Shown piece by piece: positions 1 through 64,000 of a stretch of 64,000 nt of DNA. A program made the position numbers and the translations under genes. Location of the stretch: the sequence record PV806337.1. One strand, 5' to 3'. How positions within the stretch are numbered: position 1 is the first letter of the stretch; each line of letters begins with the position of its first letter. Origin of the DNA: a phage. The notes under the pieces were generated by a model. It was given only the letters and a program-made list of their open reading frames with translations. It searched no databases and had not been told where the DNA came from.

Positions 1-864
1 TATAATAGTCTCTCGATATTCAGGATGATTATACACATCGTTAGCACGTAATGCCCATGGTACGTTTTGATTTCCTGATAGCTCAACAGGCACGGAGTAC
101 CTATGGATTGTAGGAGCAACAGTATTATTAACCGGAGGACTAAAGATTTTATATCCAAAGAAATCTTTGAACATAACTTGCAAGCCATCCTTACGTTTTA
201 ACGTACCAGATAGTCCAATCTTGTAGCGAGCACATGATATTTCTAGGAAGTTAGTGAAAGTTGTAGCCACACAATGGTGAACTTCATCAACTATAACAGT
301 ACCGAATACTTTAGAAAGATTATTCGCATGTTTATTCACTGTTTGAATATTACTGACTACAATTGGTGGATCAATATTGTATTTCCCAGAACCTATGATG
401 CCCGGTTCAAACCCAAACCATTTACGAACTTCTGCCGCCCACATTTCACGAATGGATGTATTCGTACAGATTACCAAAGTTTTCTGGCCAAATTTATACG
501 CAAGTGCAAGGGCTAGGATAGTTTTACCAAATCCAGGCTTACCATTAATAATACAGGTATCATCGCATTCTTCATATATTGGAAGCTGATCTTCTTCACG
601 CAGCTTGAACTTAGGTTTTGGTATATCTACCGGAGCTAATGTGCGTTTATCGACTAATTCATATTTTATTCCTTTAGCATCTAGTAAGTCCAGACGCGTA
701 ATAGGAATCCACTTAATCTCTTTGGCAACAACACCACTATTCTTATACATAATAGGGTATTTACTAGTCATTGTCTCAATGTGATAAGTGGTTTGTTTAC
801 TACAATAATCCCAAAGTTCATCATCGGGCTTGAAATAGGCTTTATTAGATATAACAACCTTCAT
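1..864 (-). CDS. SF2 DExH-box helicase, N-terminal part (ORF runs off window start; T5 D10-like)
   Basis: Minus-strand ATG at 864-862 gives MKVVISNKAYF...; Walker A GKPGFGKT and DExH box VDEVHH in translation; frame open to position 1; start overlaps upstream stop (ATGA). Confidence 0.75.
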   Translation of the reverse strand, partial: MKVVISNKAYFKPDDELWDYCSKQTTYHIETMTSKYPIMYKNSGVVAKEIKWIPITRLDLLDAKGIKYELVDKRTLAPVDIPKPKFKLREEDQLPIYEECDDTCIINGKPGFGKTILALALAYKFGQKTLVICTNTSIREMWAAEVRKWFGFEPGIIGSGKYNIDPPIVVSNIQTVNKHANNLSKVFGTVIVDEVHHCVATTFTNFLEISCARYKIGLSGTLKRKDGLQVMFKDFFGYKIFSPPVNNTVAPTIHRYSVPVELSGNQNVPWALRANDVYNHPEYRETII

Positions 865-1358
865 AATTTTATTCTAAGTCTAGGAATTTCAGGCTCCTCT
901 TGATGGACTTGGTAAATAACAGGGCTATTATTTACCAGAATATAGCTTATATAAGCTGGAACATAGGATAATACAAATGGATATGGAACTTTAGCTACAT
1001 AGCATTGGTATTTTCCGTTGTAAATTCTAGCTGAATGCAAAACTTTAGAGGTGACAACATCATAAAACGTAGTTTTCTTCCAGTTAATAAGATTTCCATC
1101 AGAATCTATAAATTGGCTACGCTTTGACCCAACTAATTGAGACAACATGGATATTCTGCCCCTAATAGGATAGAGCTTATATGGTAATTCTTTCCGTTTC
1201 TCAAATAGAATAAGCCTACGTTGAGAAAAAGTGCCAGGCAACTTCCTGTTATCTAGTACATATTTATTATATCTTGTTGTAATTACGGAATAATCACCTT
1301 CTTGCTCAATTGATACAAAAGCCCGTAAAGCATATACGGGCAATTTGAAATCAAGCAC
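861..1358 (-). CDS. hypothetical protein (165 aa)
   Basis: Track ORF; GTG start overlapping polymerase stop; no recognisable motif. Confidence 0.5.
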   Translation of the reverse strand: MLDFKLPVYALRAFVSIEQEGDYSVITTRYNKYVLDNRKLPGTFSQRRLILFEKRKELPYKLYPIRGRISMLSQLVGSKRSQFIDSDGNLINWKKTTFYDVVTSKVLHSARIYNGKYQCYVAKVPYPFVLSYVPAYISYILVNNSPVIYQVHQEEPEIPRLRIKL

Positions 1359-3918
1359 CGAGAATCCTTCTCACGTTATCCAAATCTTTACATACAGCAA
1401 TAAACTTATCATCCTTGTATTTGCTATGATCTGGATGCTCTTTATCCATTGCAGCTAGTTTCTTATACTCGAATTCTGCATCAAGTAATACACCCTTGAC
1501 ATAACGAGTATATTCATCATCATCAATACAAGCGATTGATGGGTGCTGTTTCTTCATCTTACCACAAGAGTAGTCGCGAGAACCTCCAGCTTCAGAATCT
1601 GAATCAATACCAATCGGACAGCCAGGAATACTAATACCGCGGTCTTTCTGAATATTACGAATCAGGATTTCATTGTATTGGTCGATCAAATCCTCACGAA
1701 CAATAGCAACTACGGAGTCGTGAACCAGCATAACAATCTTCATCTCTTGTTCTAGGCCAAGAGAAATGATCTCATTATCTGCATCTACAGCACCTAAAAG
1801 GAGACTATCAGAAGAAGCAGACTGAATGATTGCGTTAAATCCAGAACGGATTTCTTCACCTTGAACACCACGGTCTTCGGAGTGGATATTATGCAGACGA
1901 CGTTTACGACCAAAGTGACTATAGATAAATCCATGATTCTTGATCTGATCATGGCACTTATCAATCCAACGCTTAAGCTGCGGGAACTGACCGAAGTAAG
2001 TTTCTATATACTCTTTAGCATCTGCAACCGTACACTCTACAAACGGTTCGCCTGTCTTAGCAGCCTGTTCCAGAAGAGCTTCGTTAACAGAATGAGCTAC
2101 TTTAGCTGGGCCAGAACCATACAGAATACCAAAGGTGATTGCTTTAGCTGCTTGACGCAGAGCTGGGAATAACTTTTTAACATCACGAGGCTCGCATTGG
2201 AGCTTAAATACCATGTGTGCGATGTTAGAGTGGAAGTCGGGGTATTTATCTGGTTCATTTCTCATGTTGATAAATACTTGTTGCATATTTCTATCACCAG
2301 ATAGAACAGCAGCATAATAAACTTCCGCAGTTGTTAAGTCCCATGCGATTACACGATACCCAGGAGGAGCTACTACACAACCCTTGATAATAGATTCATC
2401 ACGAGGTAACTGTTGCAAGTTCAGTTTACCGGAAGAACTCAGACGACCAGAAGTAGTCATATGTTCGTGGAAACCAGTACGAATGCAACCATCTGCATCA
2501 ATACTCAGAAGAATCTTCTCAACATAAGTAGAGATCAGCTTAGTTAGCTTACGAATCTCTAGTAGAGTCTTAGCAATTGGATGCTGCGTAGACAATTCGT
2601 TCAGAGCTTCTGCATCTGTAGAATCTGCTCCAGTATCCGTCAATTTACCTGTTGGAGTTAAGCCAACATAATCAAACAGAAGAACACGGAGTTGTTTAAC
2701 AGAGTTTGGGTTAAACGCTTCGTTCTGATCTTTCTCTAGCTGAACGACTTCTGGATAAGTATACAGTTTTTCACGAGCTTTATTCAGATTATGGGTTAAC
2801 TGGTACTGAGCTTCTTTTAAACGATCAATAGAAATAGGTACACCACGATCCTCAACACGCTGGAGAAATACACAACCAGGCATTAGGACATCATAATACA
2901 GACTACAAAGTTTTTCATTCTTCTCAATTTTTGGTAAGAAGAAGTTGTGCAAACGTATGGTAGCATCGGTATCTTTCGCAGCGTAAGGCCACATAATATC
3001 AAACGGAATTAAATCATAGGTGAAATCTTCTTTCTTGATTTTATGTGCTTTGCAGTAATCCTCTTTGAACTTATCTAGTTCGAAGTCATAGTCACCCATA
3101 TCGGTATACTTCATTGCTAGAGATTTCAAGCCATGAGTACCACGACGTTCATCTAGAACATAATGCTGCAACATAGTATCATGGAGCCTGCGTTCTTTAT
3201 GCGCTTTATCAAAAGTAAGTCCCAGATGGTACTTATAAAAGTGCATATCAAACTTCAGGTTGTGAAAAACAATAGTGTGGTTTTCACTATCCAGAATTTT
3301 CTGGAGATAATATACTGCAACCTCTGTGAGACAATCAGAATCGATATATACACCCTGATACTCTTGGTGAGACATAGAAACACCAAGCAGATAACCATCT
3401 CGACAGTATAGTGCTGAGGTTTCGGAGTCGAATGCGACAGGTCCGATAACCATATTATACACCATCTTGATATATTCTTCCGCCTCGTCAGGGTCAGTAA
3501 TAGGACGGTAATCACCAGCTTTTGCAATCTTCTCACGACCATTGATAATATCGTGGATATTCTCTACTGTTGCATCGAAAACTGGTTTCATTTCAGGCTT
3601 AAAGTGTAACTGGGCTGGGCTGATACTCGCAATCCAGTTAGCATATCCATTATACTCTACACGTTTACCGGTATAATCACCAATACCTTTCTTACCTGCA
3701 AAGTACAGGAAAGGTTCGGCACCTACTAGTATAACAAAATCATAATCATTAGGATCAAATGGGTTTTCTGGTGTTCCAATAGTAATGTGCTTTTTAAGCA
3801 AACGACCAGATAACTTCTCGTTACACATATGGAATACATCAACTTCCTCGCCGTATAGCTGGAAATGTTTATCATAACGAGTGTTATTTAGAGCTTTATC
3901 AACTACTGCGATTTTCAA
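1351..3918 (-). CDS. DNA polymerase, family A with 3'-5' exonuclease domain (855 aa)
   Basis: Exo motif VAFDSETSALY; motif B RQAAKAITFGILYGSG; motif C LVHDSVV; length equals the 855 aa I recall for T5 polymerase. Confidence 0.9.
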   Translation of the reverse strand: MKIAVVDKALNNTRYDKHFQLYGEEVDVFHMCNEKLSGRLLKKHITIGTPENPFDPNDYDFVILVGAEPFLYFAGKKGIGDYTGKRVEYNGYANWIASISPAQLHFKPEMKPVFDATVENIHDIINGREKIAKAGDYRPITDPDEAEEYIKMVYNMVIGPVAFDSETSALYCRDGYLLGVSMSHQEYQGVYIDSDCLTEVAVYYLQKILDSENHTIVFHNLKFDMHFYKYHLGLTFDKAHKERRLHDTMLQHYVLDERRGTHGLKSLAMKYTDMGDYDFELDKFKEDYCKAHKIKKEDFTYDLIPFDIMWPYAAKDTDATIRLHNFFLPKIEKNEKLCSLYYDVLMPGCVFLQRVEDRGVPISIDRLKEAQYQLTHNLNKAREKLYTYPEVVQLEKDQNEAFNPNSVKQLRVLLFDYVGLTPTGKLTDTGADSTDAEALNELSTQHPIAKTLLEIRKLTKLISTYVEKILLSIDADGCIRTGFHEHMTTSGRLSSSGKLNLQQLPRDESIIKGCVVAPPGYRVIAWDLTTAEVYYAAVLSGDRNMQQVFINMRNEPDKYPDFHSNIAHMVFKLQCEPRDVKKLFPALRQAAKAITFGILYGSGPAKVAHSVNEALLEQAAKTGEPFVECTVADAKEYIETYFGQFPQLKRWIDKCHDQIKNHGFIYSHFGRKRRLHNIHSEDRGVQGEEIRSGFNAIIQSASSDSLLLGAVDADNEIISLGLEQEMKIVMLVHDSVVAIVREDLIDQYNEILIRNIQKDRGISIPGCPIGIDSDSEAGGSRDYSCGKMKKQHPSIACIDDDEYTRYVKGVLLDAEFEYKKLAAMDKEHPDHSKYKDDKFIAVCKDLDNVRRILGA

Positions 3919-4011
3919 ATTTAATCTCCTCTTGGTAAGTAAGTATAACTTCAGTGTTTCTTCTCTAACTTACCAATATATTATATCAAAATATTGGGAT
4001 AATAGCAAATA

Positions 4012-4341
4012 CTATTTATAGGTGTGAAGTAATTTACGCATTTCATTGCGCTGCTTTTCTAGTACCCGAAATTCTTCATCTATACGCAGAAAAGCATCTA
4101 GCGCTTTCATAGATTGCTCAGTATTTTCTACAACAGCCCAATCATATGTTAGGTATACCTCTTGACCTGTATCTTTTACTTTAAAGTAAATATAAGATGC
4201 AGGTAATTTAGGATCACCAAATAAATGGAAATTCTTTCGTTTATTAAGGGACTCCAGTGTTGTAAACCGCTCTAGTTTAACCTCTTTGTGTGTTACACTA
4301 TCATACACTGGAACATCCGCATAAATATATACATATTCCAT
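4012..4341 (-). CDS. hypothetical protein (109 aa)
   Basis: Track ORF between polymerase and primase; no motif recognised. Confidence 0.5.
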   Translation of the reverse strand: MEYVYIYADVPVYDSVTHKEVKLERFTTLESLNKRKNFHLFGDPKLPASYIYFKVKDTGQEVYLTYDWAVVENTEQSMKALDAFLRIDEEFRVLEKQRNEMRKLLHTYK

Positions 4342-4367
4342 AGTAGCTCCTCAGTTATTTAGGACTA

Positions 4368-5258
4368 TTATACCAAATCTTTAAGCGATTCAGCAACTAA
4401 AATTTCAATACGTTTTGCTAACGTATCGACTTCTTCTTTATTTAAATCACCAGGATCCTTACCCTCTGGAAGTAAGAAGTTAGCAACTACAGGTGTTAAA
4501 CGTGTTTTTGTACGGATTAGTTTAGCCAGTGCTTGCGCAGCTTTATTACCAGAAGCATCATTATCTAGTAAGATAACAACAACTTTTACACCGGCAATAA
4601 TATAAGGACTGAACTTATCTGCAATGTTATCTGAAGTAAACTGATGTGTACCAAAGCAGCAAGAAGTATAGTCTATACCATTATCCTCTAGGTTCAGCAT
4701 ATCAAAGATGCCTTCAACTAGAATAAGAACTGGAGTATTATATCGTACAGGAAAAATTGGCGGTGAAACTTGTTTTGGTTTTACTAAGTATTTAGGAGGG
4801 GCAGAACTGTTTATAGAACGACCCAAAAATAGGATATTGCGTCCAACAGCATCTGTGATTGGGAATACAATTCTGCCTTCCCAGTCTGCTTGGTGTTGGA
4901 AAGCAAAATATTTCTTCAAGGTCTTAGAACTTATACCTCGGAAATCACCTTCGAAAAGGCAAGCAGATTCAGGAATTGCAAGATTCGTTGATCCATTCCT
5001 AATCTCTGAAATCTTTTTACGTACTTGCGATAGCCTTGGGGACTGTCGGTACTGAGTCTCATTAAAATAATGGTAAATGCTCGGTATACCTTTACCGAAG
5101 CCACAACTCAAGCAGTGCATAATACCTGTTTCAGGGTCAATACGCAAACTTGGGTGTTTATCGTCATGATCTGGATTGAGACAACAGATGAGGATGTCCC
5201 CACCTGTGTCTTTATATTCAATGCCTTTCAGATCAAGTAGTTCTGTTATTCTACTCAT
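4368..5258 (-). CDS. DNA primase (DnaG-like: CHC2 zinc finger + Toprim)
   Basis: Zinc finger CCLNPDHDDKHPS...HCLSCG; Toprim Glu (LILVEGIFD) and DxD (ILLDNDASG). Confidence 0.8.
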   Translation of the reverse strand: MSRITELLDLKGIEYKDTGGDILICCLNPDHDDKHPSLRIDPETGIMHCLSCGFGKGIPSIYHYFNETQYRQSPRLSQVRKKISEIRNGSTNLAIPESACLFEGDFRGISSKTLKKYFAFQHQADWEGRIVFPITDAVGRNILFLGRSINSSAPPKYLVKPKQVSPPIFPVRYNTPVLILVEGIFDMLNLEDNGIDYTSCCFGTHQFTSDNIADKFSPYIIAGVKVVVILLDNDASGNKAAQALAKLIRTKTRLTPVVANFLLPEGKDPGDLNKEEVDTLAKRIEILVAESLKDLV

Positions 5259-6778
5259 ATATCGCTGGCCTGTTCACCTGTTGAATTTTCAGTTTTGTCT
5301 TTCTTAGCACGTTTAGGTTGAGCCGGCTTATCCTTCTCAATAGGGATAACGAACTCAGCTTCCATTTGAGATATATCTTCCATTGCTAGATTGGTAGTGT
5401 TATCCATCCGCAGGGTTTCCCAGTTCATTTTAGGCATAAACTTCACGCTATCAGAAGAACGAGTCTTAACGAAGTCAAACATAATAGCACCTTGACCATT
5501 ATCAGCTTTTGCAGCATTAAGATTAGCAGCCATGTCTGCGGAATCAAGAATCCCCTTTGACATACGTGTTCTACCATCTTGATCGATCTGGTAAGGAGCT
5601 ACGCCAGCCACGTTATGTTTCTGGCAGATGGATTTGAAAGACGAGCTAACAACCATCTGTTCTTTCCAGTCATACATATCAATGGTTTTAGAATCTGGAA
5701 GTCGGGTTTGGTTAATATAGTCCAGTAAAGCTACTGTAACTTTATCACCATATCTAGCAACTAATTTATTTAATTCTACGTCAACTGTTGTAATGGACAG
5801 TTCAGGGTCATAAACGATAATCATAGGAGTATGTAGTTCATACCCTTCTATTAGCTTACTCTCCATATCGTAGAAATCACTCATCTTAGCCATTGTATAC
5901 TGTTTAACGAAGTTATCGAAAAGCTCTTCACCACCGTTGAACATTCTAGCTCTAGTTCTGGCTAATCTCAATAGAGCTGCACCTTCTAGAGTATTATTAC
6001 GCATTGCTAGTGCTGATACCCCGGCTAACATGGCTAGATTACGTCTAAATACTTCATGTTCTTTCATCTCAATTGAGAAGTATGGAGCAATATCTCCATT
6101 CAAATATTGCTGAACCTGTATGTTTGAACAGATAATGGATTTACCAGTACCACGCCAACCACCAAGCAGTAACGTTTCTGTGCGAGCTAAACCAATTTGA
6201 GCGTCGAACTCATTACAAATACCAAGAGCGATTAAGTTCAGTTTGGTATCTTCTTCTCTCTGGAAAATACGCATGTTATCTGCGTTGAATACTTTTCCAG
6301 TATTCGTTACTTTCTCTTCTAATTTTAAGTGAAGGGAGGCAACTCGGTTGAGAATTTCTCCCTGATCCAGCATTGTTAAATCTTGAAGCACGTCTGTTTC
6401 TAGAAGCTTCAGGAATAAATCCTGTGTATATTCAGCCTCTAGGACTTCAAGTGCCTGTTCCATGCTCACTTCTGGAATTTGAGTGTTAGCTAAGACGACT
6501 AGAGCTTGAGAAAGGCGGGCGTTCCTATTAGCTTCAAGCATAAGTGCGTCAATGGACGGCATTGTGTTATATTTTTTATAATAATTCTGGACGGCTTGGT
6601 AAATTGAGGAGAAAGCGTCATTAAAATGATCTTTATGCAGTTTTGAGAATGTTTCCAATGCTATTTGCTTCTGTTCGGAAGCTAGAAGCATCTTCAACAC
6701 TACAGCTTGCACGTTAAACAAGGTCATTCTCCTTTGCACGCTTTCGTGCCTTCTAAATGCAAAAAGGGGAAGGAGCAT
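5255..6778 (-). CDS. replicative DNA helicase (DnaB/RecA-fold, 507 aa)
   Basis: Walker A GGWRGTGKS; directly upstream of primase in same operon; strong RBS (AAGGGGAGGGGG) before ATG 6778. Confidence 0.7.
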   Translation of the reverse strand: MLLPLFAFRRHESVQRRMTLFNVQAVVLKMLLASEQKQIALETFSKLHKDHFNDAFSSIYQAVQNYYKKYNTMPSIDALMLEANRNARLSQALVVLANTQIPEVSMEQALEVLEAEYTQDLFLKLLETDVLQDLTMLDQGEILNRVASLHLKLEEKVTNTGKVFNADNMRIFQREEDTKLNLIALGICNEFDAQIGLARTETLLLGGWRGTGKSIICSNIQVQQYLNGDIAPYFSIEMKEHEVFRRNLAMLAGVSALAMRNNTLEGAALLRLARTRARMFNGGEELFDNFVKQYTMAKMSDFYDMESKLIEGYELHTPMIIVYDPELSITTVDVELNKLVARYGDKVTVALLDYINQTRLPDSKTIDMYDWKEQMVVSSSFKSICQKHNVAGVAPYQIDQDGRTRMSKGILDSADMAANLNAAKADNGQGAIMFDFVKTRSSDSVKFMPKMNWETLRMDNTTNLAMEDISQMEAEFVIPIEKDKPAQPKRAKKDKTENSTGEQASDI

Positions 6779-6800
6779 AGCCCCCTCCCCTTAGGTTTAA
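6764..6800 (-). promoter_or_regulatory. hairpin plus T-run spanning RBS and start codon of the DnaB-like helicase gene
   Basis: Minus-strand AAGGGGAGGGGG-CTATGCT-CCTTCCCCTT then TTTTT; start codon lies in the loop. Confidence 0.45.
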
Positions 6801-6809
6801 TTTACCAGA

Positions 6810-7577
6810 TTATTCAGCAGCCGCAGCTTTTGCATCCAGTTTAGCACGCTTAGCGGCACCATCATAGTCCTTAGCAACCAGACCACGACGAGACAGCATA
6901 GATTTAACACCGCGCTCAGACTTACCAGTTTTCTCAGCGATCTCAGCAACAGTCATGTTAACCAGATCCAGACCTTCTAACAGATCTTCACGAGTTTTAG
7001 CACTTGAGGTTTCCTGTACCGGCATAGCAGCGATACGACCTTCACGAAGCAGGCTCAGAGCTTTACCGCGGATCTGCTTAATATTACGACCGAAGTGAGC
7101 AGCGATAGCTTCAATAGTAGCACCAGCAACAACCTGATTAACAAAATCAGTTTCTTCATCTGGAGTGAAGGAACGAACAGCAGCAGCTTTTTCGGTTGGC
7201 TTAACAGAAGCGGTCATTTCCAGACTCAGAATCTTACCCTGTACCTGCTTAGCACCGAACTGACCACCAGCCACAGCAGCAGCGATTTCAGCATAGGTAT
7301 ACTGACCAGCATGAGCGTTCAGGAAATCAACCAGTTCAGCTTCCTGCTCAGGAGTCCACGGGGATTTCTGTACTTCGTTAGCTTTCTGTACTTCAAAACC
7401 TTCTTTACGCAGTTTAGAGCCAACAGAGCGAGCGGTAACATCTTTGCCAGTTTCAGCGGCCAGTTCAGCAGCGATAGCAGCTACTTGTTCTTGAGAGATT
7501 ACAGCAACACCCAGAGCAGTGGCTTTTGCTTTCAGAGACTCGGTTACACCTTCTACGTTCCAGTTCAGTTTAGACAT
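6810..7577 (-). CDS. DNA-binding protein with three internal HTH-like repeats (T5 D5-like)
   Basis: Three repeats (YAEIAAAVAGG..., IEAIAAHFGRNIKQIRGKALSL, VAEIAEKTGKSERGVKSMLSRRGL); Ala-rich; sits in replication module. Confidence 0.6.
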   Translation of the reverse strand: MSKLNWNVEGVTESLKAKATALGVAVISQEQVAAIAAELAAETGKDVTARSVGSKLRKEGFEVQKANEVQKSPWTPEQEAELVDFLNAHAGQYTYAEIAAAVAGGQFGAKQVQGKILSLEMTASVKPTEKAAAVRSFTPDEETDFVNQVVAGATIEAIAAHFGRNIKQIRGKALSLLREGRIAAMPVQETSSAKTREDLLEGLDLVNMTVAEIAEKTGKSERGVKSMLSRRGLVAKDYDGAAKRAKLDAKAAAAE

Positions 7578-8340
7578 TATTATTTTTCTCCAATAGTTCT
7601 TTAATCGACAGGATTTCTATCCCATTCGTTTCGGCTTTCTTATAAGATGAGGAAGAACGTTTTGATTCATCCTCACAGATTAGGTATTTGACGTCTTTGG
7701 TAACGGATTTCTTAACCGTGTATCCTAGACCTTCTAAGTAGTTTGTTGCATCCGTTCGATTTGCAAAATCTTGCAAAGATCCGGTAATACATACCGCGAT
7801 TCCATTTGGCTGGGCAACTAAATCATCAGTAACGACGGTTTTAGCTTTAGCACCAGTTGAGAATTTCCACGGTAATTCGATAACATCCTTGCCTTGTGGG
7901 GAATTTAGCCAGGCTTTATAATTTTCTCCAGCCTTGCCGTCAGCCTTCACATCATGGAAGCTAGTGCAATTTTGGGATAATTTCTTTGCTGCAACCTCTC
8001 CAATTAGAGGGATTCCTAAAGAACCGAGAACTGAACCAAAGTCAATGTCTCCGCGAACTTTAGTATTTAATTCGCTAATTAACTTAGCGGCAACCTTGCT
8101 ACCCACGGCTCTAACCAAATCTTCTTCGGTTAGGTAAAAGAGTTCTGAAATCTTCGTCAGCTCCAGCTTCTCAATAGTTTTCGGGCCAAAGCCCTTTAAC
8201 TTCATTTTTGAACAGAAGTTCTCAATTAACTTACTTGATTGCGCTGGACAGTTGGACTTATTCCGACAGAATAATTGTCCGTTGACAAGATCTAGCTTAG
8301 AACCACAAGAGGGACATTGTGTTGGAATTTCGATTTTCAT
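7570..8340 (-). CDS. ligB: NAD-dependent DNA ligase, C-terminal subunit (Zn finger, HhH, BRCT)
   Basis: C4 zinc finger CPSCGSKLDL...CRNKSNC, HhH-like GFGPKTIEKL, C-terminal BRCT-like region; track start 8343 is TTG, ATG at 8340. Confidence 0.8.
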   Translation of the reverse strand: MKIEIPTQCPSCGSKLDLVNGQLFCRNKSNCPAQSSKLIENFCSKMKLKGFGPKTIEKLELTKISELFYLTEEDLVRAVGSKVAAKLISELNTKVRGDIDFGSVLGSLGIPLIGEVAAKKLSQNCTSFHDVKADGKAGENYKAWLNSPQGKDVIELPWKFSTGAKAKTVVTDDLVAQPNGIAVCITGSLQDFANRTDATNYLEGLGYTVKKSVTKDVKYLICEDESKRSSSSYKKAETNGIEILSIKELLEKNNNV

Positions 8341-8370
8341 CAAATTTCTTCCTTATCAATTTATATAAAT

Positions 8371-8399
8371 ATTATAGCAAGTATTTAAGCATTTAGCAA
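8371..8399 (-). promoter_or_regulatory. T5-type promoter upstream of ligB
   Basis: -35 TTGCTA and -10 TATAAT on minus strand, 17-bp spacer, then RBS AAGGAAG. Confidence 0.65.
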
Positions 8400-8542
8400 C
8401 TACAATTTTAACTAACTTTGCTTACCCTCGCCATAACTTTCTATCCCTCAACTGAATGATAATAGTATATACCTAAGCGGCGAAAATGTCAATAACCACT
8501 TTATAATTCCGATATGGTAGATGGGTAGCAAAGGGTTATGTA

Positions 8543-9514
8543 TTAATCGTATACTCGCTCTACTATGCACGGGATTACACCACCAGCACGAATCACTCGA
8601 ATTTGGCAACCGATCTCTAGATCAAGAGAGTTAATATAATCAACGTTATTAAGAGTCGCTTTAACAATTGTAGCATCATCAATAATTACCGGTTCGAAAT
8701 AACCAACTGGAGTTACTTTACCAGAAGCCCCTACCTGCCATTCAACTTTAGTAAGAGTTGTAATCTCACCTTCTTCATCCTCTTTAATAGCGAATGCTCC
8801 ACGAGGGAATTTATTAGTCCAGCCTTCTCGGAAGAACTTGTTGTTGTCGTTAATACGAACAACTTTACCGTCCGTCGGAATCCATTTAAAGAAGGAACGC
8901 ACATTAACAACTGTTAAGAAGTTCTCATTCTCTAGCCAAAGCATATCTTTTAAATACGCTTCTGTAATACCTACAGATTCAGCAGAACACTGGATACCAT
9001 ATGCAACGAAGATTAAACCACCTTCCCCGATACGTTGTACAAAATCATCACTATCTTTGAGGTTAATAGCACCAGAGGCAAAGTTACGTTTATTTTCTAC
9101 TTCTTTTGTAATTAGAACTTCACCAGTGATTTGAGTAGGTACTTTTTGGGAAATCTTTTTAGGGATGTTCAGCAATCTTACGTTGCTTGTGACATCATTC
9201 CCTAGAATACCATTACCACGAGTTAGTGCTTGAACAAATTCGCCATTAATATATAACAGAGAAATCGCACAACCATCTAACTTATCAGTTTCTACTTGAC
9301 CTAACGGGTTAAATGGGGGTTTATCTCCACGATTATAATAAACTTTCTGTAAAGAATACATACGATACAGATGTGGAATATCACCCTTAGGTCCGATCTC
9401 TTCTTCTAACGGGAAGCGTTTTACCAGGCAATCATACTCCTCATCTGAGATTAAAGACATACCTTGATAATATGCTTCTTGGCAACGTTTAATAAAGTCT
9501 TTTACATTGGTCAT
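8543..9514 (-). CDS. ligA: NAD-dependent DNA ligase, adenylation/OB subunit
   Basis: KxDG adenylation motif (KLDGCAISLLY); N-terminal Ia-like region; separate gene from Zn/HhH/BRCT part, as in T5 split ligase. Confidence 0.8.
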   Translation of the reverse strand: MTNVKDFIKRCQEAYYQGMSLISDEEYDCLVKRFPLEEEIGPKGDIPHLYRMYSLQKVYYNRGDKPPFNPLGQVETDKLDGCAISLLYINGEFVQALTRGNGILGNDVTSNVRLLNIPKKISQKVPTQITGEVLITKEVENKRNFASGAINLKDSDDFVQRIGEGGLIFVAYGIQCSAESVGITEAYLKDMLWLENENFLTVVNVRSFFKWIPTDGKVVRINDNNKFFREGWTNKFPRGAFAIKEDEEGEITTLTKVEWQVGASGKVTPVGYFEPVIIDDATIVKATLNNVDYINSLDLEIGCQIRVIRAGGVIPCIVERVYD

Positions 9515-9787
9515 TTATTCTGCCTCATAGTATGTGGGTTGTCTAGTGGATCCGTGCCATGTATAATTTTTGCAAAGATGCAAATATGTAGTTTTTACTA
9601 GCCTATCTGACAACGGAGAGTATATTTCAGCTACTAATACTTCTTTTTCGTAATGAAGTGAAATCAGCTTATACCCACTTCTAGTTTTAGTATACTTTTC
9701 TCCATTAATCTTCTCCTCCCACATAAGTATAAGAGGCTGTCCGATGTACGGGAAAGGTTTAAGTGTACTTATACTTATCTTTTTCAC
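9515..9787 (-). CDS. hypothetical protein (90 aa)
   Basis: Track ORF, GTG start, own T5-type promoter upstream. Confidence 0.5.
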   Translation of the reverse strand: MKKISISTLKPFPYIGQPLILMWEEKINGEKYTKTRSGYKLISLHYEKEVLVAEIYSPLSDRLVKTTYLHLCKNYTWHGSTRQPTYYEAE

Positions 9788-9817
9788 TTTGCAACCCTCT
9801 CATTAATTTATATAAAT

Positions 9818-9846
9818 ATTATATAACAAAACTGAGTTGAAAGCAA
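9818..9846 (-). promoter_or_regulatory. T5-type promoter
   Basis: -35 TTGCTT, 17 bp, -10 TATAAT on minus strand upstream of 9515-9787. Confidence 0.65.
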
Positions 9847-9873
9847 GTACATTTATAAAGAAAAAGCCAAGAA

Positions 9874-10182
9874 CTAGGCATTCTTGGCTTTGAGTTCTTC
9901 AGCTCGTTTCTGTACTTCATGTAAAACCTCAGATTCGCTAAGAATCTGTGTAAACGCATAGAAAAGCTGTGATGTTGTTTCTAGGGTGTAAGGAAAAGAG
10001 AAGCCAGATTTCGTTGGAAACCATTCATCATTAATATCAAGAAGCCAGTAACGAATACCCATGTATAGATTCCCACGAAATTCAGATACTGTTAATCTTA
10101 CTTGTTCCCCCTCCTTCTCCCAAAGTATGATGGACTGGTCATCAACGTGTCCTTCATAGTTTTGATTTACCTGTTCGCTCAT
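9874..10182 (-). CDS. hypothetical protein (102 aa)
   Basis: Track ORF; no motif recognised. Confidence 0.5.
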   Translation of the reverse strand: MSEQVNQNYEGHVDDQSIILWEKEGEQVRLTVSEFRGNLYMGIRYWLLDINDEWFPTKSGFSFPYTLETTSQLFYAFTQILSESEVLHEVQKRAEELKAKNA

Positions 10183-10200
10183 TTACATATCCCAAATACA

Positions 10201-10222
10201 CAAAAAGCCCCATATAGGGGCT
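10201..10222 (-). terminator. rho-independent terminator
   Basis: Minus-strand AGCCCC-TATAT-GGGGCT followed by TTTTTG, just after stop of 10233-10529. Confidence 0.65.
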
Positions 10223-10232
10223 AATTGGTTTC

Positions 10233-10529
10233 TTATCGGCCTACTGGAGAAGCACGATCTAACTCTGATTGGAGGCTAGTCACACGACGGACTTTCTCGA
10301 CAGGAATAAAACGGAAGCTATCATTAGTACGAGAGAAGACAAGGATCTCATCATCTTTCGCTTTACGAATACGTTCACGTTTAATACGCTCAGCCAGATA
10401 TTTATCTTGGGCTGGATCAAATTCCATCGTACCCTGAAGGTACGTGGTTCCTTTCTGACGAAGTTTCTCGTAATGAAGATAAAACTCACCAAATTTTTCA
10501 CATTGTGCGATAATTTCAGCTTTGGTCAT
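10233..10529 (-). CDS. hypothetical protein (98 aa)
   Basis: Track ORF; followed by minus-strand terminator hairpin at 10201-10222. Confidence 0.5.
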   Translation of the reverse strand: MTKAEIIAQCEKFGEFYLHYEKLRQKGTTYLQGTMEFDPAQDKYLAERIKRERIRKAKDDEILVFSRTNDSFRFIPVEKVRRVTSLQSELDRASPVGR

Positions 10530-10565
10530 AACTGTGTTCCTTTTGTTGGTGGATTTATCTAAAAA

Positions 10566-10976
10566 TTACTTAGTGATAGCTCGGATTGCTTCTGCCAGAT
10601 GAGCAGCCGCTTTACCGGTCAGTTTGTCGATAATTGCATCATCCAGAAAATCTGGTGCTAGGCCAGCATCAGAGAATGCTGAACGAAGATCGGCATGAGC
10701 TTGGGCTTTGGAAGTGCGAGAACCACCAGAAGCTTTTTCTCCAGTAGATGCACTAGATTTAGAAGCAGAGCCAGCAGCTTTCTTGATATATACACCTGCT
10801 TTGGTCAACTTCATACGAAAACCGTTCGGAGTTACACCATTTTCCTGAGCAATTTCGCTAACAATTTCCATGCTAACACCCGGACGTTCATCCTCTGGGA
10901 ATTGCTCCATACGAGCAACGTATTCGGAAGACATTTTTTCGAACAGTTCATCAGTCCACTGAGTTGGAGTAGTCAT
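10566..10976 (-). CDS. hypothetical protein (136 aa), S/A/G-rich linker
   Basis: Track ORF; RBS AAGGAA; T5-type promoter upstream on minus strand. Confidence 0.5.
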   Translation of the reverse strand: MTTPTQWTDELFEKMSSEYVARMEQFPEDERPGVSMEIVSEIAQENGVTPNGFRMKLTKAGVYIKKAAGSASKSSASTGEKASGGSRTSKAQAHADLRSAFSDAGLAPDFLDDAIIDKLTGKAAAHLAEAIRAITK

Positions 10977-11033
10977 ATTTTATATTTCCTTAATTAAGAA
11001 TTAAACAGAATAGTTCTTTCAAACTATGAGAAT

Positions 11034-11062
11034 ATTATATCAAGAATTATAGGATTAAGCAA
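11034..11062 (-). promoter_or_regulatory. T5-type promoter
   Basis: -35 TTGCTT, 17 bp, -10 TATAAT on minus strand upstream of 10566-10976. Confidence 0.65.
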
Positions 11063-11079
11063 CTGAAATTTTTCTGTAG

Positions 11080-11355
11080 TTACTCCACCAGGCCAACAGC
11101 AAGCATATCATCAATGCTGGCAATCTCCCAATCGTCAGCAATAGCTTCGCATACTGTTAACGTAACAACCTCACTATAGGGATAATTACCAGCTACCCAG
11201 GTATGTTGGGTAACTACATCTGAGTCAGCGTCTAAAGTTAGTAACACTAAGCCATTATTGTCATTATCCCAGCTTCTACGATATAGAGTTTTTACTTCCC
11301 CATCTTTAAGCAAATCTGTTAGCTTACTCACGGCGTTTTCCTTTTTCTTTATCAA
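11080..11355 (-). CDS. hypothetical protein (91 aa)
   Basis: Track ORF overlapping stop of upstream gene. Confidence 0.5.
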   Translation of the reverse strand: MIKKKENAVSKLTDLLKDGEVKTLYRRSWDNDNNGLVLLTLDADSDVVTQHTWVAGNYPYSEVVTLTVCEAIADDWEIASIDDMLAVGLVE

Positions 11356-12028
11356 GTTTCAGGGCAGCCTTAACAGCTTCGTTAATCAACGTAATAATTT
11401 CTTCACGAGTCCACTTATATCCTAGAGATTTTACGTCTACCCCTAACTTTTCCAGATGTTTAACAGAAGCCAGCTCGTAATTCATATAATGAACGTTCTG
11501 TTGTTTGCCTTCTGATAGAAGCCATACACGGTAACAACCAACAGGGTTATCCATTGCTTTTTTGATTTCACCGATACACTGGTATCCAGGAACCCAAACA
11601 AGCTCACCAACTGCAAATTCTTCTGCTACAGCATCATCAGGAATAATTGGAGGATTCAATGGATCTACAATATCATTCAAACGAAGCAGAGCACCATATC
11701 GTTCCAGAACAGATTTAACCATTGCTACAGAGCGGTAATTACGATCGGCAATCTCTTCGAAAGAATCACCAGATAAATACTGCTCAATAACGTTAGCTAA
11801 CTCAATGCCTTCAATGAGTGTGCCACGTTTCTTTTTCTTCATTTCGGCAACTTGAATCTGGCGGTCTTGCCACTCCTCAATCATCCTTTCCATAGTTGGA
11901 TTGGATGATACGCCGAGCATTTCACATGCTGCTTTCTTGGTACCACCGTTCTCCAGATGCTCTATAACCTTTTTAAAGACTTCATCTGGGATTTCATGGA
12001 TATGTTTCTTTCTACGAGAACCGGCCAT
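11324..12028 (-). CDS. hypothetical protein with HTH-like segment (234 aa); first gene after PN25-type promoter
   Basis: RBS GAGAGAGGAG and ATG at 12028 immediately downstream of PN25-like promoter; possible HTH KKAACEMLGVSSNPTMERM. Confidence 0.6.
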   Translation of the reverse strand: MAGSRRKKHIHEIPDEVFKKVIEHLENGGTKKAACEMLGVSSNPTMERMIEEWQDRQIQVAEMKKKKRGTLIEGIELANVIEQYLSGDSFEEIADRNYRSVAMVKSVLERYGALLRLNDIVDPLNPPIIPDDAVAEEFAVGELVWVPGYQCIGEIKKAMDNPVGCYRVWLLSEGKQQNVHYMNYELASVKHLEKLGVDVKSLGYKWTREEIITLINEAVKAALKLDKEKGKRRE

Positions 12029-12059
12029 ATTTAAACTCCTCTCTCAAATTTATGAATCT

Positions 12060-12088
12060 ATTATACAGAAAAATTTTCCTGAAAGCAA
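12060..12088 (-). promoter_or_regulatory. T5 early promoter, PN25-type
   Basis: Reverse complement reads AAAAATTTATTTGCTTTCAGGAAAATTTTTCTGTATAATAGATTCATAAATTTGAGAGAGGAGTT; -35 TTGCTT, 17-bp spacer, -10 TATAAT. Confidence 0.85.
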
Positions 12089-12096
12089 ATAAATTT

Positions 12097-12339
12097 TTAC
12101 GATTCCTTGAGCAAAGAAGCAAGTTCAGCATAGACTTTATCTAACTCAAAGCCTATGCGAAGAGACACGTTAGTTTTCCGTTGTTTAAGTAACCACTCGG
12201 ATATGTTAGGGATGCCAGCTAATCTATGTGGTACCACCCTACATAACTTTTCCGAAGTGTCGTAAACAGGAACTTTACGTTCTTTTACTGGGAACTTCCT
12301 TATTTCCCATTTTTTATTCTTCACTGTCATTTCTAGCAC
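12097..12339 (-). CDS. hypothetical protein (80 aa)
   Basis: Track ORF; no motif. Confidence 0.45.
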   Translation of the reverse strand: MLEMTVKNKKWEIRKFPVKERKVPVYDTSEKLCRVVPHRLAGIPNISEWLLKQRKTNVSLRIGFELDKVYAELASLLKES

Positions 12340-15103
12340 CTAGTTCTGCCATTGCTTCATCATGCATATGTTTCTCCTCATCAGTCATAAACTTATATGG
12401 GATTGGCATACACTCGATTTTACAATAGGTTCTGTACCAGTCTACAATATTCTCCGTGTTCATATCCTTACCAATACCCATCATACCAAGATACATTCTT
12501 GCATATTTAGGGTTAGCACTCTGACCTGTTTTAAGGAAGAAATCTTTCTTCTTACCTTTCAGAGCTTCTATGAATGGTTTGATAGTGACGTTTGAACACT
12601 TCTTAATATCTTCCCAGAACATCTCGTGCATCTTATGGAAGAATGCAGCCCGATCATTAGGTTTATCCTTGATATATTGTTCAACATGCTCAACTGTTAC
12701 ATCTTTAATAGACTCAAGATGGTAATAGCGAACAAGAAGTAGTTTAGCTTCATACGCATCTGCATGTCGTGGAGCACAATAATCAGGAGTTGAATACAAA
12801 ATGGCTTTGATTCGCTCTTCTGTATACTCTTTACCTGCACCTTCGATAGTTCCCCAGCTTTCACTGAAAATATCAATAGTTGCACCCTGATCAAGCAAGT
12901 AATAACGTAAAGTACTAGTATAGTTCCTAGACTCCAGCTCCCTGCGACGTGCGTATAATTGCTGTGCTAACTCCAGCCAACCTTCATCAATGTTATATTG
13001 TTCAGAACCTGCGGAGAATCCACTCGTAGATTTATCAATAAAATAATAAATGTTCTGAGCACCACGGTCGCGCCTGATTGCTTGGAAACGCATGTTTGGC
13101 GCCTGGTTACTAGTTCTAGTAATAACAAATACGTTATCAAAATAGTTGAAGTCAACTCCACTCGTTACGGATGGACTACATAATAAGCAATCAATTTGTT
13201 GGTCAATTAGCTCATTAGTTGTATAATCCAGAATACGTCTAATATCCACATCAGATGTAGAGTTTGAGTGGATTTCCTTAACTAACGCACCCGTATTACG
13301 ACGCAATGCCATGCCCTTCTCATTCAGTTCATCTGGCCCACAGTCAGATACTAGGATAGATTTCTCACCCATCTCTAGAGAAGTCTGAAGTGCAACCCAA
13401 ATACTGGATTCATCAGGGAACTCATAAGCATGAGCTTTTGATAGCATTTTACGGTGATGATTATAAAATGCAACCGGTTTATCAAACTCAATCAAAGAAC
13501 CATATGCTTCAATTGTTTCTGCACTAATATCCCCATCAGATAATATAATGATTTTTGCAGTTGCAAGAATATCCCGAAGAACCTGAATACATTCACGACG
13601 TTGTTTAACAACCGGGGCGAATAATAGGTCGTTCATTACTGCATCACATTCATCGATAAAGATTGCATCAATTTGACCAATAAAACTCTTGAACTTATGC
13701 AAAGAGTGAATAGTTGTGGACATACGGTCAATAGCACCACGCTTAAAATTAAGCATATCTACAGACTTATCGTATTGTCCTGCACTAAATTTCTTAGCAT
13801 TTGAAGATACCAGTGCTCTAGTATTGGTAATTGCTAAAAAATTACCTTTAATAACTCCTGAATCTAACCAACGCACAACCGCCGTGGTTTTACCTGTGCC
13901 TAAACTCGCTTTTACAAAAGTCATATAACCTTCTGGTGGCACAGTATTTAGTTTCAAGAAATTATCAGTTTCTAGAGAATTAGTTTCTAGCTTTTTAAGT
14001 GGAATACCTTTTAAAATATCGGGTATATCGCGTTTAGAATTATTAACAAACGCTTTCAGAGCCTGCTTACGACCGTTATTAAAATAATCTTGAATATTAC
14101 GACTGTTATCTTTAGTTGCGATATATTCTGATAAGGCTGGACGGATTTCTTTTTCTAGCCATGCAAAATCAACACCATCCTCTAATGCTCTATGGTATAG
14201 TTTGGGGATAATACGCAAGTACACCCCATCCTCAGCTTCTTCTAGTTCGCTGATAGTTTCCTCTACTTTATCAGAGGCAGCTTTTTTACCTTTAATTTGA
14301 TCGAGTAAAGAGTAAAACTCCTCCTTAAACTCACCTCTAGTTGTTTCATAGTCAACCAGATTATTTGGTAAATTTACTTTAGAACCTTTAACAAATACCA
14401 GACGTGAAGCACCCTCCGCTTTAAACGGATCTACTATACCATCGGTAAATAACGGATCTGCAAAATAATGGAGCTGTACGGAAGAGTAATAAGCTAAGTC
14501 GGCAATATCAAAGCCGTACTTTTGTCTACTACTTTCATTGATAGATGTAAATAAGAATTTGATTTGACCCTGAGTTACTTTAACATTAGATTCTAGTATT
14601 AAGTGCATTCGGATACCTGGTTTTAGCCCAGCCGAAGACGATGCATGAGCGATAAACCCTGCATCAAGAGGAAACATATCCTCACTAATACTATTTAACA
14701 TCCTAATAATATGTCGAGCCATGCCAACAAGATCAAACTTGTTACAACCACCTGTATCTACAATACCATCCACGTCCATTGCAATTATATGACTTGGGTT
14801 AGATACATTAAAGTTGCCCTTCTTACGTCGCACATTATTTTTAGGTGCAAGACATCGACCTCGTACCGCAACGATATGAGGGTCAGACGTTAAACGTCTC
14901 ATAAGAGGAAGCATTTCTACTAGGGTTTGAGGATCAACTTCATCAATTACATCAAACTTGAAGGGCATTGAGGCTGGTTTACCTTCAGGATGCTTTGAGG
15001 AAAATCTTTTAGCAAAAAGATAGTCTTCTGCTTTAACTTCTCGCCAATTGCCTGTGGCTAAATCGCGATGAAATCCTGCATGACCTTGTAGGATTGAGAA
15101 CAC
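12314..15103 (-). CDS. large SF2 helicase / putative replication-origin-binding protein (T5 D2-like)
   Basis: Walker A ASLGTGKTT, Walker B IFIDECD; about 930 aa; track start 15181 is TTG, likely GTG at 15103 with AGGAG 7 nt upstream. Confidence 0.7.
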   Translation of the reverse strand: MFSILQGHAGFHRDLATGNWREVKAEDYLFAKRFSSKHPEGKPASMPFKFDVIDEVDPQTLVEMLPLMRRLTSDPHIVAVRGRCLAPKNNVRRKKGNFNVSNPSHIIAMDVDGIVDTGGCNKFDLVGMARHIIRMLNSISEDMFPLDAGFIAHASSSAGLKPGIRMHLILESNVKVTQGQIKFLFTSINESSRQKYGFDIADLAYYSSVQLHYFADPLFTDGIVDPFKAEGASRLVFVKGSKVNLPNNLVDYETTRGEFKEEFYSLLDQIKGKKAASDKVEETISELEEAEDGVYLRIIPKLYHRALEDGVDFAWLEKEIRPALSEYIATKDNSRNIQDYFNNGRKQALKAFVNNSKRDIPDILKGIPLKKLETNSLETDNFLKLNTVPPEGYMTFVKASLGTGKTTAVVRWLDSGVIKGNFLAITNTRALVSSNAKKFSAGQYDKSVDMLNFKRGAIDRMSTTIHSLHKFKSFIGQIDAIFIDECDAVMNDLLFAPVVKQRRECIQVLRDILATAKIIILSDGDISAETIEAYGSLIEFDKPVAFYNHHRKMLSKAHAYEFPDESSIWVALQTSLEMGEKSILVSDCGPDELNEKGMALRRNTGALVKEIHSNSTSDVDIRRILDYTTNELIDQQIDCLLCSPSVTSGVDFNYFDNVFVITRTSNQAPNMRFQAIRRDRGAQNIYYFIDKSTSGFSAGSEQYNIDEGWLELAQQLYARRRELESRNYTSTLRYYLLDQGATIDIFSESWGTIEGAGKEYTEERIKAILYSTPDYCAPRHADAYEAKLLLVRYYHLESIKDVTVEHVEQYIKDKPNDRAAFFHKMHEMFWEDIKKCSNVTIKPFIEALKGKKKDFFLKTGQSANPKYARMYLGMMGIGKDMNTENIVDWYRTYCKIECMPIPYKFMTDEEKHMHDEAMAELGARNDSEE

Positions 15104-15602
15104 AACAATACTCCTGTGTTGGAAATAAAATAAGTTTTCTTTAGGACTATTCAGAAAGAATAGAACAACTGTTACTGTCAATTTCTCAACAAATTAATCG
15201 CAAATACTGAAGTGGGGTGGCAACTTCCACTTTCACGCTGCGCTGCTGCTTTGCTATATCGCACAAATCCTTGAGGATGGCCGCTAAGCCAGATTTGCTC
15301 ACCTAATGCTTCATATACTAGCTCATACTAGATGCAATATAACTTACAGAATCACGTCTCGGAGTTTTTCACTCCTCCCATCTCACTTCACAACCACCTC
15401 ATACTAGGTTGCTTCGAGGCCTTACCAGGGTTCCTATGGGACGCAGATCGCTAAGTATTCTATTAACTATTTGTTTAAAAACTAACACGTAACAGTTAAA
15501 ACAACCCTTAATGGGGCAGCCTAACTGTTCCGTATCGCGGATTGTAAACAAGAAAAATTAGCAAAATCAATTTTTACTAATGTCTCTCAATTCAATATAA
15601 AT

Positions 15603-15631
15603 ATTATATCAAGATTTTGGGCATCCTGCAA
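15603..15631 (-). promoter_or_regulatory. promoter heading a roughly 500-nt leader before the D2-like gene
   Basis: -35 TTGCAG, 17 bp, -10 TATAAT on minus strand; no ORF for about 500 nt downstream. Confidence 0.5.
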
Positions 15632-15722
15632 GTAAAATTTTCCGGATGGTGCTATCATTGGTCTTGAGTACGGATAAAACCGAGCCAAAATGACTCGGTA
15701 ATCAGAGTTCAGCTAATAAAAA

Positions 15723-16115
15723 TCATTCATCATTTAAGCCTGGAACATAAATCCCAACACGGTTTAATTGTTCTTTAGCTTCTTTGAGAATATCTGGAGT
15801 GTACTCCCAAATATCATCTTCCACCTGTAAAAGATGGGGCGAACAACCATCATCCGACACACGACATATGGCCAAACCACGTGGGTGGAACAAAGAGAAA
15901 TTTAGGGCAACAATTAAACCCATAGCAGACAACTCATTCCAATCCAACTCCCATTCCCCCGCGTAGCCGGATAGGAAAACACCAACACAGGGATCATCTA
16001 TTTGCTGCTCCGGAAAAGTGAAGGAGGCTTGTCTTACCCCCAACCAACGTTGTAGCAGCTTCTCCGCACGTTTCACCAAACTAGGATCAATCTGACGCCA
16101 ATATACTTGTTCCAT
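15723..16115 (-). CDS. hypothetical protein (130 aa), paralog of 16125-16553
   Basis: Shares blocks with neighbour (PCVGVFLSG, MGLIVALNFSLFHP, RVGIYVPGLN vs PCIGLIVQV, MGLVFALNYKLFMP, RFGYMIPGLT). Confidence 0.5.
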   Translation of the reverse strand: MEQVYWRQIDPSLVKRAEKLLQRWLGVRQASFTFPEQQIDDPCVGVFLSGYAGEWELDWNELSAMGLIVALNFSLFHPRGLAICRVSDDGCSPHLLQVEDDIWEYTPDILKEAKEQLNRVGIYVPGLNDE

Positions 16116-16124
16116 TCTGCCTCC

Positions 16125-16553
16125 TTAAGCAGTTAAACCTGGGATCATATACCCGAAACGTCGAAGTTTCTGAATCCCCTCATTTACTTCTTCCGGTGAG
16201 TAAGACCAACCATAACGTTCATTAACCTGAAAACCAGGAGATTCACTAGTTTTATAGTTAACAACAAGGCGATGCTTAGCAGGCATAAACAGCTTATAAT
16301 TTAACGCAAAAACTAAGCCCATTTCGTCTAACTCTTTCCAGCCCACAATCTCTTCAAGACCATCCTCTACCTGCACAATTAAACCAATACAGGGGGCCTC
16401 ATCAATATCATCTTTAAAAGCAAAGGAGATTTCGTTATTCTCACACCATATTTTCAAGGAGTTAATAGCCTCATTATACAGGCTAGCCGGTAGAGTACGC
16501 CAAAAGTTAACCAAAATTGGGTTAGCTTCTTTAGAGAATACATTATTGAACAT
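16125..16553 (-). CDS. hypothetical protein (142 aa), paralog of 15723-16115
   Basis: Same motif blocks as neighbour; tandem duplication. Confidence 0.5.
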   Translation of the reverse strand: MFNNVFSKEANPILVNFWRTLPASLYNEAINSLKIWCENNEISFAFKDDIDEAPCIGLIVQVEDGLEEIVGWKELDEMGLVFALNYKLFMPAKHRLVVNYKTSESPGFQVNERYGWSYSPEEVNEGIQKLRRFGYMIPGLTA

Positions 16554-16555
16554 AT

Positions 16556-17062
16556 TTACACCTTAAATTGTTGTAGGGCTTTACACATTTCAAGATCTGG
16601 ACTAAATTCTAGCATATAGCTAACAGCCATTAAATCTTGAAGATTTATTCCAGTTCTACCGTTGACTATAACCGTTGGATACTGGTACATCATAGCACCA
16701 GCGTCATCCAGAACACACCAATGTTTGAGCTTATGCTTTTCAACGAAGCGAAGAACAGAATTACCCCTAGATAATCCACCCCCAGTAAAATCCGTTGTAC
16801 CAAGAAAACGATCGATAAGACCTAATCCGGTCATAATCTGAACGTTCTCCATCTCATTCCTGACAGAGAACCATGAGGATACTCCAACAATCATTATCGG
16901 AGAAGGACGAATAAAGTCCTGAAAAGCCTTGAGAAGCGGTTTGAAAACCCAATCACTTCCAAAGAAAATCTTTTCGTCATCAGGTGCATGATGGTGGGAG
17001 ATGCTCGAATTGAGCACCCCATCAATATCTAGAAAAATAATTGGAGTATTACTTATTTCCAT
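16556..17062 (-). CDS. HAD-superfamily phosphatase-like protein (168 aa)
   Basis: HAD motif I IIFLDIDGVLNS and motif IV-like VLDDAG. Confidence 0.6.
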   Translation of the reverse strand: MEISNTPIIFLDIDGVLNSSISHHHAPDDEKIFFGSDWVFKPLLKAFQDFIRPSPIMIVGVSSWFSVRNEMENVQIMTGLGLIDRFLGTTDFTGGGLSRGNSVLRFVEKHKLKHWCVLDDAGAMMYQYPTVIVNGRTGINLQDLMAVSYMLEFSPDLEMCKALQQFKV

Positions 17063-17258
17063 TTTTGTTCCTTTCTAAGAACCTATCATACTCAACCGTA
17101 TCAACATATATAACACCATAGTCATCGGATTTATAGTCCATCTCCCACAGCTCACAGCGATAGCACCAACTACCATCCGCCCATACAAATATATCATCGG
17201 GGTGTGTATACACAGATTTAACTATGGACATACCTGTTTCCCTTGCTTCTCGACACAT
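17049..17258 (-). CDS. hypothetical protein (69 aa), Cys/Trp-rich
   Basis: Track ORF overlapping both neighbours. Confidence 0.4.
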   Translation of the reverse strand: MCREARETGMSIVKSVYTHPDDIFVWADGSWCYRCELWEMDYKSDDYGVIYVDTVEYDRFLERNKNGNK

Positions 17259-18054
17259 AAGGTCTACCCTCTAAATGAGCTTCTACACGAGCAATAAAAT
17301 CAGGATCACTAAAAGCATCTACCGCACCTTTACTCCAGTAAGGGACACCACGTTCTTCCAGCTGGTACATCTCACTACGAGTCATACCTTGATAGCCCGG
17401 TTCCGCCGCGAGGGCACTATCATAGTAGTTAACTACCATAAATTTCGCAGCAGTCCTATTAAGAACAGGAAATAATTCCCAGTAGAAGTTAATTACTTGG
17501 TTAGAGCAACCAACCACAATGATCATATCTTGACTGGTAATACCATCAAAAACATTATACATTTCTGCGTATGCAGGAGCATGCTCTCCAAAGAAGATTA
17601 CATTAGGTTTAACCCATTTATAATCATCTGGATCAATAGAATTGTATCCTACATCAATAATCCGTTTATTGCTACTATTGTAGCTATCAGCTACAACAAC
17701 CTCTTTTAAATATCCGTGAATATGCAGAATGTCACTATGTGGAACGCCAGCACGCTCAATAAGGTCATCAACGTTGGTAGTCAAGTTTACTACTTGACCT
17801 GGATATTGTTTATACCATTCACCAATACGCAAATGCGCAAGATTGGGTTCAACAGTTTTTAGCTCTTCACGACGCTTGTTGTAAAACATATGGGTTTTAT
17901 GATAAAAATTACCACGAAAGGCATGAATATTACATACTTCTTCTAGATCATAGTCATCCCACAATGCTTTACCACTAGCAGTATCAGTACGGAAGGCTCG
18001 TACACCACTTTCAACACTCAAACCCGCACCACTAATAATAATTAATCTACGCAT
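17218..18054 (-). CDS. Sir2-family (sirtuin-like) NAD-binding protein lacking the zinc ribbon
   Basis: Sirtuin motifs ISGAGLSVESGVRAFR, TTNVDDLIERAG, HIHGYL, KPNVIFFGE, IIVVGCS; no CxxC...CxxC zinc module. Confidence 0.65.
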   Translation of the reverse strand: MRRLIIISGAGLSVESGVRAFRTDTASGKALWDDYDLEEVCNIHAFRGNFYHKTHMFYNKRREELKTVEPNLAHLRIGEWYKQYPGQVVNLTTNVDDLIERAGVPHSDILHIHGYLKEVVVADSYNSSNKRIIDVGYNSIDPDDYKWVKPNVIFFGEHAPAYAEMYNVFDGITSQDMIIVVGCSNQVINFYWELFPVLNRTAAKFMVVNYYDSALAAEPGYQGMTRSEMYQLEERGVPYWSKGAVDAFSDPDFIARVEAHLEGRPYVSRSKGNRYVHS

Positions 18055-18268
18055 TTTTCACCTGTTCTCTGAAGTTTTGCCCAATACTGTCTAATAGCTC
18101 AGCTAATTCTTTATTGCCTTTCTCCATTAAGGTATTAGCAATAACTTCTAGCATAGTAGCGCAGGATTCAACACCATCCTTATAGCCAGTTTCCCACTGC
18201 TGCATTAATGCATTTTCCAAAGCGGAGTTTAAACCCTTATCTGGTAGCATCGGCTTCGAGAATGCCAT
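18047..18268 (-). CDS. hypothetical protein (73 aa)
   Basis: Track ORF in overlapping operon. Confidence 0.45.
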   Translation of the reverse strand: MAFSKPMLPDKGLNSALENALMQQWETGYKDGVESCATMLEVIANTLMEKGNKELAELLDSIGQNFREQVKNA

Positions 18269-18461
18269 AAAGTTTCTCCTCTAGTTCCATAACACGATTT
18301 TCATAAGAGGCACGCAACTTTTCAATTGCCAGTGCACGCACTGTAACCTCATTAGAGTTAATAGCTAATTGGGCCAGATCTTCTGTTTCCATACGTCCGT
18401 TGTAAATTAATCGATATTTAAGGTGTTTCACATTCTTAGTCATTATTAAACTCCACTGCAA
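18237..18461 (-). CDS. hypothetical protein (74 aa)
   Basis: Track ORF in overlapping operon. Confidence 0.45.
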   Translation of the reverse strand: MQWSLIMTKNVKHLKYRLIYNGRMETEDLAQLAINSNEVTVRALAIEKLRASYENRVMELEEKLYGILEADATR

Positions 18462-18816
18462 CTGTTTCTAGGTCTTCGTCAGAAAAACTAGAGTATACAT
18501 CTTTAAGATACTGTTTAATACTCCAAGTAATATCTTCGTACCCATTGGGGCTACGTTGGTATACTTTTAACACTCTATTATACACAAATTCAAGATTACA
18601 TTTTACTTCATCTCTGTCTTCATCAAACAAGCAATATGGGTTATAAGGCGATACATCTAGATTTGTTCCCACCCAATCGCCAATAATGGTAGGGTATCCA
18701 ACACCCTCTATATGCGAGTAATCACCTGTGGCAGCAAAGACAGCCTCAGCAATATCATCTACACCCAGATGGAAACTACCACATGTAGATTCAACTATAT
18801 AGGGCTTTAATTCCAT
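18436..18816 (-). CDS. hypothetical protein (126 aa)
   Basis: Track ORF; RBS GAGAGGAGAAAG; T5-type promoter upstream. Confidence 0.55.
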   Translation of the reverse strand: MELKPYIVESTCGSFHLGVDDIAEAVFAATGDYSHIEGVGYPTIIGDWVGTNLDVSPYNPYCLFDEDRDEVKCNLEFVYNRVLKVYQRSPNGYEDITWSIKQYLKDVYSSFSDEDLETVAVEFNND

Positions 18817-18844
18817 ATCTTTCTCCTCTCAAATTTATAAATCT

Positions 18845-18873
18845 ATTATATATAAATTTTTGGCTGAAAGCAA
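18845..18873 (-). promoter_or_regulatory. T5-type promoter for the 18816-15723 operon
   Basis: -35 TTGCTT, 17 bp, -10 TATAAT, then ATTTATAAATTTGAGAGGAGAAAG RBS region. Confidence 0.7.
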
Positions 18874-18915
18874 ATAAAATAAAAGCCAGGTCGACTAGCA
18901 ACCCGGCTGATTAGC

Positions 18916-20763
18916 TTACTTAGCTCGAATATCCTGATGTTTCACCCTGCCCATAACCTCATGCTGTTTGCCTGGGTTAAATGGACGAGCACCTGGATTT
19001 CCAAGATACCCACAAACTCGACGAGTTACTTCAAGAGTTTCGGGGTCATGATTACCACAGATAGGGCACTTAAATCCATCTTCGGATGCTATTGTTTCAC
19101 CTAAGAATCCACATTTACCACAAGAATCCACTGGAGTATTAATACCGAAGTAATGAACTTTACTAGCAGCATAATTAATAACCCATTCTAGTGCATCTGG
19201 GAATCGTTTCATATCCGGTAGTTCTACATAGGAAATACACCCACCAGAAGCAATCGGAGTAAAGTTAGATTCATAATCAAATTTCACATTGGGAGCAACT
19301 TTACGTTCCACATCAAGGTGGTGAGAGTTAGTGTAGTATCCTTTGGACAGAATATCTTCATGCTCCGGGAAATATTCACGATCTAAACGGCAAAACCTAT
19401 CACACAGGGACTCTGACGGTGTAGCATACAGGCTATAACCTAACTTAGTTTCTTCCTTCTTCTGATCGACTCTATCTCGCATGTACTGCAATACACGCTG
19501 AACAAACTTGATGCTGGTCTCGGACATTGTGTCTACATCTTTGCCAAACATGAACTGTAGCATTTCATGACAACCAATATATCCTAGAGATACAGAAGCA
19601 CGGTTATAGAAATGATCGAATACGTATTCATCAGGCTCCAAGCGCAGTCCAAAGGCTCCTGACATATAGAGGATGGGTGCAGCTTTAGCTTGAATGTATT
19701 TTAAGCGATCAACTCTCCACTCCAACGCTTTTAATGCTGTATCCACACGTAGCTCAAGCAAATCAAAGAATAGATCAATATTTCCTTCAGCTTCGATAGC
19801 AATTCTAGGCAAGTTTACAGAAACAACACCTAAGTTATTACGACCTGCAGTTTCACCATCTTCTGTAGCAGCTAGGAATGAACGGCAGCCCATAGAAACT
19901 TTATAGTCACCAGTAACTTCCACAACCTTATCATAGCTGATATAATCTGGATACATACGTTCAGCAGTACATTTCATAGCTAACTTCTTGATGTCATAAT
20001 TAACATCCCCTGGTTTCATATTAACGCCATCACGGAGTACAAATACCAGTTTAGGGAAGATAGCTGTACGCTTATTGATACCTAAACCATCCATGCGTAC
20101 TTTCAGTATTGCTTTCTGTACTAGACGTGCTTCCCAAGAAGTTCCTAGACCAAAACCAAAGGTAATAAATGGACTCTGCCCATTAGAGTTGAACATGGTA
20201 TTGATTTCATATTCTAAACCCTGACAAGCGTCATAGACTTCTTTTTCAGTCATCTCCGTAGCCATTACGGATGCTTTGGCTTCATCCTTAGTCCAACGTT
20301 TTGCAAACGCATGATTTTTGTCATAAGATTTACGAACATAAGGGGCTAATACTTCATCAAGGCGATCTACAGAAGTACCACCATACTGATGGGAGCTAAC
20401 CTGAGTGATAATCTGAGCAGTAATAGCCGCCGCAGTAGTGATAGAGTTTGGAGTGCTAATTTCAGCATTACCAACCTTCATACCATTCTTCAACATATCT
20501 TCCAGAGCTACCAGGCAACAGTTAGTCATACCTAATGCAGCATAATCAGCATCATGGAAATGAATATCCCCAATCATATGAGCATTTCGAATCTGAATTG
20601 GCATTTCTTCTAAAATCAGATACTTACTCAATTCACCTGCAAGCATATCCCTTTGTGTAGGGAAACGTTCACTCGGTTTGTTCGCGTTATTAAAAAGTAA
20701 CTCTTCATTGGCAGATCCCTCAATAATTTCCTTACAATTTCTAATCAATTCATCTTTGTTCAT
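18916..20763 (-). CDS. nrdD: anaerobic ribonucleoside-triphosphate reductase (class III RNR)
   Basis: C-terminal zinc site CGKCGF...CPICGNHD and glycyl-radical motif RVCGYLG; 615 aa. Confidence 0.9.
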   Translation of the reverse strand: MNKDELIRNCKEIIEGSANEELLFNNANKPSERFPTQRDMLAGELSKYLILEEMPIQIRNAHMIGDIHFHDADYAALGMTNCCLVALEDMLKNGMKVGNAEISTPNSITTAAAITAQIITQVSSHQYGGTSVDRLDEVLAPYVRKSYDKNHAFAKRWTKDEAKASVMATEMTEKEVYDACQGLEYEINTMFNSNGQSPFITFGFGLGTSWEARLVQKAILKVRMDGLGINKRTAIFPKLVFVLRDGVNMKPGDVNYDIKKLAMKCTAERMYPDYISYDKVVEVTGDYKVSMGCRSFLAATEDGETAGRNNLGVVSVNLPRIAIEAEGNIDLFFDLLELRVDTALKALEWRVDRLKYIQAKAAPILYMSGAFGLRLEPDEYVFDHFYNRASVSLGYIGCHEMLQFMFGKDVDTMSETSIKFVQRVLQYMRDRVDQKKEETKLGYSLYATPSESLCDRFCRLDREYFPEHEDILSKGYYTNSHHLDVERKVAPNVKFDYESNFTPIASGGCISYVELPDMKRFPDALEWVINYAASKVHYFGINTPVDSCGKCGFLGETIASEDGFKCPICGNHDPETLEVTRRVCGYLGNPGARPFNPGKQHEVMGRVKHQDIRAK

Positions 20764-21421
20764 TAATTATTTCCTCAATAAACCTTGCTACTACTTCTGG
20801 CTCAATACTAAAAAATTCTGTAGCACCATCAAAATCTTTATATTGACAATTATATTCCTTAAACTGTAAATGGGTTTCTCTCTCAATATGCATAGCTTTT
20901 GATCTATCTGAAAAGCTATACTCCTTAAATATTTTTAAATCATGTATGTTAGAGGAAGTTTTAATATCTCTGAGTCTATCTTTAGTTCTGCTAGACACAC
21001 CTATTTTGGTTCCCACATTACTTACTAAAATATATACGTTAGTAGGATAATTATCCTTCTCTAATAAACATATAGGACAACCAGAATTATGATTTCTAAC
21101 ACTATCAAGTGTAGACTCCCATTTATGATCATTCTCACAGCTGAACATGATTTTACTCTTGGAATTGATATATTTACCTTCCATCTTTATTCCACGGGCA
21201 GCTAAAGATTCATTTACTTCTTTAAGATCTAAAGTACGGCTAGCACAATAAGGGCAACCTCTACCACCTTTTACGTTATCTACTCTAGCCTCCCAACTAT
21301 GCCCATTAGAGCACTTAAATATAGCCTTGGATTTAGCTGATACATACGTGCTTAGCATAACTATTCCTCTAGGAGCAAGTGCTAAGTTCACATCTTCTGT
21401 AGTTATTTTCTTTCTTACCAT
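20750..21421 (-). CDS. zinc-ribbon x2 plus T5orf172/GIY-YIG-like domain protein (homing-endonuclease-like)
   Basis: Two repeats C..GH.W......CP.C; C-terminal NVYILVSN...KIGVSSR...EFF resembling T5orf172 domain; overlaps nrdD start. Confidence 0.6.
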   Translation of the reverse strand: MVRKKITTEDVNLALAPRGIVMLSTYVSAKSKAIFKCSNGHSWEARVDNVKGGRGCPYCASRTLDLKEVNESLAARGIKMEGKYINSKSKIMFSCENDHKWESTLDSVRNHNSGCPICLLEKDNYPTNVYILVSNVGTKIGVSSRTKDRLRDIKTSSNIHDLKIFKEYSFSDRSKAMHIERETHLQFKEYNCQYKDFDGATEFFSIEPEVVARFIEEIINEQR

Positions 21422-21442
21422 TAAATTCTCCTTAATTCACAT

Positions 21443-21471
21443 ATTATACATAATTCCACCCCATACGTCAA
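21443..21471 (-). promoter_or_regulatory. sigma70-like promoter for 21421 gene and nrdD
   Basis: -35 TTGACG, 17 bp, -10 TATAAT on minus strand; RBS AAGGAG. Confidence 0.6.
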
Positions 21472-21643
21472 CTACATTTTTCTAATACTATTTGACTTTT
21501 GATTTTTATCAATTTTTATTGATGCTATACAGCATAATATCTTTACATATAAATAAATGATTATCTAGTATCATATTTCTACCTTTATAAGCAAGTAAAT
21601 TTTTTATTTAAAAGCAATATCATAGGTTTATTTAAAATTATAC

Positions 21644-21673
21644 TTGCTTTTTGCTGTAAACCTTGTTATAATA
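21644..21673 (+). promoter_or_regulatory. T5-type promoter for phoH
   Basis: -35 TTGCTT, 17 bp, -10 TATAAT about 75 nt upstream of phoH. Confidence 0.65.
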
Positions 21674-21748
21674 TATTTGTAAGTTGATAAACAAGATCTC
21701 TTTGTTGATCCTCTGTTAGAAGCGAAGTACACTATAGGAGTGTTATTT

Positions 21749-22501
21749 ATGGGAAAAGCACGTCAAAAAAGAGAGAACCGCAATGGTTCAAGAAAGCGTG
21801 GCAACAAGTATGAGAATAACGTAATTCAGGCTGATTTTTCTAATGATTACGCTAACCCAGTTGCTAAATCCCTAGTAGGTAAAAACCGCGAGCAAAAATC
21901 ATATATCAATATGATCAAGAACAACACAGTGACTGTGGGCATCGGTGAGCCAGGTACTGGTAAAACCTTTATTCCGTCCGTTCTTGCAGCTCAGGAACTC
22001 GTAGACATTCACTCAGATATTGAGCAAGTGATCCTCGTACGTCCTAATGAACCTCTAGGTAAGTCTCTTGGTATGCTTCCTGGTGATCTAGCAGAAAAGC
22101 TAGAGCCTTGGTTGGAGCCAATAGCTGATGGTATGAAATGGGCCATCGGCGATCATGCCTATAAGGGATATGTCGAACGTCAGAAAATTAAATTTTTGGC
22201 TGTCGAACATGCTCGTGGCAGAACTTTCAACAACTCCTATGTAATTGTCGATGAAGCTCAGAATATTTCCGTTGAGGCAATGATTTGTCTTCTAACTCGT
22301 GTAGGGCAAGACTGCCGTTTAATTATCTGCGGAGATATAGCTCAGAAAGACATTAAAGGTGACTCAGGTCTAGCACTCCTTATGGAAGTCTATGAGAAAT
22401 ACGAAAATGCCCCATTCTCAATGATCGAATTGATTGATAACGTTCGTTCTGTTGAGTCTAAAGCATTCTATGACATCTTTAAAGACATGGGGAAGGTGTA
22501 A
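21749..22501 (+). CDS. phoH: PhoH-like ATPase
   Basis: Walker A GEPGTGKTF, Walker B VIVDEAQN; track start 21740 is GTG, ATG at 21749 with AGGAG upstream. Confidence 0.85.
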   Translation: MGKARQKRENRNGSRKRGNKYENNVIQADFSNDYANPVAKSLVGKNREQKSYINMIKNNTVTVGIGEPGTGKTFIPSVLAAQELVDIHSDIEQVILVRPNEPLGKSLGMLPGDLAEKLEPWLEPIADGMKWAIGDHAYKGYVERQKIKFLAVEHARGRTFNNSYVIVDEAQNISVEAMICLLTRVGQDCRLIICGDIAQKDIKGDSGLALLMEVYEKYENAPFSMIELIDNVRSVESKAFYDIFKDMGKV

Positions 22502-22502
22502 T

Positions 22503-22724
22503 ATGGGAAACGTCGTTCATCTGAGCCGTAAAACTAAAATACATCGTACTTCACTGAGTGCTGCTAATATGATTACACGTAAGGAAGGGGAAGAAAGTCC
22601 TAAGACAACCCTAGCGTGGAAAATTGTAACCTCAAATCCAAATAAACCATTCAATTATAACGAGTTGAGCACCTCCATAGATATTCTATTAAAAGAAGTA
22701 GCTAGAACTAAAGTAATTGAATAA
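22503..22724 (+). CDS. hypothetical protein (73 aa)
   Basis: ATG at 22503 with RBS GGGGAAGG; track start 22434 lies inside phoH. Confidence 0.5.
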   Translation: MGNVVHLSRKTKIHRTSLSAANMITRKEGEESPKTTLAWKIVTSNPNKPFNYNELSTSIDILLKEVARTKVIE

Positions 22725-22866
22725 GCTAAAAAGCTAGACTGGTAATATACAGGGCCTGGGTATGAAAATACTCGGGCCTTTTCTATCAGAAAATTTTATT
22801 TGCCTAATGACCGATAATAAAGTAGAATATTCCTTAAATCCTGATAACTATAAAAAGGAAAGCCAA

Positions 22867-25197
22867 ATGAGCCATCGCATTGAAAAAGTAATTAAACGTG
22901 ACGGTACTGTAGAAGACTTTGCTCCTGAAAAAATCAATGGTTGGGCAGAGTATGGTTGCAAAACAGTTGATGTAAGCTGGTCAGCCATTACTATGGCTGC
23001 TCAAAAAACTCTGCCTAAAGGGGTTGTAGATTCCGACACTCTGATGGATGCATTAATTAAAGCTGCTGAAAGTCTTATTAAAGATAATCCAGCATACGAT
23101 GTGCCAGCAAAGGAATTACGTCTTGCGCAAATGCGTAAACGCCTTTATGACTCTTTCGAACCACCTTCTTTACGCTTCTTCCATGACCACATGGTTAGCG
23201 TAGGTGCATGGGAAGACATGAGTGCATGGATTACCGATGAGCAATTTGAAGCTCTGAATCAGGTTATCGACCATGATCGTGACCGTCTTTTTACTAGTGG
23301 TGGGCTGAAGCAGTTCTTTGATAAGTATTCCCGTCGTAATATAGCCACTGGTGAAATTTATGAAACCCCGCAATTCGCCTACATGGGTATGGCAATGGCG
23401 ATGTTATCTCAACCTAACTGGACAATTCTAGATGCAATCGACCTCTACAACGCAATGTCGCTCCACAAAATCAACGTTCCTACGCCGCCACTGGTTGGTC
23501 TGCGCTCTAGTGACCGTGGATTTGCTAGTTGCTGTCTCGTGGATTCCACTGACACGTTGGATTCAATCGACACCGCCGAGCACATCGTCTTCAAAATGGT
23601 CGCAGCCAGAGCGGGAATCGGGTATCATCTTGAAAGCCGATCAATTGCTGATCCGGTGCGAAATGGGGCATTCCCGCATTCCGGAAAACTGCCATATTAT
23701 CGACACATTGACCGCTCAGTAAAGGCCAATACTCAGCAAACTCGTGGTGGTTCTGCTACAGTGTCTTATCCATACTTCGACCCTGAAATCATTCAATTGA
23801 TGCAGGTTAAGCAACAACGTGCTACAGATGAGAATAAAATCGATAAGATGGATTATTCTCTGAGCTTTAACAATCTTTTGTTAAAACGTTATCTTAAAAA
23901 CGAAGATATTACGCTAATGTCATACTTCTATGCTCCAGAAGTTCATGAAGCGTTTTATAGTGATGACGAGGCTAAATTTGAAGAAATCTACGTGGCAGCG
24001 GAGAAACGTGTGGCATCTCTTACAAAGATCGACCACGAAGGAAAAACAGTTCCTGCAGCTCCTAAAGTCTCTGCAAAAGAAATCCTAGATACTTGGCTAC
24101 GTATCCGAATGGAAACAGGACGTATGTATGCTCACCACATTGGGGAATCTAATCGTCACGGTAACTTCCTTGATCCGATCCGTATGACAAACCTTTGTGT
24201 TGAAATTACTCAGCCTACACGCCCGTTCCATCACATTACAGAGCTGTACAAGACAAAAGAGCAGCTTGATCAAATGAAGCCGGAGGATATTGGTGAAGTA
24301 TCTCTGTGTAACTTAGGTGGTGTTGTACTTGGACGCATGGAATCTCTGGCTGAGTGGGAAAAAACTTGCTACATCCTTCTGAAGTTTGTTGATACAATTA
24401 TTGAAATTCAGGATTATCCGTTCCCAACTATGGAATATACGGCCAAGAAACGTCGTAATGTCGGTATTGGCCTAATGAACGCAGCAGGTGCAATGGCAGC
24501 AGAAGGTCTGGCTTACGAAGGTATTGAAGCTCGTAACTGGATCCACCGTGAGGCTGAAAAACTGTCTTACTTCCTGCATAAAGCCTCTGTACGCCTGGCT
24601 AAGGAACAGGGTGCATGTGAGTGGTTTGATCGTACTAAACCATCTAAAGGAATTCTGGTAATCGACACGTACAAGAAAACTGTTGATGAGCTGGTATCCG
24701 TAGGTCTAGAAATGGACTGGGAGTCTCTGCGTGCAGATATTCTGAAATATGGTATGCGTAACTCTGTTCTGACTGCTCAGATGCCGGGAGAAAGTTCTTC
24801 TGTTCTGTTAGGTGTTACTAACTCTATCGAACCACCTCGTAAGATTGTATCTATCAAGGGTAGTGCAGTAAATAAAGTAATTGCAATTGCTCCAGGTGCA
24901 ACCGATTGGGAAACGTTAATGAGCTATAAATTGGCTTATGATGTAGATCGTATCGAGTGGATCAAATGGGTAGCAACTATGCAGAAATTCTTCAGCCAGT
25001 CTGTTAGTACTAATATGTACTACGACTACACCAAGTTTGAGAATGAAATTATTCCTGGCCCAGTAGTAGTTCGTGATTTCATGACTGCTGTTAAATACGG
25101 GTGGAAAACTTGGTATTATGCTAACTTCAACACCGCAAATGGTGGTGGTGCTGGAGAAGAAGCAGCTGGTTGTGCATCAGGCGGTTGTACTATTTAA
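22867..25197 (+). CDS. nrdA: ribonucleotide reductase class Ia large subunit
   Basis: N-terminal ATP-cone-like region, C-terminal redox pair GCASGGC; likely start M36 of track ORF with RBS AAAGGAAAG. Confidence 0.9.
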   Translation: MSHRIEKVIKRDGTVEDFAPEKINGWAEYGCKTVDVSWSAITMAAQKTLPKGVVDSDTLMDALIKAAESLIKDNPAYDVPAKELRLAQMRKRLYDSFEPPSLRFFHDHMVSVGAWEDMSAWITDEQFEALNQVIDHDRDRLFTSGGLKQFFDKYSRRNIATGEIYETPQFAYMGMAMAMLSQPNWTILDAIDLYNAMSLHKINVPTPPLVGLRSSDRGFASCCLVDSTDTLDSIDTAEHIVFKMVAARAGIGYHLESRSIADPVRNGAFPHSGKLPYYRHIDRSVKANTQQTRGGSATVSYPYFDPEIIQLMQVKQQRATDENKIDKMDYSLSFNNLLLKRYLKNEDITLMSYFYAPEVHEAFYSDDEAKFEEIYVAAEKRVASLTKIDHEGKTVPAAPKVSAKEILDTWLRIRMETGRMYAHHIGESNRHGNFLDPIRMTNLCVEITQPTRPFHHITELYKTKEQLDQMKPEDIGEVSLCNLGGVVLGRMESLAEWEKTCYILLKFVDTIIEIQDYPFPTMEYTAKKRRNVGIGLMNAAGAMAAEGLAYEGIEARNWIHREAEKLSYFLHKASVRLAKEQGACEWFDRTKPSKGILVIDTYKKTVDELVSVGLEMDWESLRADILKYGMRNSVLTAQMPGESSSVLLGVTNSIEPPRKIVSIKGSAVNKVIAIAPGATDWETLMSYKLAYDVDRIEWIKWVATMQKFFSQSVSTNMYYDYTKFENEIIPGPVVVRDFMTAVKYGWKTWYYANFNTANGGGAGEEAAGCASGGCTI

Positions 25198-25206
25198 TAA
25201 AAACAA

Positions 25207-25233
25207 GGAGATCTTCGGGTCTCCTTTTTCTTT
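25207..25233 (+). terminator. rho-independent terminator after nrdA
   Basis: GGAGAT-CTTCGG-GTCTCC followed by TTTTTCTTTG. Confidence 0.7.
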
Positions 25234-25243
25234 GAAATTTTAC

Positions 25244-25272
25244 TTGCTAATCGCTACCAGATTTGCTATAAT
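25244..25272 (+). promoter_or_regulatory. T5-type promoter for nrdB
   Basis: -35 TTGCTA, 17 bp, -10 TATAAT directly after terminator hairpin. Confidence 0.7.
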
Positions 25273-25303
25273 ATTCCTGAAATAGTGAGAAAGAGGAAAA
25301 TCA

Positions 25304-26449
25304 ATGACTACTTTACTAAACCTGAATTGGGATCATACTAACGCCGACCTTTTCCTGGGAGATTCTCTCGGTATCGCAGATTATGTACGTGTAGCACATC
25401 CAGAACTAGAACGTCTGGCACTTCTGCAGCGCTCTCAATTTTGGACTGAAACTGAAATCAGTCTGGAAGCAGATAAGAAACAATGGCCTAATCTCCCACG
25501 AGAAATTCAGGAAATTACACTCCTGAACTTAGCATGGCAAACTCAAACTGATTCCTTTATCAGTCGTGCCCCTGAAGCAGCTATTATGCCGCTTGTAAGT
25601 CGTCCAGAATTGGAAGGTATGCTCAAACAGTGGAGCTATTTTGAAGACCTGCATAGTCGTGCTTATAGCAATATTATTCGTAATGTGCTGACTGATCCAG
25701 CAGAATTTATTGATTCTGTAACCAAAAACCAAGAAGCATTCGCGCGCATCGCTGATTCTGTTGAACTATTCGATGAACTGTACCAGTTAGGTCAGTATTT
25801 CATCGCAGTACGCGATCATCGTGGCGACAATACATATCCAGAAACTGAGTTCCCTGAAGTTAAACGTGAAACTCAGGCTAAACTATTAGACGCTTACTTT
25901 GCGATCTATGGTCTGGAAGCAATGCAGTTTTACGCATCCTTTGCATGTACCTTTGCATTAGCAGAGAACGATATTCTGCAAGGTATTGCTAAAAATCTGC
26001 AATTAATCGCTAAAGATGAAGCTCTGCACACTCAGATGTCCAAAGCAATCATCCAGATTATGTTTCAGCAATTTGACAAAGATCTGGTAGATGAAGCAGT
26101 GGCTAAAGCACCAGCACAGCTCCTGAAAACTCTGAAAACTGAAATTGAATGGGGTCATTTCATTTTCAAAGGTCGTAGTCTGATTGGCTTGAATGCAGAA
26201 CTTCTAGAAGAATATCTGTATTTTGTGGGACGTAATGCATTTATGCACATCGGTGTAGAATGGCCTAGTCATTTACCAGTAATCACCAAAAACCCTATTC
26301 CGTGGATTATGAACTGGTTGGATACTACTTCTCTACAGCCTGCTCCACAAGAAATCCAGATTGGTGCAGCCTACCGTGTAGGTCAGGTAACTGAGACCTC
26401 TACTGATACTCTGAAAGATCTGGGTAATGAATTTGGAGATTTCTTATGA
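25304..26449 (+). CDS. nrdB: ribonucleotide reductase class Ia small subunit
   Basis: Diiron ligand blocks (EAMQFYASFA, DEALHTQ); own promoter and terminator upstream. Confidence 0.9.
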   Translation: MTTLLNLNWDHTNADLFLGDSLGIADYVRVAHPELERLALLQRSQFWTETEISLEADKKQWPNLPREIQEITLLNLAWQTQTDSFISRAPEAAIMPLVSRPELEGMLKQWSYFEDLHSRAYSNIIRNVLTDPAEFIDSVTKNQEAFARIADSVELFDELYQLGQYFIAVRDHRGDNTYPETEFPEVKRETQAKLLDAYFAIYGLEAMQFYASFACTFALAENDILQGIAKNLQLIAKDEALHTQMSKAIIQIMFQQFDKDLVDEAVAKAPAQLLKTLKTEIEWGHFIFKGRSLIGLNAELLEEYLYFVGRNAFMHIGVEWPSHLPVITKNPIPWIMNWLDTTSLQPAPQEIQIGAAYRVGQVTETSTDTLKDLGNEFGDFL

Positions 26450-26979
26450 TTACAGCAATGTATGCAGTTGGGCCGAATGGGGAGTTCGGCCTCCGCGGTA
26501 AACTTCCATGGGGTTCCTTCAAAGAAGAACTAGATGCTTTCTATTCTCAACTGGACGTGTTGAATCCAGATAACATCATCATTGGTGCGGGTACTTATTT
26601 AGCTCTTCCATACGCCGTTAGAGAACGTATGATTGGAGCTTCTGACCTATTTATTCGTGCTGATCGTCCACTGCCAGATGATATTACACATGATATTTAC
26701 ACCCCAATTTCTAAGATTGGGGATGCTTTACCTACATTTCTGAAAGATCAGCAGACAGTAGTTCTAGGTGGTGCTAACCTTCTTCTAGAAATGTATCAAT
26801 ATGGTCATATTGAAAGTGCTTTTGTATCCACAATCTTTAGTAATCAAAAACTAGAGGCAGATGTATATCTGGATAATACGATTCTAGATTACAACTATGA
26901 ATCTACTCGTTTAGTTTACGCAACTGGCGCAAACAGTGATAACAGCCTGCGATTTGTACAGGAATTGGTTACTTATTAA
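26446..26979 (+). CDS. frd: dihydrofolate reductase
   Basis: N-terminal [23 protein letters not shown] signature; overlaps nrdB stop and thyA start. Confidence 0.8.
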
Positions 26980-27833
26980 TGGATCAGTATATAGAAGTTG
27001 GAAAACGTATTCTATCAGAAGGTCAGTGGGTAACGAATCCCAGAACAGGGGTTCGTTGCCTCACCATTATTGATGCAGATTTTACTTTTAACGTAGGTGC
27101 AGGTGAATTCCCACTTATTACTACTCGTAAGGCGTTTGCAAAACAAGCAATAATGGAAATGATTGGGTATCTACGTGGGTATGATTCAGCAGCACAATTC
27201 CGCGCTATTGGTGTTAACACATGGAATGCTAATGCAAATGAAAACTTAGCTTGGCTAGACAATCCATACCGTAAAGGTGAGGATGATATGGGACGAGTCT
27301 ATGGTGTTCAAGGACGTCAGTGGACTAATTCCGATGGTCTTATGTTTGACCAACTAGTCAAGATTTATCATAATCTGAAAAAGGGCATTGATGATCGTGG
27401 GGAAATTCTAACCTTCTGGAATCCGGGGGAGTTCTCAAAGGGTTGCTTACGTCCATGTATGCATACTCATCAGTTCTCTATTTTGGGAGATACATTATAT
27501 CTGAACTCTTTCCAGAGATCTAATGACTTCCTGTTAGGCCAAGTATTTAACATGGTTCAGTGCTATACGCTTCTAGCATTAATGGCACAGATTACAGGCC
27601 TTAAACCAGGAATTGCACGCCAGAAGATTATCAATCTTCATATCTATGAGGATCAGTATAATGTTTTGATGGAGCACAAGCAATTCGATCGTGAACCTTT
27701 TGCACTCCCAACTCTAGAAATTAATCCAAATATTAAGACTTTAGATGACGTATTGACTTGGGTAAGTAAGGATGATTTTACTGTTCAAGGTTATGAACAT
27801 CATCCAGCTATTGCATACCCATTCACTGTTTAA
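26979..27833 (+). CDS. thyA: thymidylate synthase
   Basis: ThyA-like blocks (FWNPGEF, catalytic Cys region [19 protein letters not shown]); adjacent to frd. Confidence 0.8.
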
Positions 27834-27846
27834 TTTAAAATATTAT

Positions 27847-27876
27847 TTGCTTTAATCCCAGTACTTATAGTATAAT
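27847..27876 (+). promoter_or_regulatory. T5-type promoter for HNH endonuclease gene
   Basis: -35 TTGCTT, 18 bp, -10 TATAAT. Confidence 0.65.
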
Positions 27877-27903
27877 ATCTCCTATATACATTATAGGAGA
27901 TAT
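27875..27903 (+). promoter_or_regulatory. 12-bp perfect inverted repeat occluding the RBS of the HNH gene
   Basis: ATATCTCCTATA-TACAT-TATAGGAGATAT; right arm contains the AGGAG Shine-Dalgarno 5 nt before ATG 27908. Confidence 0.6.
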
Positions 27904-27907
27904 ATTT

Positions 27908-28462
27908 ATGATCGTACAAGAGGGGTGGACAAAAGAATCCGCACGTAATAGGTTTATCTATAATCCTCTTACTGGGGAGATTTTAAATAGAATTAACAGT
28001 GGTAGGGCTAAGAAAGGACAGATAGCCGGGTACCTAGACAAGTCTACTGGATATATTCGGGTAACATTGGCAGGAAAAAGAATGAAAGGACATCAGTTAG
28101 CCTTCTTATACATGGAAGGATATATACCTGATACTATAGATCACATCAACAGAATAAAATCTGATAATAGATGGTGTAATTTAAGGGAATCTTCACCCCA
28201 AGAGAATGCTAGAAATATTAAAGCAAGAAGTAAATCTGGTTATTTAGGGGTTGGGTGGCATAAGCCAAGTCAAAAATGGTGGGTATATACTAAAGATGTA
28301 AAAGGAGCGCAGATTAATGGTGGTTACTTTGATTATACGAAATTAGAGGAAGCAGTCAATAAAGCTAATGAACTCCGTCAGCAATTACATGGACATACTG
28401 CTATTTTAGAAGTTTTTAATCCTGATCAACCAATACCTACCATAGAGGAACTTAATAAATGA
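27908..28462 (+). CDS. HNH homing endonuclease with AP2-like DNA-binding region
   Basis: HNH motif HQLAFLYMEG...IDHINRIKSDNRWCNLRE; AP2-like GYLGVGWHKPSQKWWVY. Confidence 0.75.
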   Translation: MIVQEGWTKESARNRFIYNPLTGEILNRINSGRAKKGQIAGYLDKSTGYIRVTLAGKRMKGHQLAFLYMEGYIPDTIDHINRIKSDNRWCNLRESSPQENARNIKARSKSGYLGVGWHKPSQKWWVYTKDVKGAQINGGYFDYTKLEEAVNKANELRQQLHGHTAILEVFNPDQPIPTIEELNK

Positions 28463-28935
28463 GTGTTTTCCACATTTACACAGATGGTGCTTGTAAGTCT
28501 AACCCAGGTCCAGGTGCTTGGGGATTTATTGTCTATGATGATAACGATGATCGTTTAGGTTCTAAATCTGGATATAGTCCTAAAACTACAAATAATGAGA
28601 TGGAACTCACGGCTATTGTAGAGGCTCTACGTTGGTCAGTTAAAAAAGATAATAGACCAATTGTTATCTATACTGATTCTGCTTATTGCAAAAATGGTAT
28701 GGAAAGTTGGATGTTTTCTTGGCAAAGGAAAGGCTGGAAGAAAGCAGATGGTGAAGTTCCTCTTAATCTAGAACTTTGGCAGGAAGCATTTAAATTAACA
28801 CAGCAGTATATCAACTTTCATAATACTAACCCTACCTTTATTAAGGTTAAAGGACATTCTGGTATTAGTGGTAATGAAGCTGTAGACGCCTTATGTAACA
28901 CAGTTATTACTGAAGCTGAAATGGCTGAGATGTGA
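28459..28935 (+). CDS. rnh: ribonuclease H (RNase HI)
   Basis: HIYTDGACKSNPGPGAWGF, ELTAIVEAL, IYTDSAY, GHSGISGNEAVDAL. Confidence 0.85.
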   Translation: MSVFHIYTDGACKSNPGPGAWGFIVYDDNDDRLGSKSGYSPKTTNNEMELTAIVEALRWSVKKDNRPIVIYTDSAYCKNGMESWMFSWQRKGWKKADGEVPLNLELWQEAFKLTQQYINFHNTNPTFIKVKGHSGISGNEAVDALCNTVITEAEMAEM

Positions 28936-28956
28936 TAAATAAATTAAAAAATTTTC

Positions 28957-28985
28957 TTGCTTAAAGCCCTCTAATTTAGTATAAT
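28957..28985 (+). promoter_or_regulatory. T5-type promoter
   Basis: -35 TTGCTT, 17 bp, -10 TATAAT upstream of 29013. Confidence 0.7.
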
Positions 28986-29012
28986 ATTCGTATTGAAAGT
29001 GAGGAGGGCTTT

Positions 29013-29291
29013 ATGAGAATTTATAACTCAAATTCATTAGGATTTAAACCGTTGAGAAAACGTGCACAATCACCTCGTCAAATAAGAAAGGCTAATATTG
29101 GTGAGCCAGAAACACGTCTTCCACCTCCTCCGGAACAACGTTTAGTTTATCTGGATGAAGAATTAGCTGAACGCGAAAGAAAAGCTCAAGAAGAGATTGA
29201 GCGTAAGAAAATGTGTACTGCTCCAGCATATAATAAAGGAGCGTATCAATATGTTTCCGATGCAGAACAAGCCAAGATGGTTGGTAGATAA
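29013..29291 (+). CDS. hypothetical protein (92 aa)
   Basis: Track ORF with T5-type promoter and RBS GAGGAGGG. Confidence 0.55.
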   Translation: MRIYNSNSLGFKPLRKRAQSPRQIRKANIGEPETRLPPPPEQRLVYLDEELAERERKAQEEIERKKMCTAPAYNKGAYQYVSDAEQAKMVGR

Positions 29292-29307
29292 TTTTTAAAA
29301 AATTCAT

Positions 29308-29336
29308 TTGCTAAACGCTTCAAATTCTCGTATAAT
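29308..29336 (+). promoter_or_regulatory. T5-type promoter
   Basis: AAAAATTCATTTGCTAAACGCTTCAAATTCTCGTATAAT; -35 TTGCTA, 17 bp, -10 TATAAT. Confidence 0.75.
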
Positions 29337-29374
29337 ATACTTCATAAATTGATAAACAAAAAGGAAAATAAATA

Positions 29375-29890
29375 ATGGCTAAGCAGAAAAACGCAAAAAC
29401 TCAAGCAGCCCCGGCAGTTAAAACTTTCCCTCAGACTGAGGCTAACCGCAAAGCTCGTCTGGAACGCCACCTGCGCAAGCACCCTACTGATGCTCAAGCT
29501 GCACAGGCACTGAATCGTCCGGCTCCGATTCGTCAAAAGCCGAAGGCTAAGAATACCACTCGTTCTGTAGTCCGCCTTGTGACCTATGTACAGGGTTATG
29601 GTCACAAATCTGTTCCAGTAGCACTGAGTTTCAATGCTGGAGCAGAATTGTTCCCTCGTAATGGCATGGCCATGAAAGATTACGAGAAAGCAGTTAACCA
29701 GAAACGCAAACCAACGGCAGATGTATTGCGTGATACTCGTGGACAGTTTGGTTCTGTTAAGCCAAATATCTTCGGTGTAGAGTATAGCAAAGATAATGTT
29801 CGTGCTCTATGTTACGGTGTAGGCATTAAGTTCACGGGTGATTCTGCTCGTAAATCTGCTAAACCAGCTCGTAAACGTAAAGCGAAGTAA
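29375..29890 (+). CDS. hypothetical basic protein (171 aa)
   Basis: Lys/Arg-rich; own promoter; RBS AAAGGAAAA. Confidence 0.55.
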   Translation: MAKQKNAKTQAAPAVKTFPQTEANRKARLERHLRKHPTDAQAAQALNRPAPIRQKPKAKNTTRSVVRLVTYVQGYGHKSVPVALSFNAGAELFPRNGMAMKDYEKAVNQKRKPTADVLRDTRGQFGSVKPNIFGVEYSKDNVRALCYGVGIKFTGDSARKSAKPARKRKAK

Positions 29891-29899
29891 TAGATAAAT

Positions 29900-29915
29900 A
29901 GGGGCAGAAGCCCCT
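29900..29915 (+). other. GC-rich GNRA-tetraloop hairpin (intergenic RNA element)
   Basis: AGGGGC-AGAA-GCCCCT immediately after stop of 29375-29890; no T-run. Confidence 0.5.
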
Positions 29916-29954
29916 ACAATCTACTAATTCTCTAACTAATCAAGGATATTTTTT

Positions 29955-30170
29955 ATGTTCTCTAAGAAACCACGTTCCGTTACTGAAATCGTTGCTTCCT
30001 TTACCACTATCACTGATGAGCTTCAAGCTCGTATTGAGGCTGATCAAAAAATTGCGGCGGATATTCAGAAACAGCAGGAAGAACTCGCTTTAAAGTTGGC
30101 TGAAACCAACAAGAGTGAAAAATCTGCCCAAACTATTATGGAAAATATCCTTAAACTGCTGGGCAAGTGA
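29955..30170 (+). CDS. hypothetical protein (71 aa), coiled-coil-like
   Basis: Track ORF with RBS AAGGA. Confidence 0.5.
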   Translation: MFSKKPRSVTEIVASFTTITDELQARIEADQKIAADIQKQQEELALKLAETNKSEKSAQTIMENILKLLGK

Positions 30171-30178
30171 TTTAAATC

Positions 30179-30196
30179 AGGGGGCGAAAGCCCCTC
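30179..30196 (+). other. GC-rich GNRA-tetraloop hairpin (intergenic RNA element)
   Basis: AGGGGGC-GAAA-GCCCCT after stop of 29955-30170; near-identical to hairpin at 29900. Confidence 0.5.
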
Positions 30197-30211
30197 TTAT
30201 TTGGAGAAACT

Positions 30212-30448
30212 ATGCGTAATTTTGTAGCAAAGAATGATTTTAACCGTGCTAGCACTCATAAGTCCGCTAGAGATTATACACGACTTTCTAGTCATGAGGT
30301 AATGGACACCTGTTATGAAGAGCTGGAAGGTAGCTGGAATGAATGGCCCGACTTCTCTATGGAAGAGAACTGGGATGTCAGTGAGGATATGCTTCCTGGC
30401 TTTAAAGACCCCAAGAAGTGGGAGTCTATTAAAGAGCTGTCTCTTTAA
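30212..30448 (+). CDS. hypothetical acidic protein (78 aa)
   Basis: Track ORF with RBS GGAG. Confidence 0.5.
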   Translation: MRNFVAKNDFNRASTHKSARDYTRLSSHEVMDTCYEELEGSWNEWPDFSMEENWDVSEDMLPGFKDPKKWESIKELSL

Positions 30449-30476
30449 TAGTTTTCTACACAATAAAGGATAAGTT

Positions 30477-31178
30477 ATGAAAGTAAAACCATTTGGTATG
30501 CTAGATATTGAATCTCTGGGAACTCCAGGAGATTGTGGTACTACTCATATCGCAATGCCTTCTTTCGCTTTTGTGGCTATGCATGGAATTGATAAAGACC
30601 CTGATCTAATATTTGTTACTTTGGATGTACAAGATCAGCTTAATTCTGGTGCCAAAGTTACAGCATCTACTCTAGCATTCTGGATGGATCAAGCTAAAAA
30701 TAGCCCGTCTGCTATCCACATTATGGAAGCTATGAAGGAACGTAATCCAAAACTGATTGCCTTCCAAAATGGTAAACATCATTGCACTAATAAACTCGGC
30801 TCTAACTATGCTGCCTACTCTATGGCTAAAAATATTATGGAGTTGGCTTTAGGCGAAAATGCTTTGTATTATGGAAACGGTCCAGAGTTTGATATGACTA
30901 TCTACTCTGCAAACACGTTCCATGCTGGAACCAATGAAGAGGTAGTTCCGTGGAAATTCTGGAATTTGGGTAATGTTCGATCTCTTCGTAACCTCTGGAT
31001 GCAGGCTGGATACAGTTATAAAGCTCTAGAGACCGAAGGTATTAGCTGGGCAATAGCTAAAATGGAGAAGATGGACACCATTCGTTATGGGATCTATCCG
31101 GTTAAGCACGACCCAGCATTTGATGCCTTAGTTGAGAGCTATTGTGTTGCAGCTATGATCGAAAAAATGAAAATTTGA
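30477..31178 (+). CDS. DEDDh-family 3'-5' exonuclease-like protein
   Basis: Exo I-like MLDIESLG and Exo III-like HDPAFDALVE. Confidence 0.6.
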   Translation: MKVKPFGMLDIESLGTPGDCGTTHIAMPSFAFVAMHGIDKDPDLIFVTLDVQDQLNSGAKVTASTLAFWMDQAKNSPSAIHIMEAMKERNPKLIAFQNGKHHCTNKLGSNYAAYSMAKNIMELALGENALYYGNGPEFDMTIYSANTFHAGTNEEVVPWKFWNLGNVRSLRNLWMQAGYSYKALETEGISWAIAKMEKMDTIRYGIYPVKHDPAFDALVESYCVAAMIEKMKI

Positions 31179-31179
31179 T

Positions 31180-31208
31180 TTGCTTCCGGCTCCAAAATTC
31201 TGTATAAT
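31180..31208 (+). promoter_or_regulatory. T5-type promoter
   Basis: -35 TTGCTT, 17 bp, -10 TATAAT upstream of 31249. Confidence 0.7.
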
Positions 31209-31248
31209 ATATTCATAAATTTGAGAAAACAATAAAAGGAAAACAAAT

Positions 31249-31431
31249 ATGCCAGTATCTAAAAATGTTCGTAAAAATGGTAAGAAAGCTACTCGTAATC
31301 TGGGTATCCGTCGTATGGCTGAACGTCAATCAGGTATCCAGAAAATCTTTGATCTGCTAAATCGTGCTAATCCTAAAATTGATAACAGTAACGATACTGT
31401 TCTGCGCACTCTGCTGGCAATTGGTCTGTAA
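31249..31431 (+). CDS. hypothetical small basic protein (60 aa)
   Basis: Track ORF with own promoter. Confidence 0.5.
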   Translation: MPVSKNVRKNGKKATRNLGIRRMAERQSGIQKIFDLLNRANPKIDNSNDTVLRTLLAIGL

Positions 31432-31484
31432 TAGACCAACTTTAAACAAATTCAAATCTCAAACTTCATATAAGGAAGCAAATA

Positions 31485-32123
31485 ATGACTACTCGTATCT
31501 CTAAAACTCGCGCTCTGGCAACTATCAAATCTCTGGAAGCTAAAATCCGTAAAGCTACTGAACAACAGCTTCTGATCGCTGTTGGTGAAGGTAAGGATAA
31601 AAATAAGGTTGTAGTTGGCGCTGCAATCGAAGTAGATGATTTATCTGAGCGTATTAAGACAGATTTCCAGTCCCTGCTGGATATGATGTCCCAGCGTGAT
31701 CGTATCAAAGCTGCTCTGATTAAGAGCAATGCAGAAACGATCGTTGAGATAGGCTCTCGTAAAATGACTGTTGCGGAAGCAATTGAAGCTAAGCGTTCTA
31801 TGGAACTTAAAGCCCAACTGCTGGCTAACATGCGTAAGCAGTTCCATGCCGCCACGGTTAAGTTTAATACGCAGAAAGCACAGTTTGATGCTAAATATGA
31901 GCGTTTGCAGGATAGCATGGCTACCCGTGATAAGAAAACTTCCGAAGATGAAGTTAAAATGCAGCTCAACCTGCTGGAACTCAAGAATACTCCATTCTTG
32001 ATTGATCCGCTGGAACTGGAGAAGCTGATTAAGCAGCATGACGAGGAATACCAGGACTTTGCAACAAATGTTGATTTTGTTCTGTCCGAGTCTAACGCCT
32101 CTACCTTCATTGAAGTAGAGTAA
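31485..32123 (+). CDS. hypothetical protein (212 aa), coiled-coil-rich
   Basis: Track ORF with RBS AAGGAAG; antisense track ORFs look spurious. Confidence 0.6.
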   Translation: MTTRISKTRALATIKSLEAKIRKATEQQLLIAVGEGKDKNKVVVGAAIEVDDLSERIKTDFQSLLDMMSQRDRIKAALIKSNAETIVEIGSRKMTVAEAIEAKRSMELKAQLLANMRKQFHAATVKFNTQKAQFDAKYERLQDSMATRDKKTSEDEVKMQLNLLELKNTPFLIDPLELEKLIKQHDEEYQDFATNVDFVLSESNASTFIEVE

Positions 32124-32506
32124 TAATTTAAAAGCTAGTAAATCGGTAGACGAAAGCCCAAGCATCTTACCTCGCAGCAGCGGTTGAAATACGAGGTTAA
32201 ATAAGACCGCTGACCATACTATAAAGTATAATCTATTGGAGATTATGTTTATTACACCAGCCTTTTAAGCTGACACGTAAGAACAAAGCGTCGTTGATAT
32301 TACCGACACAACTTCAAAGATCAACATTTAAGTATGAAAGCTGAAAAGTTTAAAGAACTCAAACTTCTAAACTTCTAAAGCTAAAAGATGCAAAGTATTC
32401 GTTGATGATTCAAACCCTAGATCAAAGGTACATGGCTCATAAGATATGGCCTGTGGCGCCTCTAGGCTGTTTATCGGTTTACTAGTTTCACAATTTAAAA
32501 ATGTAT

Positions 32507-32535
32507 TTGCTAATTTACTAAGTTATCTGTATAAT
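32507..32535 (+). promoter_or_regulatory. T5-type promoter
   Basis: -35 TTGCTA, 17 bp, -10 TATAAT upstream of 32566. Confidence 0.7.
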
Positions 32536-32565
32536 ATATTTTTAAATTGATGAAACGAGGCTATT

Positions 32566-32883
32566 ATGACTTTTCATATTTTGATTGATGATGTGCGTAA
32601 TCTTCACGGAATGGATATTATCATTCGAACCCCAGAAGCCGCTGTAGAGTTTCTGAATAAAACTGATACCACCGGCCATTTCGTTTATATGGATAATGAC
32701 TTGGCTGTAGATGGTATGGAAGGTTATCAAATTCTTCGTTTACTCTTAGAATTTGGGCAGAGACCAAAGAAAGTGGTACTAGTAACCTCGAACCCAGTAG
32801 CTAAGCAAAATATGCGTAATGATTTGCTTGACTTAGGGTATAAAGAAAATCCCAATCGTGTTGAATATGATTGGCAGGAGTAA
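32566..32883 (+). CDS. hypothetical protein (105 aa), possibly receiver-like fold
   Basis: Track ORF with own promoter; acidic residues ILIDDV...MDNDL; weak. Confidence 0.5.
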   Translation: MTFHILIDDVRNLHGMDIIIRTPEAAVEFLNKTDTTGHFVYMDNDLAVDGMEGYQILRLLLEFGQRPKKVVLVTSNPVAKQNMRNDLLDLGYKENPNRVEYDWQE

Positions 32884-32888
32884 AAAGA

Positions 32889-33338
32889 ATGAAGGCAGCT
32901 TTGCTTTTAGTAGCTGCCCTTACCTTCAGCTTTAGTAGTCAGGCATCGCACGATGCAAAAGAAATAGATTGCATTGCTAAAAATATCTATTTCGAAAGTC
33001 GTGGTGAGGGCATAAAGGGAATGACGGCGATTGCACATGTTACTAAAAACCGTGTAAACTCCGGTAAATTCCCAGATTCCTACTGTAAAGTAGTATATCA
33101 GTCTAACCAGTTCTCTTGGGTATCTAAGAGACCAAAAGTTGATAAAACTGATGAGGCTTGGCAAACCGCTAAGAATTTAGCTAGAGTGATATACTACGTT
33201 GATTTACCACAAGATCCTACATATGGAGCACTATACTTCCATAGTGGTAAAGATAAACCTTACTGGACAAAGAAGTTTAAGAAAACAACTAAGATTAAGG
33301 GACATACATTCTATAAACCTGTTGTCACTAAAACTTAA
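32889..33338 (+). CDS. secreted cell-wall hydrolase, SleB/CwlJ-like
   Basis: Signal peptide MKAALLLVAALTFSFSSQA; block NIYFESRGEGIKGMTAIAHVTKNR typical of SleB-type hydrolases. Confidence 0.6.
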   Translation: MKAALLLVAALTFSFSSQASHDAKEIDCIAKNIYFESRGEGIKGMTAIAHVTKNRVNSGKFPDSYCKVVYQSNQFSWVSKRPKVDKTDEAWQTAKNLARVIYYVDLPQDPTYGALYFHSGKDKPYWTKKFKKTTKIKGHTFYKPVVTKT

Positions 33339-33346
33339 AAATTTAC

Positions 33347-33375
33347 TTGCTTAGCTACTTAAATTTCTGTATAAT
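33347..33375 (+). promoter_or_regulatory. T5-type promoter
   Basis: -35 TTGCTT, 17 bp, -10 TATAAT upstream of small ORF 33407. Confidence 0.7.
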
Positions 33376-33406
33376 ACTTTCATAAATTAATGAGAGGAAG
33401 CGAAAT

Positions 33407-33577
33407 ATGAAATCAGTTGTAATTATTGGTGTTAACACTCGCGGTATTCGTACTACGAAAACTGTTAAAACTTCTAACGTTGCTGAAATAACTACGAACC
33501 CTAAAAAGTTTGATTTCGCCAAAGTCTCAGCAGTTATGACAGAACAATCTTTTAACCAAGCATTGGGGATGAAATAA
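33407..33577 (+). CDS. hypothetical small protein (56 aa)
   Basis: Not in track (<60 aa); T5-type promoter and RBS GAGAGGAAG upstream; stop overlaps next start. Confidence 0.4.
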   Translation: MKSVVIIGVNTRGIRTTKTVKTSNVAEITTNPKKFDFAKVSAVMTEQSFNQALGMK

Positions 33578-34011
33578 TGGGTGAAAATATTCTAATGACC
33601 CTTCGTGGACTACTTAGTCTAGCACGTACTCACGGTGATAAGGAACGGGCACTTAATCTTCAGACCATGATTGGTGATCTGCAACGTATTGATAAAGACA
33701 TTGTTACTCGAACCGAGTTCGTAGCCTATCTGAAAGCTCAGATTAAGGCTCTAGAAAATGCAAAACAACGCGCTATTAAAGTTGGTATGGAAGTTCCTAC
33801 TGATGTAGACTATGAGCAACTGCTTTATTCCATGCTGCAAGAGTATCAGCCAAGTCAACTGACTGAGGTTCAGATTCGTGAGTATTTTGCAGAACTGGTT
33901 AAATTAAACCCAGGTATTACCAAAGCTCTATTAATGAAAACTATTAAGGCAGAATTTCCCGGACGTTATGACGGTAAAACAACTGCTTTGATTGCTAGTG
34001 AATTTTTCTAA
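33577..34011 (+). CDS. hypothetical protein (144 aa)
   Basis: Track ORF. Confidence 0.55.
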   Translation: MGENILMTLRGLLSLARTHGDKERALNLQTMIGDLQRIDKDIVTRTEFVAYLKAQIKALENAKQRAIKVGMEVPTDVDYEQLLYSMLQEYQPSQLTEVQIREYFAELVKLNPGITKALLMKTIKAEFPGRYDGKTTALIASEFF

Positions 34012-34019
34012 AAATTCAT

Positions 34020-34048
34020 TTGCTAAATGCTTATAAATTCTGTATAAT
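34020..34048 (+). promoter_or_regulatory. T5-type promoter driving an about 800-nt non-coding transcript ending in tRNA-Arg
   Basis: -35 TTGCTA, 17 bp, -10 TATAAT; no ORF with RBS until 34955. Confidence 0.7.
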
Positions 34049-34270
34049 ATATTCATAAATTAGGGAACAGCGAGCCGATTACGCTGAGTGCAGAATCCCA
34101 ACCGGAGCGCATTGAATAGAGTCGGTGGGTTAGTTGTAAAACTAGTACACAGGGGGCGGCAATCCCGGTTAGTGGCTAGAACGTGTAAAATGAGGCGTCT
34201 GAAACCTCTCCCCTAAACTCTTCTCTGATTTATAAATAGTGGGGTGTGGAAATCACTTATGTAGTAACAC

Positions 34271-34342
34271 TGCCGTCCTAGTATAATTGGTATTATCAAG
34301 CCGTAACTGGTGGAAGATGTAGGTTCGAATCCTACGGTCGGT
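34271..34342 (+). ncRNA. degenerate tRNA-like fragment (T-arm and acceptor only)
   Basis: T-arm GTAGG-TTCGAAT-CCTAC and 6/7-bp acceptor GCCGTCC/GGTCGGT, no convincing anticodon arm, no CCA. Confidence 0.3.
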
Positions 34343-34845
34343 AAGAACTGGATAACTGATGCTTTTAACATAAAAGCTTCCGAGGTTAGTTGCGCACTGC
34401 CTAAACCACGCGGTAGTTGGTTCCAGACTAACCAACCAGTCTGCTGAATAGTTTTATTACGATTTAACTATGTCCAGGCTAAAGAAGAACTTTAGAAGGT
34501 ATTCTAGGATAGTGAAGTTCTTTCTCCATATCGGAGTAGTTTTTCAAGCTATCCACAAAGTGGGAAATGCTGACATGAGAGATGTCACTAATGGTGCACA
34601 ATAGCACAGGTAATTCGCGATAACTCCTGTTGAGTAGCAGCAAAAGGTGGGAAGTCATGACCCCAAGCCTAACCGAGTCCTCAATATACCGCAGGACATA
34701 ACCACTAAGTCACCCTGACTTAAACTGGAAAATAATAGACGTTACTGTATTTTGTCTTGAAATACTTAATGAGTGAGACTTATGACTCTCCCGGTATCGT
34801 CTGTATTTTTAAGAGTTTTTACGAGAGTTCTTAAAAATACTTAAA

Positions 34846-34920
34846 CGGGGTGTAGTCTAAGGGAGAGGCAGGAGTCTTCTAAATTCCTTTATGCAGGTTC
34901 GAATCCTGTCACCTCGGCCA
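34846..34920 (+). tRNA. tRNA-Arg (anticodon TCT)
   Basis: Acceptor CGGGGTG/CACCTCG, anticodon stem GGAGT/ATTCC with loop CTTCTAA, T-arm GCAGG-TTCGAAT-CCTGT, encoded CCA. Confidence 0.8.
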
Positions 34921-34954
34921 ATTTTATTAACTGTAACTAAAACAAAGGAAATAT

Positions 34955-35902
34955 ATGTTTGCTACTAAAAATATGAAAGAACTGACTTCTGAGCAGAAAG
35001 TAATTCGTACTATTAAACGTTGGGGTATTGGTGCTGTAGTTGGTTTAGCAGGTTTAATCCTAGCTTTTAATTCATATACTATTGTTTCTGATGGTACGGT
35101 TAAAACCCAAACATTCCTGGGTAAAGTAGACCCTAATCCAGTATTGCCGGGCTTCCATCTTGTAAACCCGTTTGCATCTTTCGATACTTTTAGTACAAAA
35201 GATATTGCTGTAAAATTAGATAAACTTCAGGTTCCTAGCCAGGATAAGTTTAAATCCACTGTTGACCTGACTGTTATGTTGCAGTTTGATGGTTCTAAAG
35301 CACCGATTAACCGTATTAACGCAGGTACTCAGGATCAGGCACTAGACAAGTATGTAACTGAAAAATTACTGTCTACTATTCGTGAGTTTGGTAAGTCTGT
35401 ACCTAAAGCACAAGATTTATTTGATGCTAAAATTCAGGCTCAATTGCAAACTGCAATTCAACAGGAAGTTGAAGAGTATGCGCGCCCATATGGTTACACA
35501 GTTAAGCAGGTATTCCTTCAGGATATTACCTTGCCGCCAGTAATCATGGAACAGGTACAGAATACCAAAGTTCGTGAAGAGCAAGTTAATGCTGCGAAAG
35601 CTGAACTTGCTCGCGTTGAACAGGAAGCACAGCAAAAAGTTAAACAAGCAGAAGCAGATCGTGAAGCTCGTAACAACCAAGCTATTGCTAATGAACGTGA
35701 CGCAGATGCTAAACTGTACGCAGCTAAGAAAGAAGCTGAAGCTAACGCCGCATTGCAACGTACCATTACTCCTGAAATGATTCGTTGGAAACAACTGGAA
35801 GTTGAAATGATCCGTGCTCAGAAGTATCAAGGTGGTGTACCTCAGACTGTGGTAGGTACTGGCTACGATGGTCAAATGATCATGGATATGCGTAACAAGT
35901 AA
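34955..35902 (+). CDS. SPFH/band-7 (stomatin/prohibitin-like) membrane protein
   Basis: N-terminal TM (WGIGAVVGLAGLILAF), SPFH-like core, long Ala/Glu/Gln coiled coil. Confidence 0.65.
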   Translation: MFATKNMKELTSEQKVIRTIKRWGIGAVVGLAGLILAFNSYTIVSDGTVKTQTFLGKVDPNPVLPGFHLVNPFASFDTFSTKDIAVKLDKLQVPSQDKFKSTVDLTVMLQFDGSKAPINRINAGTQDQALDKYVTEKLLSTIREFGKSVPKAQDLFDAKIQAQLQTAIQQEVEEYARPYGYTVKQVFLQDITLPPVIMEQVQNTKVREEQVNAAKAELARVEQEAQQKVKQAEADREARNNQAIANERDADAKLYAAKKEAEANAALQRTITPEMIRWKQLEVEMIRAQKYQGGVPQTVVGTGYDGQMIMDMRNK

Positions 35903-35925
35903 TAGTTACACGTAATCTTCGAACC

Positions 35926-35960
35926 AAGCCCGCGTTTCCTACGAGAGCGCGGGCTTTTCT
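35926..35960 (+). terminator. rho-independent terminator after SPFH gene
   Basis: AAGCCCGCG ... CGCGGGCTT followed by TTTCTGTATTT. Confidence 0.7.
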
Positions 35961-35970
35961 GTATTTAAGG

Positions 35971-36015
35971 CAAAAGAAAAAGCCCCTTACCTTTCGGCAG
36001 GGGCTTTTGTTTTTG
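35971..36015. terminator. bidirectional terminator between convergent units
   Basis: AGCCCCT-TACCTTTCGGC-AGGGGCT flanked by A-run upstream and T-run downstream. Confidence 0.65.
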
Positions 36016-36221
36016 GTTTAGAACCATACTCTCGGTGTACAGCAACCACCCATACGGGAGGCCAATCTTGACTGAAAATCTACTCTAGGGGGCAGGATAA
36101 GAGTAGGCTTAAAGGCAAAGGGATTGAACGCCGGTATTTGCGTAAACATTGCTGGAGAGCAACAACGTGCTACAGGCACTGGGCAGCACGAAACAGATTT
36201 TCTGCAACACATATTTCCTCC

Positions 36222-36638
36222 TTAGGAGTTACTACCCCCATTTTGAGCTTTTGCAACTTGGCTTTGGCAGAAGCTATTAAACTTACCCATAAGTGATACA
36301 AGCTGTTTCCCATCCTCTGTCTTTGCGAAGTCTTCGAAAAGGGCTAGTACTGCCTGTCCTTCCGCAGAAACCTGCGGTTGTTGGGTTTGTTGCTGAACTT
36401 GCTGCTGAGGCACCTGTTGCTGCATTTGTTGAGGCATTTGCGACTGCCCGCTCATTTGCTGCATCATTTGCATAGGACTCACACTTCCAGGGTTTTGCTG
36501 GAGTTGTTGCTGCATCTGTTGCGCTTCTGCTAAACGCTGTTGCAACTGTTGTAAGTAGGGGTTATCCAGACCCGGAATGGGCTGCTGGGAGCCCATACTT
36601 TGATTAAGTCCGTTATTTACAAAACCATATTTACTCAT
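36222..36638 (-). CDS. Gln-rich low-complexity protein (138 aa)
   Basis: Track ORF; extreme Q/M/P composition (QQMQQQLQQ...). Confidence 0.5.
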   Translation of the reverse strand: MSKYGFVNNGLNQSMGSQQPIPGLDNPYLQQLQQRLAEAQQMQQQLQQNPGSVSPMQMMQQMSGQSQMPQQMQQQVPQQQVQQQTQQPQVSAEGQAVLALFEDFAKTEDGKQLVSLMGKFNSFCQSQVAKAQNGGSNS

Positions 36639-36659
36639 AATGGGCTCCTCCCCTTAATA

Positions 36660-37649
36660 TTAAGCCGGCAGTTTAGCCTGCAGACCAGCCAGAGTCTGAG
36701 TGATAGCACCAAGACTTAAAGCGATTTGATTAATTACCTGACCGTTAGCACCGCTACCCGCAGCGATTGCTTCACGTAGGCGACATGCGTCTAACTCATC
36801 CTGGATACGCGCAGTAGTTACACCAGCGATCGCAGTCTGAAGTTCACAGCAACATTCAGCGATCTGACGTTCCAGAGAGTTCTGGTTAGCACACATCTGA
36901 GCCTGAACAGCGGCAAACTGGTTATTAGTTTGTAAAGTCTGCTGGAAAGCGATCTGTGCAGAATCAAACTTATCTTGTGCACGAGCTATCTGGTTAGCTG
37001 CGAAAGATTGATCAATCTGGCGAGAAAGATCGAACTGACCCTGAATAACGTTGCGAGTTTCCTGGCAGATCTGATTAGACAGATTAGCACCTGTACCGTA
37101 GATCGTAGTTAGTACAGACTGAGTATCACGGCTCTGGTTTTGGGTTGTCTGGCTAAAACCATTGTTAACTGCGCTTAAAACAGCTCCAGTACCCTGGTTA
37201 GCCTCTGTACGAGTAGTGTTGATAGCTGCTAGAATACTAGCGGTATCTTGGTTCTGAAGTACTGCATCAACTGCGGTACCTTCACCAACTACACCACGTC
37301 CACCGAATCCACCGAAACCACCGAATCCGCCGGTTAATAGAGCACCGATTAGGATAGCTCCGAATAGTCCCATACCTTCACCACCGAAAGCACCTGCGTT
37401 TGCTGGGTAACCACCCAGTAGGCCAGGGAAGCCACTAGTGAATACGTTTACTGGTTCTTGCATTTTATGTTTTCCATATTTATGACAATGTTCATCATCG
37501 TCATCTTCTTCTTCATCATCGTGTTCACGATGTTTTTCTTCGTAGGCTCTGACCTTCTCCCACTTTTTCTTATCTGATTCCTCGTGACGGTGCAGTTCTG
37601 CTGCAACGCTAGCGACGGTCTCAGGACTCTTAGCTACTTCTTCTGTCAT
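36660..37649 (-). CDS. membrane protein with His/acidic N-terminus, Gly-rich TM and Q/N/T-rich C-terminus
   Basis: Likely start M21 of track ORF with RBS AGGAGGTG; HREHDDEEEDDDDEH block; GALLTGGFGGFGGFGG; own sigma70-like promoter. Confidence 0.55.
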   Translation of the reverse strand: MTEEVAKSPETVASVAAELHRHEESDKKKWEKVRAYEEKHREHDDEEEDDDDEHCHKYGKHKMQEPVNVFTSGFPGLLGGYPANAGAFGGEGMGLFGAILIGALLTGGFGGFGGFGGRGVVGEGTAVDAVLQNQDTASILAAINTTRTEANQGTGAVLSAVNNGFSQTTQNQSRDTQSVLTTIYGTGANLSNQICQETRNVIQGQFDLSRQIDQSFAANQIARAQDKFDSAQIAFQQTLQTNNQFAAVQAQMCANQNSLERQIAECCCELQTAIAGVTTARIQDELDACRLREAIAAGSGANGQVINQIALSLGAITQTLAGLQAKLPA

Positions 37650-37711
37650 ATTTTGACACCTCCTAGTATATAGAAAATGTGTGTCTCTTTGATCACTCAT
37701 CCATAACATAT

Positions 37712-37740
37712 ACTTTACACTACCCCAGCGAAAATGTCAA
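37712..37740 (-). promoter_or_regulatory. sigma70-like promoter for antisense island gene
   Basis: -35 TTGACA, 17 bp, -10 TAAAGT on minus strand; lacks the T5 early promoter downstream box. Confidence 0.5.
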
Positions 37741-37856
37741 GGGGTCTTTAAAAATTGCCCCCGGATTTTTAGTGGGGTCACAAATTTTGGTCCTCCCCAC
37801 TTATCTGCTACCCTTAAGTGCCCTATGATTTTCCTCTAAAAAGTTAAAAAATTTGA

Positions 37857-37885
37857 TTGCTTGAATGCTAAATTCTCTGTATAAT
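37857..37885 (+). promoter_or_regulatory. T5-type promoter for Toprim gene
   Basis: -35 TTGCTT, 17 bp, -10 TATAAT. Confidence 0.7.
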
Positions 37886-37915
37886 ATATCTATAAATTTG
37901 AGAGAGGAACCAAAT

Positions 37916-38434
37916 ATGAATGTTGATGAGCTAACACAGCACCTCTTATCCAGAGGATTTGATACAGATAAATATCATTGCTGGTTAAGTCCGGAAGGAT
38001 GGCTAACAGTCCCGTTGTATGACTTCTCCGGGATGTTGCGAGGCTATCAGACGTATAATCCTTCTGCTCCAAAAGGTCATGGTAAGTGTCCCTTTGAAGC
38101 TAAATATTTTACTTATTCTACTACCCAGTGTGTATGGGGACTAGAAACTCTCAATGGAGATGAAAAAGTAGTATTGATCGCTGAATCTGTATTTAAGGCA
38201 GTTGCGCTACATAACGCTGGTTATCCAGCCCTGGCAATGTTAGGTTCTTCTCCAGGAAAAGCGTTATTAAAGCAACTGAAATTATTACCTTTTAAATTGG
38301 TAGCTGTCGGAGACAACGATCCTGCGGGTGAAAAATTTGCTAGAAAATTAAACGGCTTTGTTTCTCCCGTAGATGTGGATGAGATGTCTACCGAAAACTT
38401 GAAAAATTTTCTTGCTATGAAGCTAAATTTCTAA
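37916..38434 (+). CDS. Toprim-domain protein (possible RNase M5-like/primase-like nuclease)
   Basis: Toprim Glu (VVLIAESVFKAV) and DxD (AVGDNDPAGEKFARKL); likely start M18 of track ORF. Confidence 0.6.
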   Translation: MNVDELTQHLLSRGFDTDKYHCWLSPEGWLTVPLYDFSGMLRGYQTYNPSAPKGHGKCPFEAKYFTYSTTQCVWGLETLNGDEKVVLIAESVFKAVALHNAGYPALAMLGSSPGKALLKQLKLLPFKLVAVGDNDPAGEKFARKLNGFVSPVDVDEMSTENLKNFLAMKLNF

Positions 38435-38440
38435 TATAAT
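38412..38440 (+). promoter_or_regulatory. T5-type promoter directly upstream of tRNA-Ser
   Basis: -35 TTGCTA, 17 bp, -10 TATAAT; tRNA starts about 16 nt after -10. Confidence 0.65.
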
Positions 38441-38455
38441 ATATCTTATAAATTC

Positions 38456-38544
38456 GGAAGAATAGCATAACGGTATTGCAGCAGATTGCTAATCTGTCGG
38501 TTTGAAATATAGCCTTGTGGGTTCGATTCCCACTTCTTCCGCCA
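38456..38544 (+). tRNA. tRNA-Ser (anticodon GCT), long variable arm
   Basis: Acceptor GGAAGAA/TTCTTCC, anticodon loop TTGCTAA, T-arm GTGGG-TTCGATT-CCCAC, CCA; T5-type promoter directly upstream. Confidence 0.8.
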
Positions 38545-38550
38545 AATTCT

Positions 38551-38628
38551 GGTTCTCAAGCTCATATGGTATGAGCACCCGGCTCATAACCGGAAGGTAC
38601 GTAGGTTCGAATCCTCGGGGAGCCACCA
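38551..38628 (+). tRNA. tRNA with CAT anticodon (Met/fMet/Ile2), non-canonical T-stem
   Basis: Acceptor GGTTCTC/GGGAGCC with G-U pairs; anticodon loop CTCATAA; T-loop TTCGAAT with bulged stem; CCA. Confidence 0.55.
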
Positions 38629-38648
38629 ACTTAATTAGGGGATTACAA

Positions 38649-38837
38649 GTGGAATTATACATAGTTTATGTTGTATTTATTCAAGATAGAGAATACCCGG
38701 ATGAATATAAAAAAGGATATAGGTTAGCCAGAGCTACCTCTGAGGCCCAAGCTATGGATAAAGTGGCAGATTATATGATTATGGTAGAAAACGTATACTA
38801 TATCGACTCCCTTGAAGCCTCAAAAGTAATTGACTAA
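38649..38837 (+). CDS. hypothetical small protein (62 aa, GTG start)
   Basis: C-terminal part of track ORF 38502..38837 downstream of two tRNAs; weak. Confidence 0.3.
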   Translation: MELYIVYVVFIQDREYPDEYKKGYRLARATSEAQAMDKVADYMIMVENVYYIDSLEASKVID

Positions 38838-38846
38838 GGAGACTAT

Positions 38847-39032
38847 ATGTCCAAGTTTCAAGAACTCAAGCAAGAGCTAGAAGAATGTGCCTGCCCTGAG
38901 TGTAGGGGAATTGGTGAAAGTTCTGATGCAGAAGCAGGAGATACTTTTTGCAATATCTGGATTTGTTCAAATTGCAACGGTACAGGTATTAATCCTAACT
39001 GCGGTGTTTCCCTAGATATTGAACGAGGATAA
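38847..39032 (+). CDS. small Cys-rich zinc-ribbon-like protein (61 aa)
   Basis: CPECRG...CNIWICSNCNGTG; RBS AAGGAG. Confidence 0.5.
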   Translation: MSKFQELKQELEECACPECRGIGESSDAEAGDTFCNIWICSNCNGTGINPNCGVSLDIERG

Positions 39033-39037
39033 TACCT

Positions 39038-39127
39038 GTGAAACTAAAAGATTATTATATTGGTTGGTTTGTGGGACTAGTAGTAGGATTTTCACTAGGC
39101 TATAATATGTATCAACTAATAAACTGA
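39038..39127 (+). CDS. possible hydrophobic micro-peptide (29 aa, GTG start)
   Basis: VKLKDYYIGWFVGLVVGFSLGYNMYQLIN; speculative. Confidence 0.2.
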   Translation: MKLKDYYIGWFVGLVVGFSLGYNMYQLIN

Positions 39128-39133
39128 TTACAT

Positions 39134-39210
39134 GGGGGTGTAATCGAATTGGCATAGGTACTGGACTTAAAATTCAGGTTTTGTGGGTTCGAATCCCACC
39201 ACCCCTACCA
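39134..39210 (+). tRNA. tRNA, probable anticodon TAA (Leu), short variable arm
   Basis: Acceptor GGGGGTG/CACCCCT, anticodon stem CTGGA/TTCAG with loop CTTAAAA, T-arm GTGGG-TTCGAAT-CCCAC, CCA. Confidence 0.6.
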
Positions 39211-39225
39211 ACTTAAGGAAATAAG

Positions 39226-39393
39226 ATGTATAGACATCCACCTCCGCCAACACGTCGTTCTAGGGAAGTCATCCTTATGGAATTGACTAAAAACTTCAAG
39301 GCAACTCTTGAAGATAGAGATTTAGGCACGGATGAAGACATTGATTTTATTTGTAGACTATTAAAGATGAAACTGGAGAAACAACATGGCTAA
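39226..39393 (+). CDS. hypothetical small protein (55 aa)
   Basis: ATG 11 nt after RBS AAGGAA; stop overlaps next start (ATGGCTAA). Confidence 0.4.
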   Translation: MYRHPPPPTRRSREVILMELTKNFKATLEDRDLGTDEDIDFICRLLKMKLEKQHG

Positions 39394-39592
39394 TCCTGAA
39401 ATTACCGCACAACGTTTCATGCTTAAAGGCATGATTGCTGAAGCAGGTATGACTCAAGAGGTTGCAGACTTTCATAAGCAATTTCTTGATATTATAACTC
39501 TAGCTAAAGAGACTGGAGAAAGAGAACACGGTGCAGCAATTATGGCTATATCTCTTATTAGCCTAGACTTAGCTGAAGAATCTGGAATTTAG
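39386..39592 (+). CDS. hypothetical protein (68 aa)
   Basis: Track ORF. Confidence 0.5.
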   Translation: MANPEITAQRFMLKGMIAEAGMTQEVADFHKQFLDIITLAKETGEREHGAAIMAISLISLDLAEESGI

Positions 39593-39622
39593 CTCCTCCA
39601 AACAGAATTTTTAAAAATGTAC

Positions 39623-39652
39623 TTGCCTTTTGCTTTAAATTTCTGATATAAT
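39623..39652 (+). promoter_or_regulatory. T5-type promoter
   Basis: -35 TTGCCT, 18 bp, -10 TATAAT upstream of 39683. Confidence 0.6.
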
Positions 39653-39682
39653 AGTTATATAAATTGATGAAGGAGTTAACTA

Positions 39683-39958
39683 ATGCAAAATCGTGTTGTA
39701 GCAACTGGTATTGAAAGTGCAATCTGTAAATCCTGGGAAGGCTGGGAAGGTGAGATTGAATGGCTTTATTTCTATGATGTAGAACTTCTACCGGAAGTTA
39801 AAGCTAAATGTGTTGAAGCTGGCATGGCTCCAGATGCAAAAGCTGATATTGATATTTCAATGTCTGAACTTAAAGGTCGTGTAATTACTGTTAGTGATGA
39901 GGGCGAAGAAGTCTTCGAACTTCCATTCTCCTTAACTGTCACTCCTAAGTTCGACTAA
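39683..39958 (+). CDS. hypothetical protein (91 aa)
   Basis: Track ORF with promoter and RBS AAGGAG. Confidence 0.55.
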   Translation: MQNRVVATGIESAICKSWEGWEGEIEWLYFYDVELLPEVKAKCVEAGMAPDAKADIDISMSELKGRVITVSDEGEEVFELPFSLTVTPKFD

Positions 39959-39994
39959 CTAATACAGCATTGGGTAAGTTCTTTAAAATTTGAC

Positions 39995-40023
39995 TTGCTC
40001 AGTGCCTTAAAACTTGGTATAAT
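39995..40023 (+). promoter_or_regulatory. promoter for tRNA sub-cluster (Tyr, Glu, Trp)
   Basis: -35 TTGCTC (overlapping TTGACT), 17 bp, -10 TATAAT. Confidence 0.6.
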
Positions 40024-40039
40024 AGTTATCTAATTTGGA

Positions 40040-40089
40040 AACATATTTAAAAGTGTTTAAACTAGTATTTGAATACTTTTAAATATGTT
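40040..40089 (+). promoter_or_regulatory. 15-bp perfect inverted repeat in tRNA leader
   Basis: AACATATTTAAAAGT ... ACTTTTAAATATGTT separated by 20 nt; right arm ends 3 nt into tRNA-Tyr. Confidence 0.6.
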
Positions 40090-40177
40090 GGATTAGTATC
40101 GTAGAGGTAGCGAAGCAGACTGTAAATCTGCCGACTCGGAAGGGTCTCGGGTGGTTCGACTCCATCATCCAACACCA
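40087..40177 (+). tRNA. tRNA-Tyr (anticodon GTA), long variable arm
   Basis: Acceptor GTTGGAT/ATCCAAC, anticodon stem GCAGA/TCTGC with loop CTGTAAA, T-loop TTCGACT, CCA. Confidence 0.8.
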
Positions 40178-40184
40178 AATTTAA

Positions 40185-40261
40185 GTCCTGTTAGACAAAC
40201 TGGTAAAGTCACTACCCTTTCAAGGTAGGATTTGCGGGTTCGATCCCCGCACAGGACGCCA
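40185..40261 (+). tRNA. tRNA-Glu (anticodon TTC)
   Basis: Acceptor GTCCTGT/ACAGGAC, anticodon stem CTACC/GGTAG with loop CTTTCAA, T-arm GCGGG-TTCGATC-CCCGC, CCA. Confidence 0.8.
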
Positions 40262-40267
40262 TTTTCT

Positions 40268-40346
40268 GCATTCCTAGAGTGTTACTGGACAGCATGTCGG
40301 TCTCCAAAACCGTACGGTCTAGGTTCGAGTCCTAGTAGGTTTGCCA
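40268..40346 (+). tRNA. putative tRNA-Trp (anticodon CCA); acceptor and D stems poorly paired
   Basis: T-arm CTAGG-TTCGAGT-CCTAG then ...G-CCA; anticodon loop CTCCAAA; weak acceptor pairing, possible pseudogene. Confidence 0.45.
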
Positions 40347-40352
40347 AAATTT

Positions 40353-40427
40353 GCACCTTTAGCTGAGATGGATTAGCGCTTGCCTGAAGAGCTTGAGAGG
40401 TTGGATCGTTACCAACGGGGTGCTCCA
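40353..40427 (+). tRNA. tRNA-like, possibly Phe (anticodon GAA), non-canonical T-loop
   Basis: Acceptor GCACCTT/GGGGTGC, D-arm GCTG...TAGC, anticodon loop CTGAAGA with mismatched stem, T-arm GTTGG-ATCGTTA-CCAAC, CCA. Confidence 0.45.
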
Positions 40428-40444
40428 AATTGAAGGAGCTGCTG

Positions 40445-40717
40445 ATGCATCCTGAAAACTTCTTTATTTACTGCGCTGATAAGTCGCTGAAACGTAGAAT
40501 TAACAAAGTCTATCATTATAGTGCTAGTCAACAGCCTTATGTATACGCTTTTGACGGTGATCACATTCCACTAGAACAATTATCTTGTGATTACATGATA
40601 TTGAAGAACTTTGATGAGACGAAGATCTCGAGCGTTCACAATCGACAGAATCCATTAACGTGGAAATATAAGAAGAAAAAGAAAGGCATCAAATTCTTAA
40701 AAAATGTAGTTGCTTAG
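40445..40717 (+). CDS. hypothetical protein (90 aa)
   Basis: ATG 40445 with RBS GAAGGAG; track start 40430 is TTG. Confidence 0.5.
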   Translation: MHPENFFIYCADKSLKRRINKVYHYSASQQPYVYAFDGDHIPLEQLSCDYMILKNFDETKISSVHNRQNPLTWKYKKKKKGIKFLKNVVA

Positions 40718-40738
40718 TTTCCAAAAGTTCTGTATAAT
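40710..40738 (+). promoter_or_regulatory. T5-type promoter upstream of tRNA-Cys
   Basis: -35 TTGCTT, 17 bp, -10 TATAAT. Confidence 0.65.
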
Positions 40739-40786
40739 AATTACATAAATTGAACTGGAGAAGCAACATGACAGAACAAGATAAAC

Positions 40787-40862
40787 CGACCGTTGGCTGA
40801 ATGGCTTAGGCGAAGGATTGCAAATCCTTTTTATGTGAGTTCAAATCTCATGCGGTCGTCCA
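40787..40862 (+). tRNA. tRNA-Cys (anticodon GCA)
   Basis: Acceptor CGACCGT/GCGGTCG, anticodon stem AAGGA/TCCTT with loop TTGCAAA, T-loop TTCAAAT, CCA; promoter directly upstream. Confidence 0.8.
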
Positions 40863-40883
40863 AATTACTAAAGGAAAGAAGTA

Positions 40884-41402
40884 GTGCATACAAAAGTTTT
40901 TGATAGTTTGGTAAAGAAAGGCGTTGTTACTAACGAGCCCTTCTATATAACCGCAGAACTAATCCAGAGATTTATGGAAGAATATATAAATCTTTCAGGA
41001 ACCAATGGTAATACCAAAAAGAATACAAATACTATGTATTCGAGAAAACTTGCTGCACTTTCCTTTATAAAGTTTAAGCAGGAAAATAAACTTCCTATTT
41101 CTGAAGGTTTTGTATACTGTATTAGTAATCCTGCATGGAAAAATCAGTATAAAATAGGTATGAGTCAAAATCCAAAAGAGAGATTAGCTCAATATCAGAC
41201 TTATTCCCCTTATAGGGATTATAAGTTAGAGCATTGGTCTTTTTGGTTTGACAAACGAAAAGGTGAAAAACTAATTCACCAGTATTTCAAAGATTTAAAA
41301 GAACATGAGTGGTTTAGTATAAATTCTAGGGATCTTAGTAAATATCTAGAACGTATTAACTCTAGTTCTGACTTATATGGTTCCTTAGCTCTAATTGGTT
41401 AG
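40884..41402 (+). CDS. T5orf172/GIY-YIG-like domain protein
   Basis: GFVYCISNPAWKNQYKIGMSQNPKERL...EWF; GTG start with RBS AAGGAAAG; last 24 nt overlap a tRNA 5' end. Confidence 0.6.
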   Translation: MHTKVFDSLVKKGVVTNEPFYITAELIQRFMEEYINLSGTNGNTKKNTNTMYSRKLAALSFIKFKQENKLPISEGFVYCISNPAWKNQYKIGMSQNPKERLAQYQTYSPYRDYKLEHWSFWFDKRKGEKLIHQYFKDLKEHEWFSINSRDLSKYLERINSSSDLYGSLALIG

Positions 41403-41456
41403 AGCGGCATCTTGTTAAGTTGAGGGTTGCTGGTTCGAATCCTGCAGGAACCGCCA
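41379..41456 (+). tRNA. tRNA, probable Asn (anticodon GTT)
   Basis: Perfect acceptor GGTTCCT/AGGAACC, D-arm GCTC...GAGC, loop TTGTTAA, T-loop TTCGAAT, CCA; 5' end overlaps CDS 40884-41402. Confidence 0.6.
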
Positions 41457-41558
41457 AATTCTGTGTAGAGTTAAGTAAACCGGTAGCCAACCAGCTATCA
41501 TTGCTGACATCGAATTCAGCCATAGATACCATTTTCGTTAATAACTGAGGAAACAAGC

Positions 41559-41744
41559 ATGTCCAAGAATGTAATTGCGCAGCTAGAAGTTCATCGTGAT
41601 AGCACTATCAACAATATTGAAGTTGAGAAGAAATACATAGAAGAACTTAAACATGATATACTGGTAAGTCTCAACCGTCTTAATGTACGAAAAGAGTTTC
41701 TTAAAGAACTTAATGCAGCTATTGAAAAACTCAAAGCTGAGTAA
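41559..41744 (+). CDS. hypothetical protein (61 aa), coiled coil
   Basis: Track ORF with RBS GAGGAAA. Confidence 0.5.
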   Translation: MSKNVIAQLEVHRDSTINNIEVEKKYIEELKHDILVSLNRLNVRKEFLKELNAAIEKLKAE

Positions 41745-41753
41745 ATGAATTAT

Positions 41754-41830
41754 GCGACCGGGGCTGGCTTGGTAATGGTACTCCCCTGTCACGGGAGAGA
41801 ATGTGGGTTCAAATCCCATCGGTCGCGCCA
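41754..41830 (+). tRNA. tRNA-Asp (anticodon GTC)
   Basis: Acceptor GCGACCG/CGGTCGC, anticodon stem CTCCC/GGGAG with loop CTGTCAC, T-loop TTCAAAT, CCA. Confidence 0.8.
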
Positions 41831-41847
41831 AATAAGGTAGGTTAGCT

Positions 41848-42006
41848 ATGGAACGTAGGGAGTTTACTCCAGAAGAGATAGAGCAGATAAAAGAATCTGC
41901 TATGAAAAATGCTAGAATATCTCTGTCACTGGAAGGTATCATTATTAGTGATGTAAACTTTGAAAAAATCAAAGCCATAGCTGATGAACTGGAAAAAGTA
42001 ATTTAA
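41848..42006 (+). CDS. hypothetical small protein (52 aa)
   Basis: Not in track; ATG after RBS AAGG. Confidence 0.35.
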   Translation: MERREFTPEEIEQIKESAMKNARISLSLEGIIISDVNFEKIKAIADELEKVI

Positions 42007-42007
42007 T

Positions 42008-42083
42008 ACATCCATAGCTCAATGGTTAGAGCTACCGCCTCTTAAGCGGAGGGTTCTAGGTTCAAGTCCTAGTGGGTGTACCA
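42008..42083 (+). tRNA. tRNA-Lys (anticodon CTT)
   Basis: Acceptor ACATCCA/TGGGTGT, D-arm GCTC..GAGC, loop CTCTTAA, T-arm CTAGG-TTCAAGT-CCTAG, CCA. Confidence 0.65.
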
Positions 42084-42109
42084 AATTAAACTAGCACGAG
42101 AAATATGCT

Positions 42110-42457
42110 ATGATTAATGCTAAAGAAGAATTGTTACTTGCCCTAAAGAATACTAATTCTGAAGTTAAGTGTATTAAGATAGAATTCGGTTATTATGGGG
42201 ATAAAGAAGTTTGGGTATTACCCGTAGGTTATACAGAAAAAGATATTGAAGATTTTCTAGATAATCTAGACTTTAAATATGATTCTGGTTTCGGCGGACA
42301 ATTGCTTTATGGTAACGTATGGTTTACCGATGGAACTTGGTTAGAACGTGGTGAATATGATGGTTCTGAATGGTGGGAATATAAGACTACACCAGCAATC
42401 CCAGAAGAATGCCGAACAATTAATGGTGAAGTAGATCGTACTTTACTATTAAATTAA
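42110..42457 (+). CDS. hypothetical protein (115 aa)
   Basis: Track ORF. Confidence 0.55.
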   Translation: MINAKEELLLALKNTNSEVKCIKIEFGYYGDKEVWVLPVGYTEKDIEDFLDNLDFKYDSGFGGQLLYGNVWFTDGTWLERGEYDGSEWWEYKTTPAIPEECRTINGEVDRTLLLN

Positions 42458-42579
42458 CAAAATTTCAGTGCAGAACACGGAGCTAGCAATTCGGAAGTGC
42501 TGACTCATGATAAGCTGCCTATGTACTTGCGAAGCGGTCGTGTCCAAGACTCGGACTCTTGCACTGAAAACAATCAAAC

Positions 42580-42700
42580 ATTCTAGCGTGGTTGATGGGG
42601 AAACCAGCTTGGCGAGGGCAGAAGCTCGTTCGATTCGAGTGAAAGAATGGTTCTCGTAAGTCCGCACAAGTGATAACAGGTTCGAGTCCTGTCTAGAATG
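42580..42700 (+). ncRNA. tRNA-like element about 121 nt, tRNA ends with expanded internal region
   Basis: Perfect 7-bp acceptor ATTCTAG/CTAGAAT, D-arm-like TGGTT-GATGGGGA-AACCA, 3' T-arm ACAGG-TTCGAGT-CCTGT, internal second T-arm-like CTCG-TTCGATT-CGAG; no CCA. Confidence 0.4.
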
Positions 42701-42711
42701 ACACTATAAAG

Positions 42712-42833
42712 TTTACTTATTATGTAGGTTCCGATAGACCGGCGGGTCTATTCTGGCATTTAAGAGAGGTCTCGCAAACTTCTTTGTCAGCCGTGGGGTT
42801 GGTAGCCTCCAGGTGGCCTACACAATAAGTAAA
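42712..42833 (+). ncRNA. structured non-coding element closed by a 17-bp long-range stem
   Basis: TTTACTTATTATGTAGG pairs with CCTACACAATAAGTAAA 105 nt downstream (16/17); internal hairpins AGACC-GGCG-GGTCT; no ORF. Confidence 0.4.
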
Positions 42834-42849
42834 TTTATTAAAAATTCAT

Positions 42850-42878
42850 TTGCTATTCTGCTTTATTATCTGTATAAT
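42850..42878 (+). promoter_or_regulatory. T5-type promoter
   Basis: -35 TTGCTA, 17 bp, -10 TATAAT upstream of small membrane ORF 42911. Confidence 0.7.
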
Positions 42879-42910
42879 ATATTTTATAAAGTGAAGAGAA
42901 GGAAAGCAAA

Positions 42911-43069
42911 ATGAAACACAAGATAGCTCAAGTTTTTATGGCATTATGGTGTATACCAATAGCTATAACAGCATTTAATCTAGATACTTTTACTATAGAA
43001 GAAAAATGTATCGGATTAGTTAGCGGTTTTATTATGCTGGGCTTATCTTTGCTGTGGTTAAAGAACTAA
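42911..43069 (+). CDS. small membrane protein (52 aa)
   Basis: Promoter and RBS GAAGAGAAGGAAAG; two hydrophobic segments. Confidence 0.4.
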   Translation: MKHKIAQVFMALWCIPIAITAFNLDTFTIEEKCIGLVSGFIMLGLSLLWLKN

Positions 43070-43073
43070 TATT

Positions 43074-43151
43074 CTCCGTGTAGCTCAGTTTGGCCAGAGC
43101 GTTTCGTTTGGGGCGATAGGGTCGGGGGTTCAAATCCTCCCACGGAGACCA
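43074..43151 (+). tRNA. tRNA-Pro (anticodon TGG)
   Basis: Acceptor CTCCGTG/CACGGAG, D-arm GCTCAGTTTGGCCAGAGC, loop TTTGGGG, T-loop TTCAAAT, CCA. Confidence 0.7.
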
Positions 43152-43157
43152 AACAAT

Positions 43158-43235
43158 TGCGGGTTAGATCTCTGGTAGAGATCGCTAGTCTCATAAGCTA
43201 GAAAGAGGTAGGTTCGATTCCTGCACCCGCTTCCA
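43158..43235 (+). tRNA. tRNA with CAT anticodon (Met/fMet/Ile2)
   Basis: Anticodon stem CTAGT/GCTAG with loop CTCATAA, T-loop TTCGATT, CCA end. Confidence 0.65.
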
Positions 43236-43255
43236 CTTTAATAGAGGATTTCGAA

Positions 43256-43423
43256 ATGAAAGTATTTCGATTAGTAGTAAGTGACAAACGTTTAGGTAAG
43301 AATACCTCAAAATCCTTACTTGCTCATTATGGAAAAGATGAGAAAGAAGTAATGGCGGAGTTTGGGATTAATCACCCTTACTTGAAAGTTCACTCTATTA
43401 AAGAAGTATATAATGGTTACTAA
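43256..43423 (+). CDS. hypothetical small protein (55 aa)
   Basis: ATG after RBS AGAGGA between two tRNAs. Confidence 0.4.
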   Translation: MKVFRLVVSDKRLGKNTSKSLLAHYGKDEKEVMAEFGINHPYLKVHSIKEVYNGY

Positions 43424-43424
43424 T

Positions 43425-43503
43425 AGATCGCTAGCTCAATAGGTTTAGTAGCATCCGACTTTTAATCGGAAGGTTCTGGGTTCGAGTCCCAGGCGATCTA
43501 CCA
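43425..43503 (+). tRNA. tRNA-Lys (anticodon TTT)
   Basis: Acceptor AGATCGC/GCGATCT, anticodon stem TCCGA/TCGGA with loop CTTTTAA, T-arm CTGGG-TTCGAGT-CCCAG, CCA. Confidence 0.8.
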
Positions 43504-43521
43504 ATTTCAAGAAAAACGCAG

Positions 43522-43550
43522 TTGCTTGATGCTTAATTTCTTGTTATAAT
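43522..43550 (+). promoter_or_regulatory. T5-type promoter driving a structured leader and tRNAs
   Basis: -35 TTGCTT, 17 bp, -10 TATAAT; followed by GAAA-tetraloop hairpin 43564-43583. Confidence 0.65.
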
Positions 43551-43563
43551 ATTTATATAAATT

Positions 43564-43583
43564 GATGAGGAGAAATCCTCATC
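43564..43583 (+). other. GAAA-tetraloop hairpin at 5' end of a promoter-driven transcript
   Basis: GATGAGGA-GAAA-TCCTCATC, about 14 nt downstream of -10 TATAAT. Confidence 0.5.
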
Positions 43584-43787
43584 ATAGTTCACTAAGGTAT
43601 TAGCTCGACCTAGGACTGGCTACCAAAAAGCACGATCCCTACGATTTGGAGAAGTTCTAGATTAGTCCACTAGATTCAGCGGCAACTGAATAGTGTATTG
43701 GGTTTGCGAGATGACGCAGTTCCTTCCGCTCGAAGCGAAGGTGCTGTAGTTACGCCGAGCTAATAGCCTTAGTAAACTAAAGAATTT

Positions 43788-43866
43788 GGGGGATGGGTCT
43801 GCTAGGGGTGGACACCTCACTTGCACCGAGGACATCAGAACGATTCGAATTCGTTATCCTCCACCA
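43788..43866 (+). tRNA. tRNA, probable Ala (anticodon TGC)
   Basis: Acceptor GGGGGAT/ATCCTCC, D-arm GTCT...GGAC, loop CTTGCAC, T-arm AACGA-TTCGAAT-TCGTT, CCA. Confidence 0.6.
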
Positions 43867-43871
43867 AATAC

Positions 43872-43948
43872 GCGTGATTGATGGAATTGGCATACATACC
43901 GTCCTTAGAAGTCGGGTTTTGAGGGTTCGAATCCCTTGTCACGCACCA
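43872..43948 (+). tRNA. tRNA, probable anticodon TAG (Leu), short variable arm
   Basis: Acceptor GCGTGAT/GTCACGC, loop CTTAGAA, T-arm GAGGG-TTCGAAT-CCCTT, CCA. Confidence 0.55.
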
Positions 43949-44073
43949 AATTTGATGGTCAGAGTAAATTAAACCTACTATCTCGGTTGAGCTGTTTTAA
44001 TGGGTTCGAATCCCAGCGAGGCGTAACTGCCTGGTGTGATAGAGGCATCATTCCACTAACATTGGAAAAACTA

Positions 44074-44304
44074 ATGAAACGAAAATTAAAAAAGTCTTAT
44101 ATAATTAAGATAAATAAGCTACGAAGTAGGGCAAAAGGATGGCCACTTCGAATATTAATTGCGGATAACCATACTAGATACCATGCGGAACAACGTCATT
44201 ACAAACAGTGGGAGTCATACTGCCGCTCAAAAGCAGGTCGTTTAGATGGATCTTATGAGTTTCTATTTGGTAAGAAGCCTACTAGAGTAGCTTTAGGTAA
44301 TTAA
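44074..44304 (+). CDS. hypothetical small basic protein (76 aa)
   Basis: Internal ATG of track ORF 43936..44304, whose N-terminus overlaps a tRNA; weak RBS. Confidence 0.3.
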   Translation: MKRKLKKSYIIKINKLRSRAKGWPLRILIADNHTRYHAEQRHYKQWESYCRSKAGRLDGSYEFLFGKKPTRVALGN

Positions 44305-44309
44305 TACTT

Positions 44310-44400
44310 GGAAGAGCAAATCGAATTGGCGACGAAAACCGCTTGGAAAGTGGCTGACTGGTAAAACGGCTTGAGAGTTCAAATCTCTCCTCTTCCGCCA
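44310..44400 (+). tRNA. tRNA-Ser-like (probable anticodon GGA), long variable arm
   Basis: Acceptor GGAAGAG/CTCTTCC, T-arm GAGAG-TTCAAAT-CTCTC, CCA; candidate loop TTGGAAA. Confidence 0.55.
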
Positions 44401-44412
44401 AACAATTTATAT

Positions 44413-44507
44413 GGTAGGTCAATCCAATGGCTGGCGTGGGACTCCGACTTGAAATCGGTTGATCGTAGTGATACGGTGTAAGGGTTCGATCCCCTTACCT
44501 ACCTCCA
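44413..44507 (+). tRNA. tRNA-Ser-like (probable anticodon TGA), long variable arm
   Basis: Acceptor GGTAGGT/ACCTACC, anticodon hairpin CCGA-CTTGAAA-TCGG, extra arm CGTA-GTGA-TACG, T-arm AAGGG-TTCGATC-CCCTT, CCA. Confidence 0.6.
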
Positions 44508-44512
44508 AATCT

Positions 44513-44644
44513 TGAAGTATGCCGGAATCGGTAGACGGGGCTGCCTAAAAGGTTTATAGGGAACATCCACTCCCTGCAACATACCTCATAAAGCGGCTGA
44601 GATAAATGGTCTATCTCGTGAAGGTTCAAGTCCTTCTGCTTCTT
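44513..44644 (+). ncRNA. tRNA-Leu-like element about 130 nt with extra internal sequence
   Basis: 5' TGAAGTA-TG-CCG-GAATCGGTAGA-CGG resembles type II Leu D-arm; 3' T-arm GAAGG-TTCAAGT-CCTTC; acceptor 6/7 pairs; extra hairpin GAGATA/TATCTC. Confidence 0.35.
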
Positions 44645-44873
44645 GATATATCTATGGCTCAAAGTGTAACGGTGCTATTTGATGCTCTTAGTAAGACTTT
44701 CCCGACATGCGTTCGGGAGTAAGCTGCTAAGGCTAGAGTAGAAGAGTTTCGGAGAGCCGCCACAATTGAAAATTCGTACTCGTCTTGAGCTGCGCGCAAT
44801 AGGAGATAACTTGATTAGTATTCTAGAACATGCTAATTGAGGATGGTTTCGCTAACCCTGCGAGTTTTCAATT

Positions 44874-44950
44874 GTGGCTATATCATAATTGGTTAATGAT
44901 CCTGATTGTGAATCAGGCCTATGTGGATTCGAATTCCACTAGCCACCCCA
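44874..44950 (+). tRNA. tRNA-His (anticodon GTG)
   Basis: Acceptor GTGGCTA/TAGCCAC, anticodon stem CCTGA/TCAGG with loop TTGTGAA, T-arm GTGGA-TTCGAAT-TCCAC, CCA. Confidence 0.8.
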
Positions 44951-44975
44951 AATTAACTTAAACAGGAAATAAAAT

Positions 44976-45170
44976 ATGGCTGATTTCTGCAAACAATGCT
45001 CCATTGATATGTGGGGCAGAGATACTGGTGATCTTTCTGGTTTGATTACAGAAGCTGAAGTTAAAGAAGGCTACGGTGCAGTTGTAGTTTGCGAAGGCTG
45101 TGGAGTTATTCGAGTAGATCATGAAGGCAAACGTTTAGAAGAACCTGGGCCAACTACTCTAATTCCATAG
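44976..45170 (+). CDS. hypothetical Cys-containing protein (64 aa)
   Basis: Track ORF with RBS AGGAAA; CxxC...CxxC. Confidence 0.5.
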   Translation: MADFCKQCSIDMWGRDTGDLSGLITEAEVKEGYGAVVVCEGCGVIRVDHEGKRLEEPGPTTLIP

Positions 45171-45182
45171 AGTAATAATTAT

Positions 45183-45258
45183 TGGGATGTAGATCAATTG
45201 GCAGATCGTCGGCCTCTGACTCCGAAGGTTCCACGTTCGATCCGTGGCATCCCAGCCA
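45183..45258 (+). tRNA. tRNA-Gln (anticodon CTG)
   Basis: Acceptor TGGGATG/CATCCCA, D-arm GATC..GATC, loop CTCTGAC, T-arm CCACG-TTCGATC-CGTGG, CCA. Confidence 0.7.
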
Positions 45259-45264
45259 AACAAT

Positions 45265-45340
45265 TGGAGAGTAGTGTAACGGTTAGCACAACGGCCTTTG
45301 ACTCCGTTAATGGTAGGTTCGATTCCTCCTTCTCCAGCCA
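45265..45340 (+). tRNA. tRNA-Gln (anticodon TTG)
   Basis: Acceptor TGGAGAG/TTCTCCA, loop CTTTGAC (paralogous to previous tRNA), T-loop TTCGATT, CCA. Confidence 0.7.
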
Positions 45341-45348
45341 AATAATAA

Positions 45349-45424
45349 GCGGTTAAGCACACGGGTTGTGTCGCAGGCCTTCCAAGCCTCGCTGAGTAGG
45401 GTTCGATTCCCTCTAGCCGCTCCA
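45349..45424 (+). tRNA. tRNA-Gly (anticodon TCC)
   Basis: Acceptor GCGGTTA/TAGCCGC, anticodon stem AGGC/GCCT with loop CTTCCAA, T-loop TTCGATT, CCA. Confidence 0.7.
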
Positions 45425-45440
45425 ACTTTAAGGAAATGTT

Positions 45441-45662
45441 ATGCACGTTTTTGAGTTTCGTAATAAAAATACTGATAAGCGAGTTATCATTATTGGAGAA
45501 ACATACCGAGCATATGAACAAACTGACGGCTCTGTTATCTTGAATGATGAGAAAGGAGGTTTTAGCTTTTATCCAGAAGAACCTTATGAAGAGTTTCGTA
45601 CTAAGTTTCTTTTACCAGACTGGCTAGCAGTAGCTGAGCAACGAGAATCCGAAGATGGCTGA
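45441..45662 (+). CDS. hypothetical protein (73 aa)
   Basis: Track ORF with RBS AAGGAAA. Confidence 0.55.
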   Translation: MHVFEFRNKNTDKRVIIIGETYRAYEQTDGSVILNDEKGGFSFYPEEPYEEFRTKFLLPDWLAVAEQRESEDG

Positions 45663-45819
45663 TAACCTAAAATTAAGGGTCGACAAACAAAAGAAATACA
45701 TTGAGGTTGAATTAGGCGAAGAACGCTTAAAGCTAACTTTCGAGTTTCTTCAGCAGTTGGCAATGACAGTTATGACTGATAAGTCTCCTGTTATTGAAAA
45801 AGAAATCCCGTTGAAATAA
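45655..45819 (+). CDS. hypothetical small protein (54 aa)
   Basis: ATG overlapping previous stop (ATGGCTGA); not in track. Confidence 0.35.
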   Translation: MADNLKLRVDKQKKYIEVELGEERLKLTFEFLQQLAMTVMTDKSPVIEKEIPLK

Positions 45820-45827
45820 CGGGTTCT

Positions 45828-45902
45828 GCTCCTAAAGCATTGCTGGCGATGCAGTTGCCTTGTAAGCATCTGAACCGGGTTCGATTCCTGGTGGGAGCAC
45901 CA
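45828..45902 (+). tRNA. tRNA-Thr (anticodon TGT)
   Basis: Acceptor GCTCCTA/TGGGAGC, D-arm GCAT..ATGC, loop CTTGTAA, T-arm CCGGG-TTCGATT-CCTGG, CCA. Confidence 0.7.
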
Positions 45903-45917
45903 AATTTAAAAATTCAT

Positions 45918-45946
45918 TTGCCTTCTCTCTTATTTCTTGTTATAAT
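45918..45946 (+). promoter_or_regulatory. T5-type promoter
   Basis: -35 TTGCCT, 17 bp, -10 TATAAT upstream of 45977. Confidence 0.7.
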
Positions 45947-45976
45947 ATTTATATAAATTAATGAGAGGGAAACCAA

Positions 45977-46270
45977 ATGAAACGTTATCTTTCTGTAGTA
46001 TTTCAAACTGGTGGTCAAAGATATACCTATGAATTTCCTAACTCTTGGAAAATCAAAGAAGGTGATCAAGTTGTTGTGTTAACACCACGTGAAGGATATA
46101 AAGTAGTAACTGTTAAACAAGTATTCCCAAAAGATCATGAACCAGCTAAAGGCATTTGCTATAAGATGATTCATGGTGTAGTTCGTCAAGTACCACGAGC
46201 GGAAGTCGAAATCAAAATAGATAAAGATGGTAAACTTAAATACACCTCCTGCTTAGACGAGTTGCTATAA
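45977..46270 (+). CDS. hypothetical protein (97 aa)
   Basis: Track ORF with promoter and RBS GAGAGGGAAA. Confidence 0.55.
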   Translation: MKRYLSVVFQTGGQRYTYEFPNSWKIKEGDQVVVLTPREGYKVVTVKQVFPKDHEPAKGICYKMIHGVVRQVPRAEVEIKIDKDGKLKYTSCLDELL

Positions 46271-46476
46271 TGAGGATTACTTTTACAGAAAAGATCATGA
46301 GTAATGGTGTTATGATCATTACCGCATGGGATGGTAATCAGTGGTGTAGTGTTTCAGGTATTAAACCTGAAGAACAAACACTAGAAAATATCTCAAAGAT
46401 TAAGCGAAGAATGGCAGAACGTGCACGACTTCCAGGTGCACCCAGAAATGGCAAACGTTCTGCAACTAAATGTTAA
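46270..46476 (+). CDS. hypothetical protein (68 aa)
   Basis: Track ORF overlapping previous stop. Confidence 0.5.
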   Translation: MRITFTEKIMSNGVMIITAWDGNQWCSVSGIKPEEQTLENISKIKRRMAERARLPGAPRNGKRSATKC

Positions 46477-46477
46477 T

Positions 46478-46554
46478 GCTTCGGTAGCTTAGCGATCTAA
46501 AGCACTCGGCTGATAACCGAGAGATCGGGGGTTTAAATCCCTCCCGGAGTACCA
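46478..46554 (+). tRNA. tRNA-Ile (anticodon GAT)
   Basis: Acceptor GCTTCGG/CCGGAGT, anticodon stem CTCGG/CCGAG with loop CTGATAA, T-loop TTTAAAT, CCA. Confidence 0.75.
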
Positions 46555-46650
46555 AATTTAGGAATTAAGACTATGCGTCCAGGAAAGTTTAAAAAAGCTA
46601 ATTGGTCTAAAGAGTATAAAGAATACTTACTTAGTCTAATAAAACATAAT

Positions 46651-46726
46651 AGTTAGTTGGCAGAGTGGTTATGCACCTCCTTCATACGGAGCGATTACAG
46701 TGGTTCAAATCCACTACTAACTACCA
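46651..46726 (+). tRNA. tRNA with CAT anticodon (Met/fMet/Ile2)
   Basis: Acceptor AGTTAGT/ACTAACT, anticodon stem CTCC/GGAG with loop TTCATAC, T-arm AGTGG-TTCAAAT-CCACT, CCA. Confidence 0.7.
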
Positions 46727-46763
46727 TTAAAAGAGCTAGAGATAGCTAAATATAGGAGCAGTT

Positions 46764-46958
46764 ATGTTAACAGTTAAAGTAATGGCCACTAATGGTGGTG
46801 AAGAAATTCATGACGGTACTAGTGTAGGATTTAATCCCAAAAATAAAAGTATTCATATTTCAGGATTAGATCAACCAATTTTCTTAAAAGAGAATGAAGT
46901 TGCCTATGTTATGAACCAAAATGGTAAAACTGTTTCCGTATACTATGGAAAAGTATAA
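46764..46958 (+). CDS. hypothetical protein (64 aa)
   Basis: Track ORF with RBS AGGAG; terminator follows. Confidence 0.55.
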   Translation: MLTVKVMATNGGEEIHDGTSVGFNPKNKSIHISGLDQPIFLKENEVAYVMNQNGKTVSVYYGKV

Positions 46959-46968
46959 AGAATAAAAT

Positions 46969-46995
46969 ATCAGGCCTTTGTGCCTGATTTCTATG
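46969..46995 (+). terminator. rho-independent terminator
   Basis: ATCAGGC-CTTTGT-GCCTGAT followed by TTCTATGTTTATT. Confidence 0.6.
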
Positions 46996-47143
46996 TTTAT
47001 TAAGCTGAATGGGACTATCAATCCACAAGCCGGACTACGAGCGATTATCGGGTATTCACTTAATAAACAGCCTGCCTTCCAGTTTTTATCTTGCTTCTGG
47101 GTTAACAAAAAGCTGAGCCAAATTCTAACATCGGGGAGATCTA

Positions 47144-47512
47144 ATGAAAGCATATCAAAATCTTAAATCTGGCGTAATTAACCTTGTTCATGAAAATCAG
47201 ATTATTCAGCTGTACTCCGACAATGGTGAACTTAAACAGAAAGTTCTAGTTGAAGATCTAGAAGGTATCACACCACAATTCGATTCCGAAGCCTTCCGTG
47301 AAGTCAAAGTGGAAGTCGCTCCTCAAATCGAAGGTGGTCAGCACCTAAATGTCAATGTGTTAAGCCGTGATCAGCTTTTGGATGCGCAGAAACATCCTGA
47401 AAAATATCCTCAGTTGACCATCCGTGTCTCTGGCTACGCTGTTCGATTTAATGCACTGACTCGCGAACAACAGAACGACGTTATTAGTCGTACGTTTACT
47501 CAGGCGATGTAA
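47144..47512 (+). CDS. grcA: autonomous glycyl-radical cofactor (GrcA/YfiD-like)
   Basis: C-terminal half [57 protein letters not shown] closely resembles E. coli GrcA incl. RVSGY glycyl radical motif. Confidence 0.8.
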
Positions 47513-47593
47513 TGGGGTTTGGATACGATTTCTCCCAGCTACGCAAGGTAGTCGAGCAAACTCCATTTATCTCCCAAGTTTTAGGAGAAATGT

Positions 47594-47908
47594 GTGGATC
47601 GAGCATTAAGACGCCATCACCGGCAACGTATGAAGAACAACCGCAAGAAGTACTGGACAGTCTTTCCACATGAAGAAAGCCCTAAGCGGTTAGGTATCAT
47701 CACTACTACTCCTTGCATCTGTTCTTGTTGGATGTGTGGGAACCCTCGCAAATATTATAAGAATAGTAAAGCAGGACTGAAAATTTCGGAGATTAGGAAA
47801 ATGGAAGCAATGATTATGGGCATTTCAAATGATGAATTTGATGGCTTTGTAGGATTCGGAGAAGGAATCAGCTCAGGCTGTTTCGAAGATGAATGCCACG
47901 ATCTGTAA
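47594..47908 (+). CDS. hypothetical protein with basic N-terminus and CxCxCxxC cluster (104 aa)
   Basis: GTG start with RBS AGGAG; TPCICSCWMCGNP; not a CX3CX2C radical-SAM motif. Confidence 0.5.
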   Translation: MDRALRRHHRQRMKNNRKKYWTVFPHEESPKRLGIITTTPCICSCWMCGNPRKYYKNSKAGLKISEIRKMEAMIMGISNDEFDGFVGFGEGISSGCFEDECHDL

Positions 47909-47917
47909 TTAATAACA

Positions 47918-47953
47918 AACCCCAGCTATTGAACAAGTAGTCTGGGGTTTTTC
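47918..47953 (+). terminator. rho-independent terminator
   Basis: AACCCCAG ... CTGGGGTT followed by TTTCT. Confidence 0.7.
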
Positions 47954-48029
47954 TGTATACAGGTAAATAGTTTATGTATAATAAAATTCATCCACATTAG
48001 GTTAATTTAAAAGACTTAATGGAGGTAAT

Positions 48030-48377
48030 ATGAGCCGTACTTATCGTAAACAATCTGGTGATCAGTGGTGGAAGTCTAAAGAACAATTCTCTCAAGAATA
48101 TTCTTTCATCAAAGAAAATGGCTACTGGATTCGTGTTATTTATGCCAAATCTTGGGACTACATCAAAAAAGAAATGAAGGAAGCAACCATTCGTAATGAG
48201 AAAAAGGATGGTTATAACTGGAATTCCATTAGTAAGAATGTTAAGTGGCACTCTAATAAAATGGTTCGTCAAGGGAATCGTCAAGAACTCCACCGCGTGA
48301 TGAAAGATACAGAAAATTATGATTATAATCGCGATCATGACATGCGTAAGCGTGGATTATGGTGGTGCTATGACTAA
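48030..48377 (+). CDS. hypothetical protein (115 aa), Trp/Lys-rich
   Basis: Track ORF with RBS GGAGG. Confidence 0.55.
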   Translation: MSRTYRKQSGDQWWKSKEQFSQEYSFIKENGYWIRVIYAKSWDYIKKEMKEATIRNEKKDGYNWNSISKNVKWHSNKMVRQGNRQELHRVMKDTENYDYNRDHDMRKRGLWWCYD

Positions 48378-48394
48378 ATTCTGAAATAATTCAT

Positions 48395-48423
48395 TTGCTA
48401 AACCTCTCTTTTCTTGCTATAAT
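48395..48423 (+). promoter_or_regulatory. T5-type promoter
   Basis: -35 TTGCTA, 17 bp, -10 TATAAT upstream of 48454. Confidence 0.7.
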
Positions 48424-48453
48424 ATATTTATAAATTGATGGGAGAGGTTTGAA

Positions 48454-48735
48454 ATGAAAACTCGTCTAGACTGTGCCCTTCATGTTCTTGAGCATGATGT
48501 TGTGGGAACCTGTATGTCTTACCACGAAGCAGGTCGTTTAATTAAAGAACGTGTGGCAGATGTGTGCGGATTGAAGATTACTGCTGAGGAATCTGAGGAT
48601 CTTTTAGGTCAAGCACTGGAGAAAACCGAAATGTTTCTCTGCGATTCTTGTTCTTGGTGGTGTGAAGCTCACGAACGTTCTTTCAACGATTATGATGTAT
48701 GTCGTGATTGTAGTGGGGAGGATGAAAATGAATAA
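48454..48735 (+). CDS. hypothetical Cys-rich protein (93 aa)
   Basis: Track ORF with promoter; CDSCSWWCEAH...CRDCSG. Confidence 0.55.
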   Translation: MKTRLDCALHVLEHDVVGTCMSYHEAGRLIKERVADVCGLKITAEESEDLLGQALEKTEMFLCDSCSWWCEAHERSFNDYDVCRDCSGEDENE

Positions 48736-49027
48736 GTTTATTATTGCACTGATGATCTCCGCAGTTAGTTTCGGTTCTATGGCGTCTACCAAAGTTTCTA
48801 TGAAAAATGGCAGTGTTAAAGTCCAACAGAACGGCATTATTACCGAGTATGGTAAAGTTCGTGATGTTAAAGAACGTAATGGTAAAGTAGAAATCTATAC
48901 TAACAAAAACTTTTCTACTCCAGCTGTTACTATTGGCAAACGCGGTGAAATAACCACTCAACGTACTAATAGCTCTAGTTCTTTTACTTGTCGTTATGAT
49001 TGCGACTTTGAAGGTGAAGATGAATAA
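48728..49027 (+). CDS. secreted protein with signal peptide (99 aa)
   Basis: MNKFIIALMISAVSFGSMAS signal peptide; RBS GGGAGG; track start 48662 lies in upstream gene. Confidence 0.5.
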   Translation: MNKFIIALMISAVSFGSMASTKVSMKNGSVKVQQNGIITEYGKVRDVKERNGKVEIYTNKNFSTPAVTIGKRGEITTQRTNSSSSFTCRYDCDFEGEDE

Positions 49028-49412
49028 TTTAGACCCTAGAATTAAATTTGCAATTACCGAAATCCAAGATCAAATTGATGAGGACTTTACTGTTTGGTCA
49101 AGGTCCGGTAACGGGGAATACTGCCAGCTTTATAGTATGAAAATGGGTATCTCAATTGAGCTTAATATCAACTCTGAGGGTAGAGTTGAAGCCCAACCCA
49201 TGTTCAGTGTTCCAGGCTTCTCTGGATTTGTTGCAGGTATAAAATTGTGCCTACCAAATAACCATCTTCATCGAGTTATTTGTCAGCTAGAGACTATTAA
49301 GCATTTCTTGCCAGAAGGTAATATTAATGACTACTACCATGAAGTTGTAGCAGCTCATATGATGAAAGAAAGTAAACGTCGGAGAGAAGAACGTGAAAAG
49401 ACTAAACATTAA
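49020..49412 (+). CDS. hypothetical protein (130 aa)
   Basis: Internal ATG of track ORF 48996..49412 with RBS GAAGGTGAAG. Confidence 0.5.
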   Translation: MNNLDPRIKFAITEIQDQIDEDFTVWSRSGNGEYCQLYSMKMGISIELNINSEGRVEAQPMFSVPGFSGFVAGIKLCLPNNHLHRVICQLETIKHFLPEGNINDYYHEVVAAHMMKESKRRREEREKTKH

Positions 49413-49689
49413 CAGCACAGTGCAGATTCCAGCAACTAAGGATGTTTTAACATTCCTACGAAGTGAAAACGCTCAGTTTTGGCATGATCATGTTGTAAAG
49501 AACGGTAGTATTCCAGATGTAGTTGCCTTTGCCAAAAAACGTATCGAAGAATATAAAGATCCAGAGATTAAAGATGGGATGATCACTATGCAATTGTGGG
49601 TAGCCATGAATACGTTTGGACCTACTATGAGTCTAGGAGTTACTCCACTGTTTACTAATATTCTAATTAATGAAAAGGATCTGAAATGA
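49393..49689 (+). CDS. hypothetical protein (98 aa)
   Basis: Track ORF, GTG start. Confidence 0.5.
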   Translation: MKRLNINSTVQIPATKDVLTFLRSENAQFWHDHVVKNGSIPDVVAFAKKRIEEYKDPEIKDGMITMQLWVAMNTFGPTMSLGVTPLFTNILINEKDLK

Positions 49690-49970
49690 TTATCTCTCCA
49701 TTTGCTCTTTGGTTCGTCATTGGATCTATAGTAGCTATTTACAGCTTGGTTGATGATCTGTATATTTCTAAGAATAAAGATGTAATATTATACGTTATAC
49801 ATAAAACTCGACCGTTAGATCTGCCTCCTCTTGATGATAAAACATTACTCAGATGTGCTAGATCTATGATATTTATTGTGGATATTCTTCTAGGCCCAAC
49901 ATCTGTGTTTTTCTTTTATAGAAAGACTCGTAATATGAAAAAATTTAAAGCTGAAATGCAGAATACCTAA
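49686..49970 (+). CDS. membrane protein (94 aa)
   Basis: Track ORF; N-terminal TM FALWFVIGSIVAIYSLV. Confidence 0.5.
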   Translation: MIISPFALWFVIGSIVAIYSLVDDLYISKNKDVILYVIHKTRPLDLPPLDDKTLLRCARSMIFIVDILLGPTSVFFFYRKTRNMKKFKAEMQNT

Positions 49971-50080
49971 AGAACTCGCGTAGGACCGAGTTGCGTCACC
50001 TGCAACTGTTACGGATAAGGGAGTCGTGCCCCTTAGTGCGGTAAGTGGTGAGGTGGCTGCTAGCCATAACTGGAGATAAT

Positions 50081-50425
50081 ATGACTATATTACTAATTCT
50101 TGTTACAACTTGGTTTTTAATCGGTGCTGTATATGCGATAGCTATTATTAGACATTTGGATGAACATTCTGCTGAATGGTTTGTTAAGTATCTACGTATT
50201 GATGATCAAGAACAGAAGTTTAAAGATGAAAAGCAGAAAAAAGCAGTAAATAATATGACAGCCAAAGAATGCTTGTTCTACATGCGTATTGTAGGGTTCT
50301 TTGGACTATTAGTTGCTGGCCCAATTGGTTCTACCATTGCTCCATATAAAGAAACAGTTGCTGACATCAAATTGTGGAGAAATGCAGGGGTACTACGCAA
50401 AGCTAGAGAAACTAATATTACATAA
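50081..50425 (+). CDS. membrane protein (114 aa)
   Basis: ATG with RBS GGAGA; two predicted TM segments; terminator follows. Confidence 0.5.
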   Translation: MTILLILVTTWFLIGAVYAIAIIRHLDEHSAEWFVKYLRIDDQEQKFKDEKQKKAVNNMTAKECLFYMRIVGFFGLLVAGPIGSTIAPYKETVADIKLWRNAGVLRKARETNIT

Positions 50426-50469
50426 GATTGATACTAAATCAACTTACTAGCAAAAGCAAATAATGACAA

Positions 50470-50505
50470 AGCCCAGCCTGCACTTTTGCGACTGGGCTAT
50501 TTTTA
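50470..50505 (+). terminator. rho-independent terminator
   Basis: GCCCAG-CCTGCACTTTTGCGA-CTGGGC followed by TATTTTTAT. Confidence 0.65.
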
Positions 50506-50519
50506 TAATAAAATTTTAG

Positions 50520-50548
50520 TTGCTTAGATGCCCAAACTTTTGTATAAT
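50520..50548 (+). promoter_or_regulatory. T5-type promoter
   Basis: -35 TTGCTT, 17 bp, -10 TATAAT upstream of 50580. Confidence 0.7.
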
Positions 50549-50579
50549 ATGTTTATAGATTGAGGCAAGAGGATTAAAT

Positions 50580-51278
50580 ATGAGGATTATTTCTAAGTTC
50601 GCCGATGTGTATGATTTGCAGAACAGTTTGTTCGACCCAGATCGTGTTTGGGAGCGTAAAACTGAAGAGTTGCTGGTTAAAGTAACCGATGATGCAGAAA
50701 AGAACATTGTGCATACTCGCCAGGTATTTCGTGATGGCTCGCTATCTTTTCGTGGTGATTTCGAATATTTTGTAAACCCACTATTTGTTGCAGGTGAAGT
50801 TTACTGGTTGCACGAGCTGTACTGCTGGCATCCGGCATTTAGCTTCAAAACGTTCAACCTCGACACTATGTTCGATAAAATGGAAGAGATGGGGTTGCAT
50901 GCCCGCTCTTATTTAATGGATAAGAGTCGCGGAGATGTTCGTGAAACAATGCGTGATTTGCTCGCTGAAGCAAAACCTAAAGCAGAACGTATCTTATCCG
51001 AACTGCGTGTACCGATTGCATATGTGAAAGGTATTAAAAAGAACGATAACGATGATGTTCGTAACTTCGTGATTCAGACTAACATTCGTTTCCATCAGTC
51101 AGGTATTCCGTGGCAGGAAATTGAAAGTAACTTATACCGTTTACACCAAGTTCTCGAACAGTATATCTTCGGTGTACTAGGAACTGGTGAGCCTGATATG
51201 ATTAAAGTATCAGATAAAGACAGGTTAGCAGCGCATGGATTTGATACAAAAACTTCTTTCAGGAATATGGCAAGGTAA
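50580..51278 (+). CDS. hypothetical protein (232 aa)
   Basis: Track ORF with promoter and RBS. Confidence 0.6.
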   Translation: MRIISKFADVYDLQNSLFDPDRVWERKTEELLVKVTDDAEKNIVHTRQVFRDGSLSFRGDFEYFVNPLFVAGEVYWLHELYCWHPAFSFKTFNLDTMFDKMEEMGLHARSYLMDKSRGDVRETMRDLLAEAKPKAERILSELRVPIAYVKGIKKNDNDDVRNFVIQTNIRFHQSGIPWQEIESNLYRLHQVLEQYIFGVLGTGEPDMIKVSDKDRLAAHGFDTKTSFRNMAR

Positions 51279-51684
51279 GTGGTATATCCTGGGAGCAGGT
51301 CTAGCGATAGGCATCGGGTTCGGTGCTTATCACTTAGTAGATAAAGTGGAGACTTTAGCAGGAGATCTTGCGGTAGCTACTAAAAAGATTTCTTCTCTAG
51401 AGACTTCCCTCAATAAGGTGAAAGCTGAAAGCGAACTTCGTGAGACTAGAATGAATCAGTATTTCACAATGAATAATATTTCGCAAGCAGATCTAGACAA
51501 AAAGATTAAGCAGTTAGACAAAGCTCTTAGTCGCCAAGATATTATAGCTGCAAAGCCTGGATTGGTAACATTAATTGCTAAAAAGCAGAGTAAAGAGTTC
51601 GAGGAAAGATTAGCATGTTTAACTGGAAACTTGGAATACTGCTCGCAGCCGCAATCACAATCACAGGCTGTGCAGAAGAAATAA
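51235..51684 (+). CDS. membrane-anchored coiled-coil protein (possible i-spanin-like)
   Basis: N-terminal TM WYILGAGLAIGIGFGAYHLV then coiled coil; overlaps both neighbours. Confidence 0.5.
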   Translation: MDLIQKLLSGIWQGKWYILGAGLAIGIGFGAYHLVDKVETLAGDLAVATKKISSLETSLNKVKAESELRETRMNQYFTMNNISQADLDKKIKQLDKALSRQDIIAAKPGLVTLIAKKQSKEFEERLACLTGNLEYCSQPQSQSQAVQKK

Positions 51685-51968
51685 AACCAGAGCCATCTCA
51701 TGAGTTAAAGCAAGCTCATGTAGACTGGCCTAAAGGACTTCAACCTTGTAGCTTTGACTTTAAGTTTGAAAAGAAAGTAGCTACAAATGGAGAAGATGGC
51801 GTAGTAGTTGTTGTACCATATAAAGATTGGAATATGTTGGCAAAATGCCGTGAGGCAGAATATTCATATATTTCACGACTGACAAGTATGGTTTGCTTCT
51901 ATCGCCAAGATTTACAAGAAAAACGTTGCTTAGTTTACTATCCACCCATTACAAATAGGAAAGATTAA
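51615..51968 (+). CDS. lipoprotein (possible o-spanin-like)
   Basis: Lipobox LAAAITITGC; start embedded in upstream gene; RBS GAGGAAAG. Confidence 0.5.
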   Translation: MFNWKLGILLAAAITITGCAEEIKPEPSHELKQAHVDWPKGLQPCSFDFKFEKKVATNGEDGVVVVVPYKDWNMLAKCREAEYSYISRLTSMVCFYRQDLQEKRCLVYYPPITNRKD

Positions 51969-52720
51969 TGTCAGTATTAGTCGGTTTACATGGTGAAGCT
52001 GGTTCGGGAAAAGATACCGTTGCAAAATTAATTATCGATTGGTGTAATGACACGTATCCAACGTGTTTACCCCGTCGTTATAGTTTTGCTAAGCCCGTTT
52101 ATGAACTTGCATCCGTAATCCTCGGTGTAACTCCAGAGTTTCTAGGAGAGCGCAGGGGAAAAGAGGTTGACCAATGGTTTACGGTCACACAATCTCAATT
52201 GGAGCGAGCCAGAGATGTGTGGTTTAAGTACGGTATCGATAAGTTTGAAGACTTCTCGTACGTTTGGCCTATTTTTGAGGAAAAATATCTTAATCCTCAA
52301 CAACTTATCTCAGAGAGTAAAAAAGACGGACTTTATAGTTTATTTATTTCTCCGAGAAAAATGTTACAGCTCGTAGGAACTGAGCTAGGAAGGCAGCTGG
52401 TGCATGAACGCATTTGGCTCATAATTCTGGAGCAATCCATCGCTAAAGACGACCCAGACGTCGCCGTAATAACAGATGTTAGATTCCCCAATGAAGGAGA
52501 GTTACTCAGAGAAACAAACCATTTAGATATGGATTCTTTGATAGTAAATGTAGTACCCGCTGAGCAGAAGTTCACTATTAAATCAGATCATCCATCTGAA
52601 AGTGGTATTCCTGCAAAATATATTACTCACGAATTAGTTAATAAATTCGATGGTATCAATAACCTTAAACTAGAAGTTTATAACTTCTGTGACTTAGAGC
52701 TAGAACCACTAGTTGGATAA
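51968..52720 (+). CDS. deoxynucleoside monophosphate kinase-like P-loop kinase
   Basis: P-loop GLHGEAGSGKDT at N-terminus; about 250 aa. Confidence 0.65.
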   Translation: MSVLVGLHGEAGSGKDTVAKLIIDWCNDTYPTCLPRRYSFAKPVYELASVILGVTPEFLGERRGKEVDQWFTVTQSQLERARDVWFKYGIDKFEDFSYVWPIFEEKYLNPQQLISESKKDGLYSLFISPRKMLQLVGTELGRQLVHERIWLIILEQSIAKDDPDVAVITDVRFPNEGELLRETNHLDMDSLIVNVVPAEQKFTIKSDHPSESGIPAKYITHELVNKFDGINNLKLEVYNFCDLELEPLVG

Positions 52721-52732
52721 TCAAGGATCGCT

Positions 52733-53332
52733 ATGACTAATAAAAAAGAAGAAAAGACTAACCTGTTTCACTCCATTCGCCAATCTAATGAGTATACCTT
52801 TTTCTTTGATGAAGAATTAGGTCCACCTGATGAATACCGTGATTTATCAATGGTACTTATGCAGGCAAATGAGGACGACGAAATTAATCTGATGATTAAT
52901 GGCCCGGGTGGTTATGTTGATACTGCCGCACAGTTATCTAACTTAATTGCTAATTGCCGTGGAACAGTTATAGGACACCTGATTGGTCCTAGTGCTTCTG
53001 CTTACTGCACAATTTTCCTATCTTGTCATGGATGGGTAGTACACCCACATGCTACGCTAATGGGACACACGTTCTCTGGCGGGTTCTGTGAGAAAGGTCA
53101 AGAAATCAAGAAAGCCTATGAATCTTACAACAAGTTCGTAGAAGATATGATGCTAGATGTCTACTATCCATTCTTCTCAATAGATGAAATCGACGAGATG
53201 GTAAAAGACAACAAAAATATCTATCTAGATAGCAAGGAAATACATAAGCGTATTGAAATCTTGGCAAAATATCGATCTGAGCAATATAATAAAATGCAGT
53301 TACCTCAATCCGAGGGGCACAACGAAGAGTAA
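52733..53332 (+). CDS. ClpP-like serine peptidase (S14 fold)
   Basis: ClpP-type INGPGGYVDTAAQL and Ser/His region GPSASAY...HPHATLMGH. Confidence 0.55.
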   Translation: MTNKKEEKTNLFHSIRQSNEYTFFFDEELGPPDEYRDLSMVLMQANEDDEINLMINGPGGYVDTAAQLSNLIANCRGTVIGHLIGPSASAYCTIFLSCHGWVVHPHATLMGHTFSGGFCEKGQEIKKAYESYNKFVEDMMLDVYYPFFSIDEIDEMVKDNKNIYLDSKEIHKRIEILAKYRSEQYNKMQLPQSEGHNEE

Positions 53333-53342
53333 GTAATTTTAA

Positions 53343-53374
53343 GCCAGGGTTAAGTACCCTGGCTTTTCTTTTAT
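53343..53374 (+). terminator. rho-independent terminator before lysis cassette
   Basis: GCCAGGG-TTAAGTA-CCCTGGC followed by TTTTCTTTT. Confidence 0.75.
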
Positions 53375-53434
53375 CTAAAATTCTTCTTGACAACGACATA
53401 ATTTTGTGCTCCAAGTGTAACATTTAAAAACCCA

Positions 53435-53463
53435 TTGAAATTTTCCTCCAAAATTAGTATAAT
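53435..53463 (+). promoter_or_regulatory. promoter for holin-endolysin cassette
   Basis: -35 TTGAAA, 17 bp, -10 TATAAT, then RBS AGAGGAGG and TTG start. Confidence 0.6.
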
Positions 53464-53488
53464 GGTACTGGTTAGAGGAGGTTACAAA

Positions 53489-54145
53489 TTGGAAAAGTTC
53501 TTACAATTATTAACAGTACTGCTCCAAGAAGCGAAAGACCCAGCATCGCTTCTTAAACGTCTGCTAACTATCTTAGTTGCTGTCATTATTTTCTTATTTG
53601 TTAGTAATACTAGTGAAGTGATGTCATTCTTAAAGACTTTTTCCACGTCTGCAGTTTTACAGGATTTACAAACCCAGAGGATAGATAACTTCCCTAATGT
53701 GGCGAGGGAAAAGAGCATGGTTCTCTTCTCTCAGACGGGTGCAGATGCTGTTTTTGTAGTCAAGTATAAACCAGATGCTATCAATGACTATTCCAATATT
53801 ATTGCATGGGAAAGTAATGCGCAATTAGATAGGGCTGACTTGGCCGATAAAGCGGTAAATAAAACGTCTGAATTATACAGACGTCATTTAGAGGGCTTTA
53901 ACTACGCATCGGATCTAAGTGTAAGAGTAAATAAATATATGGGGTTAAATATACCTGCGTTTAAAAACGTTACTTTTAATTACATATACACTTGTCCATA
54001 CTTCAATCTAAAAAATATCTATGCTGGGTACATTGGTATTGCTTGGAAAGATAATCCGGTAGATACAGCTGATTCTGAACAGTTCAAGGAATATTTAGCA
54101 AAGCTCTGTTCCCCACAACAGAGATCTTTAGGTAGATCAATATGA
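53489..54145 (+). CDS. hol: holin (218 aa, TTG start)
   Basis: RBS AGAGGAGG then TTG; N-terminal TM; immediately upstream of and overlapping endolysin. Confidence 0.65.
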   Translation: MEKFLQLLTVLLQEAKDPASLLKRLLTILVAVIIFLFVSNTSEVMSFLKTFSTSAVLQDLQTQRIDNFPNVAREKSMVLFSQTGADAVFVVKYKPDAINDYSNIIAWESNAQLDRADLADKAVNKTSELYRRHLEGFNYASDLSVRVNKYMGLNIPAFKNVTFNYIYTCPYFNLKNIYAGYIGIAWKDNPVDTADSEQFKEYLAKLCSPQQRSLGRSI

Positions 54146-54555
54146 GTTTTAAATTTGGTAAAAATAGTGAAAAACAATTAGCTACCGTTAAGCCCGAACT
54201 ACAAAAAGTAGCTCGTAGGGCTTTAGAACTATCTCCGTATGATTTCACAATCGTGCAAGGTATTCGTACAGTAGCACAAAGTGCCCAGAACATTGCTAAT
54301 GGTACTTCATTTCTAAAAGATCCTAGTAAAAGCAAACATATTACTGGGGATGCTATTGATTTTGCTCCATATATTAATGGCAAAATTGATTGGAATGACT
54401 TAGAAGCATTTTGGGCAGTTAAAAAGGCTTTTGAACAAGCTGGTAAAGAGCTAGGCATTAAACTTCGTTTTGGTGCTGATTGGAATGCTTCGGGAGATTA
54501 TCACGACGAAATAAAACGTGGTACCTATGATGGCGGTCATGTCGAACTAGTTTAA
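54142..54555 (+). CDS. lys: endolysin, zinc L-alanyl-D-glutamate peptidase (M15)
   Basis: 137 aa MSFKFGKNSEKQLATVKPEL... matches my recollection of T5 endolysin; zinc ligands HITGDAID and GGHVEL. Confidence 0.9.
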   Translation: MSFKFGKNSEKQLATVKPELQKVARRALELSPYDFTIVQGIRTVAQSAQNIANGTSFLKDPSKSKHITGDAIDFAPYINGKIDWNDLEAFWAVKKAFEQAGKELGIKLRFGADWNASGDYHDEIKRGTYDGGHVELV

Positions 54556-54566
54556 TTAATAACTGA

Positions 54567-54590
54567 GGCGGGAATATTCCCGCCTTTTTA
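54567..54590 (+). terminator. rho-independent terminator after endolysin
   Basis: GGCGGGA-ATAT-TCCCGCC followed by TTTTT. Confidence 0.8.
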
Positions 54591-54632
54591 GGCAAAGGGG
54601 GCTTTAATAATTTTTGAAGATAGGAGAAAGCC

Positions 54633-55049
54633 ATGTTTGCAGAACTATTCACTATGATGCTGCTAGGTATCTGGAAAATAAGTCTAGTAGTATTCGTTTT
54701 AATGATAGTCTTTACTATCATTGCATTAACTACCCGAAATAGCTTATTAATAAAGGTTATTCACGGACTAGAGTATATAATTATGGGTTCATTCGGCGTT
54801 TGTAAATGCAATTGCCATAGAGATACGAAATATTGTTGGTTATGGATGGAACTAGAGAATCCTATATCCATAGCTTTGGCTGTTTCATTCGGTATGATTC
54901 TTATGGCCCTTACTCTAGCATTAATACCTTTGATGTTAGCTGGGGGAGTTACAGCGTATTTCACCCTTTTCTCCCCGATACTTATGTACTCAATTTACCC
55001 AATAACTATGTATCTAGTTAGGAAAAAATTTATACATACAGTAGATTAA
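54633..55049 (+). CDS. multi-pass membrane protein (138 aa)
   Basis: Track ORF with RBS AGGAGAAAG; four hydrophobic segments. Confidence 0.5.
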   Translation: MFAELFTMMLLGIWKISLVVFVLMIVFTIIALTTRNSLLIKVIHGLEYIIMGSFGVCKCNCHRDTKYCWLWMELENPISIALAVSFGMILMALTLALIPLMLAGGVTAYFTLFSPILMYSIYPITMYLVRKKFIHTVD

Positions 55050-55062
55050 GATAAAAAAGTAG

Positions 55063-55091
55063 TTGACTTTTAGCCCTAGTTATTATATAAT
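55063..55091 (+). promoter_or_regulatory. sigma70 consensus-like promoter
   Basis: -35 TTGACT, about 17 bp, -10 TATAAT upstream of 55125. Confidence 0.65.
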
Positions 55092-55124
55092 ATATACATA
55101 AATTAGTTAAGAGAGGTATATATT

Positions 55125-55556
55125 ATGTCTGATCGTTTCTATACTCAAATGGCGGAACATTTTCGTATACCACATTACGAGCTAAACATTGCACTCCGTG
55201 ATCATGACTCTCCTGAGTACAAAAAGCTCGAAAAGAAAGCGGAAAAATCTATTGATACAAAGGTAGGTGCATCTATGTCTAAGGGCAAAAAGTTAACTCG
55301 TCTTGATCTTAATAAAATTTTAACTGAACTTTTGGGTACTGATATTGAAGGTGCTAAATTACCGCTTCTTGTACTAGAGACTATGATTAAAAAGGTCAAA
55401 AATAAAGAATATAAGAAGGTAGAAGTGCCAGAAGGCAGATTGAAGGCTCCTTATCAGGAAGCATTAACCGAGTGTTTGGGTGTAAATCTTGATCTAAGCA
55501 CCGCAACCGTAAAAACTATGAAAAACTTCTTAGAGGCCATTAATAACTATGAGTAA
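55125..55556 (+). CDS. hypothetical protein (143 aa)
   Basis: Track ORF with promoter (TTGACT/TATAAT) and RBS. Confidence 0.55.
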   Translation: MSDRFYTQMAEHFRIPHYELNIALRDHDSPEYKKLEKKAEKSIDTKVGASMSKGKKLTRLDLNKILTELLGTDIEGAKLPLLVLETMIKKVKNKEYKKVEVPEGRLKAPYQEALTECLGVNLDLSTATVKTMKNFLEAINNYE

Positions 55557-55839
55557 ATTAGTATATCTATTGAAAGGTTCCACTTGCAATCCTTGCAAAA
55601 TGTTTGAGCCAGTATTTGATAAAGTAGTCAATGACTATAATTTGGAAATCCATAAAGAGACTGATAATACAGAATTAATGCAGAAATTTGGTGTGCGCCA
55701 AGTTCCTGTAGTAGTTCTGGCAGATCGCTTACCTAATGGTCGAGTAGAAGCTAATCATATTCTGATTGGACGTCAGCTTCGTAAAGAAACTATGCACGAA
55801 GCTATTAAAAATTTCCTGGATGATAATCCAGAGGACTAA
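55549..55839 (+). CDS. thioredoxin/glutaredoxin-like redoxin
   Basis: CxxC active site GSTCNPCKMFEPVF near N-terminus; 96 aa. Confidence 0.6.
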   Translation: MSKLVYLLKGSTCNPCKMFEPVFDKVVNDYNLEIHKETDNTELMQKFGVRQVPVVVLADRLPNGRVEANHILIGRQLRKETMHEAIKNFLDDNPED

Positions 55840-55847
55840 TAAACAAA

Positions 55848-55878
55848 GCCTGATCTTAGCGGATCAGGCTTTTATTTT
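55848..55878 (+). terminator. rho-independent terminator
   Basis: AGCCTGATC-TTAGCG-GATCAGGCT followed by TTTATTTT. Confidence 0.75.
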
Positions 55879-55880
55879 AC

Positions 55881-55909
55881 TTGCTTTTTGCTAAAAATTT
55901 TGGTATAAT
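55881..55909 (+). promoter_or_regulatory. T5-type promoter
   Basis: -35 TTGCTT, 17 bp, -10 TATAAT upstream of 55937. Confidence 0.7.
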
Positions 55910-55936
55910 ATTTATATAAATTGATCGGAGGATTAA

Positions 55937-56182
55937 ATGTTAGCGGAACAGGCAAAACGTTTAGCCAGAATAAATAGAGCTGCACTTCTTAAAAGCAGAA
56001 AGAAACAATATAAGTATGTTAAAAAGAGAATAGTTTCTTCTGTGGGGATTGGAGGTTCTTTTGTACAGTTTAATCGTGATGAAATTGGTTATGAAGCTAT
56101 AAAAGCCCTCTATAAAGAGGGTTATACCCTCCAACTATCTAATGATTATGGCACAACTATTTTAACTGTTATTTGGGAATAA
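55937..56182 (+). CDS. hypothetical protein (81 aa)
   Basis: Track ORF with promoter and RBS GGAGGA. Confidence 0.5.
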   Translation: MLAEQAKRLARINRAALLKSRKKQYKYVKKRIVSSVGIGGSFVQFNRDEIGYEAIKALYKEGYTLQLSNDYGTTILTVIWE

Positions 56183-56184
56183 TT

Positions 56185-57048
56185 ATGAAAAAAGAATTTA
56201 ATGTACATAAAACTCTAGTAGTGCCGGATGATGCCAACTTGTTTTTCGTTGGTGATATTCATGGGTGCAACGATTTGCTAGAAGATGCGTTAAAATTAGC
56301 TGGGTATAATAGCAAAAAAGATTGCGTAGTATGTGTTGGTGACTTAATTGACCGAGGCACACAAAACTTACAAGTTTTAGCCAAATTCCTGTATAATCCA
56401 CGCTTTATCAGTGTCCGTGGCAATCATGACCAATTTATGATTGTGGGAGATTGGGCTAACTGGATGTATAATGGTGGTATGTGGGCCATGAATGAACTAG
56501 ATGCTGACACCATTAAAAATATTGCCGAAGATATGGCTGAAAAAATGCCAGTATTCCTAACTGTTAGACATCGTGGTAAGAAGTTTGGTGTTGTTCATGG
56601 TGGTATACCTTTTACATACAAAGAATGTGGTAATGAAGTAGAAACCCCAGTATGGGATAATCTTATTGCACAAGTAGAAGCAACTAAGGAAGACCCACAT
56701 GACCATCCGGGATACCATGTTGAACCATATTTATGGGATCGAGATGTAATCCAAGAAATAGGCTTCTACTTGTCCAAAAATGGTGAGGAACACCCATATT
56801 TCCAGCGTTATGCAGGATTTAAAGAAAAATACATGGTAGAAGTGCCTGAAGTTAAAGGGGTAGATTTCGTGTTTCACGGGCATACTGGGGTCCCTTACCC
56901 ACTTCTTTATAAAAACCGTGTTTATCTTGATACTGGCGGTGTTTTCAACGGGCAGTTGACGGTTGCGCAGGTTAATGATGAAACGGGCAAAATCACCACA
57001 TTTACTACACTCCGGGAAGATAGCTGTGGTGTACAGAGGATTCTTTAA
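56185..57048 (+). CDS. Ser/Thr protein phosphatase (PPP-family metallophosphatase)
   Basis: GDIHGC, GDLIDRG, GNHD, GH motifs; track start 56173 is TTG, ATG at 56185. Confidence 0.8.
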   Translation: MKKEFNVHKTLVVPDDANLFFVGDIHGCNDLLEDALKLAGYNSKKDCVVCVGDLIDRGTQNLQVLAKFLYNPRFISVRGNHDQFMIVGDWANWMYNGGMWAMNELDADTIKNIAEDMAEKMPVFLTVRHRGKKFGVVHGGIPFTYKECGNEVETPVWDNLIAQVEATKEDPHDHPGYHVEPYLWDRDVIQEIGFYLSKNGEEHPYFQRYAGFKEKYMVEVPEVKGVDFVFHGHTGVPYPLLYKNRVYLDTGGVFNGQLTVAQVNDETGKITTFTTLREDSCGVQRIL

Positions 57049-57347
57049 TGAATGATAGAATGAAAGAAGTACGAGAAGAATTACGAGCAATGCGTATTGA
57101 TGCCCTTCGTTGGAGGGCATTAGTTAATGCTTTCGTCAAAGGAGATACTGGGGTAATATATTCTGGGATAGCAGTCAATTTTTGTTTTAATTCTCCTACT
57201 GAAATAGAGGTAGAAACAAGGCTTACTACCTATCTTAATGAGGTAGACCTTAAGGAAGGAGAGACTTCCGAGGAGTTTAAAACCAAAGTGTTAACCTCTT
57301 GGGTTGATAGTTTAATACAGAATAAGGAAAAGAGTAATGAAAGTTAA
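57048..57347 (+). CDS. hypothetical protein (99 aa)
   Basis: Track ORF overlapping previous stop. Confidence 0.5.
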   Translation: MNDRMKEVREELRAMRIDALRWRALVNAFVKGDTGVIYSGIAVNFCFNSPTEIEVETRLTTYLNEVDLKEGETSEEFKTKVLTSWVDSLIQNKEKSNES

Positions 57348-57927
57348 ATTCTGGTCAGACTTGCACCTAGACCACCCTGGAGCGTTACGTTTCCGTCCGT
57401 GGTTTAAGAACATGAAGGAGCACGATGAGTATATTCTAGACACTTTGTCCAAGCATATTGGTAAACGAACAAAACTTATTTTGCTAGGAGATATTGCAGT
57501 AGGTCGTGAAGGTCTGGCCAAGTTAAAGTCGGTTATCCACAATGTCCCTAATCAACTCATTATGGGTAATCATGATGCGGAGCGTCAAGGACTGAGTATT
57601 AGGGACTTAGCGGAAGTTTATGACGATATTCAAGCTCTAGGCAAACAGACTGGAGGTGGCAAAAAGTTTTGGCTATCTCACTGCCCTTTGCATCCCAATG
57701 AACTTCGTGGCAAACTAAATATTCACGGACATGTACATACTACTTCTTTACGTGACCCACGTTATATTAATGTCTCATTTGAAATGAGTAGAACTCCAAT
57801 TCCACTAGAGGATATTGTGTCTGGTAAGTTTACTAGTTACGATAGAGTGGTTAATTGTACTACCGGCGAGGTATTACAAATAGGAGAAGACGTAGCTGCT
57901 GTATTGCGTGGCGATATAAATGTCTAA
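57337..57927 (+). CDS. calcineurin-like metallophosphoesterase
   Basis: SDLHLDH, LLGDIAVG, GNHDAE, GHVH motifs. Confidence 0.7.
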   Translation: MKVKFWSDLHLDHPGALRFRPWFKNMKEHDEYILDTLSKHIGKRTKLILLGDIAVGREGLAKLKSVIHNVPNQLIMGNHDAERQGLSIRDLAEVYDDIQALGKQTGGGKKFWLSHCPLHPNELRGKLNIHGHVHTTSLRDPRYINVSFEMSRTPIPLEDIVSGKFTSYDRVVNCTTGEVLQIGEDVAAVLRGDINV

Positions 57928-58035
57928 GTATATAGCTGAGGTTATTATTAAACGAATCATACAGGCGATAGCAATACTTATAATCATTTGTATTGCTATT
58001 GGCACAGGATTAGGCATTTTAATTAAAAGTTTTAT

Positions 58036-58064
58036 TTGCTAAAATGCTTAAGTTTCTGTATAAT
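58036..58064 (+). promoter_or_regulatory. T5-type promoter
   Basis: -35 TTGCTA, 17 bp, -10 TATAAT upstream of 58095. Confidence 0.7.
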
Positions 58065-58094
58065 TGCTGTATAAATTGATGAGAAGGAATCAAA

Positions 58095-58526
58095 ATGAAC
58101 AAAGTTGATAAAGCTCTAGTTTTCGCAGCAGCAGATAAGTTTGAACAAGTTAAGGCAACTTTCCGAACCCTGTTTCAGTCTTACGTACAGGATAAGTCTA
58201 ATCCTATTTCTGAACGCTTGATGGTTTGGGAGTGTCATGCTTGCAATGCCTTATTAATTGCGGATTATCGTAGCGATATAGATAAAGATCTATGCGAAAT
58301 TCTTATCGCTGAGGAGGCAGAACGTTATCAGTTAGTCTCTTTCCAAGATTTGGCGGAGCATATCATTCCCGATGATCTTTGGGATAAATACTATGGTGAT
58401 CCTGAAGATGAAGGAATGACTCCAGAAGCATGTATTGAGCTGATCTGCAAAGATCATCCTGAAATTGCAGAGAAATTTGAAAAAGTTTTTGCTTCTGAGT
58501 TCTCCGGCGTTGTTAACGATTGGTAA
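58095..58526 (+). CDS. hypothetical acidic protein (143 aa)
   Basis: Track ORF with promoter and RBS. Confidence 0.55.
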   Translation: MNKVDKALVFAAADKFEQVKATFRTLFQSYVQDKSNPISERLMVWECHACNALLIADYRSDIDKDLCEILIAEEAERYQLVSFQDLAEHIIPDDLWDKYYGDPEDEGMTPEACIELICKDHPEIAEKFEKVFASEFSGVVNDW

Positions 58527-58543
58527 GTAATTAAAAAATTCAG

Positions 58544-58572
58544 TTGCTTTAAGCCTTAAAATTCTGTATAAT
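58544..58572 (+). promoter_or_regulatory. T5-type promoter
   Basis: -35 TTGCTT, 17 bp, -10 TATAAT upstream of 58605. Confidence 0.7.
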
Positions 58573-58604
58573 AAGTTCATAAATTAATGAGAGAGGAAAT
58601 TCTA

Positions 58605-58856
58605 ATGGAAAACATGACTAAAAACGAAATGGCTAACGTTCTGGCAATTCTCCTCGACATGCAGGGTTTTGAAGGACAGCTCATGAAGATGTCTATTCCG
58701 GCGATGAAAAAGATGTATGATTCTCTGAATAAGAATGCTATGGCGTTCAACCTTGCAAAACAGGAAGCTCGTTTTGCTAAAGAGCATCAAGCGACTGCCG
58801 AACGTCGTGCAGCATCTTTTGAGCGTGAAGTTAAGCAACTGAAAGGTAAGAAATAA
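58605..58856 (+). CDS. hypothetical protein (83 aa)
   Basis: ATG after RBS GAGAGAGGAAA; track start 58587 lies in promoter leader. Confidence 0.5.
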   Translation: MENMTKNEMANVLAILLDMQGFEGQLMKMSIPAMKKMYDSLNKNAMAFNLAKQEARFAKEHQATAERRAASFEREVKQLKGKK

Positions 58857-58878
58857 GGACTAAGGGAGTATATAATTA

Positions 58879-59160
58879 ATGTTGATTGAAATTCTTATTG
58901 GGTTACTAGTTCTTACTACGCTAGTAGCGATTGGCGGAGTTATTGGGATTGTGAATGCACGAAAAAGCATGGAAAATATGCTTATTACTAATGATGGACT
59001 ACACCACCGTTTGCTAGAGCAAGAGCAGGATATTGAATTAGCACAAAGACGCTCGGATATTCTTAAGGAAAAATTAAATAATATAGAAGCAGTAGTTGGG
59101 AATAATAAATTACCTGCTAAAGTAATGCGTACACAGATAATCACGGAGATTAAAAAATGA
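58879..59160 (+). CDS. membrane protein (93 aa)
   Basis: N-terminal TM LIEILIGLLVLTTLVAIGGVIGIV; RBS AAGGGAG. Confidence 0.5.
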   Translation: MLIEILIGLLVLTTLVAIGGVIGIVNARKSMENMLITNDGLHHRLLEQEQDIELAQRRSDILKEKLNNIEAVVGNNKLPAKVMRTQIITEIKK

Positions 59161-59402
59161 TGATGTTTATCCTAGCATTTTATTTGATTGTGGTAGGGGT
59201 TCTAGTTACTAAGTACCACATATGGGCACCAAATAATGTAGGTAAGGTAGCACTGTTTGTTATCCCAGTTCCACTTATTATACTTTCTATGTTACTGGTG
59301 ATGTTAATAGGTAAAGTAACAAAAACAGATGTTAAGCGCATTGCTGACGAATTGCAACAGTCCTGTGATATGGTTGAGGATATTCTTAAAGATGAAGTTT
59401 AA
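59157..59402 (+). CDS. membrane protein (81 aa)
   Basis: Two TM segments; overlaps previous stop. Confidence 0.5.
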   Translation: MMMFILAFYLIVVGVLVTKYHIWAPNNVGKVALFVIPVPLIILSMLLVMLIGKVTKTDVKRIADELQQSCDMVEDILKDEV

Positions 59403-59718
59403 TTTTAATGAATTAAATACCTTACATGAGATATTACAGTTTGTGAATAATAATATTAGTATTCCAGATGATACACTAGAAGTTCTCATGTTAATCGAGA
59501 AAAAGGTAGGAATTGAAATTGAGGATTCTTGGAAACCACTTTCTGTATTAACACCTCTTAATATGAAAGTGATAGTTAAAAATATTGATACTGGTGAAGA
59601 GTGTGAAATGATTCGTAAAGAACTAGCTGATAGCTACTCACCAAAGTCTGTAGTAATGTACCATGATGATACCGCTAAGACTCTACAGACAGCTAATTAC
59701 GTATGGCGTCTCCCATGA
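59392..59718 (+). CDS. hypothetical protein (108 aa)
   Basis: ATG overlapping previous stop; track start 59329 lies in upstream gene. Confidence 0.45.
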   Translation: MKFNFNELNTLHEILQFVNNNISIPDDTLEVLMLIEKKVGIEIEDSWKPLSVLTPLNMKVIVKNIDTGEECEMIRKELADSYSPKSVVMYHDDTAKTLQTANYVWRLP

Positions 59719-59817
59719 TTAATTTAGTACCAATTACTGCGTGGCTAATAGCACTATTAGTGCTCGCAGTTTTTATTATTGTGGAGCAGGCCAAAGTAAT
59801 AAGGAGACTTAAAAACA

Positions 59818-60018
59818 ATGATAAAACGTCTTGTTTATCAGGCACCAAAGATTGTAACTGAGTATTTTGTATTACTGCCTCAGATTGTATTTCTAACAGC
59901 ATTATTTAATATACTTTTTCGACATCTAGGAATAACGGAAAATATCTTCTACACTTCTGGACTACTTCCTTTTATGTACGAAGGCATTATCGTGGCAATT
60001 AACGGAGTTCGTAAATGA
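59818..60018 (+). CDS. small membrane protein (66 aa)
   Basis: Track ORF with RBS AAGGAGA. Confidence 0.4.
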   Translation: MIKRLVYQAPKIVTEYFVLLPQIVFLTALFNILFRHLGITENIFYTSGLLPFMYEGIIVAINGVRK

Positions 60019-60476
60019 CAGCACTACAACAACTACAGAATTACTGGTTTGATAACCAATTTAACGATCTTTTCATCCAGTTGTTTGTCGAAACGAACGG
60101 ACGCTTCAACTACCGATTCTTTAACAAGTTTCACGAAACAAAATTCTCGCATACAGAAATTAATGCAGCGATCCAAGACCTAACTGGTTCTAAAGTAGTT
60201 CAATATCGTGAAGTAGACTTTACACCAGATTGTTTTGGGTTTGAGTTGTTTAAGAAAGCATATAAATTTGGTAAGTTTGAGGATGCTCGTCAATGGGTTC
60301 ATGATTTCTGGTACAACACTGATATTGTTCCTAGTCGTGTACTGATTCTTAACTGGATTGCTAAACAACATCCGCCTAAAGCTCAATCATCCTTCTTACC
60401 AACTGACACAGGAAACCTCTACCATGACAGAAAAGAAAAATCCATTATTGGAGCAGATGAAGGAGTGGGAGAGTAA
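60015..60476 (+). CDS. hypothetical protein (153 aa)
   Basis: Track ORF overlapping previous stop. Confidence 0.5.
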   Translation: MTALQQLQNYWFDNQFNDLFIQLFVETNGRFNYRFFNKFHETKFSHTEINAAIQDLTGSKVVQYREVDFTPDCFGFELFKKAYKFGKFEDARQWVHDFWYNTDIVPSRVLILNWIAKQHPPKAQSSFLPTDTGNLYHDRKEKSIIGADEGVGE

Positions 60477-60795
60477 TATTGAATCTGGTCTAGTAGACGG
60501 AGAAGATATTGTTAACTCCATGCTAGAAGTAACAGTAGATAATATTAATCCTATTTTGGCCAAAGAAACCTCCGATCTTATAGGACTCTCTAGCACATTT
60601 GATTCTTTAGCTAAATTAGCCTTAGATGACGAAGAGATAACCAAAGAAGATCTCGCCTCAGCTATGAATATGGCTATTAACGCTTACATTGGTAAACGTA
60701 CCGATGAACTTGGTAAACAGATCAATAAGCGTGATGCTACGCTAGGTCTTATGGAAACGGCCACTATGTTAAGAAGTGGTAAACAACTTCATTAA
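60424..60795 (+). CDS. hypothetical protein (about 123 aa)
   Basis: Internal ATG (MTEKKNPLLEQ) of track ORF 60358..60795; start uncertain; terminator follows. Confidence 0.45.
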   Translation: MTEKKNPLLEQMKEWESNIESGLVDGEDIVNSMLEVTVDNINPILAKETSDLIGLSSTFDSLAKLALDDEEITKEDLASAMNMAINAYIGKRTDELGKQINKRDATLGLMETATMLRSGKQLH

Positions 60796-60802
60796 TTCTA
60801 GA

Positions 60803-60840
60803 GGCCAGGACTTAATTGTTCTGGCCTTTTGAGTACATAT
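60803..60840 (+). terminator. rho-independent terminator
   Basis: GGCCAG-GACTTAATTGTT-CTGGCC followed by TTTT. Confidence 0.65.
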
Positions 60841-60854
60841 AAAAGGAGACTATA

Positions 60855-61088
60855 GTGGAAATTGTATTAGTTATTCTTGCAATAGCACTATTATTCGCAA
60901 TCAGCGTATCTATTAAAAAGACTCGTGATCTTAATAGGACTATAGATGATAACAGAAAACTACGTGGTGAAAAGGCTAGGCTTAACCTACAACATGAAGC
61001 TCTGAAGTTATTTGTAGTTCAGGGCAATAGAAACCATACTCCTGAAGACTTTATTAAACAGCTTAAAAAGCACTTAGGGCTCAAATAA
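60855..61088 (+). CDS. small membrane protein (77 aa, GTG start)
   Basis: RBS AAGGAG; N-terminal TM IVLVILAIALLFAISV. Confidence 0.45.
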   Translation: MEIVLVILAIALLFAISVSIKKTRDLNRTIDDNRKLRGEKARLNLQHEALKLFVVQGNRNHTPEDFIKQLKKHLGLK

Positions 61089-61273
61089 TGGAAACTCTTT
61101 TTCTTTTAATGCTCGTAGGTTCTCTGTTACTAATACTAGCACTTCTACTAATCTGCAATATTCTTAATAATAAGAATCTAGAGCTAAAGTGTGAGAACCA
61201 AATCCTTAACCGTGAACTTAAACAATATAATCTAGCAGCCTATAAACTGTTAGACAAACTGGAGAATAAATAA
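61088..61273 (+). CDS. small membrane protein (61 aa)
   Basis: TM LFLLMLVGSLLLILALLLI; overlaps neighbours. Confidence 0.4.
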   Translation: METLFLLMLVGSLLLILALLLICNILNNKNLELKCENQILNRELKQYNLAAYKLLDKLENK

Positions 61274-61875
61274 TGACTTTTAATGCGCAACAATCTATTC
61301 AAGTAGTGCCAGATCATGAACTGAACACATGGGATTATAGCTTTAAAGATTTAACCGCTACTGTACAATTTAAATCTATGAAGCTAACATTTGCACACAC
61401 TGACCTTAGAGCATGTAAAGGTCTTGAGGATAAGCTCGAAGATGCTCGCAAGATTTTTGGTAAGGCTCGCATCCCAGCTGATAATCTAATTAACGCATTA
61501 ATCGATGCAGGGTACAAACTTGTGAAGACTGAGGTGAACCGCCCTAGTACTCCAGTGACTATTAGAGATCCGTGGCAGTCAGGGACAATCGCAATGCTGA
61601 ATAAATCATCGGATTTGCACAATGTTCCTTGTGGGGGTGTGATAAGTAGTACGCAGTCATATAAGTTTGGGGAAGATTACGGCCCTTCTGTACAGTTGAA
61701 ACATACTCAAGAAGCTTTTGAATCTGATATGCGAAGCGTAGCACCTGCGGATGCTGAAGGTTTTAGAAGTCCCATCTATGTTACTCACTTTAATAATCTT
61801 AGGCCTGGGAGTATAAATGATGCTATCCTTGAAGCGTTGGGAGCTGCTATTAATGAAGATAAGAGGGGTAATTAA
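61273..61875 (+). CDS. hypothetical protein (200 aa)
   Basis: Track ORF. Confidence 0.55.
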   Translation: MTFNAQQSIQVVPDHELNTWDYSFKDLTATVQFKSMKLTFAHTDLRACKGLEDKLEDARKIFGKARIPADNLINALIDAGYKLVKTEVNRPSTPVTIRDPWQSGTIAMLNKSSDLHNVPCGGVISSTQSYKFGEDYGPSVQLKHTQEAFESDMRSVAPADAEGFRSPIYVTHFNNLRPGSINDAILEALGAAINEDKRGN

Positions 61876-62600
61876 TGAGTATAAAAAAGAATTTAGCAGA
61901 GATTATTAAGTTAGCTAGAGCTTGTAATGGAAAATGTGTTTCTCAGCTTAATGAACTAGAAGCACATGCAGTAGCATTTTGTGCAGAGTTTTATCCTGCA
62001 TACCTTAATGCTAGTGGGCAACCTAAATATAATAAGGATGCCGAAGAAGTTACGTTAGCTCCTTCATATATTAGCTTGCGTCGTTTAATTCAAACCGTTG
62101 ATCCTACTATTAAAGGATTCTCAGCAGATTCATTCCACGTCTTTGCAGATAAAGAACTCCCGTATTTTAAAGAAGGAAATGCAAAGTCATGTTTAGAATG
62201 TTATCCTAATATACTGATGATTCCTCAAAAGCAATGTAAATACGATCATCTTCCTAGACTTACAAAGAAAGTAGCACCACCTTATTCTTCTCTATCTGAA
62301 TTAAAGCTAGGAATTGTATCTACACTTGCGCAGATTCATCTAAGTATAGTTGACGACTCAACAACATCTAACCCTATTCTAGATGCTGCTCACTTTGAAA
62401 TTTTACGTGATCCTGAACAAGCTAGAAAAGTTGCTAAGTCTGTTAAGTTTGATATATCAACAATTCTTGACACTAAACAAGAAACTAGACCTAGAGGAAG
62501 TGTAGATTATTCTGCGCTAAATTCCGAGTCATCTTACTTAGCAACATTCCTTTTCATGGCGTCAAAAGGGGTTATTCTAAAGGTTAATAAAGATGGATGA
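61875..62600 (+). CDS. hypothetical protein (241 aa)
   Basis: Track ORF. Confidence 0.55.
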   Translation: MSIKKNLAEIIKLARACNGKCVSQLNELEAHAVAFCAEFYPAYLNASGQPKYNKDAEEVTLAPSYISLRRLIQTVDPTIKGFSADSFHVFADKELPYFKEGNAKSCLECYPNILMIPQKQCKYDHLPRLTKKVAPPYSSLSELKLGIVSTLAQIHLSIVDDSTTSNPILDAAHFEILRDPEQARKVAKSVKFDISTILDTKQETRPRGSVDYSALNSESSYLATFLFMASKGVILKVNKDG

Positions 62601-63321
62601 TTTACGTGCTGAAATTAATAAAAAGTTACGAGAGGAAGCCCGGAGGTTTCCTCTTAAAAACTTTTTGAAGTCAAATGGCTCTACTAATATAACGAAGATT
62701 AGGCAACTTCACCCTGACTTCCAACAAGAGGCCTTAAACCTTATCTTTATTAGGAAAGCTTTAAAAGTCCAGAAAGAAGAGTATGGGTATGAAAGAGTTA
62801 ATTATAAGACAGCCAATCAGTTAGTAGAGATATGGTGCTATAAACATAAAGGATACTTTATGCAAACTGCTAGATCTCACCTAGATGGGCACGGTTGTTT
62901 ACAATGTGCTAGGGAAAGCAACCTAAATACACCTATCGAGAAACCGGAGGTAGAAGAAGATGTTCAGTCCCCCACATATCTCTATATCTTCTCTAATAAA
63001 GATCAGTCTAGGAAGAAATTAAAGACAAAGATTGGGGTTTCTAGAGAGCCACATCAAAGGTTTAAGAATCTAGAGTATGATAAATTGCGTGTGCCGGGTT
63101 TTGAAGATATGGAAGTATTTGGTATCTACCAGTATAAGAAAGGATCGAAAGAACTCGCTTACAAAATAGAACACCAAGCACATAAATTTTTCGAGAATAA
63201 ATTTGCTAACCATTATAAATTCGATGGAGCAAAAGAGATATTCAACATTAAAGCTGTAGAGGCAGAAGAATATCTATTAAGTCAAGGTTGCATAAAAATT
63301 TACCCAACTCCAAACTCATGA
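62593..63321 (+). CDS. zinc-ribbon plus T5orf172/GIY-YIG-like domain protein
   Basis: N-terminal CYKHKGYF...GHGCLQCAR; C-terminal YLYIFSNKDQ...KIGVSREPHQR...GAKEIF, same family as 20750-21421 and 40884-41402. Confidence 0.6.
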   Translation: MDDLRAEINKKLREEARRFPLKNFLKSNGSTNITKIRQLHPDFQQEALNLIFIRKALKVQKEEYGYERVNYKTANQLVEIWCYKHKGYFMQTARSHLDGHGCLQCARESNLNTPIEKPEVEEDVQSPTYLYIFSNKDQSRKKLKTKIGVSREPHQRFKNLEYDKLRVPGFEDMEVFGIYQYKKGSKELAYKIEHQAHKFFENKFANHYKFDGAKEIFNIKAVEAEEYLLSQGCIKIYPTPNS

Positions 63322-63348
63322 CAAAAATTTAAAAGTAACGAAATCTGC

Positions 63349-63378
63349 TTGACATTCGTGAGAATAATGTGTTATAAT
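63349..63378 (+). promoter_or_regulatory. sigma70 consensus promoter facing the repeat region
   Basis: -35 TTGACA, 18 bp, -10 TATAAT; no ORF downstream within window. Confidence 0.6.
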
Positions 63379-63699
63379 AATCTCATAGATTAAAAACATC
63401 AACTTGTTTTTACCTCTAGGCCGTAGATTTACATCATTCCTCGTAGGAAAACACTTGATGACGGTTCTGCTCGCAGGTTCTCGTCAATTGTTCTTCCACA
63501 CCGAGACTTAGGAGGATGTATCAAATCGCACGCGCCTAGAGGGGCTAACTCTCATGAAATGGGGGTATATTTACTTTTAAATAACTAAAAAATATTTAAA
63601 GGCAATATCTGTGTTCAAGATGATACACCTGTTGCCGCTCTCCATCTCTAGGATCACATACACTTTCCTAGAAACTCCAGAGTTCTCACTAAATACTCA

Positions 63700-63950
63700 C
63701 GAAATATCACACTTCTAGTGGGCGGTTCTCCTAAGTTTCTAGGAACATATACTAGGCGGTTAATATAGGGCGGTTAATATAGGGCGGTTATTTCTAGGAG
63801 ACATTTTTCCAAAACACATTTCCAGAAATTACTATCGGATTTGCACATTGTGTTTCTAGAAATTTATGGTCGGATTTGCACAAACGCCTAAGTTTTTAGG
63901 AACTCTTACTCCCCTGAAAATGGCAGCATTATTTCGGGCCGAAGGCCCAT
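63700..63950. repeat. iteron-like direct repeats and repeated motifs in non-coding region
   Basis: Three tandem copies of about 14 bp (TAGGCGGTTAATA, TAGGGCGGTTAATA, TAGGGCGGTTATTT); GGGCGGTT 4 times; CTAAGTTTCTAGGAAC twice; TCGGATTTGCACA twice; hairpin GGGCCGAAGGCCC. Confidence 0.6.
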
Positions 63951-64000
63951 AATTGCCTGAGTTTTTAGAGCCACAGAAATTTTCACTTGTCAAGCTATTT

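What the first reader, a model, noticed from the sequence alone, without database searches (positions are those of the whole stretch)
27847..28462. HNH homing endonuclease with an RBS-sequestering hairpin
A free-standing HNH/AP2-like endonuclease sits between thyA and rnh. Its leader contains a perfect 12-bp inverted repeat whose 3' arm includes the AGGAG Shine-Dalgarno 5 nt from the start codon, and the 5' arm overlaps the -10 element. This looks like built-in translational throttling of a potentially toxic nuclease.
Basis: seen in the sequence. Interest (0 to 1): 0.5.

Follow-up and report, generated by a model that had tools for sequence, protein, structure and literature searches.

The report
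Promoter-split hairpin guarding a phage endonuclease
A T5-like phage carries a mobile HNH endonuclease gene whose ribosome-binding site is buried in a hairpin, but the gene's own promoter probably starts transcription inside that hairpin, so only messages reading in from the upstream genes should be silenced, as already known for phage T4.

Summary
A perfect 12-bp inverted repeat (27875-27886 / 27892-27903, 5-nt loop) contains the AGGAG Shine-Dalgarno of a 184-aa HNH_3 endonuclease ORF (27908-28462) between thyA and rnh of a T5-like phage. It is the longest perfect hairpin in the 64 kb. The SD is the most tightly paired of 83 gene starts.

By homology its start site is about T27883/A27884, inside the 5' arm. 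The anti-SD CUCC would therefore not be transcribed, and the gene's own mRNA cannot form the hairpin (-2.6 versus -15.5 kcal/mol).

The hairpin can form only on transcripts reading through from the nrdB-frd-thyA operon. HNH-carrying genomes lack the thyA terminator that HNH-less relatives and T5 have. This matches the T4 design (I-TevI, segB, mobE, e, soc), here with a sigma-70-type promoter.

Only four leader variants exist. The stem is kept with G.U-compatible changes but no double compensations. No start site has been mapped.

Side result: four other promoter modules in the window show the same promoter-to-ribosome-site complementarity, one with co-variation across phages.

The parts
25205..25226 (+). 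Intrinsic terminator ahead of the nrdB-frd-thyA operon (AAGGAGATCTTCGGGTCTCCTT + TTTCTTT)
25244..25272 (+). Upstream T5-type promoter (TTGCTA-17-TATAAT) driving nrdB-frd-thyA. It is the inferred source of read-through transcripts that carry the whole hairpin.
   Evidence: No convincing + strand terminator lies between here and 27875.
26979..27833 (+). thyA (thymidylate synthase). Its stop codon lies 41 nt before the 5' arm.
   Evidence: Pfam PF00303, E = 1.2e-68
27847..27852 (+). -35 hexamer TTGCTT of the HNH gene's own promoter
   Evidence: Same hexamer as T5 N25. The 18-bp spacer here is 17 bp in EH7 and S.Inf 5-2.
27871..27876 (+). -10 hexamer TATAAT. Its last 2 nt are the first 2 nt of the 5' arm.
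27883..27884 (+). Predicted transcription start (7th or 8th nt after the -10; Y-R step T27883/A27884). Inferred, not mapped.
   Evidence: Homology with N25-type promoters in the window and the published N25 geometry
27875..27886 (+). 5' arm of the hairpin, ATATCTCCTATA. The anti-SD CUCC (27879-27882) sits in the promoter discriminator, upstream of the predicted start.
27887..27891 (+). Loop, TACAT. It varies among relatives: ATAC in EH7, TGTATAT in S.Inf 5-2.
27892..27903 (+). 3' arm, TATAGGAGATAT, containing the Shine-Dalgarno AGGAG (27895-27899), which is 8 nt before the ATG
27861..27874 (+). Outer 5' extension of the helix on read-through RNA. It pairs with 27903-27917 and so also buries the AUG. 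It is less conserved than the core stem.
   Evidence: P(AUG paired) = 0.96. T27865 varies in relatives.
27903..27917 (+). Outer 3' extension of the helix, including the start codon at 27908-27910
27908..28462 (+). HNH endonuclease ORF, 184 aa. The HNH_3 domain is residues 62-102 (nt 28091-28213). The AP2-like region is residues 111-163 (nt 28238-28396).
   Evidence: (phrog_99, E = 2.5e-56)
28459..28935 (+). rnh (RNase H). Its ATG overlaps the HNH stop (ATGA). Its own SD, GAGGAA, lies inside the end of the HNH ORF.

Best explanation
The element is a promoter-split, RBS-sequestering hairpin on a free-standing HNH homing-endonuclease cassette of a T5-like phage.

Two kinds of mRNA are expected to cross the HNH start:
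1. Long transcripts started upstream, chiefly at the nrdB-frd-thyA promoter at 25244. They run through thyA, because this genome lacks the thyA terminator that HNH-less relatives have. They contain both arms. On them a 12-bp core helix, plus an outer extension, buries the SD and the AUG, so the HNH ORF is translationally silent. The hairpin may also terminate a fraction of them.
2. Short transcripts started at the cassette's own N25-type sigma-70 promoter. These begin at about T27883/A27884 inside the 5' arm, lack the CUCC anti-SD, have a 24-25 nt unstructured leader like other T5 early genes, and are translated.

The net effect is that HNH synthesis is uncoupled from the strongly expressed nucleotide-metabolism operon and is set only by its own promoter.

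Shown: the hairpin, its rarity, the promoter homology, the missing terminator, and conservation of the stem.
Inferred: the start site, the existence of read-through RNA, and the translational effect.
For: - Hairpin geometry and energy.
- Rarity: a 12-bp perfect hairpin occurs in 4% of shuffles of the window. The HNH SD is rank 1 of 83 for pairing.
- Promoter identity: about 35 promoters in the window share the form TTGCTT/TTGCTA-17-TATAAT-(6 nt)-ATAAATT...SD...ATG. The distance from the -10 to the ATG is 31 nt for the HNH gene, the same as for N25.
- N25 match: the promoter at (-)12088 fits the published N25 description, which places +1 at the 7th nt after the -10 (PMC12464699).
- T5's GenBank record annotates a promoter in the same thy-rnh intergenic region.
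- Contrast between transcripts: the own-promoter transcript folds at -2.6 kcal/mol. In read-through context the fold is -23.1 kcal/mol, z = -4.2, P(SD paired) = 1.00 and P(AUG paired) = 0.96. All four natural variants show the same contrast.
- Terminator: HNH-less relatives (STyj5-1, T5_ev212, BB1, T5) carry AGCCCTTCGGGGCT after thyA. HNH-carrying genomes do not. No other + strand terminator lies between 25244 and 27875.
- Conservation: the stem is kept at 10-12 bp while the loop and the promoter spacer diverge. The two internal stem substitutions are C->U and A->G, both giving G.U on the sense strand only.
- Same architecture elsewhere: 5 of 27 promoter modules in the window, and 2 of 14 in the Sugarlandvirus Torridgeon, have z < -3 in read-through context only. 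Spacer and SD co-vary in the 48395 module.
- Experimental precedent for this exact design in T4: (PMC2988022, PMC3014915).
Against: - No transcript 5' end has been mapped for this promoter. The start site rests on homology.
- Only four distinct leader variants exist. They show no pair changed on both sides, so covariation statistics are uninformative. The promoter/leader chimera test for the HNH lineages is also uninformative.
- The SD constrains the 3' arm anyway, so part of the conservation has a trivial cause.
- The upstream and local promoters look like the same sigma-70 T5 class. The temporal early-versus-late logic of the T4 cases is therefore not evident.
- The own-promoter leader still has a modest predicted SD-pairing probability (0.42-0.65), although from structures worth only -2.6 kcal/mol.
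Confidence: 0.55

Rival explanations
1. One reading: the hairpin is present in the HNH gene's own mRNA and constitutively throttles translation of a toxic nuclease.
For: The hairpin is stable and covers the SD. Homing endonucleases are commonly kept at low expression.
Against: It needs a start site at or before 27875, that is, inside or upstream of the -10 hexamer of the only good promoter. The upstream TATAGT (27866-27871) would leave only a 13-bp spacer from the -35. N25-type geometry puts +1 at 27883/27884. The resulting RNA cannot form the stem.
Confidence: 0.07
2. The hairpin mainly works as a weak intrinsic terminator or 3'-end stabiliser for the nrdB-frd-thyA transcript. It would replace the GC-rich terminator lost when the cassette entered. 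Transcripts from the embedded promoter escape it because they lack the 5' arm. This is compatible with the best explanation and may act together with it.
For: The terminator scan flags it: 12 pairs, then ATTTATGA. HNH-carrying genomes lack the AGCCCTTCGGGGCT terminator found in HNH-less relatives and in T5.
Against: - Only 3 of 12 pairs are G-C, and the stem base is A-U.
- The U-tract is interrupted (AUAUUUAU; UUUACUUAU in EH7).
- It is unlike the GC-rich terminators of this genome at 25205, 9863, 53341 and 55845.
- The position of the SD exactly within the stem would be left unexplained.
Confidence: 0.15
3. The palindrome works at the DNA level as an operator overlapping -2 to +20 of the promoter. 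It would be bound by a dimeric phage or host protein, or by the endonuclease itself, as in I-TevI autorepression.
For: A perfect 29-bp palindrome is centred a few bp after the start site, a classic operator position. There is a precedent of I-TevI binding an operator over its own promoter.
Against: - The natural variants break DNA symmetry (C->T in one arm, A->G in the other) yet keep RNA pairing on the sense strand as G.U.
- HNH_3/AP2-type enzymes are not known to me to bind as symmetric dimers (my own knowledge).
- No candidate binding protein has been identified.
Confidence: 0.07
4. The hairpin has no selected function. It is a chance or recombination by-product in an AT-rich leader.
For: AT-rich sequence folds easily. 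There is no compensatory double change among the four variants. The outermost pairs are lost in relatives.
Against: - It is the longest perfect hairpin in 64 kb, and 12 bp appears in only 4% of shuffles.
- Landing on one of about 85 SDs makes the joint chance about 0.002 (my estimate from the numbers).
- The stem is kept between lineages with about 88% DNA identity across thyA-rnh, while the adjacent spacer and loop diverge.
- The same architecture recurs at other promoters, with co-variation at one of them.
Confidence: 0.12

Closest known systems
RBS-sequestering hairpins with an embedded promoter at T-even phage homing-endonuclease genes (I-TevI, I-TevII, I-TevIII, segB; mobE of Aeh1)
   Same: The SD lies in a stable stem on transcripts that start upstream. 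A promoter immediately upstream starts transcription so that the 5' strand of the stem is missing and the RBS is free. The regulated gene is a homing endonuclease next to or inside nucleotide-metabolism genes (td, nrdB, nrdD, nrdA). Source: PMC2988022.
   Different: The T4 cases use gp55-dependent late (or middle) promoters and give temporal control. Here the promoter is a sigma-70 N25-type T5 promoter, the anti-SD sits in its discriminator, and no temporal difference from the upstream promoter is evident. Nothing has been tested experimentally here.
T4 genes e (lysozyme), soc and 49: inhibitory TIR structures on early read-through transcripts
   Same: The two-transcript logic is the same. Long RNAs form the inhibitory helix, and RNAs from a promoter inside the 5' strand are well translated. 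For gene e the difference is 100-fold (PMC3014915).
   Different: These are not mobile-element genes, and they use T4 late promoters. The four other promoter-spanning helices found here in the T5-like window resemble them more than they resemble endonuclease-specific control.
HNH_3 (PF13392) free-standing endonucleases of T5-like phages (for example hegH / P-TflVIII of T5) and HNH-AP2 homing endonucleases
   Same: They share the HNH_3 catalytic core with invariant H79, N87/N91 and N100, and an AP2-like C-terminal region. Presence is sporadic at intergenic hot spots among near-identical genomes.
   Different: The 50-55% identical paralogs at this and other loci have no promoter of their own and are translationally coupled to an upstream ORF. 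Only this lineage carries the promoter-plus-hairpin leader.
Phage T5 N25-type early promoters
   Same: -35 TTGCTT, -10 TATAAT, an A/T-rich upstream region, and a 24-25 nt leader with a GA-rich SD.
   Different: The spacer is 18 bp in this window. The discriminator is ATCTCC rather than the ATATT reported for T5 early promoters (PMC7472727). The initial transcribed sequence is (T)ATATACATT rather than ATAAATT.

Membership tests
T4-type promoter-split RBS-sequestering hairpin | The SD and/or AUG lies in a stable helix on transcripts that start upstream | tested here: met
   12-bp stem at -15.5 kcal/mol. In read-through context P(SD paired) = 1.00 and P(AUG paired) = 0.96. Rank 1 of 83 genes.
T4-type promoter-split RBS-sequestering hairpin | A promoter is placed so that transcription starts within or after the 5' strand of the helix | tested here: met
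   By sequence only. The -10 is at 27871-27876 and N25-type geometry gives +1 at 27883/27884, which are arm positions 9-10 of 12. No 5' end has been mapped.
T4-type promoter-split RBS-sequestering hairpin | Upstream transcription reads into the element | tested here: inconclusive
   No terminator-like site on the + strand between the 25244 promoter and 27875, apart from a weak 5-bp stem at 25686. The thyA terminator of HNH-less relatives is absent. Read-through RNA itself was not observable with these tools.
T4-type promoter-split RBS-sequestering hairpin | The embedded promoter belongs to a later temporal class than the upstream ones, giving temporal control | tested here: not met
   Both promoters are sigma-70 T5-type. 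The only hint of a difference is the non-ATATT discriminator. This feature belongs to the T4 examples rather than to the mechanism.
T4-type promoter-split RBS-sequestering hairpin | Long and short transcripts are translated differently | not testable with these tools
   Needs reporter fusions, toeprinting or ribosome profiling.
HNH_3 free-standing homing endonuclease | HNH_3 domain above Pfam's gathering score, with catalytic residues intact | tested here: met
   46.2 bits against a cut-off of 24.8. H79, N87, N91 and N100 are invariant in 10 relatives. phrog_99, E = 2.5e-56.
HNH_3 free-standing homing endonuclease | Sporadic presence at a conserved site among close relatives, with other occupants at the same site | tested here: met
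   12 of 437 matching phage records carry it. Others have one or two small ORFs, a different HNH preceded by a 127-aa ORF, or nothing, as in T5. It is found in both Tequintavirus and Epseptimavirus.
HNH_3 free-standing homing endonuclease | AP2-type DNA-binding domain | tested here: inconclusive
   AP2 scores 15.2 bits against a cut-off of 33.3, but covers profile positions 2-54 of 54. 5 of 10 relatives match, best E = 1.6e-6.
HNH_3 free-standing homing endonuclease | Cleaves or nicks the endonuclease-less allele and is preferentially inherited in mixed infection | not testable with these tools
   Needs cleavage assays and phage crosses.
Intrinsic (Rho-independent) terminator | GC-rich stem directly followed by a U-tract | tested here: inconclusive
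   It passes the permissive scan (12 pairs, 3 G-C, 5 T in 8). However, the stem base is A-U, the U-run is interrupted, and it is unlike this genome's clear terminators.
T5 early promoter (N25-like) | TTGCTT/TTGCTA, 17-bp spacer, TATAAT, ATATT discriminator, ATAAATT start region | tested here: inconclusive
   Both hexamers are perfect. The spacer is 18 bp here and 17 bp in EH7. The discriminator is ATCTC and the start region is TATATAC (ATATT rule from PMC7472727).
Known RNA families (Rfam 15) | Match at or near a family's gathering score | tested here: not met
   Only chance-level matches at 9-18 bits, against cut-offs of 36-285.

The most novel reading that the evidence does not exclude
The HNH hairpin is the most compact example of a genome-wide design in T5-like phages. 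In about 15-20% of early promoter modules, the untranscribed half of the promoter (the region just 5' of the -35, the -35 itself, the spacer, the discriminator) is complementary to the SD/AUG of the gene it drives. Such a gene would be translated only from its own promoter and stay silent on the abundant read-through mRNAs.

Support:
- 5 of 27 modules in this window have z < -3 in read-through context: 45918 (z = -7.1), 48395 (-6.1), 28957 (-3.9), HNH 27847 (-3.6) and 42850 (-3.1). Their own transcripts fold at only 0 to -2.3 kcal/mol.
- 2 of 14 modules do so in the Klebsiella Sugarlandvirus Torridgeon.
- Pairing a promoter with its own gene start (cognate) gives a lower duplex energy than pairing it with other genes' starts: permutation p = 0.013 and 0.007.
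- A perfect complement of 8 nt or more occurs in 7 of 41 modules against 1.67 expected, p = 0.0012.
- Spacer and SD co-evolve in the 48395 module across T5, saus132 and Shivani.

Caveat: a mirror-sequence control was not significant. I found no description of this for T5 in the searchable literature.
Probability: 0.45. Interest if true: 0.6.

Novelty: new member of a known kind. Interest (0 to 1): 0.42.

Why it matters
- It extends a regulatory design established experimentally only in T-even phages to a different phage family and a different promoter type: host sigma-70 with N25-like promoters.
- It shows how a selfish endonuclease cassette can enter a highly expressed nucleotide-metabolism operon, remove its terminator, and still keep its own expression independent of that operon.
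- If the wider pattern holds, T5-like genomes, with dense strong promoters and few terminators, would use promoter-embedded anti-RBS sequences as translational insulators. That matters for interpreting phage RNA-seq and Ribo-seq data. It also matters for genome annotation: one gene caller already mis-started this ORF at an ATG in the hairpin loop. And it matters for engineering with T5 promoters.

Tried and rejected
- Covariation on the HNH hairpin: only four distinct leaders exist (window type, Sen_I1/GEC, EH7, S.Inf 5-2 = L013). There were two one-sided G.U changes and no double change, and the shuffle controls were uninformative. The promoter/leader chimera test was also uninformative.
- Search for more relatives:
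  - IMG/VR gave one locus at 50% identity.
  - The 5.8-billion-protein search gave only one further close cluster (74% identity), whose leader equals that of S.Inf 5-2.
  - Paralogs at 50-55% identity have no leader of their own.
- GE_vB_N5 (MG969412, marked UNVERIFIED) shows deletions in the hairpin and ORF. I set it aside as likely poor sequence.
- No paralog of the HNH gene occurs elsewhere in the window.
- Rfam gave nothing meaningful.
- The PDB sequence search gave no informative relative.
- T5 transcript start-site data: none found in the searchable library. Figure S5 of PMC7472727 is an image and could not be read. The mobE hairpin paper (PMC2655525) is not held.
- Mirror control (promoter against the reversed SD region) for the genome-wide pattern was not significant, p = 0.12-0.27. 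Pyrimidine-rich spacers pair with purine-rich SDs in either orientation. The wider claim therefore rests on the permutation, perfect-match, z-score and co-variation tests.
- Flanking rnh 5' polymorphism as a sign of the cleavage site: the variants do not sort by presence of the HNH gene, so no target site could be inferred.

Full report
**What is there.** The window comes from a T5-like phage (Demerecviridae, Markadamsvirinae). The best matches across thyA-rnh are Salmonella phages GEC_vB_N7/N5/N3 and Escherichia phage ESCO30, at about 97% identity. The local gene order is nrdB (25304-26449), frd (26446-26979), thyA (26979-27833), a 184-aa ORF (27908-28462) and rnh (28459-28935), with Pfam support for each.

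The 184-aa ORF is an HNH_3 endonuclease:
- It scores 46.2 bits against a cut-off of 24.8, and matches phrog_99 at E = 2.5e-56.
- The catalytic residues H79, N87/N91 and N100 are invariant among relatives.
- The C-terminal region matches AP2 below threshold in this protein (15.2 bits), but 5 of 10 relatives match, best E = 1.6e-6.

**The observation.** The inverted repeat is exactly as reported: 27875-27886 against 27892-27903, 12 bp, perfect, with a 5-nt loop.
- The SD AGGAG (27895-27899) lies in the 3' arm. It is 8 nt before the ATG, not 5.
- The 5' arm shares 2 nt with the -10 TATAAT (27871-27876).
- The core hairpin is worth -15.5 kcal/mol.
- On longer RNA an outer extension (27861-27874 with 27903-27917) also pairs the AUG, giving -23.1 kcal/mol, z = -4.2.
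- It is the longest perfect hairpin in the 64 kb. A 12-bp perfect hairpin arises in 4% of dinucleotide shuffles.
- In a -50..+15 context the HNH SD is the most paired of 83 gene starts. The only lower-energy case, at 6778(-), is a genuine terminator with an ATG in its loop.

The window holds about 35 near-identical T5 early promoter modules of the form A-rich upstream region, TTGCTT or TTGCTA, 17 bp, TATAAT, 6 nt, ATAAATT..., GA-rich SD, ATG.
- The module at (-)12088 fits the published description of T5 N25: TTGctt/17/TATAAT, a 6-bp discriminator with G at -5, and a transcribed sequence with no C until +30 (PMC12464699). That fixes +1 at the 7th nt after the -10.
- The HNH promoter (TTGCTT 27847-27852, 18-bp spacer, TATAAT) has the same -10-to-ATG distance as N25, 31 nt. 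Its start is therefore expected at T27883/A27884.
- That start lies inside the 5' arm. The anti-SD CUCC (27879-27882) sits in the discriminator and is not transcribed.
- The resulting mRNA folds at only -2.6 kcal/mol and has an ordinary, accessible leader.

**What the hairpin can act on.**
- HNH-less relatives (STyj5-1, T5_ev212, BB1) and T5 itself have, after thyA, a GC-rich terminator (AGCCCTTCGGGGCT). This is followed by a promoter of the same type, annotated as a promoter in T5's GenBank record. Small ORFs and/or rnh follow.
- All HNH-carrying genomes lack that terminator.
- In the window the operon promoter at 25244, preceded by a terminator at 25205, has no convincing + strand terminator before 27875.
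- Transcripts from 25244 should therefore run into the HNH leader with both arms present. On those RNAs the SD and AUG are buried.
- A ribosome terminating at the thyA stop, 41 nt before the 5' arm, would not reach the stem (inference).
- rnh has its own SD (GAGGAA) inside the end of the HNH ORF. It therefore need not depend on HNH translation.

**Comparative evidence.** Only four leader variants exist: the window type, Sen_I1/GEC_vB_N7 (T27903C, 11-bp stem), EH7, and S.Inf 5-2 (identical to the metagenomic locus L013).
- The stem is kept at 10-12 bp. Hairpin energies are -15.5, -14.0, -10.3 and -8.7 kcal/mol.
- The loop differs (TACAT, ATAC, TGTATAT) and the promoter spacer diverges strongly.
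- The two internal stem changes, C->U and A->G, both give G.U on the sense strand. This favours an RNA-level role over a DNA-level role.
- No pair has changed on both sides, so formal covariation is absent.
- Paralogous HNH genes at 50-55% identity, at this and other loci, have no promoter and are translationally coupled to an upstream ORF. The promoter-plus-hairpin leader is therefore specific to this lineage.
- The cassette occurs in 12 of 437 matching records, in both Tequintavirus and Epseptimavirus. That fits a mobile element.

**Comparison with what is known.** This is the design described for T4 I-TevI/II/III, segB and Aeh1 mobE, and for T4 genes e, soc and 49. An inhibitory helix forms on upstream-initiated RNA, and a promoter inside the 5' strand gives translatable RNA (PMC2988022; PMC3014915). 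The differences are:
- the phage family;
- the promoter class (host sigma-70 N25-type instead of T4 late promoters);
- the position of the anti-SD in the discriminator;
- no evident temporal distinction between the two promoters.

The discriminator here (ATCTC) departs from the ATATT reported for T5 early promoters (PMC7472727). That could matter for timing, but this is speculation.

**Rivals.**
- A weak terminator role is compatible with the best explanation. The missing terminator and the scan hit favour it. The A-U stem base and the broken U-tract argue against it as the main role.
- A DNA operator, as in I-TevI autorepression, is possible. The asymmetric natural variants disfavour it.
- Chance is disfavoured by the rarity, the position, the conservation and the recurrence of the design.

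**Side result that bears on the interpretation.** The HNH hairpin is not unique in this genome.
- Folding each promoter module from 12 nt before the -35 to +9 gives z < -3 for 5 of 27 modules: 45918, 48395, 28957, HNH and 42850. Read-through MFEs are -16.6 to -24.1 kcal/mol, against 0 to -2.3 for the promoter-proximal transcripts.
- 2 of 14 modules in Klebsiella phage Torridgeon (Sugarlandvirus) do the same.
- Duplexes between a promoter and its own gene start are stronger than duplexes with other genes' starts: permutation p = 0.013 and 0.007.
- Perfect complements of 8 nt or more occur in 7 of 41 modules against 1.67 expected, p = 0.0012.
- In the 48395 module the spacer and the SD region differ among the window/T5, saus132 and Shivani, yet each lineage's own combination is the most stable in a chimera matrix.
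- A mirror control was not significant, so I treat the genome-wide claim as suggestive.
- It argues that the hairpin is a general insulation device of T5-like early transcription units rather than a special brake for a toxic nuclease.

**Verdict.** The most likely mechanism is translational silencing of read-through transcripts, with escape by an embedded promoter (confidence about 0.55). This is a new member of a known kind and of moderate interest.

Noticed in passing
window 28957-29015; 45918-45985; 48395-48462; 42850-42915; 53435-53495: Other T5-type promoter modules whose untranscribed promoter part is complementary to the SD/AUG of the gene they drive. Examples: TAAAGCCCTC at 28962-28971 pairs with GAGGGCTTTA at 29004-29013, and AAACCTCTC at 48400-48408 pairs with GAGAGGTTT at 48442-48450. 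Read-through folds reach -16.6 to -24.1 kcal/mol (z down to -7.1), against about 0 to -2.1 for these genes' own transcripts. The 48395 module co-varies across T5, saus132 and Shivani.
   Followed up: partly
window 12031-12088 (- strand): This promoter and leader fit the published description of T5 N25: TTGCTT-17-TATAAT, discriminator AGATTC, then ATAAATTTGAGAGAGGAG, with the first C at +30. I used it as the anchor for start-site inference.
   Followed up: yes
window 28459-28500 and loci L001, L002, L007 (alignment A1): The first ~20 nt of rnh occur in two versions, TGTTTTCCACATTTACACAG and TACATTTCATGTATATACAG. They do not sort by which insert precedes rnh. This may be a mosaic or co-conversion tract next to an endonuclease hot spot.
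   Followed up: no
window 25197-25304 versus L020 (T5 AY543070 49536-50060): T5 carries another HNH gene (hegH, P-TflVIII) between nrdA and nrdB. This window has only a terminator (25205-25226) and a promoter (25244) there. It is a second variable endonuclease site in the same operon region.
   Followed up: no
window 43522-43584: An N25-type promoter is followed at about +9 by a 9-bp hairpin, TGATGAGGA-GAAA-TCCTCATCA. The hairpin contains an SD-like GAGGAG but no ORF start follows. It lies in the tRNA cluster before tRNA-Leu at 43872.
   Followed up: no
window 34846-46726: A cluster of 21 tRNA genes on the + strand, interspersed with N25-type promoters and small ORFs, as expected for a T5-like phage.
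   Followed up: no
L013 1501-1525 (protein P0002, 192 aa): A public gene call starts this HNH ORF at an in-frame ATG inside the hairpin loop (TATATGTATATT), 8 codons upstream of the SD-preceded ATG. This is probably an annotation artefact.
   Followed up: partly
window 6766-6794 (- strand): A strong terminator, AAGGGGAGG-GGGCTATGCT-CCTTCCCCTT followed by TTTT, has an ATG in its loop. My crude gene caller took it for a gene start. It is not an RBS-sequestering structure.
   Followed up: yes
window 27888-27919 (- strand): The loop and arm of the palindrome read TATAAT on the minus strand, 18 bp after a TTGTAC. This forms a weak antisense promoter-like site pointing into thyA. It is probably chance.
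   Followed up: no

What the first reader, a model, noticed from the sequence alone, without database searches (positions are those of the whole stretch)
32889..33338. Secreted SleB/CwlJ-like cell-wall hydrolase separate from the lysis cassette
This ORF has a cleavable signal peptide and an SleB-like hydrolase block, yet it lies 20 kb from the holin-endolysin pair and is driven by an early promoter. It may act on host peptidoglycan early, for example in remodelling or superinfection-related functions, rather than in lysis.
Basis: partly seen in the sequence, partly recalled or inferred. Interest (0 to 1): 0.45.

Follow-up and report, generated by a model that had tools for sequence, protein, structure and literature searches.

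The report
Exported SleB-like wall hydrolase of T5
This is gene T5.083 of a T5-like coliphage, a small wall-cutting enzyme with an export signal that sits 20 kb from the phage's lysis genes; it is real and well conserved, but already annotated, already remarked on in print, and never tested experimentally.

Summary
Window 32889-33338 (+) is a 149-aa ORF, the ortholog of phage T5 gene T5.083. The window is 99.9% identical to T5-like phages.

- **Export signal:** a classic Sec signal peptide (MK / AALLLVAALTFSF / SSQA|S). 81 of 83 homologs share a hydrophobic N-terminus.
- **Position:** the T-type holin and M15 endolysin lie about 20.15 kb downstream.
- **Promoter:** the nearest consensus promoter (32507-32535) precedes the upstream cREC_REC gene, so this is the second gene of a bicistronic unit.
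- **Conservation:** dN/dS is about 0.1, and the gene is present in about 521 of about 527 T5-type phage records.

It is not a SleB equivalog (TIGR02869 scores 50 bits against a cutoff of 236), because it lacks the N-terminal domain.

Best reading: a holin-independent periplasmic glycan-strand cleaving enzyme that assists lysis. T5's holin and endolysin are themselves in the early region. The gene and its distance from the holin were already described in 2012 and 2024. I found no experimental data. Novelty: already known. Interest is low to moderate.

The parts
32507..32535 (+). Sigma-70 type promoter, TTGCTA-17 nt-TATAAT, upstream of the two-gene unit
   Evidence: One search gives 10 of 12 matches. 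It falls inside the stretch that corresponds to the promoter feature annotated 5-79 nt upstream of T5.084 in NC_005859. It is a consensus match only. Promoter-like sites are not enriched in this region (8 found against 11.9 expected).
32566..32883 (+). Upstream gene (T5.084 ortholog), 105 aa, cREC_REC domain, with no export signal; inferred to be co-transcribed with the hydrolase gene
   Evidence: Pfam PF20274 E=3.8e-15 and phrog_1479. No terminator-like site lies on the + strand between the promoter and 33338. No gene of this kind is annotated upstream in Klebsiella Sugarlandvirus, so the linkage is not obligatory.
32876..32880 (+). AGGAG ribosome-binding site, 8 nt before the ATG, lying inside the last codons of the upstream gene
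   Evidence: Read directly from the sequence.
32889..32945 (+). Signal peptide, codons 1-19 (MKAALLLVAALTFSFSSQA); predicted SPase I cut between A19 and S20
   Evidence: The assignment is heuristic, not a SignalP run.
32946..33338 (+). Mature 130-aa domain (about 15.0 kDa, pI 9.7) plus the stop codon. The Hydrolase_2 / SleB catalytic fold covers residues 39-142 (nt 33003-33314).
32994..32996 (+). Codon of Glu36, in the invariant motif Y-x-E-S/A-R-G-E; the putative catalytic glutamate
   Evidence: E36 and E40 are invariant in 27 aligned homologs. E36 aligns with position 120 of chain 4fet_B. That position is Glu151 if the 222-residue chain covers residues 32-253 of the precursor; this numbering is my inference from memory of the literature.
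33347..33375 (+). Next promoter-like site, TTGCTT-17 nt-TATAAT, 9 nt after the stop codon; it marks the end of the unit
   Evidence: Read from the sequence. It corresponds to 'promoter P-D/E 33', annotated at 42227-42301 in T5. It falls below the scan's threshold for the first hexamer.
53489..54555 (+). For context: the canonical lysis pair. The T4-t-type holin lies at about 53489-54145 and the L-Ala-D-Glu peptidase-type endolysin at 54142-54555. The spanins lie at 51235-51968.

Best explanation
The ORF is the T5.083 ortholog of a T5-like phage.

**Expression.** It is transcribed as the second gene of a short sigma-70-driven unit in the early-gene block.

**Export (inferred).** The Sec pathway exports the precursor, and signal peptidase I cuts after Ala19. 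This leaves a 130-residue, basic, single-domain enzyme in the periplasm. It may be stabilised by a Cys28-Cys66 disulfide.

**Activity (inferred).** The domain has the fold and the glutamate motif of the SleB/CwlJ (Hydrolase_2) catalytic domain. That domain is a lytic-transglycosylase-type enzyme that cuts the MurNAc-GlcNAc bond of the glycan strand. The phage protein lacks SleB's N-terminal peptidoglycan-binding domain and must act on ordinary murein, since E. coli has no muramic delta-lactam.

**Role (inferred).** It reaches the wall without the holin. I therefore take it to be an auxiliary wall-weakening enzyme. It would attack the glycan strands, a different bond from the peptide stems cut by the cytoplasmic, holin-dependent peptidase Lys. 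It would contribute to lysis, probably staying harmless until the holin depolarises the membrane.

**What is shown and what is inferred.**
- Shown: gene structure, domain, fold, conserved motif, signal-peptide features, purifying selection and distribution.
- Inferred: export, cleavage, bond specificity, the timing of action and the accessory-lysis role.

**Confidence.** About 0.85 for 'exported periplasmic SleB-fold murein-cleaving enzyme'. About 0.45 for the accessory-lysis role.
For: - **Identity:** 99.9% DNA identity to T5-like phages, where the gene is annotated 'SleB putative cell wall hydrolase' or 'endolysin'.
- **Motif:** Y34, E36, E40, G44, R55, C66, Q74, W77 and H139 are invariant, and C28 is nearly so.
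- **Signal peptide:**. A hydrophobic N-terminus is present in 81 of 83 homologs. It is also present in the orthologs of Klebsiella and Proteus T5-like phages.
- **The gene is functional:** pairwise dN/dS is 0.10-0.15.
- **Distribution:** matches at 60% identity or more occur in 521 phage records. The T5-type holin matches in 527 at the same cut. The position between the RNase H / metallopeptidase genes and the tRNA block is conserved in Sugarlandvirus and Novosibvirus.
- **The family can serve as an endolysin:** in Chaseviridae (Mangalitsa gp80, PP101 gp79) an SP-bearing Hydrolase_2 protein directly follows the holin/antiholin gene. Hydrolase_2 is listed among the catalytic domains dominant in lysins of Gram-negative phages (PMC8223927).
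- **Transcription:** in the T5-like phage Bas33 the syntenic 450-bp gene bas33_0077 shows about 1100-1200 RPKM at 20 min, similar to its upstream neighbour. Orthology rests on gene lengths and spacing, not on sequence.
- **Lysis genes share the region:** T5's own holin and endolysin lie in the same early region.
Against: - I found no experiment on this protein or any close homolog.
- CRISPRi-ART knock-down of T5.083 gave 'Not Fit', meaning no measurable fitness cost (PMC11879866, supplementary file 16). That T5 screen also scored lys, nrdA and virion genes 'Not Fit', so it appears to have low sensitivity.
- SleB itself depends on muramic delta-lactam, which E. coli murein lacks (from memory). 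Activity on ordinary murein is therefore assumed, from the Chaseviridae gene context.
- An active transglycosylase exported from early times could be harmful. Latency until holin triggering is borrowed from secreted endolysins of other systems, not shown here.
- In several other phage families the homolog sits among early or replication genes, not lysis genes. That fits a non-lytic role equally well.
Confidence: 0.45

Rival explanations
1. **Non-lytic early periplasmic function.** The exported enzyme acts on the murein well before lysis. Possible purposes are remodelling or thinning of the sacculus, interference with superinfecting phages, or changes in muropeptide turnover. It would contribute little to lysis itself.
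For: - The gene lies 20 kb from the holin/endolysin pair, among nucleotide-metabolism and tRNA genes.
- SP-bearing homologs in unrelated virulent phages also lie in early or replication neighbourhoods. They sit directly upstream of rIIA/rIIB in Vequintavirus. They sit between the ligase and DprA/helicase genes in Nankokuvirus. They sit next to ThyX, RNase H and Metallophos genes on uncultured phage contigs of about 85-95 kb.
- Export is independent of the holin.
- Periplasmic early proteins with superinfection roles do exist; T4 Spackle is one example (PMC7677548, listed).
Against: - There is no direct timing data. The Bas33 RNA-seq has a single 20-min time point, at which late genes are also transcribed.
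- T5's bona fide lysis genes are in the early region too, so position does not discriminate.
- Cutting the wall would be expected to help, not hinder, a superinfecting phage.
- No specific non-lytic mechanism is suggested by the sequence.
Confidence: 0.25
2. **Membrane-tethered (SAR-type) endolysin.** The N-terminal segment is not cleaved. It holds the enzyme inactive on the inner membrane until depolarisation releases it, as in P1 Lyz or phage 21 R.
For: [quoted passage not shown]
- The Nankokuvirus homolog has a longer N-terminal hydrophobic stretch with no obvious cleavage motif.
- This model would explain how early export is tolerated.
Against: - The hydrophobic core here is only 13 residues. 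It is Leu/Val/Phe-rich rather than Gly/Ala/Ser-rich.
- It is followed by a canonical small-x-small site (S-Q-A|S), which is kept in orthologs (NSHA|T, HAQA|K, PAYA|T, NVQA|Q).
- No Cys lies in the signal segment.
Confidence: 0.1
3. **Catalytically inert wall-binding or regulatory protein.** The fold is retained, but the protein binds murein or another periplasmic partner, for instance as a blocker or decoy, rather than cutting.
For: - No activity has ever been measured.
- The knock-down has no phenotype.
- SleB's substrate determinant, delta-lactam, is absent from the host.
Against: - The glutamate motif and the other core residues are invariant over homologs down to about 30% identity.
- The gene is under strong purifying selection.
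- Family members occupy the endolysin slot next to the holin in Chaseviridae.
Confidence: 0.07
4. **Virion-associated lysin used at entry** to open the wall for DNA injection.
For: In some phages the SleB fold occurs as a domain of proteins longer than 1000 aa, such as those of Rhizobium phage Palo and Agrobacterium phage Atu_ph03. These are likely virion proteins.
Against: - A Sec-exported, cleaved periplasmic protein cannot be packaged into particles that assemble in the cytoplasm.
- The gene lies on DNA that enters only at second-step transfer.
- It was not among the four AKFV33 structural proteins identified, though that survey was shallow.
- The PA5oct SleB-domain protein was not detected in virions.
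- T5's entry muralytic activity is attributed to pb2 (my recollection of the literature, not checked here).
Confidence: 0.03

Closest known systems
Phage T5 gene T5.083 (YP_006911.1) and its orthologs in Markadamsvirinae
   Same: It is the same gene. The window ORF is 96.2% identical in DNA to T5 and 100% identical to T5_ev212 and ECOP18. The neighbours are the same (T5.084 upstream, T5.082 and T5.081 downstream), and so is the distance to the lys/holin pair.
   Different: Nothing of substance. There are 5 amino-acid differences from T5. Annotations vary between records: 'conserved hypothetical', 'endolysin', 'SleB putative cell wall hydrolase', 'spore cortex-lytic enzyme precursor'. The last is a misnomer for a coliphage.
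SleB, the spore cortex-lytic transglycosylase of Bacillus (PDB 4FET, 4F55)
   Different: - The phage protein has no N-terminal peptidoglycan-binding domain. TIGR02869 matches only over profile positions 79-201, and 50 bits is far below the 236.5 cutoff.
- The host wall has no muramic delta-lactam.
- The conserved Cys28/Cys66 pair corresponds to Leu/Met and Ser in SleB.
- The biology differs: phage infection of a Gram-negative cell rather than spore germination.
Hydrolase_2 endolysins of Chaseviridae (Escherichia phage Mangalitsa gp80, Pectobacterium phage PP101 gp79)
   Same: They have an N-terminal signal-like segment followed by a single Hydrolase_2 domain, with the same motif and the same Cys pair, and they infect enterobacterial hosts.
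   Different: - They sit immediately after a holin/antiholin gene and are annotated as the endolysin.
- The window's gene is 20 kb from the holin, and its phage has a separate M15 endolysin.
- Identity is only about 36-46% over part of the protein.
- They have a linker of about 30 residues between the signal and the domain.
Secreted (signal-peptide) endolysins such as Lys44 of Oenococcus phage fOg44, and SAR endolysins (P1 Lyz, phage 21 R)
   Same: The analogy is in how they work: holin-independent Sec export of a muralytic enzyme, whose action is thought to be unleashed by membrane depolarisation. This rests on my knowledge of the literature plus the general statement.
   Different: They belong to different catalytic families and are the sole endolysin of their phage. 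SAR domains are not cleaved. Nothing here shows latency or activation.
Stand-alone SP-bearing Hydrolase_2 genes in early or replication regions of other virulent phages (Vequintavirus bas48_0065, Nankokuvirus CHA_P1 gp152, uncultured contigs of 85-95 kb)
   Same: They share the architecture and also lie away from the lysis cassette.
   Different: Identity is only 35-45%. The neighbours differ (rIIA/B, ligase/DprA, ThyX). They too are uncharacterised.

Membership tests
Pfam Hydrolase_2 (PF07486; SleB/CwlJ catalytic domain, COG3773) | Score above the curated gathering threshold over the whole domain model | tested here: met
   89 bits against a cutoff of 27, E=3.4e-25, profile positions 1-100 of 100.
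Pfam Hydrolase_2 (PF07486; SleB/CwlJ catalytic domain, COG3773) | SleB catalytic-domain three-dimensional fold | tested here: met
Pfam Hydrolase_2 (PF07486; SleB/CwlJ catalytic domain, COG3773) | Conserved catalytic glutamate in the E-S/A-R-G-E motif | tested here: met
   E36 and E40 are invariant in 27 homologs and aligned with the GESRGE motif of SleB. Which Glu is catalytic, and its numbering (Glu151), come from memory. The SleB structure paper could not be opened.
Pfam Hydrolase_2 (PF07486; SleB/CwlJ catalytic domain, COG3773) | Peptidoglycan-cleaving (lytic transglycosylase) activity | not testable with these tools
   This needs a zymogram or muropeptide analysis. I found no published assay.
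SleB proper (NCBIfam TIGR02869 spore_SleB, equivalog) | Full-length match above the equivalog cutoff, including the N-terminal peptidoglycan-binding domain | tested here: not met
   50.4 bits against a cutoff of 236.5. Only profile positions 79-201 of 201 match. The protein has nothing between the signal peptide and the catalytic domain.
SleB proper (NCBIfam TIGR02869 spore_SleB, equivalog) | Acts on muramic-delta-lactam-containing spore cortex in an endospore former | tested here: not met
   The genome is a T5-like coliphage or salmonella phage. Its hosts form no spores. That they lack delta-lactam murein is established knowledge, not tested here.
Canonical phage endolysin (member of a holin-endolysin lysis cassette) | Adjacent to, or co-transcribed with, the holin or spanin genes | tested here: not met
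   The holin/lys pair lies at about 53489-54555 and the spanins at 51235-51968, about 18-20 kb away, with many promoters and tRNA genes in between.
Canonical phage endolysin (member of a holin-endolysin lysis cassette) | Required for host lysis | tested here: inconclusive
   The only data are CRISPRi-ART calls of 'Not Fit' for T5.083, but also for lys. The holin scored 'Fit'. The screen's sensitivity for T5 is evidently low.
Sec-exported protein with a cleavable type I signal peptide | Positive n-region, hydrophobic h-region of 7-15 residues, and small residues at -3 and -1 | tested here: met
   K2; A3-F15; S17-Q18-A19|S20. The pattern is conserved in orthologs. The assessment is heuristic only; no SignalP or Phobius was available.
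Sec-exported protein with a cleavable type I signal peptide | Demonstrated export and cleavage | not testable with these tools
   This needs reporter fusions, or N-terminal sequencing of the mature protein.
SAR (signal-anchor-release) endolysin | Uncleaved, weakly hydrophobic, Gly/Ala/Ser-rich N-terminal transmembrane segment of about 18-22 residues | tested here: not met
   The hydrophobic core is 13 residues and rich in Leu, Val and Phe. It is followed by an A-x-A-type site.

The most novel reading that the evidence does not exclude
Large virulent phages of Gram-negative bacteria may share an unstudied class of Sec-exported, single-domain SleB-fold transglycosylases encoded in early or replication regions, away from the lysis cassette. 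Examples are T5-like, rV5-like and PAK_P3-like phages and uncultured 85-95 kb phages. Such enzymes would act on the host sacculus well before lysis for a non-lytic purpose: pre-conditioning the wall to set lysis timing, altering muropeptide turnover, or interfering with competing phages. A related possibility is that T5.083 makes the canonical endolysin Lys partly redundant. That would explain why the holin, but not lys, scored as fitness-relevant in CRISPRi-ART.
Probability: 0.2. Interest if true: 0.55.

Novelty: already known. Interest (0 to 1): 0.25.

Why it matters
As a sequence feature it adds nothing new. The gene is annotated in hundreds of T5-like genomes. Its SleB domain and its position far from the holin were noted in 2012 (PMC3326045) and 2024 (PMC11180984).

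What remains open is the biology. A model phage keeps, under strong purifying selection, a second wall-cutting enzyme that reaches the periplasm without the holin. Several unrelated virulent phages have a gene of the same kind, also away from the lysis cassette. Nobody appears to have tested why.

A clear answer would refine the textbook holin-endolysin-spanin picture for T5-like phages, which are widely used for biocontrol. It would also say whether Hydrolase_2 enzymes act on ordinary Gram-negative murein, which matters for lysin engineering.

Tried and rejected
- **Literature searches.** I looked for experimental work on T5.083 or phage Hydrolase_2 enzymes with these queries:
  - 'bacteriophage T5' + SleB: 2 papers, both in silico.
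  - 'T5.083': 0 papers.
  - Hydrolase_2 + phage + endolysin + SleB: 0 papers.
  - The broader queries: only genome reports and surveys.
- **Papers that could not be used.**
  - The Pantoea phage PA1 (Chaseviridae) endolysin paper concerns a different, lysozyme-like, signal-less enzyme.
  - The survey of viral lytic proteins does not mention the family.
  - The SleB structure paper and the T5 virion proteome paper are not held. The numbering of the catalytic residue and the statement about virion content therefore rest on memory or indirect evidence.
- **Expression timing.** The PhageExpressionAtlas has no T5-like dataset. The Bas33 RNA-seq has only one time point, so 'early' could not be verified directly.
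- **Disulfide.** The Cys28-Cys66 idea could not be checked because model coordinates are not exposed.
- **Functional coupling to the cREC_REC gene.** Rejected as a requirement, because no cREC-type gene is annotated upstream of the ortholog in Klebsiella Sugarlandvirus, and Bas33 has an 822-bp gene in that slot.
- **Lipoprotein or Tat export.** Rejected: there is no lipobox Cys and no twin arginine.
- **ncRNA overlap.** Rfam found only tRNA-type matches nearby.

Full report
**What the window is.** The 2.5 kb around the finding is 99.9% identical to Escherichia phages vB_EcoS_MM-1/-2 and T5_ev212. It matches 448 phage records, nearly all T5-like. The window's + strand corresponds to the minus strand of the T5 reference map. 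The ORF in question is the ortholog of T5.083 (YP_006911.1). Its flanks are T5.085, T5.084, T5.082 and T5.081, followed by the tRNA block.

**Check of the observation.**
- **ORF.** ATG 32889 to TAA 33338 encodes 149 aa. An AGGAG site lies 8 nt upstream.
- **Family.** The protein matches Pfam Hydrolase_2 over the whole model (E=3.4e-25, 89 bits against a cutoff of 27) and PHROG 938 'endolysin'.
- **Solved relatives.** The only solved relatives by sequence are the SleB catalytic domains 4F55 and 4FET.
- **Conserved residues.** Y34, E36, E40, G44, R55, C66, Q74, W77, H139 and F141 are invariant, and C28 is nearly so. E36 and E40 align with the GESRGE motif of SleB.
- **Signal peptide.** The N-terminus has the three parts of a Sec type I signal peptide: MK, a 13-residue Leu/Val/Phe-rich core, and SSQA|S. 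It has no lipobox and no twin arginine.
- **Conservation of the signal.** Orthologs keep an Ala at -1. 81 of 83 homologs have a hydrophobic segment before the catalytic motif.
- **Lysis genes.** The T-type holin (PF11031) and the M15-type endolysin lie at about 53489-54555, and the spanins at 51235-51968. The stated 20 kb separation is therefore correct.

**Transcription.** The nearest consensus promoter, TTGCTA-17-TATAAT at 32507-32535, precedes the upstream gene (32566-32883), not this ORF. That upstream gene encodes a cREC_REC domain protein with no export signal. Its stop codon is 5 nt before the hydrolase ATG, and no terminator-like site intervenes. The hydrolase is therefore most likely the second cistron of a two-gene unit.

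A second site, TTGCTT-17-TATAAT at 33347-33375, follows the stop codon. It corresponds to T5's annotated 'P-D/E 33'.

In the T5-like phage Bas33, the syntenic 450-bp gene shows about 1100-1200 RPKM at 20 min after infection, similar to its upstream neighbour. Orthology is inferred from identical gene lengths and spacing. That dataset has one time point, at which late genes are also transcribed. The 'early' label therefore rests on map position only.

T5's holin and endolysin lie in the same early region. An early-type promoter does not argue against a role in lysis.

**Is the gene doing something?**
- **Selection.** Pairwise dN/dS among the window, T5, DaisyDussoix, UTK0009 and a Klebsiella Sugarlandvirus ortholog is 0.10-0.15.
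- **Distribution.** Protein matches at 60% identity or more occur in 521 phage records. The T5-type holin matches in 527 records at the same cut. The gene is close to universal in this group.
- **Synteny.** It keeps its place between the RNase H / metallopeptidase genes and the tRNA block in Sugarlandvirus and Novosibvirus.
- **Knock-down.** CRISPRi-ART knock-down of T5.083 had no measurable fitness effect. The same screen called lys, nrdA and virion genes 'Not Fit' while calling the holin 'Fit'. I therefore read this result only as 'not strictly required in the laboratory'.

**Relatives outside T5-like phages.** The family is widespread in phages, in four kinds of context:
- **Next to the holin.** In Chaseviridae (Mangalitsa gp80, PP101 gp79) a Hydrolase_2 protein with a signal-like N-terminus directly follows the holin/antiholin gene and is annotated as the endolysin.
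- **Next to rII genes.** In Vequintavirus, a homolog with a textbook signal peptide sits just upstream of rIIA/rIIB.
- **Among replication or nucleotide-metabolism genes.** In Nankokuvirus it lies among ligase, DprA and helicase genes. On uncultured phage contigs of 85-95 kb it lies beside ThyX, RNase H and Metallophos genes.
- **As a domain of very large proteins.** In some phages the fold is one domain of proteins longer than 1000 aa.

A survey of phage lysins lists Hydrolase_2 among the catalytic domains dominant in phages of Gram-negative hosts (PMC8223927).

**Most likely mechanism.**
- **Shown:** a conserved, expressed gene for a single-domain SleB-fold protein with an intact glutamate motif and a signal peptide.
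- **Inferred, export and maturation:** Sec export, cleavage after A19, and a 15-kDa basic periplasmic enzyme, possibly with a C28-C66 disulfide. The two Cys correspond to Leu/Met and Ser in SleB.
- **Inferred, activity:** cleavage of the glycan strand in the manner of a lytic transglycosylase, on ordinary murein, with access to the wall independent of the holin.

I favour an auxiliary lysis role (confidence 0.45). In this view the enzyme complements the peptide-stem-cutting Lys and probably stays innocuous until the holin depolarises the membrane. That last point is by analogy with secreted endolysins and is not shown here.

The recurrent early or replication neighbourhoods fit it, but no direct evidence does. 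Lesser rivals are a SAR-type tether (0.10), an inert binding protein (0.07) and a virion enzyme (0.03).

**Comparison with known families.**
- **Hydrolase_2:** member, by domain score, fold and motif.
- **SleB proper:** not a member. TIGR02869 scores 50 bits against a cutoff of 236.5 and matches only the C-terminal half. The protein has no peptidoglycan-binding domain, and the host has no spore cortex. 'Spore cortex-lytic enzyme precursor', found in several records, is a misnomer here.
- **Canonical cassette endolysin:** not one, by position.
- **Working analogy:** secreted or signal-peptide endolysins.

**Novelty and verdict.**
- **Prior description.** The gene is annotated in T5 and in hundreds of relatives. 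AKFV33's authors listed 'lysozyme, holin and cell wall hydrolase SleB' in the early region in 2012. Guzel et al. in 2024 explicitly discussed the SleB-domain 'endolysin far from holin' in T5-like Salmonella phages and called for experiments. Further genome papers list it as a second lytic gene.
- **Experimental data.** I found no functional data.
- **Verdict.** The finding is correct and ordinary as a feature. It is already known, and its interpretation is only partly supported. One modest open question remains: what a holin-independent, strongly conserved second muralytic enzyme is for.

Noticed in passing
window 32566-32883 (+): The gene just upstream (T5.084 ortholog) carries a cREC_REC 'cyclic-phosphate processing receiver' domain (PF20274, E=3.8e-15; phrog_1479, function unknown). 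Its stop codon is 5 nt before the hydrolase ATG. No such gene is annotated upstream of the hydrolase in Klebsiella Sugarlandvirus, and Bas33 has an 822-bp gene in that slot.
   Followed up: partly
window 34272-34343 (+): Rfam finds a tRNA-type match here (35.5 bits, gathering score 29) that ARAGORN does not report. Relatives annotate it as 'tRNA' or 'tRNA-OTHER'. It lies in the stretch corresponding to T5's 'RNAX stable RNA with unknown functions'.
   Followed up: no
window 34955-35902 (+): This 315-aa protein has an N-terminal membrane segment and an SPFH/Band_7 domain (PF01145, E=2e-17). It is the ortholog of T5.080, annotated 'lipoprotein'. A prohibitin-like membrane protein in a phage early region is unexplained.
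   Followed up: no
window 53489-54555 (+), and T5 CRISPRi-ART data: The T5-type holin belongs to the T4 'T holin' family (PF11031, E=2e-112). In the published CRISPRi-ART screen the holin scored 'Fit', but the endolysin lys, the spanins and T5.083 scored 'Not Fit'. This may reflect low screen sensitivity, or redundancy between the two muralytic enzymes.
   Followed up: partly
window 32124-32506 (+): A stretch of about 380 bp lies without a convincing ORF between the T5.085 ortholog and the promoter of the cREC/hydrolase unit. It is likewise unannotated in T5 (43142-43504). Rfam finds nothing there at gathering thresholds.
   Followed up: partly
window 31485-32123 (+) and 33577-34011 (+): Two neighbouring annotations in public records look doubtful. 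One is 'tail fiber protein' (phrog_1491) for a 212-aa gene in the early region with no Pfam hit. The other is 'tRNA amidotransferase' or 'recombination-related exonuclease' for a 144-aa protein with only a sub-threshold YqeY-like match (18 bits against a cutoff of 27).
   Followed up: no
L006 2902-5381 (Escherichia phage CarlMeissner, Vequintavirus): An SP-bearing Hydrolase_2 gene ends 4 nt inside the start of rIIA, which is followed by rIIB. This is a conserved-looking arrangement that might tie the periplasmic hydrolase to rII-type membrane-integrity or lysis-timing functions.
   Followed up: no
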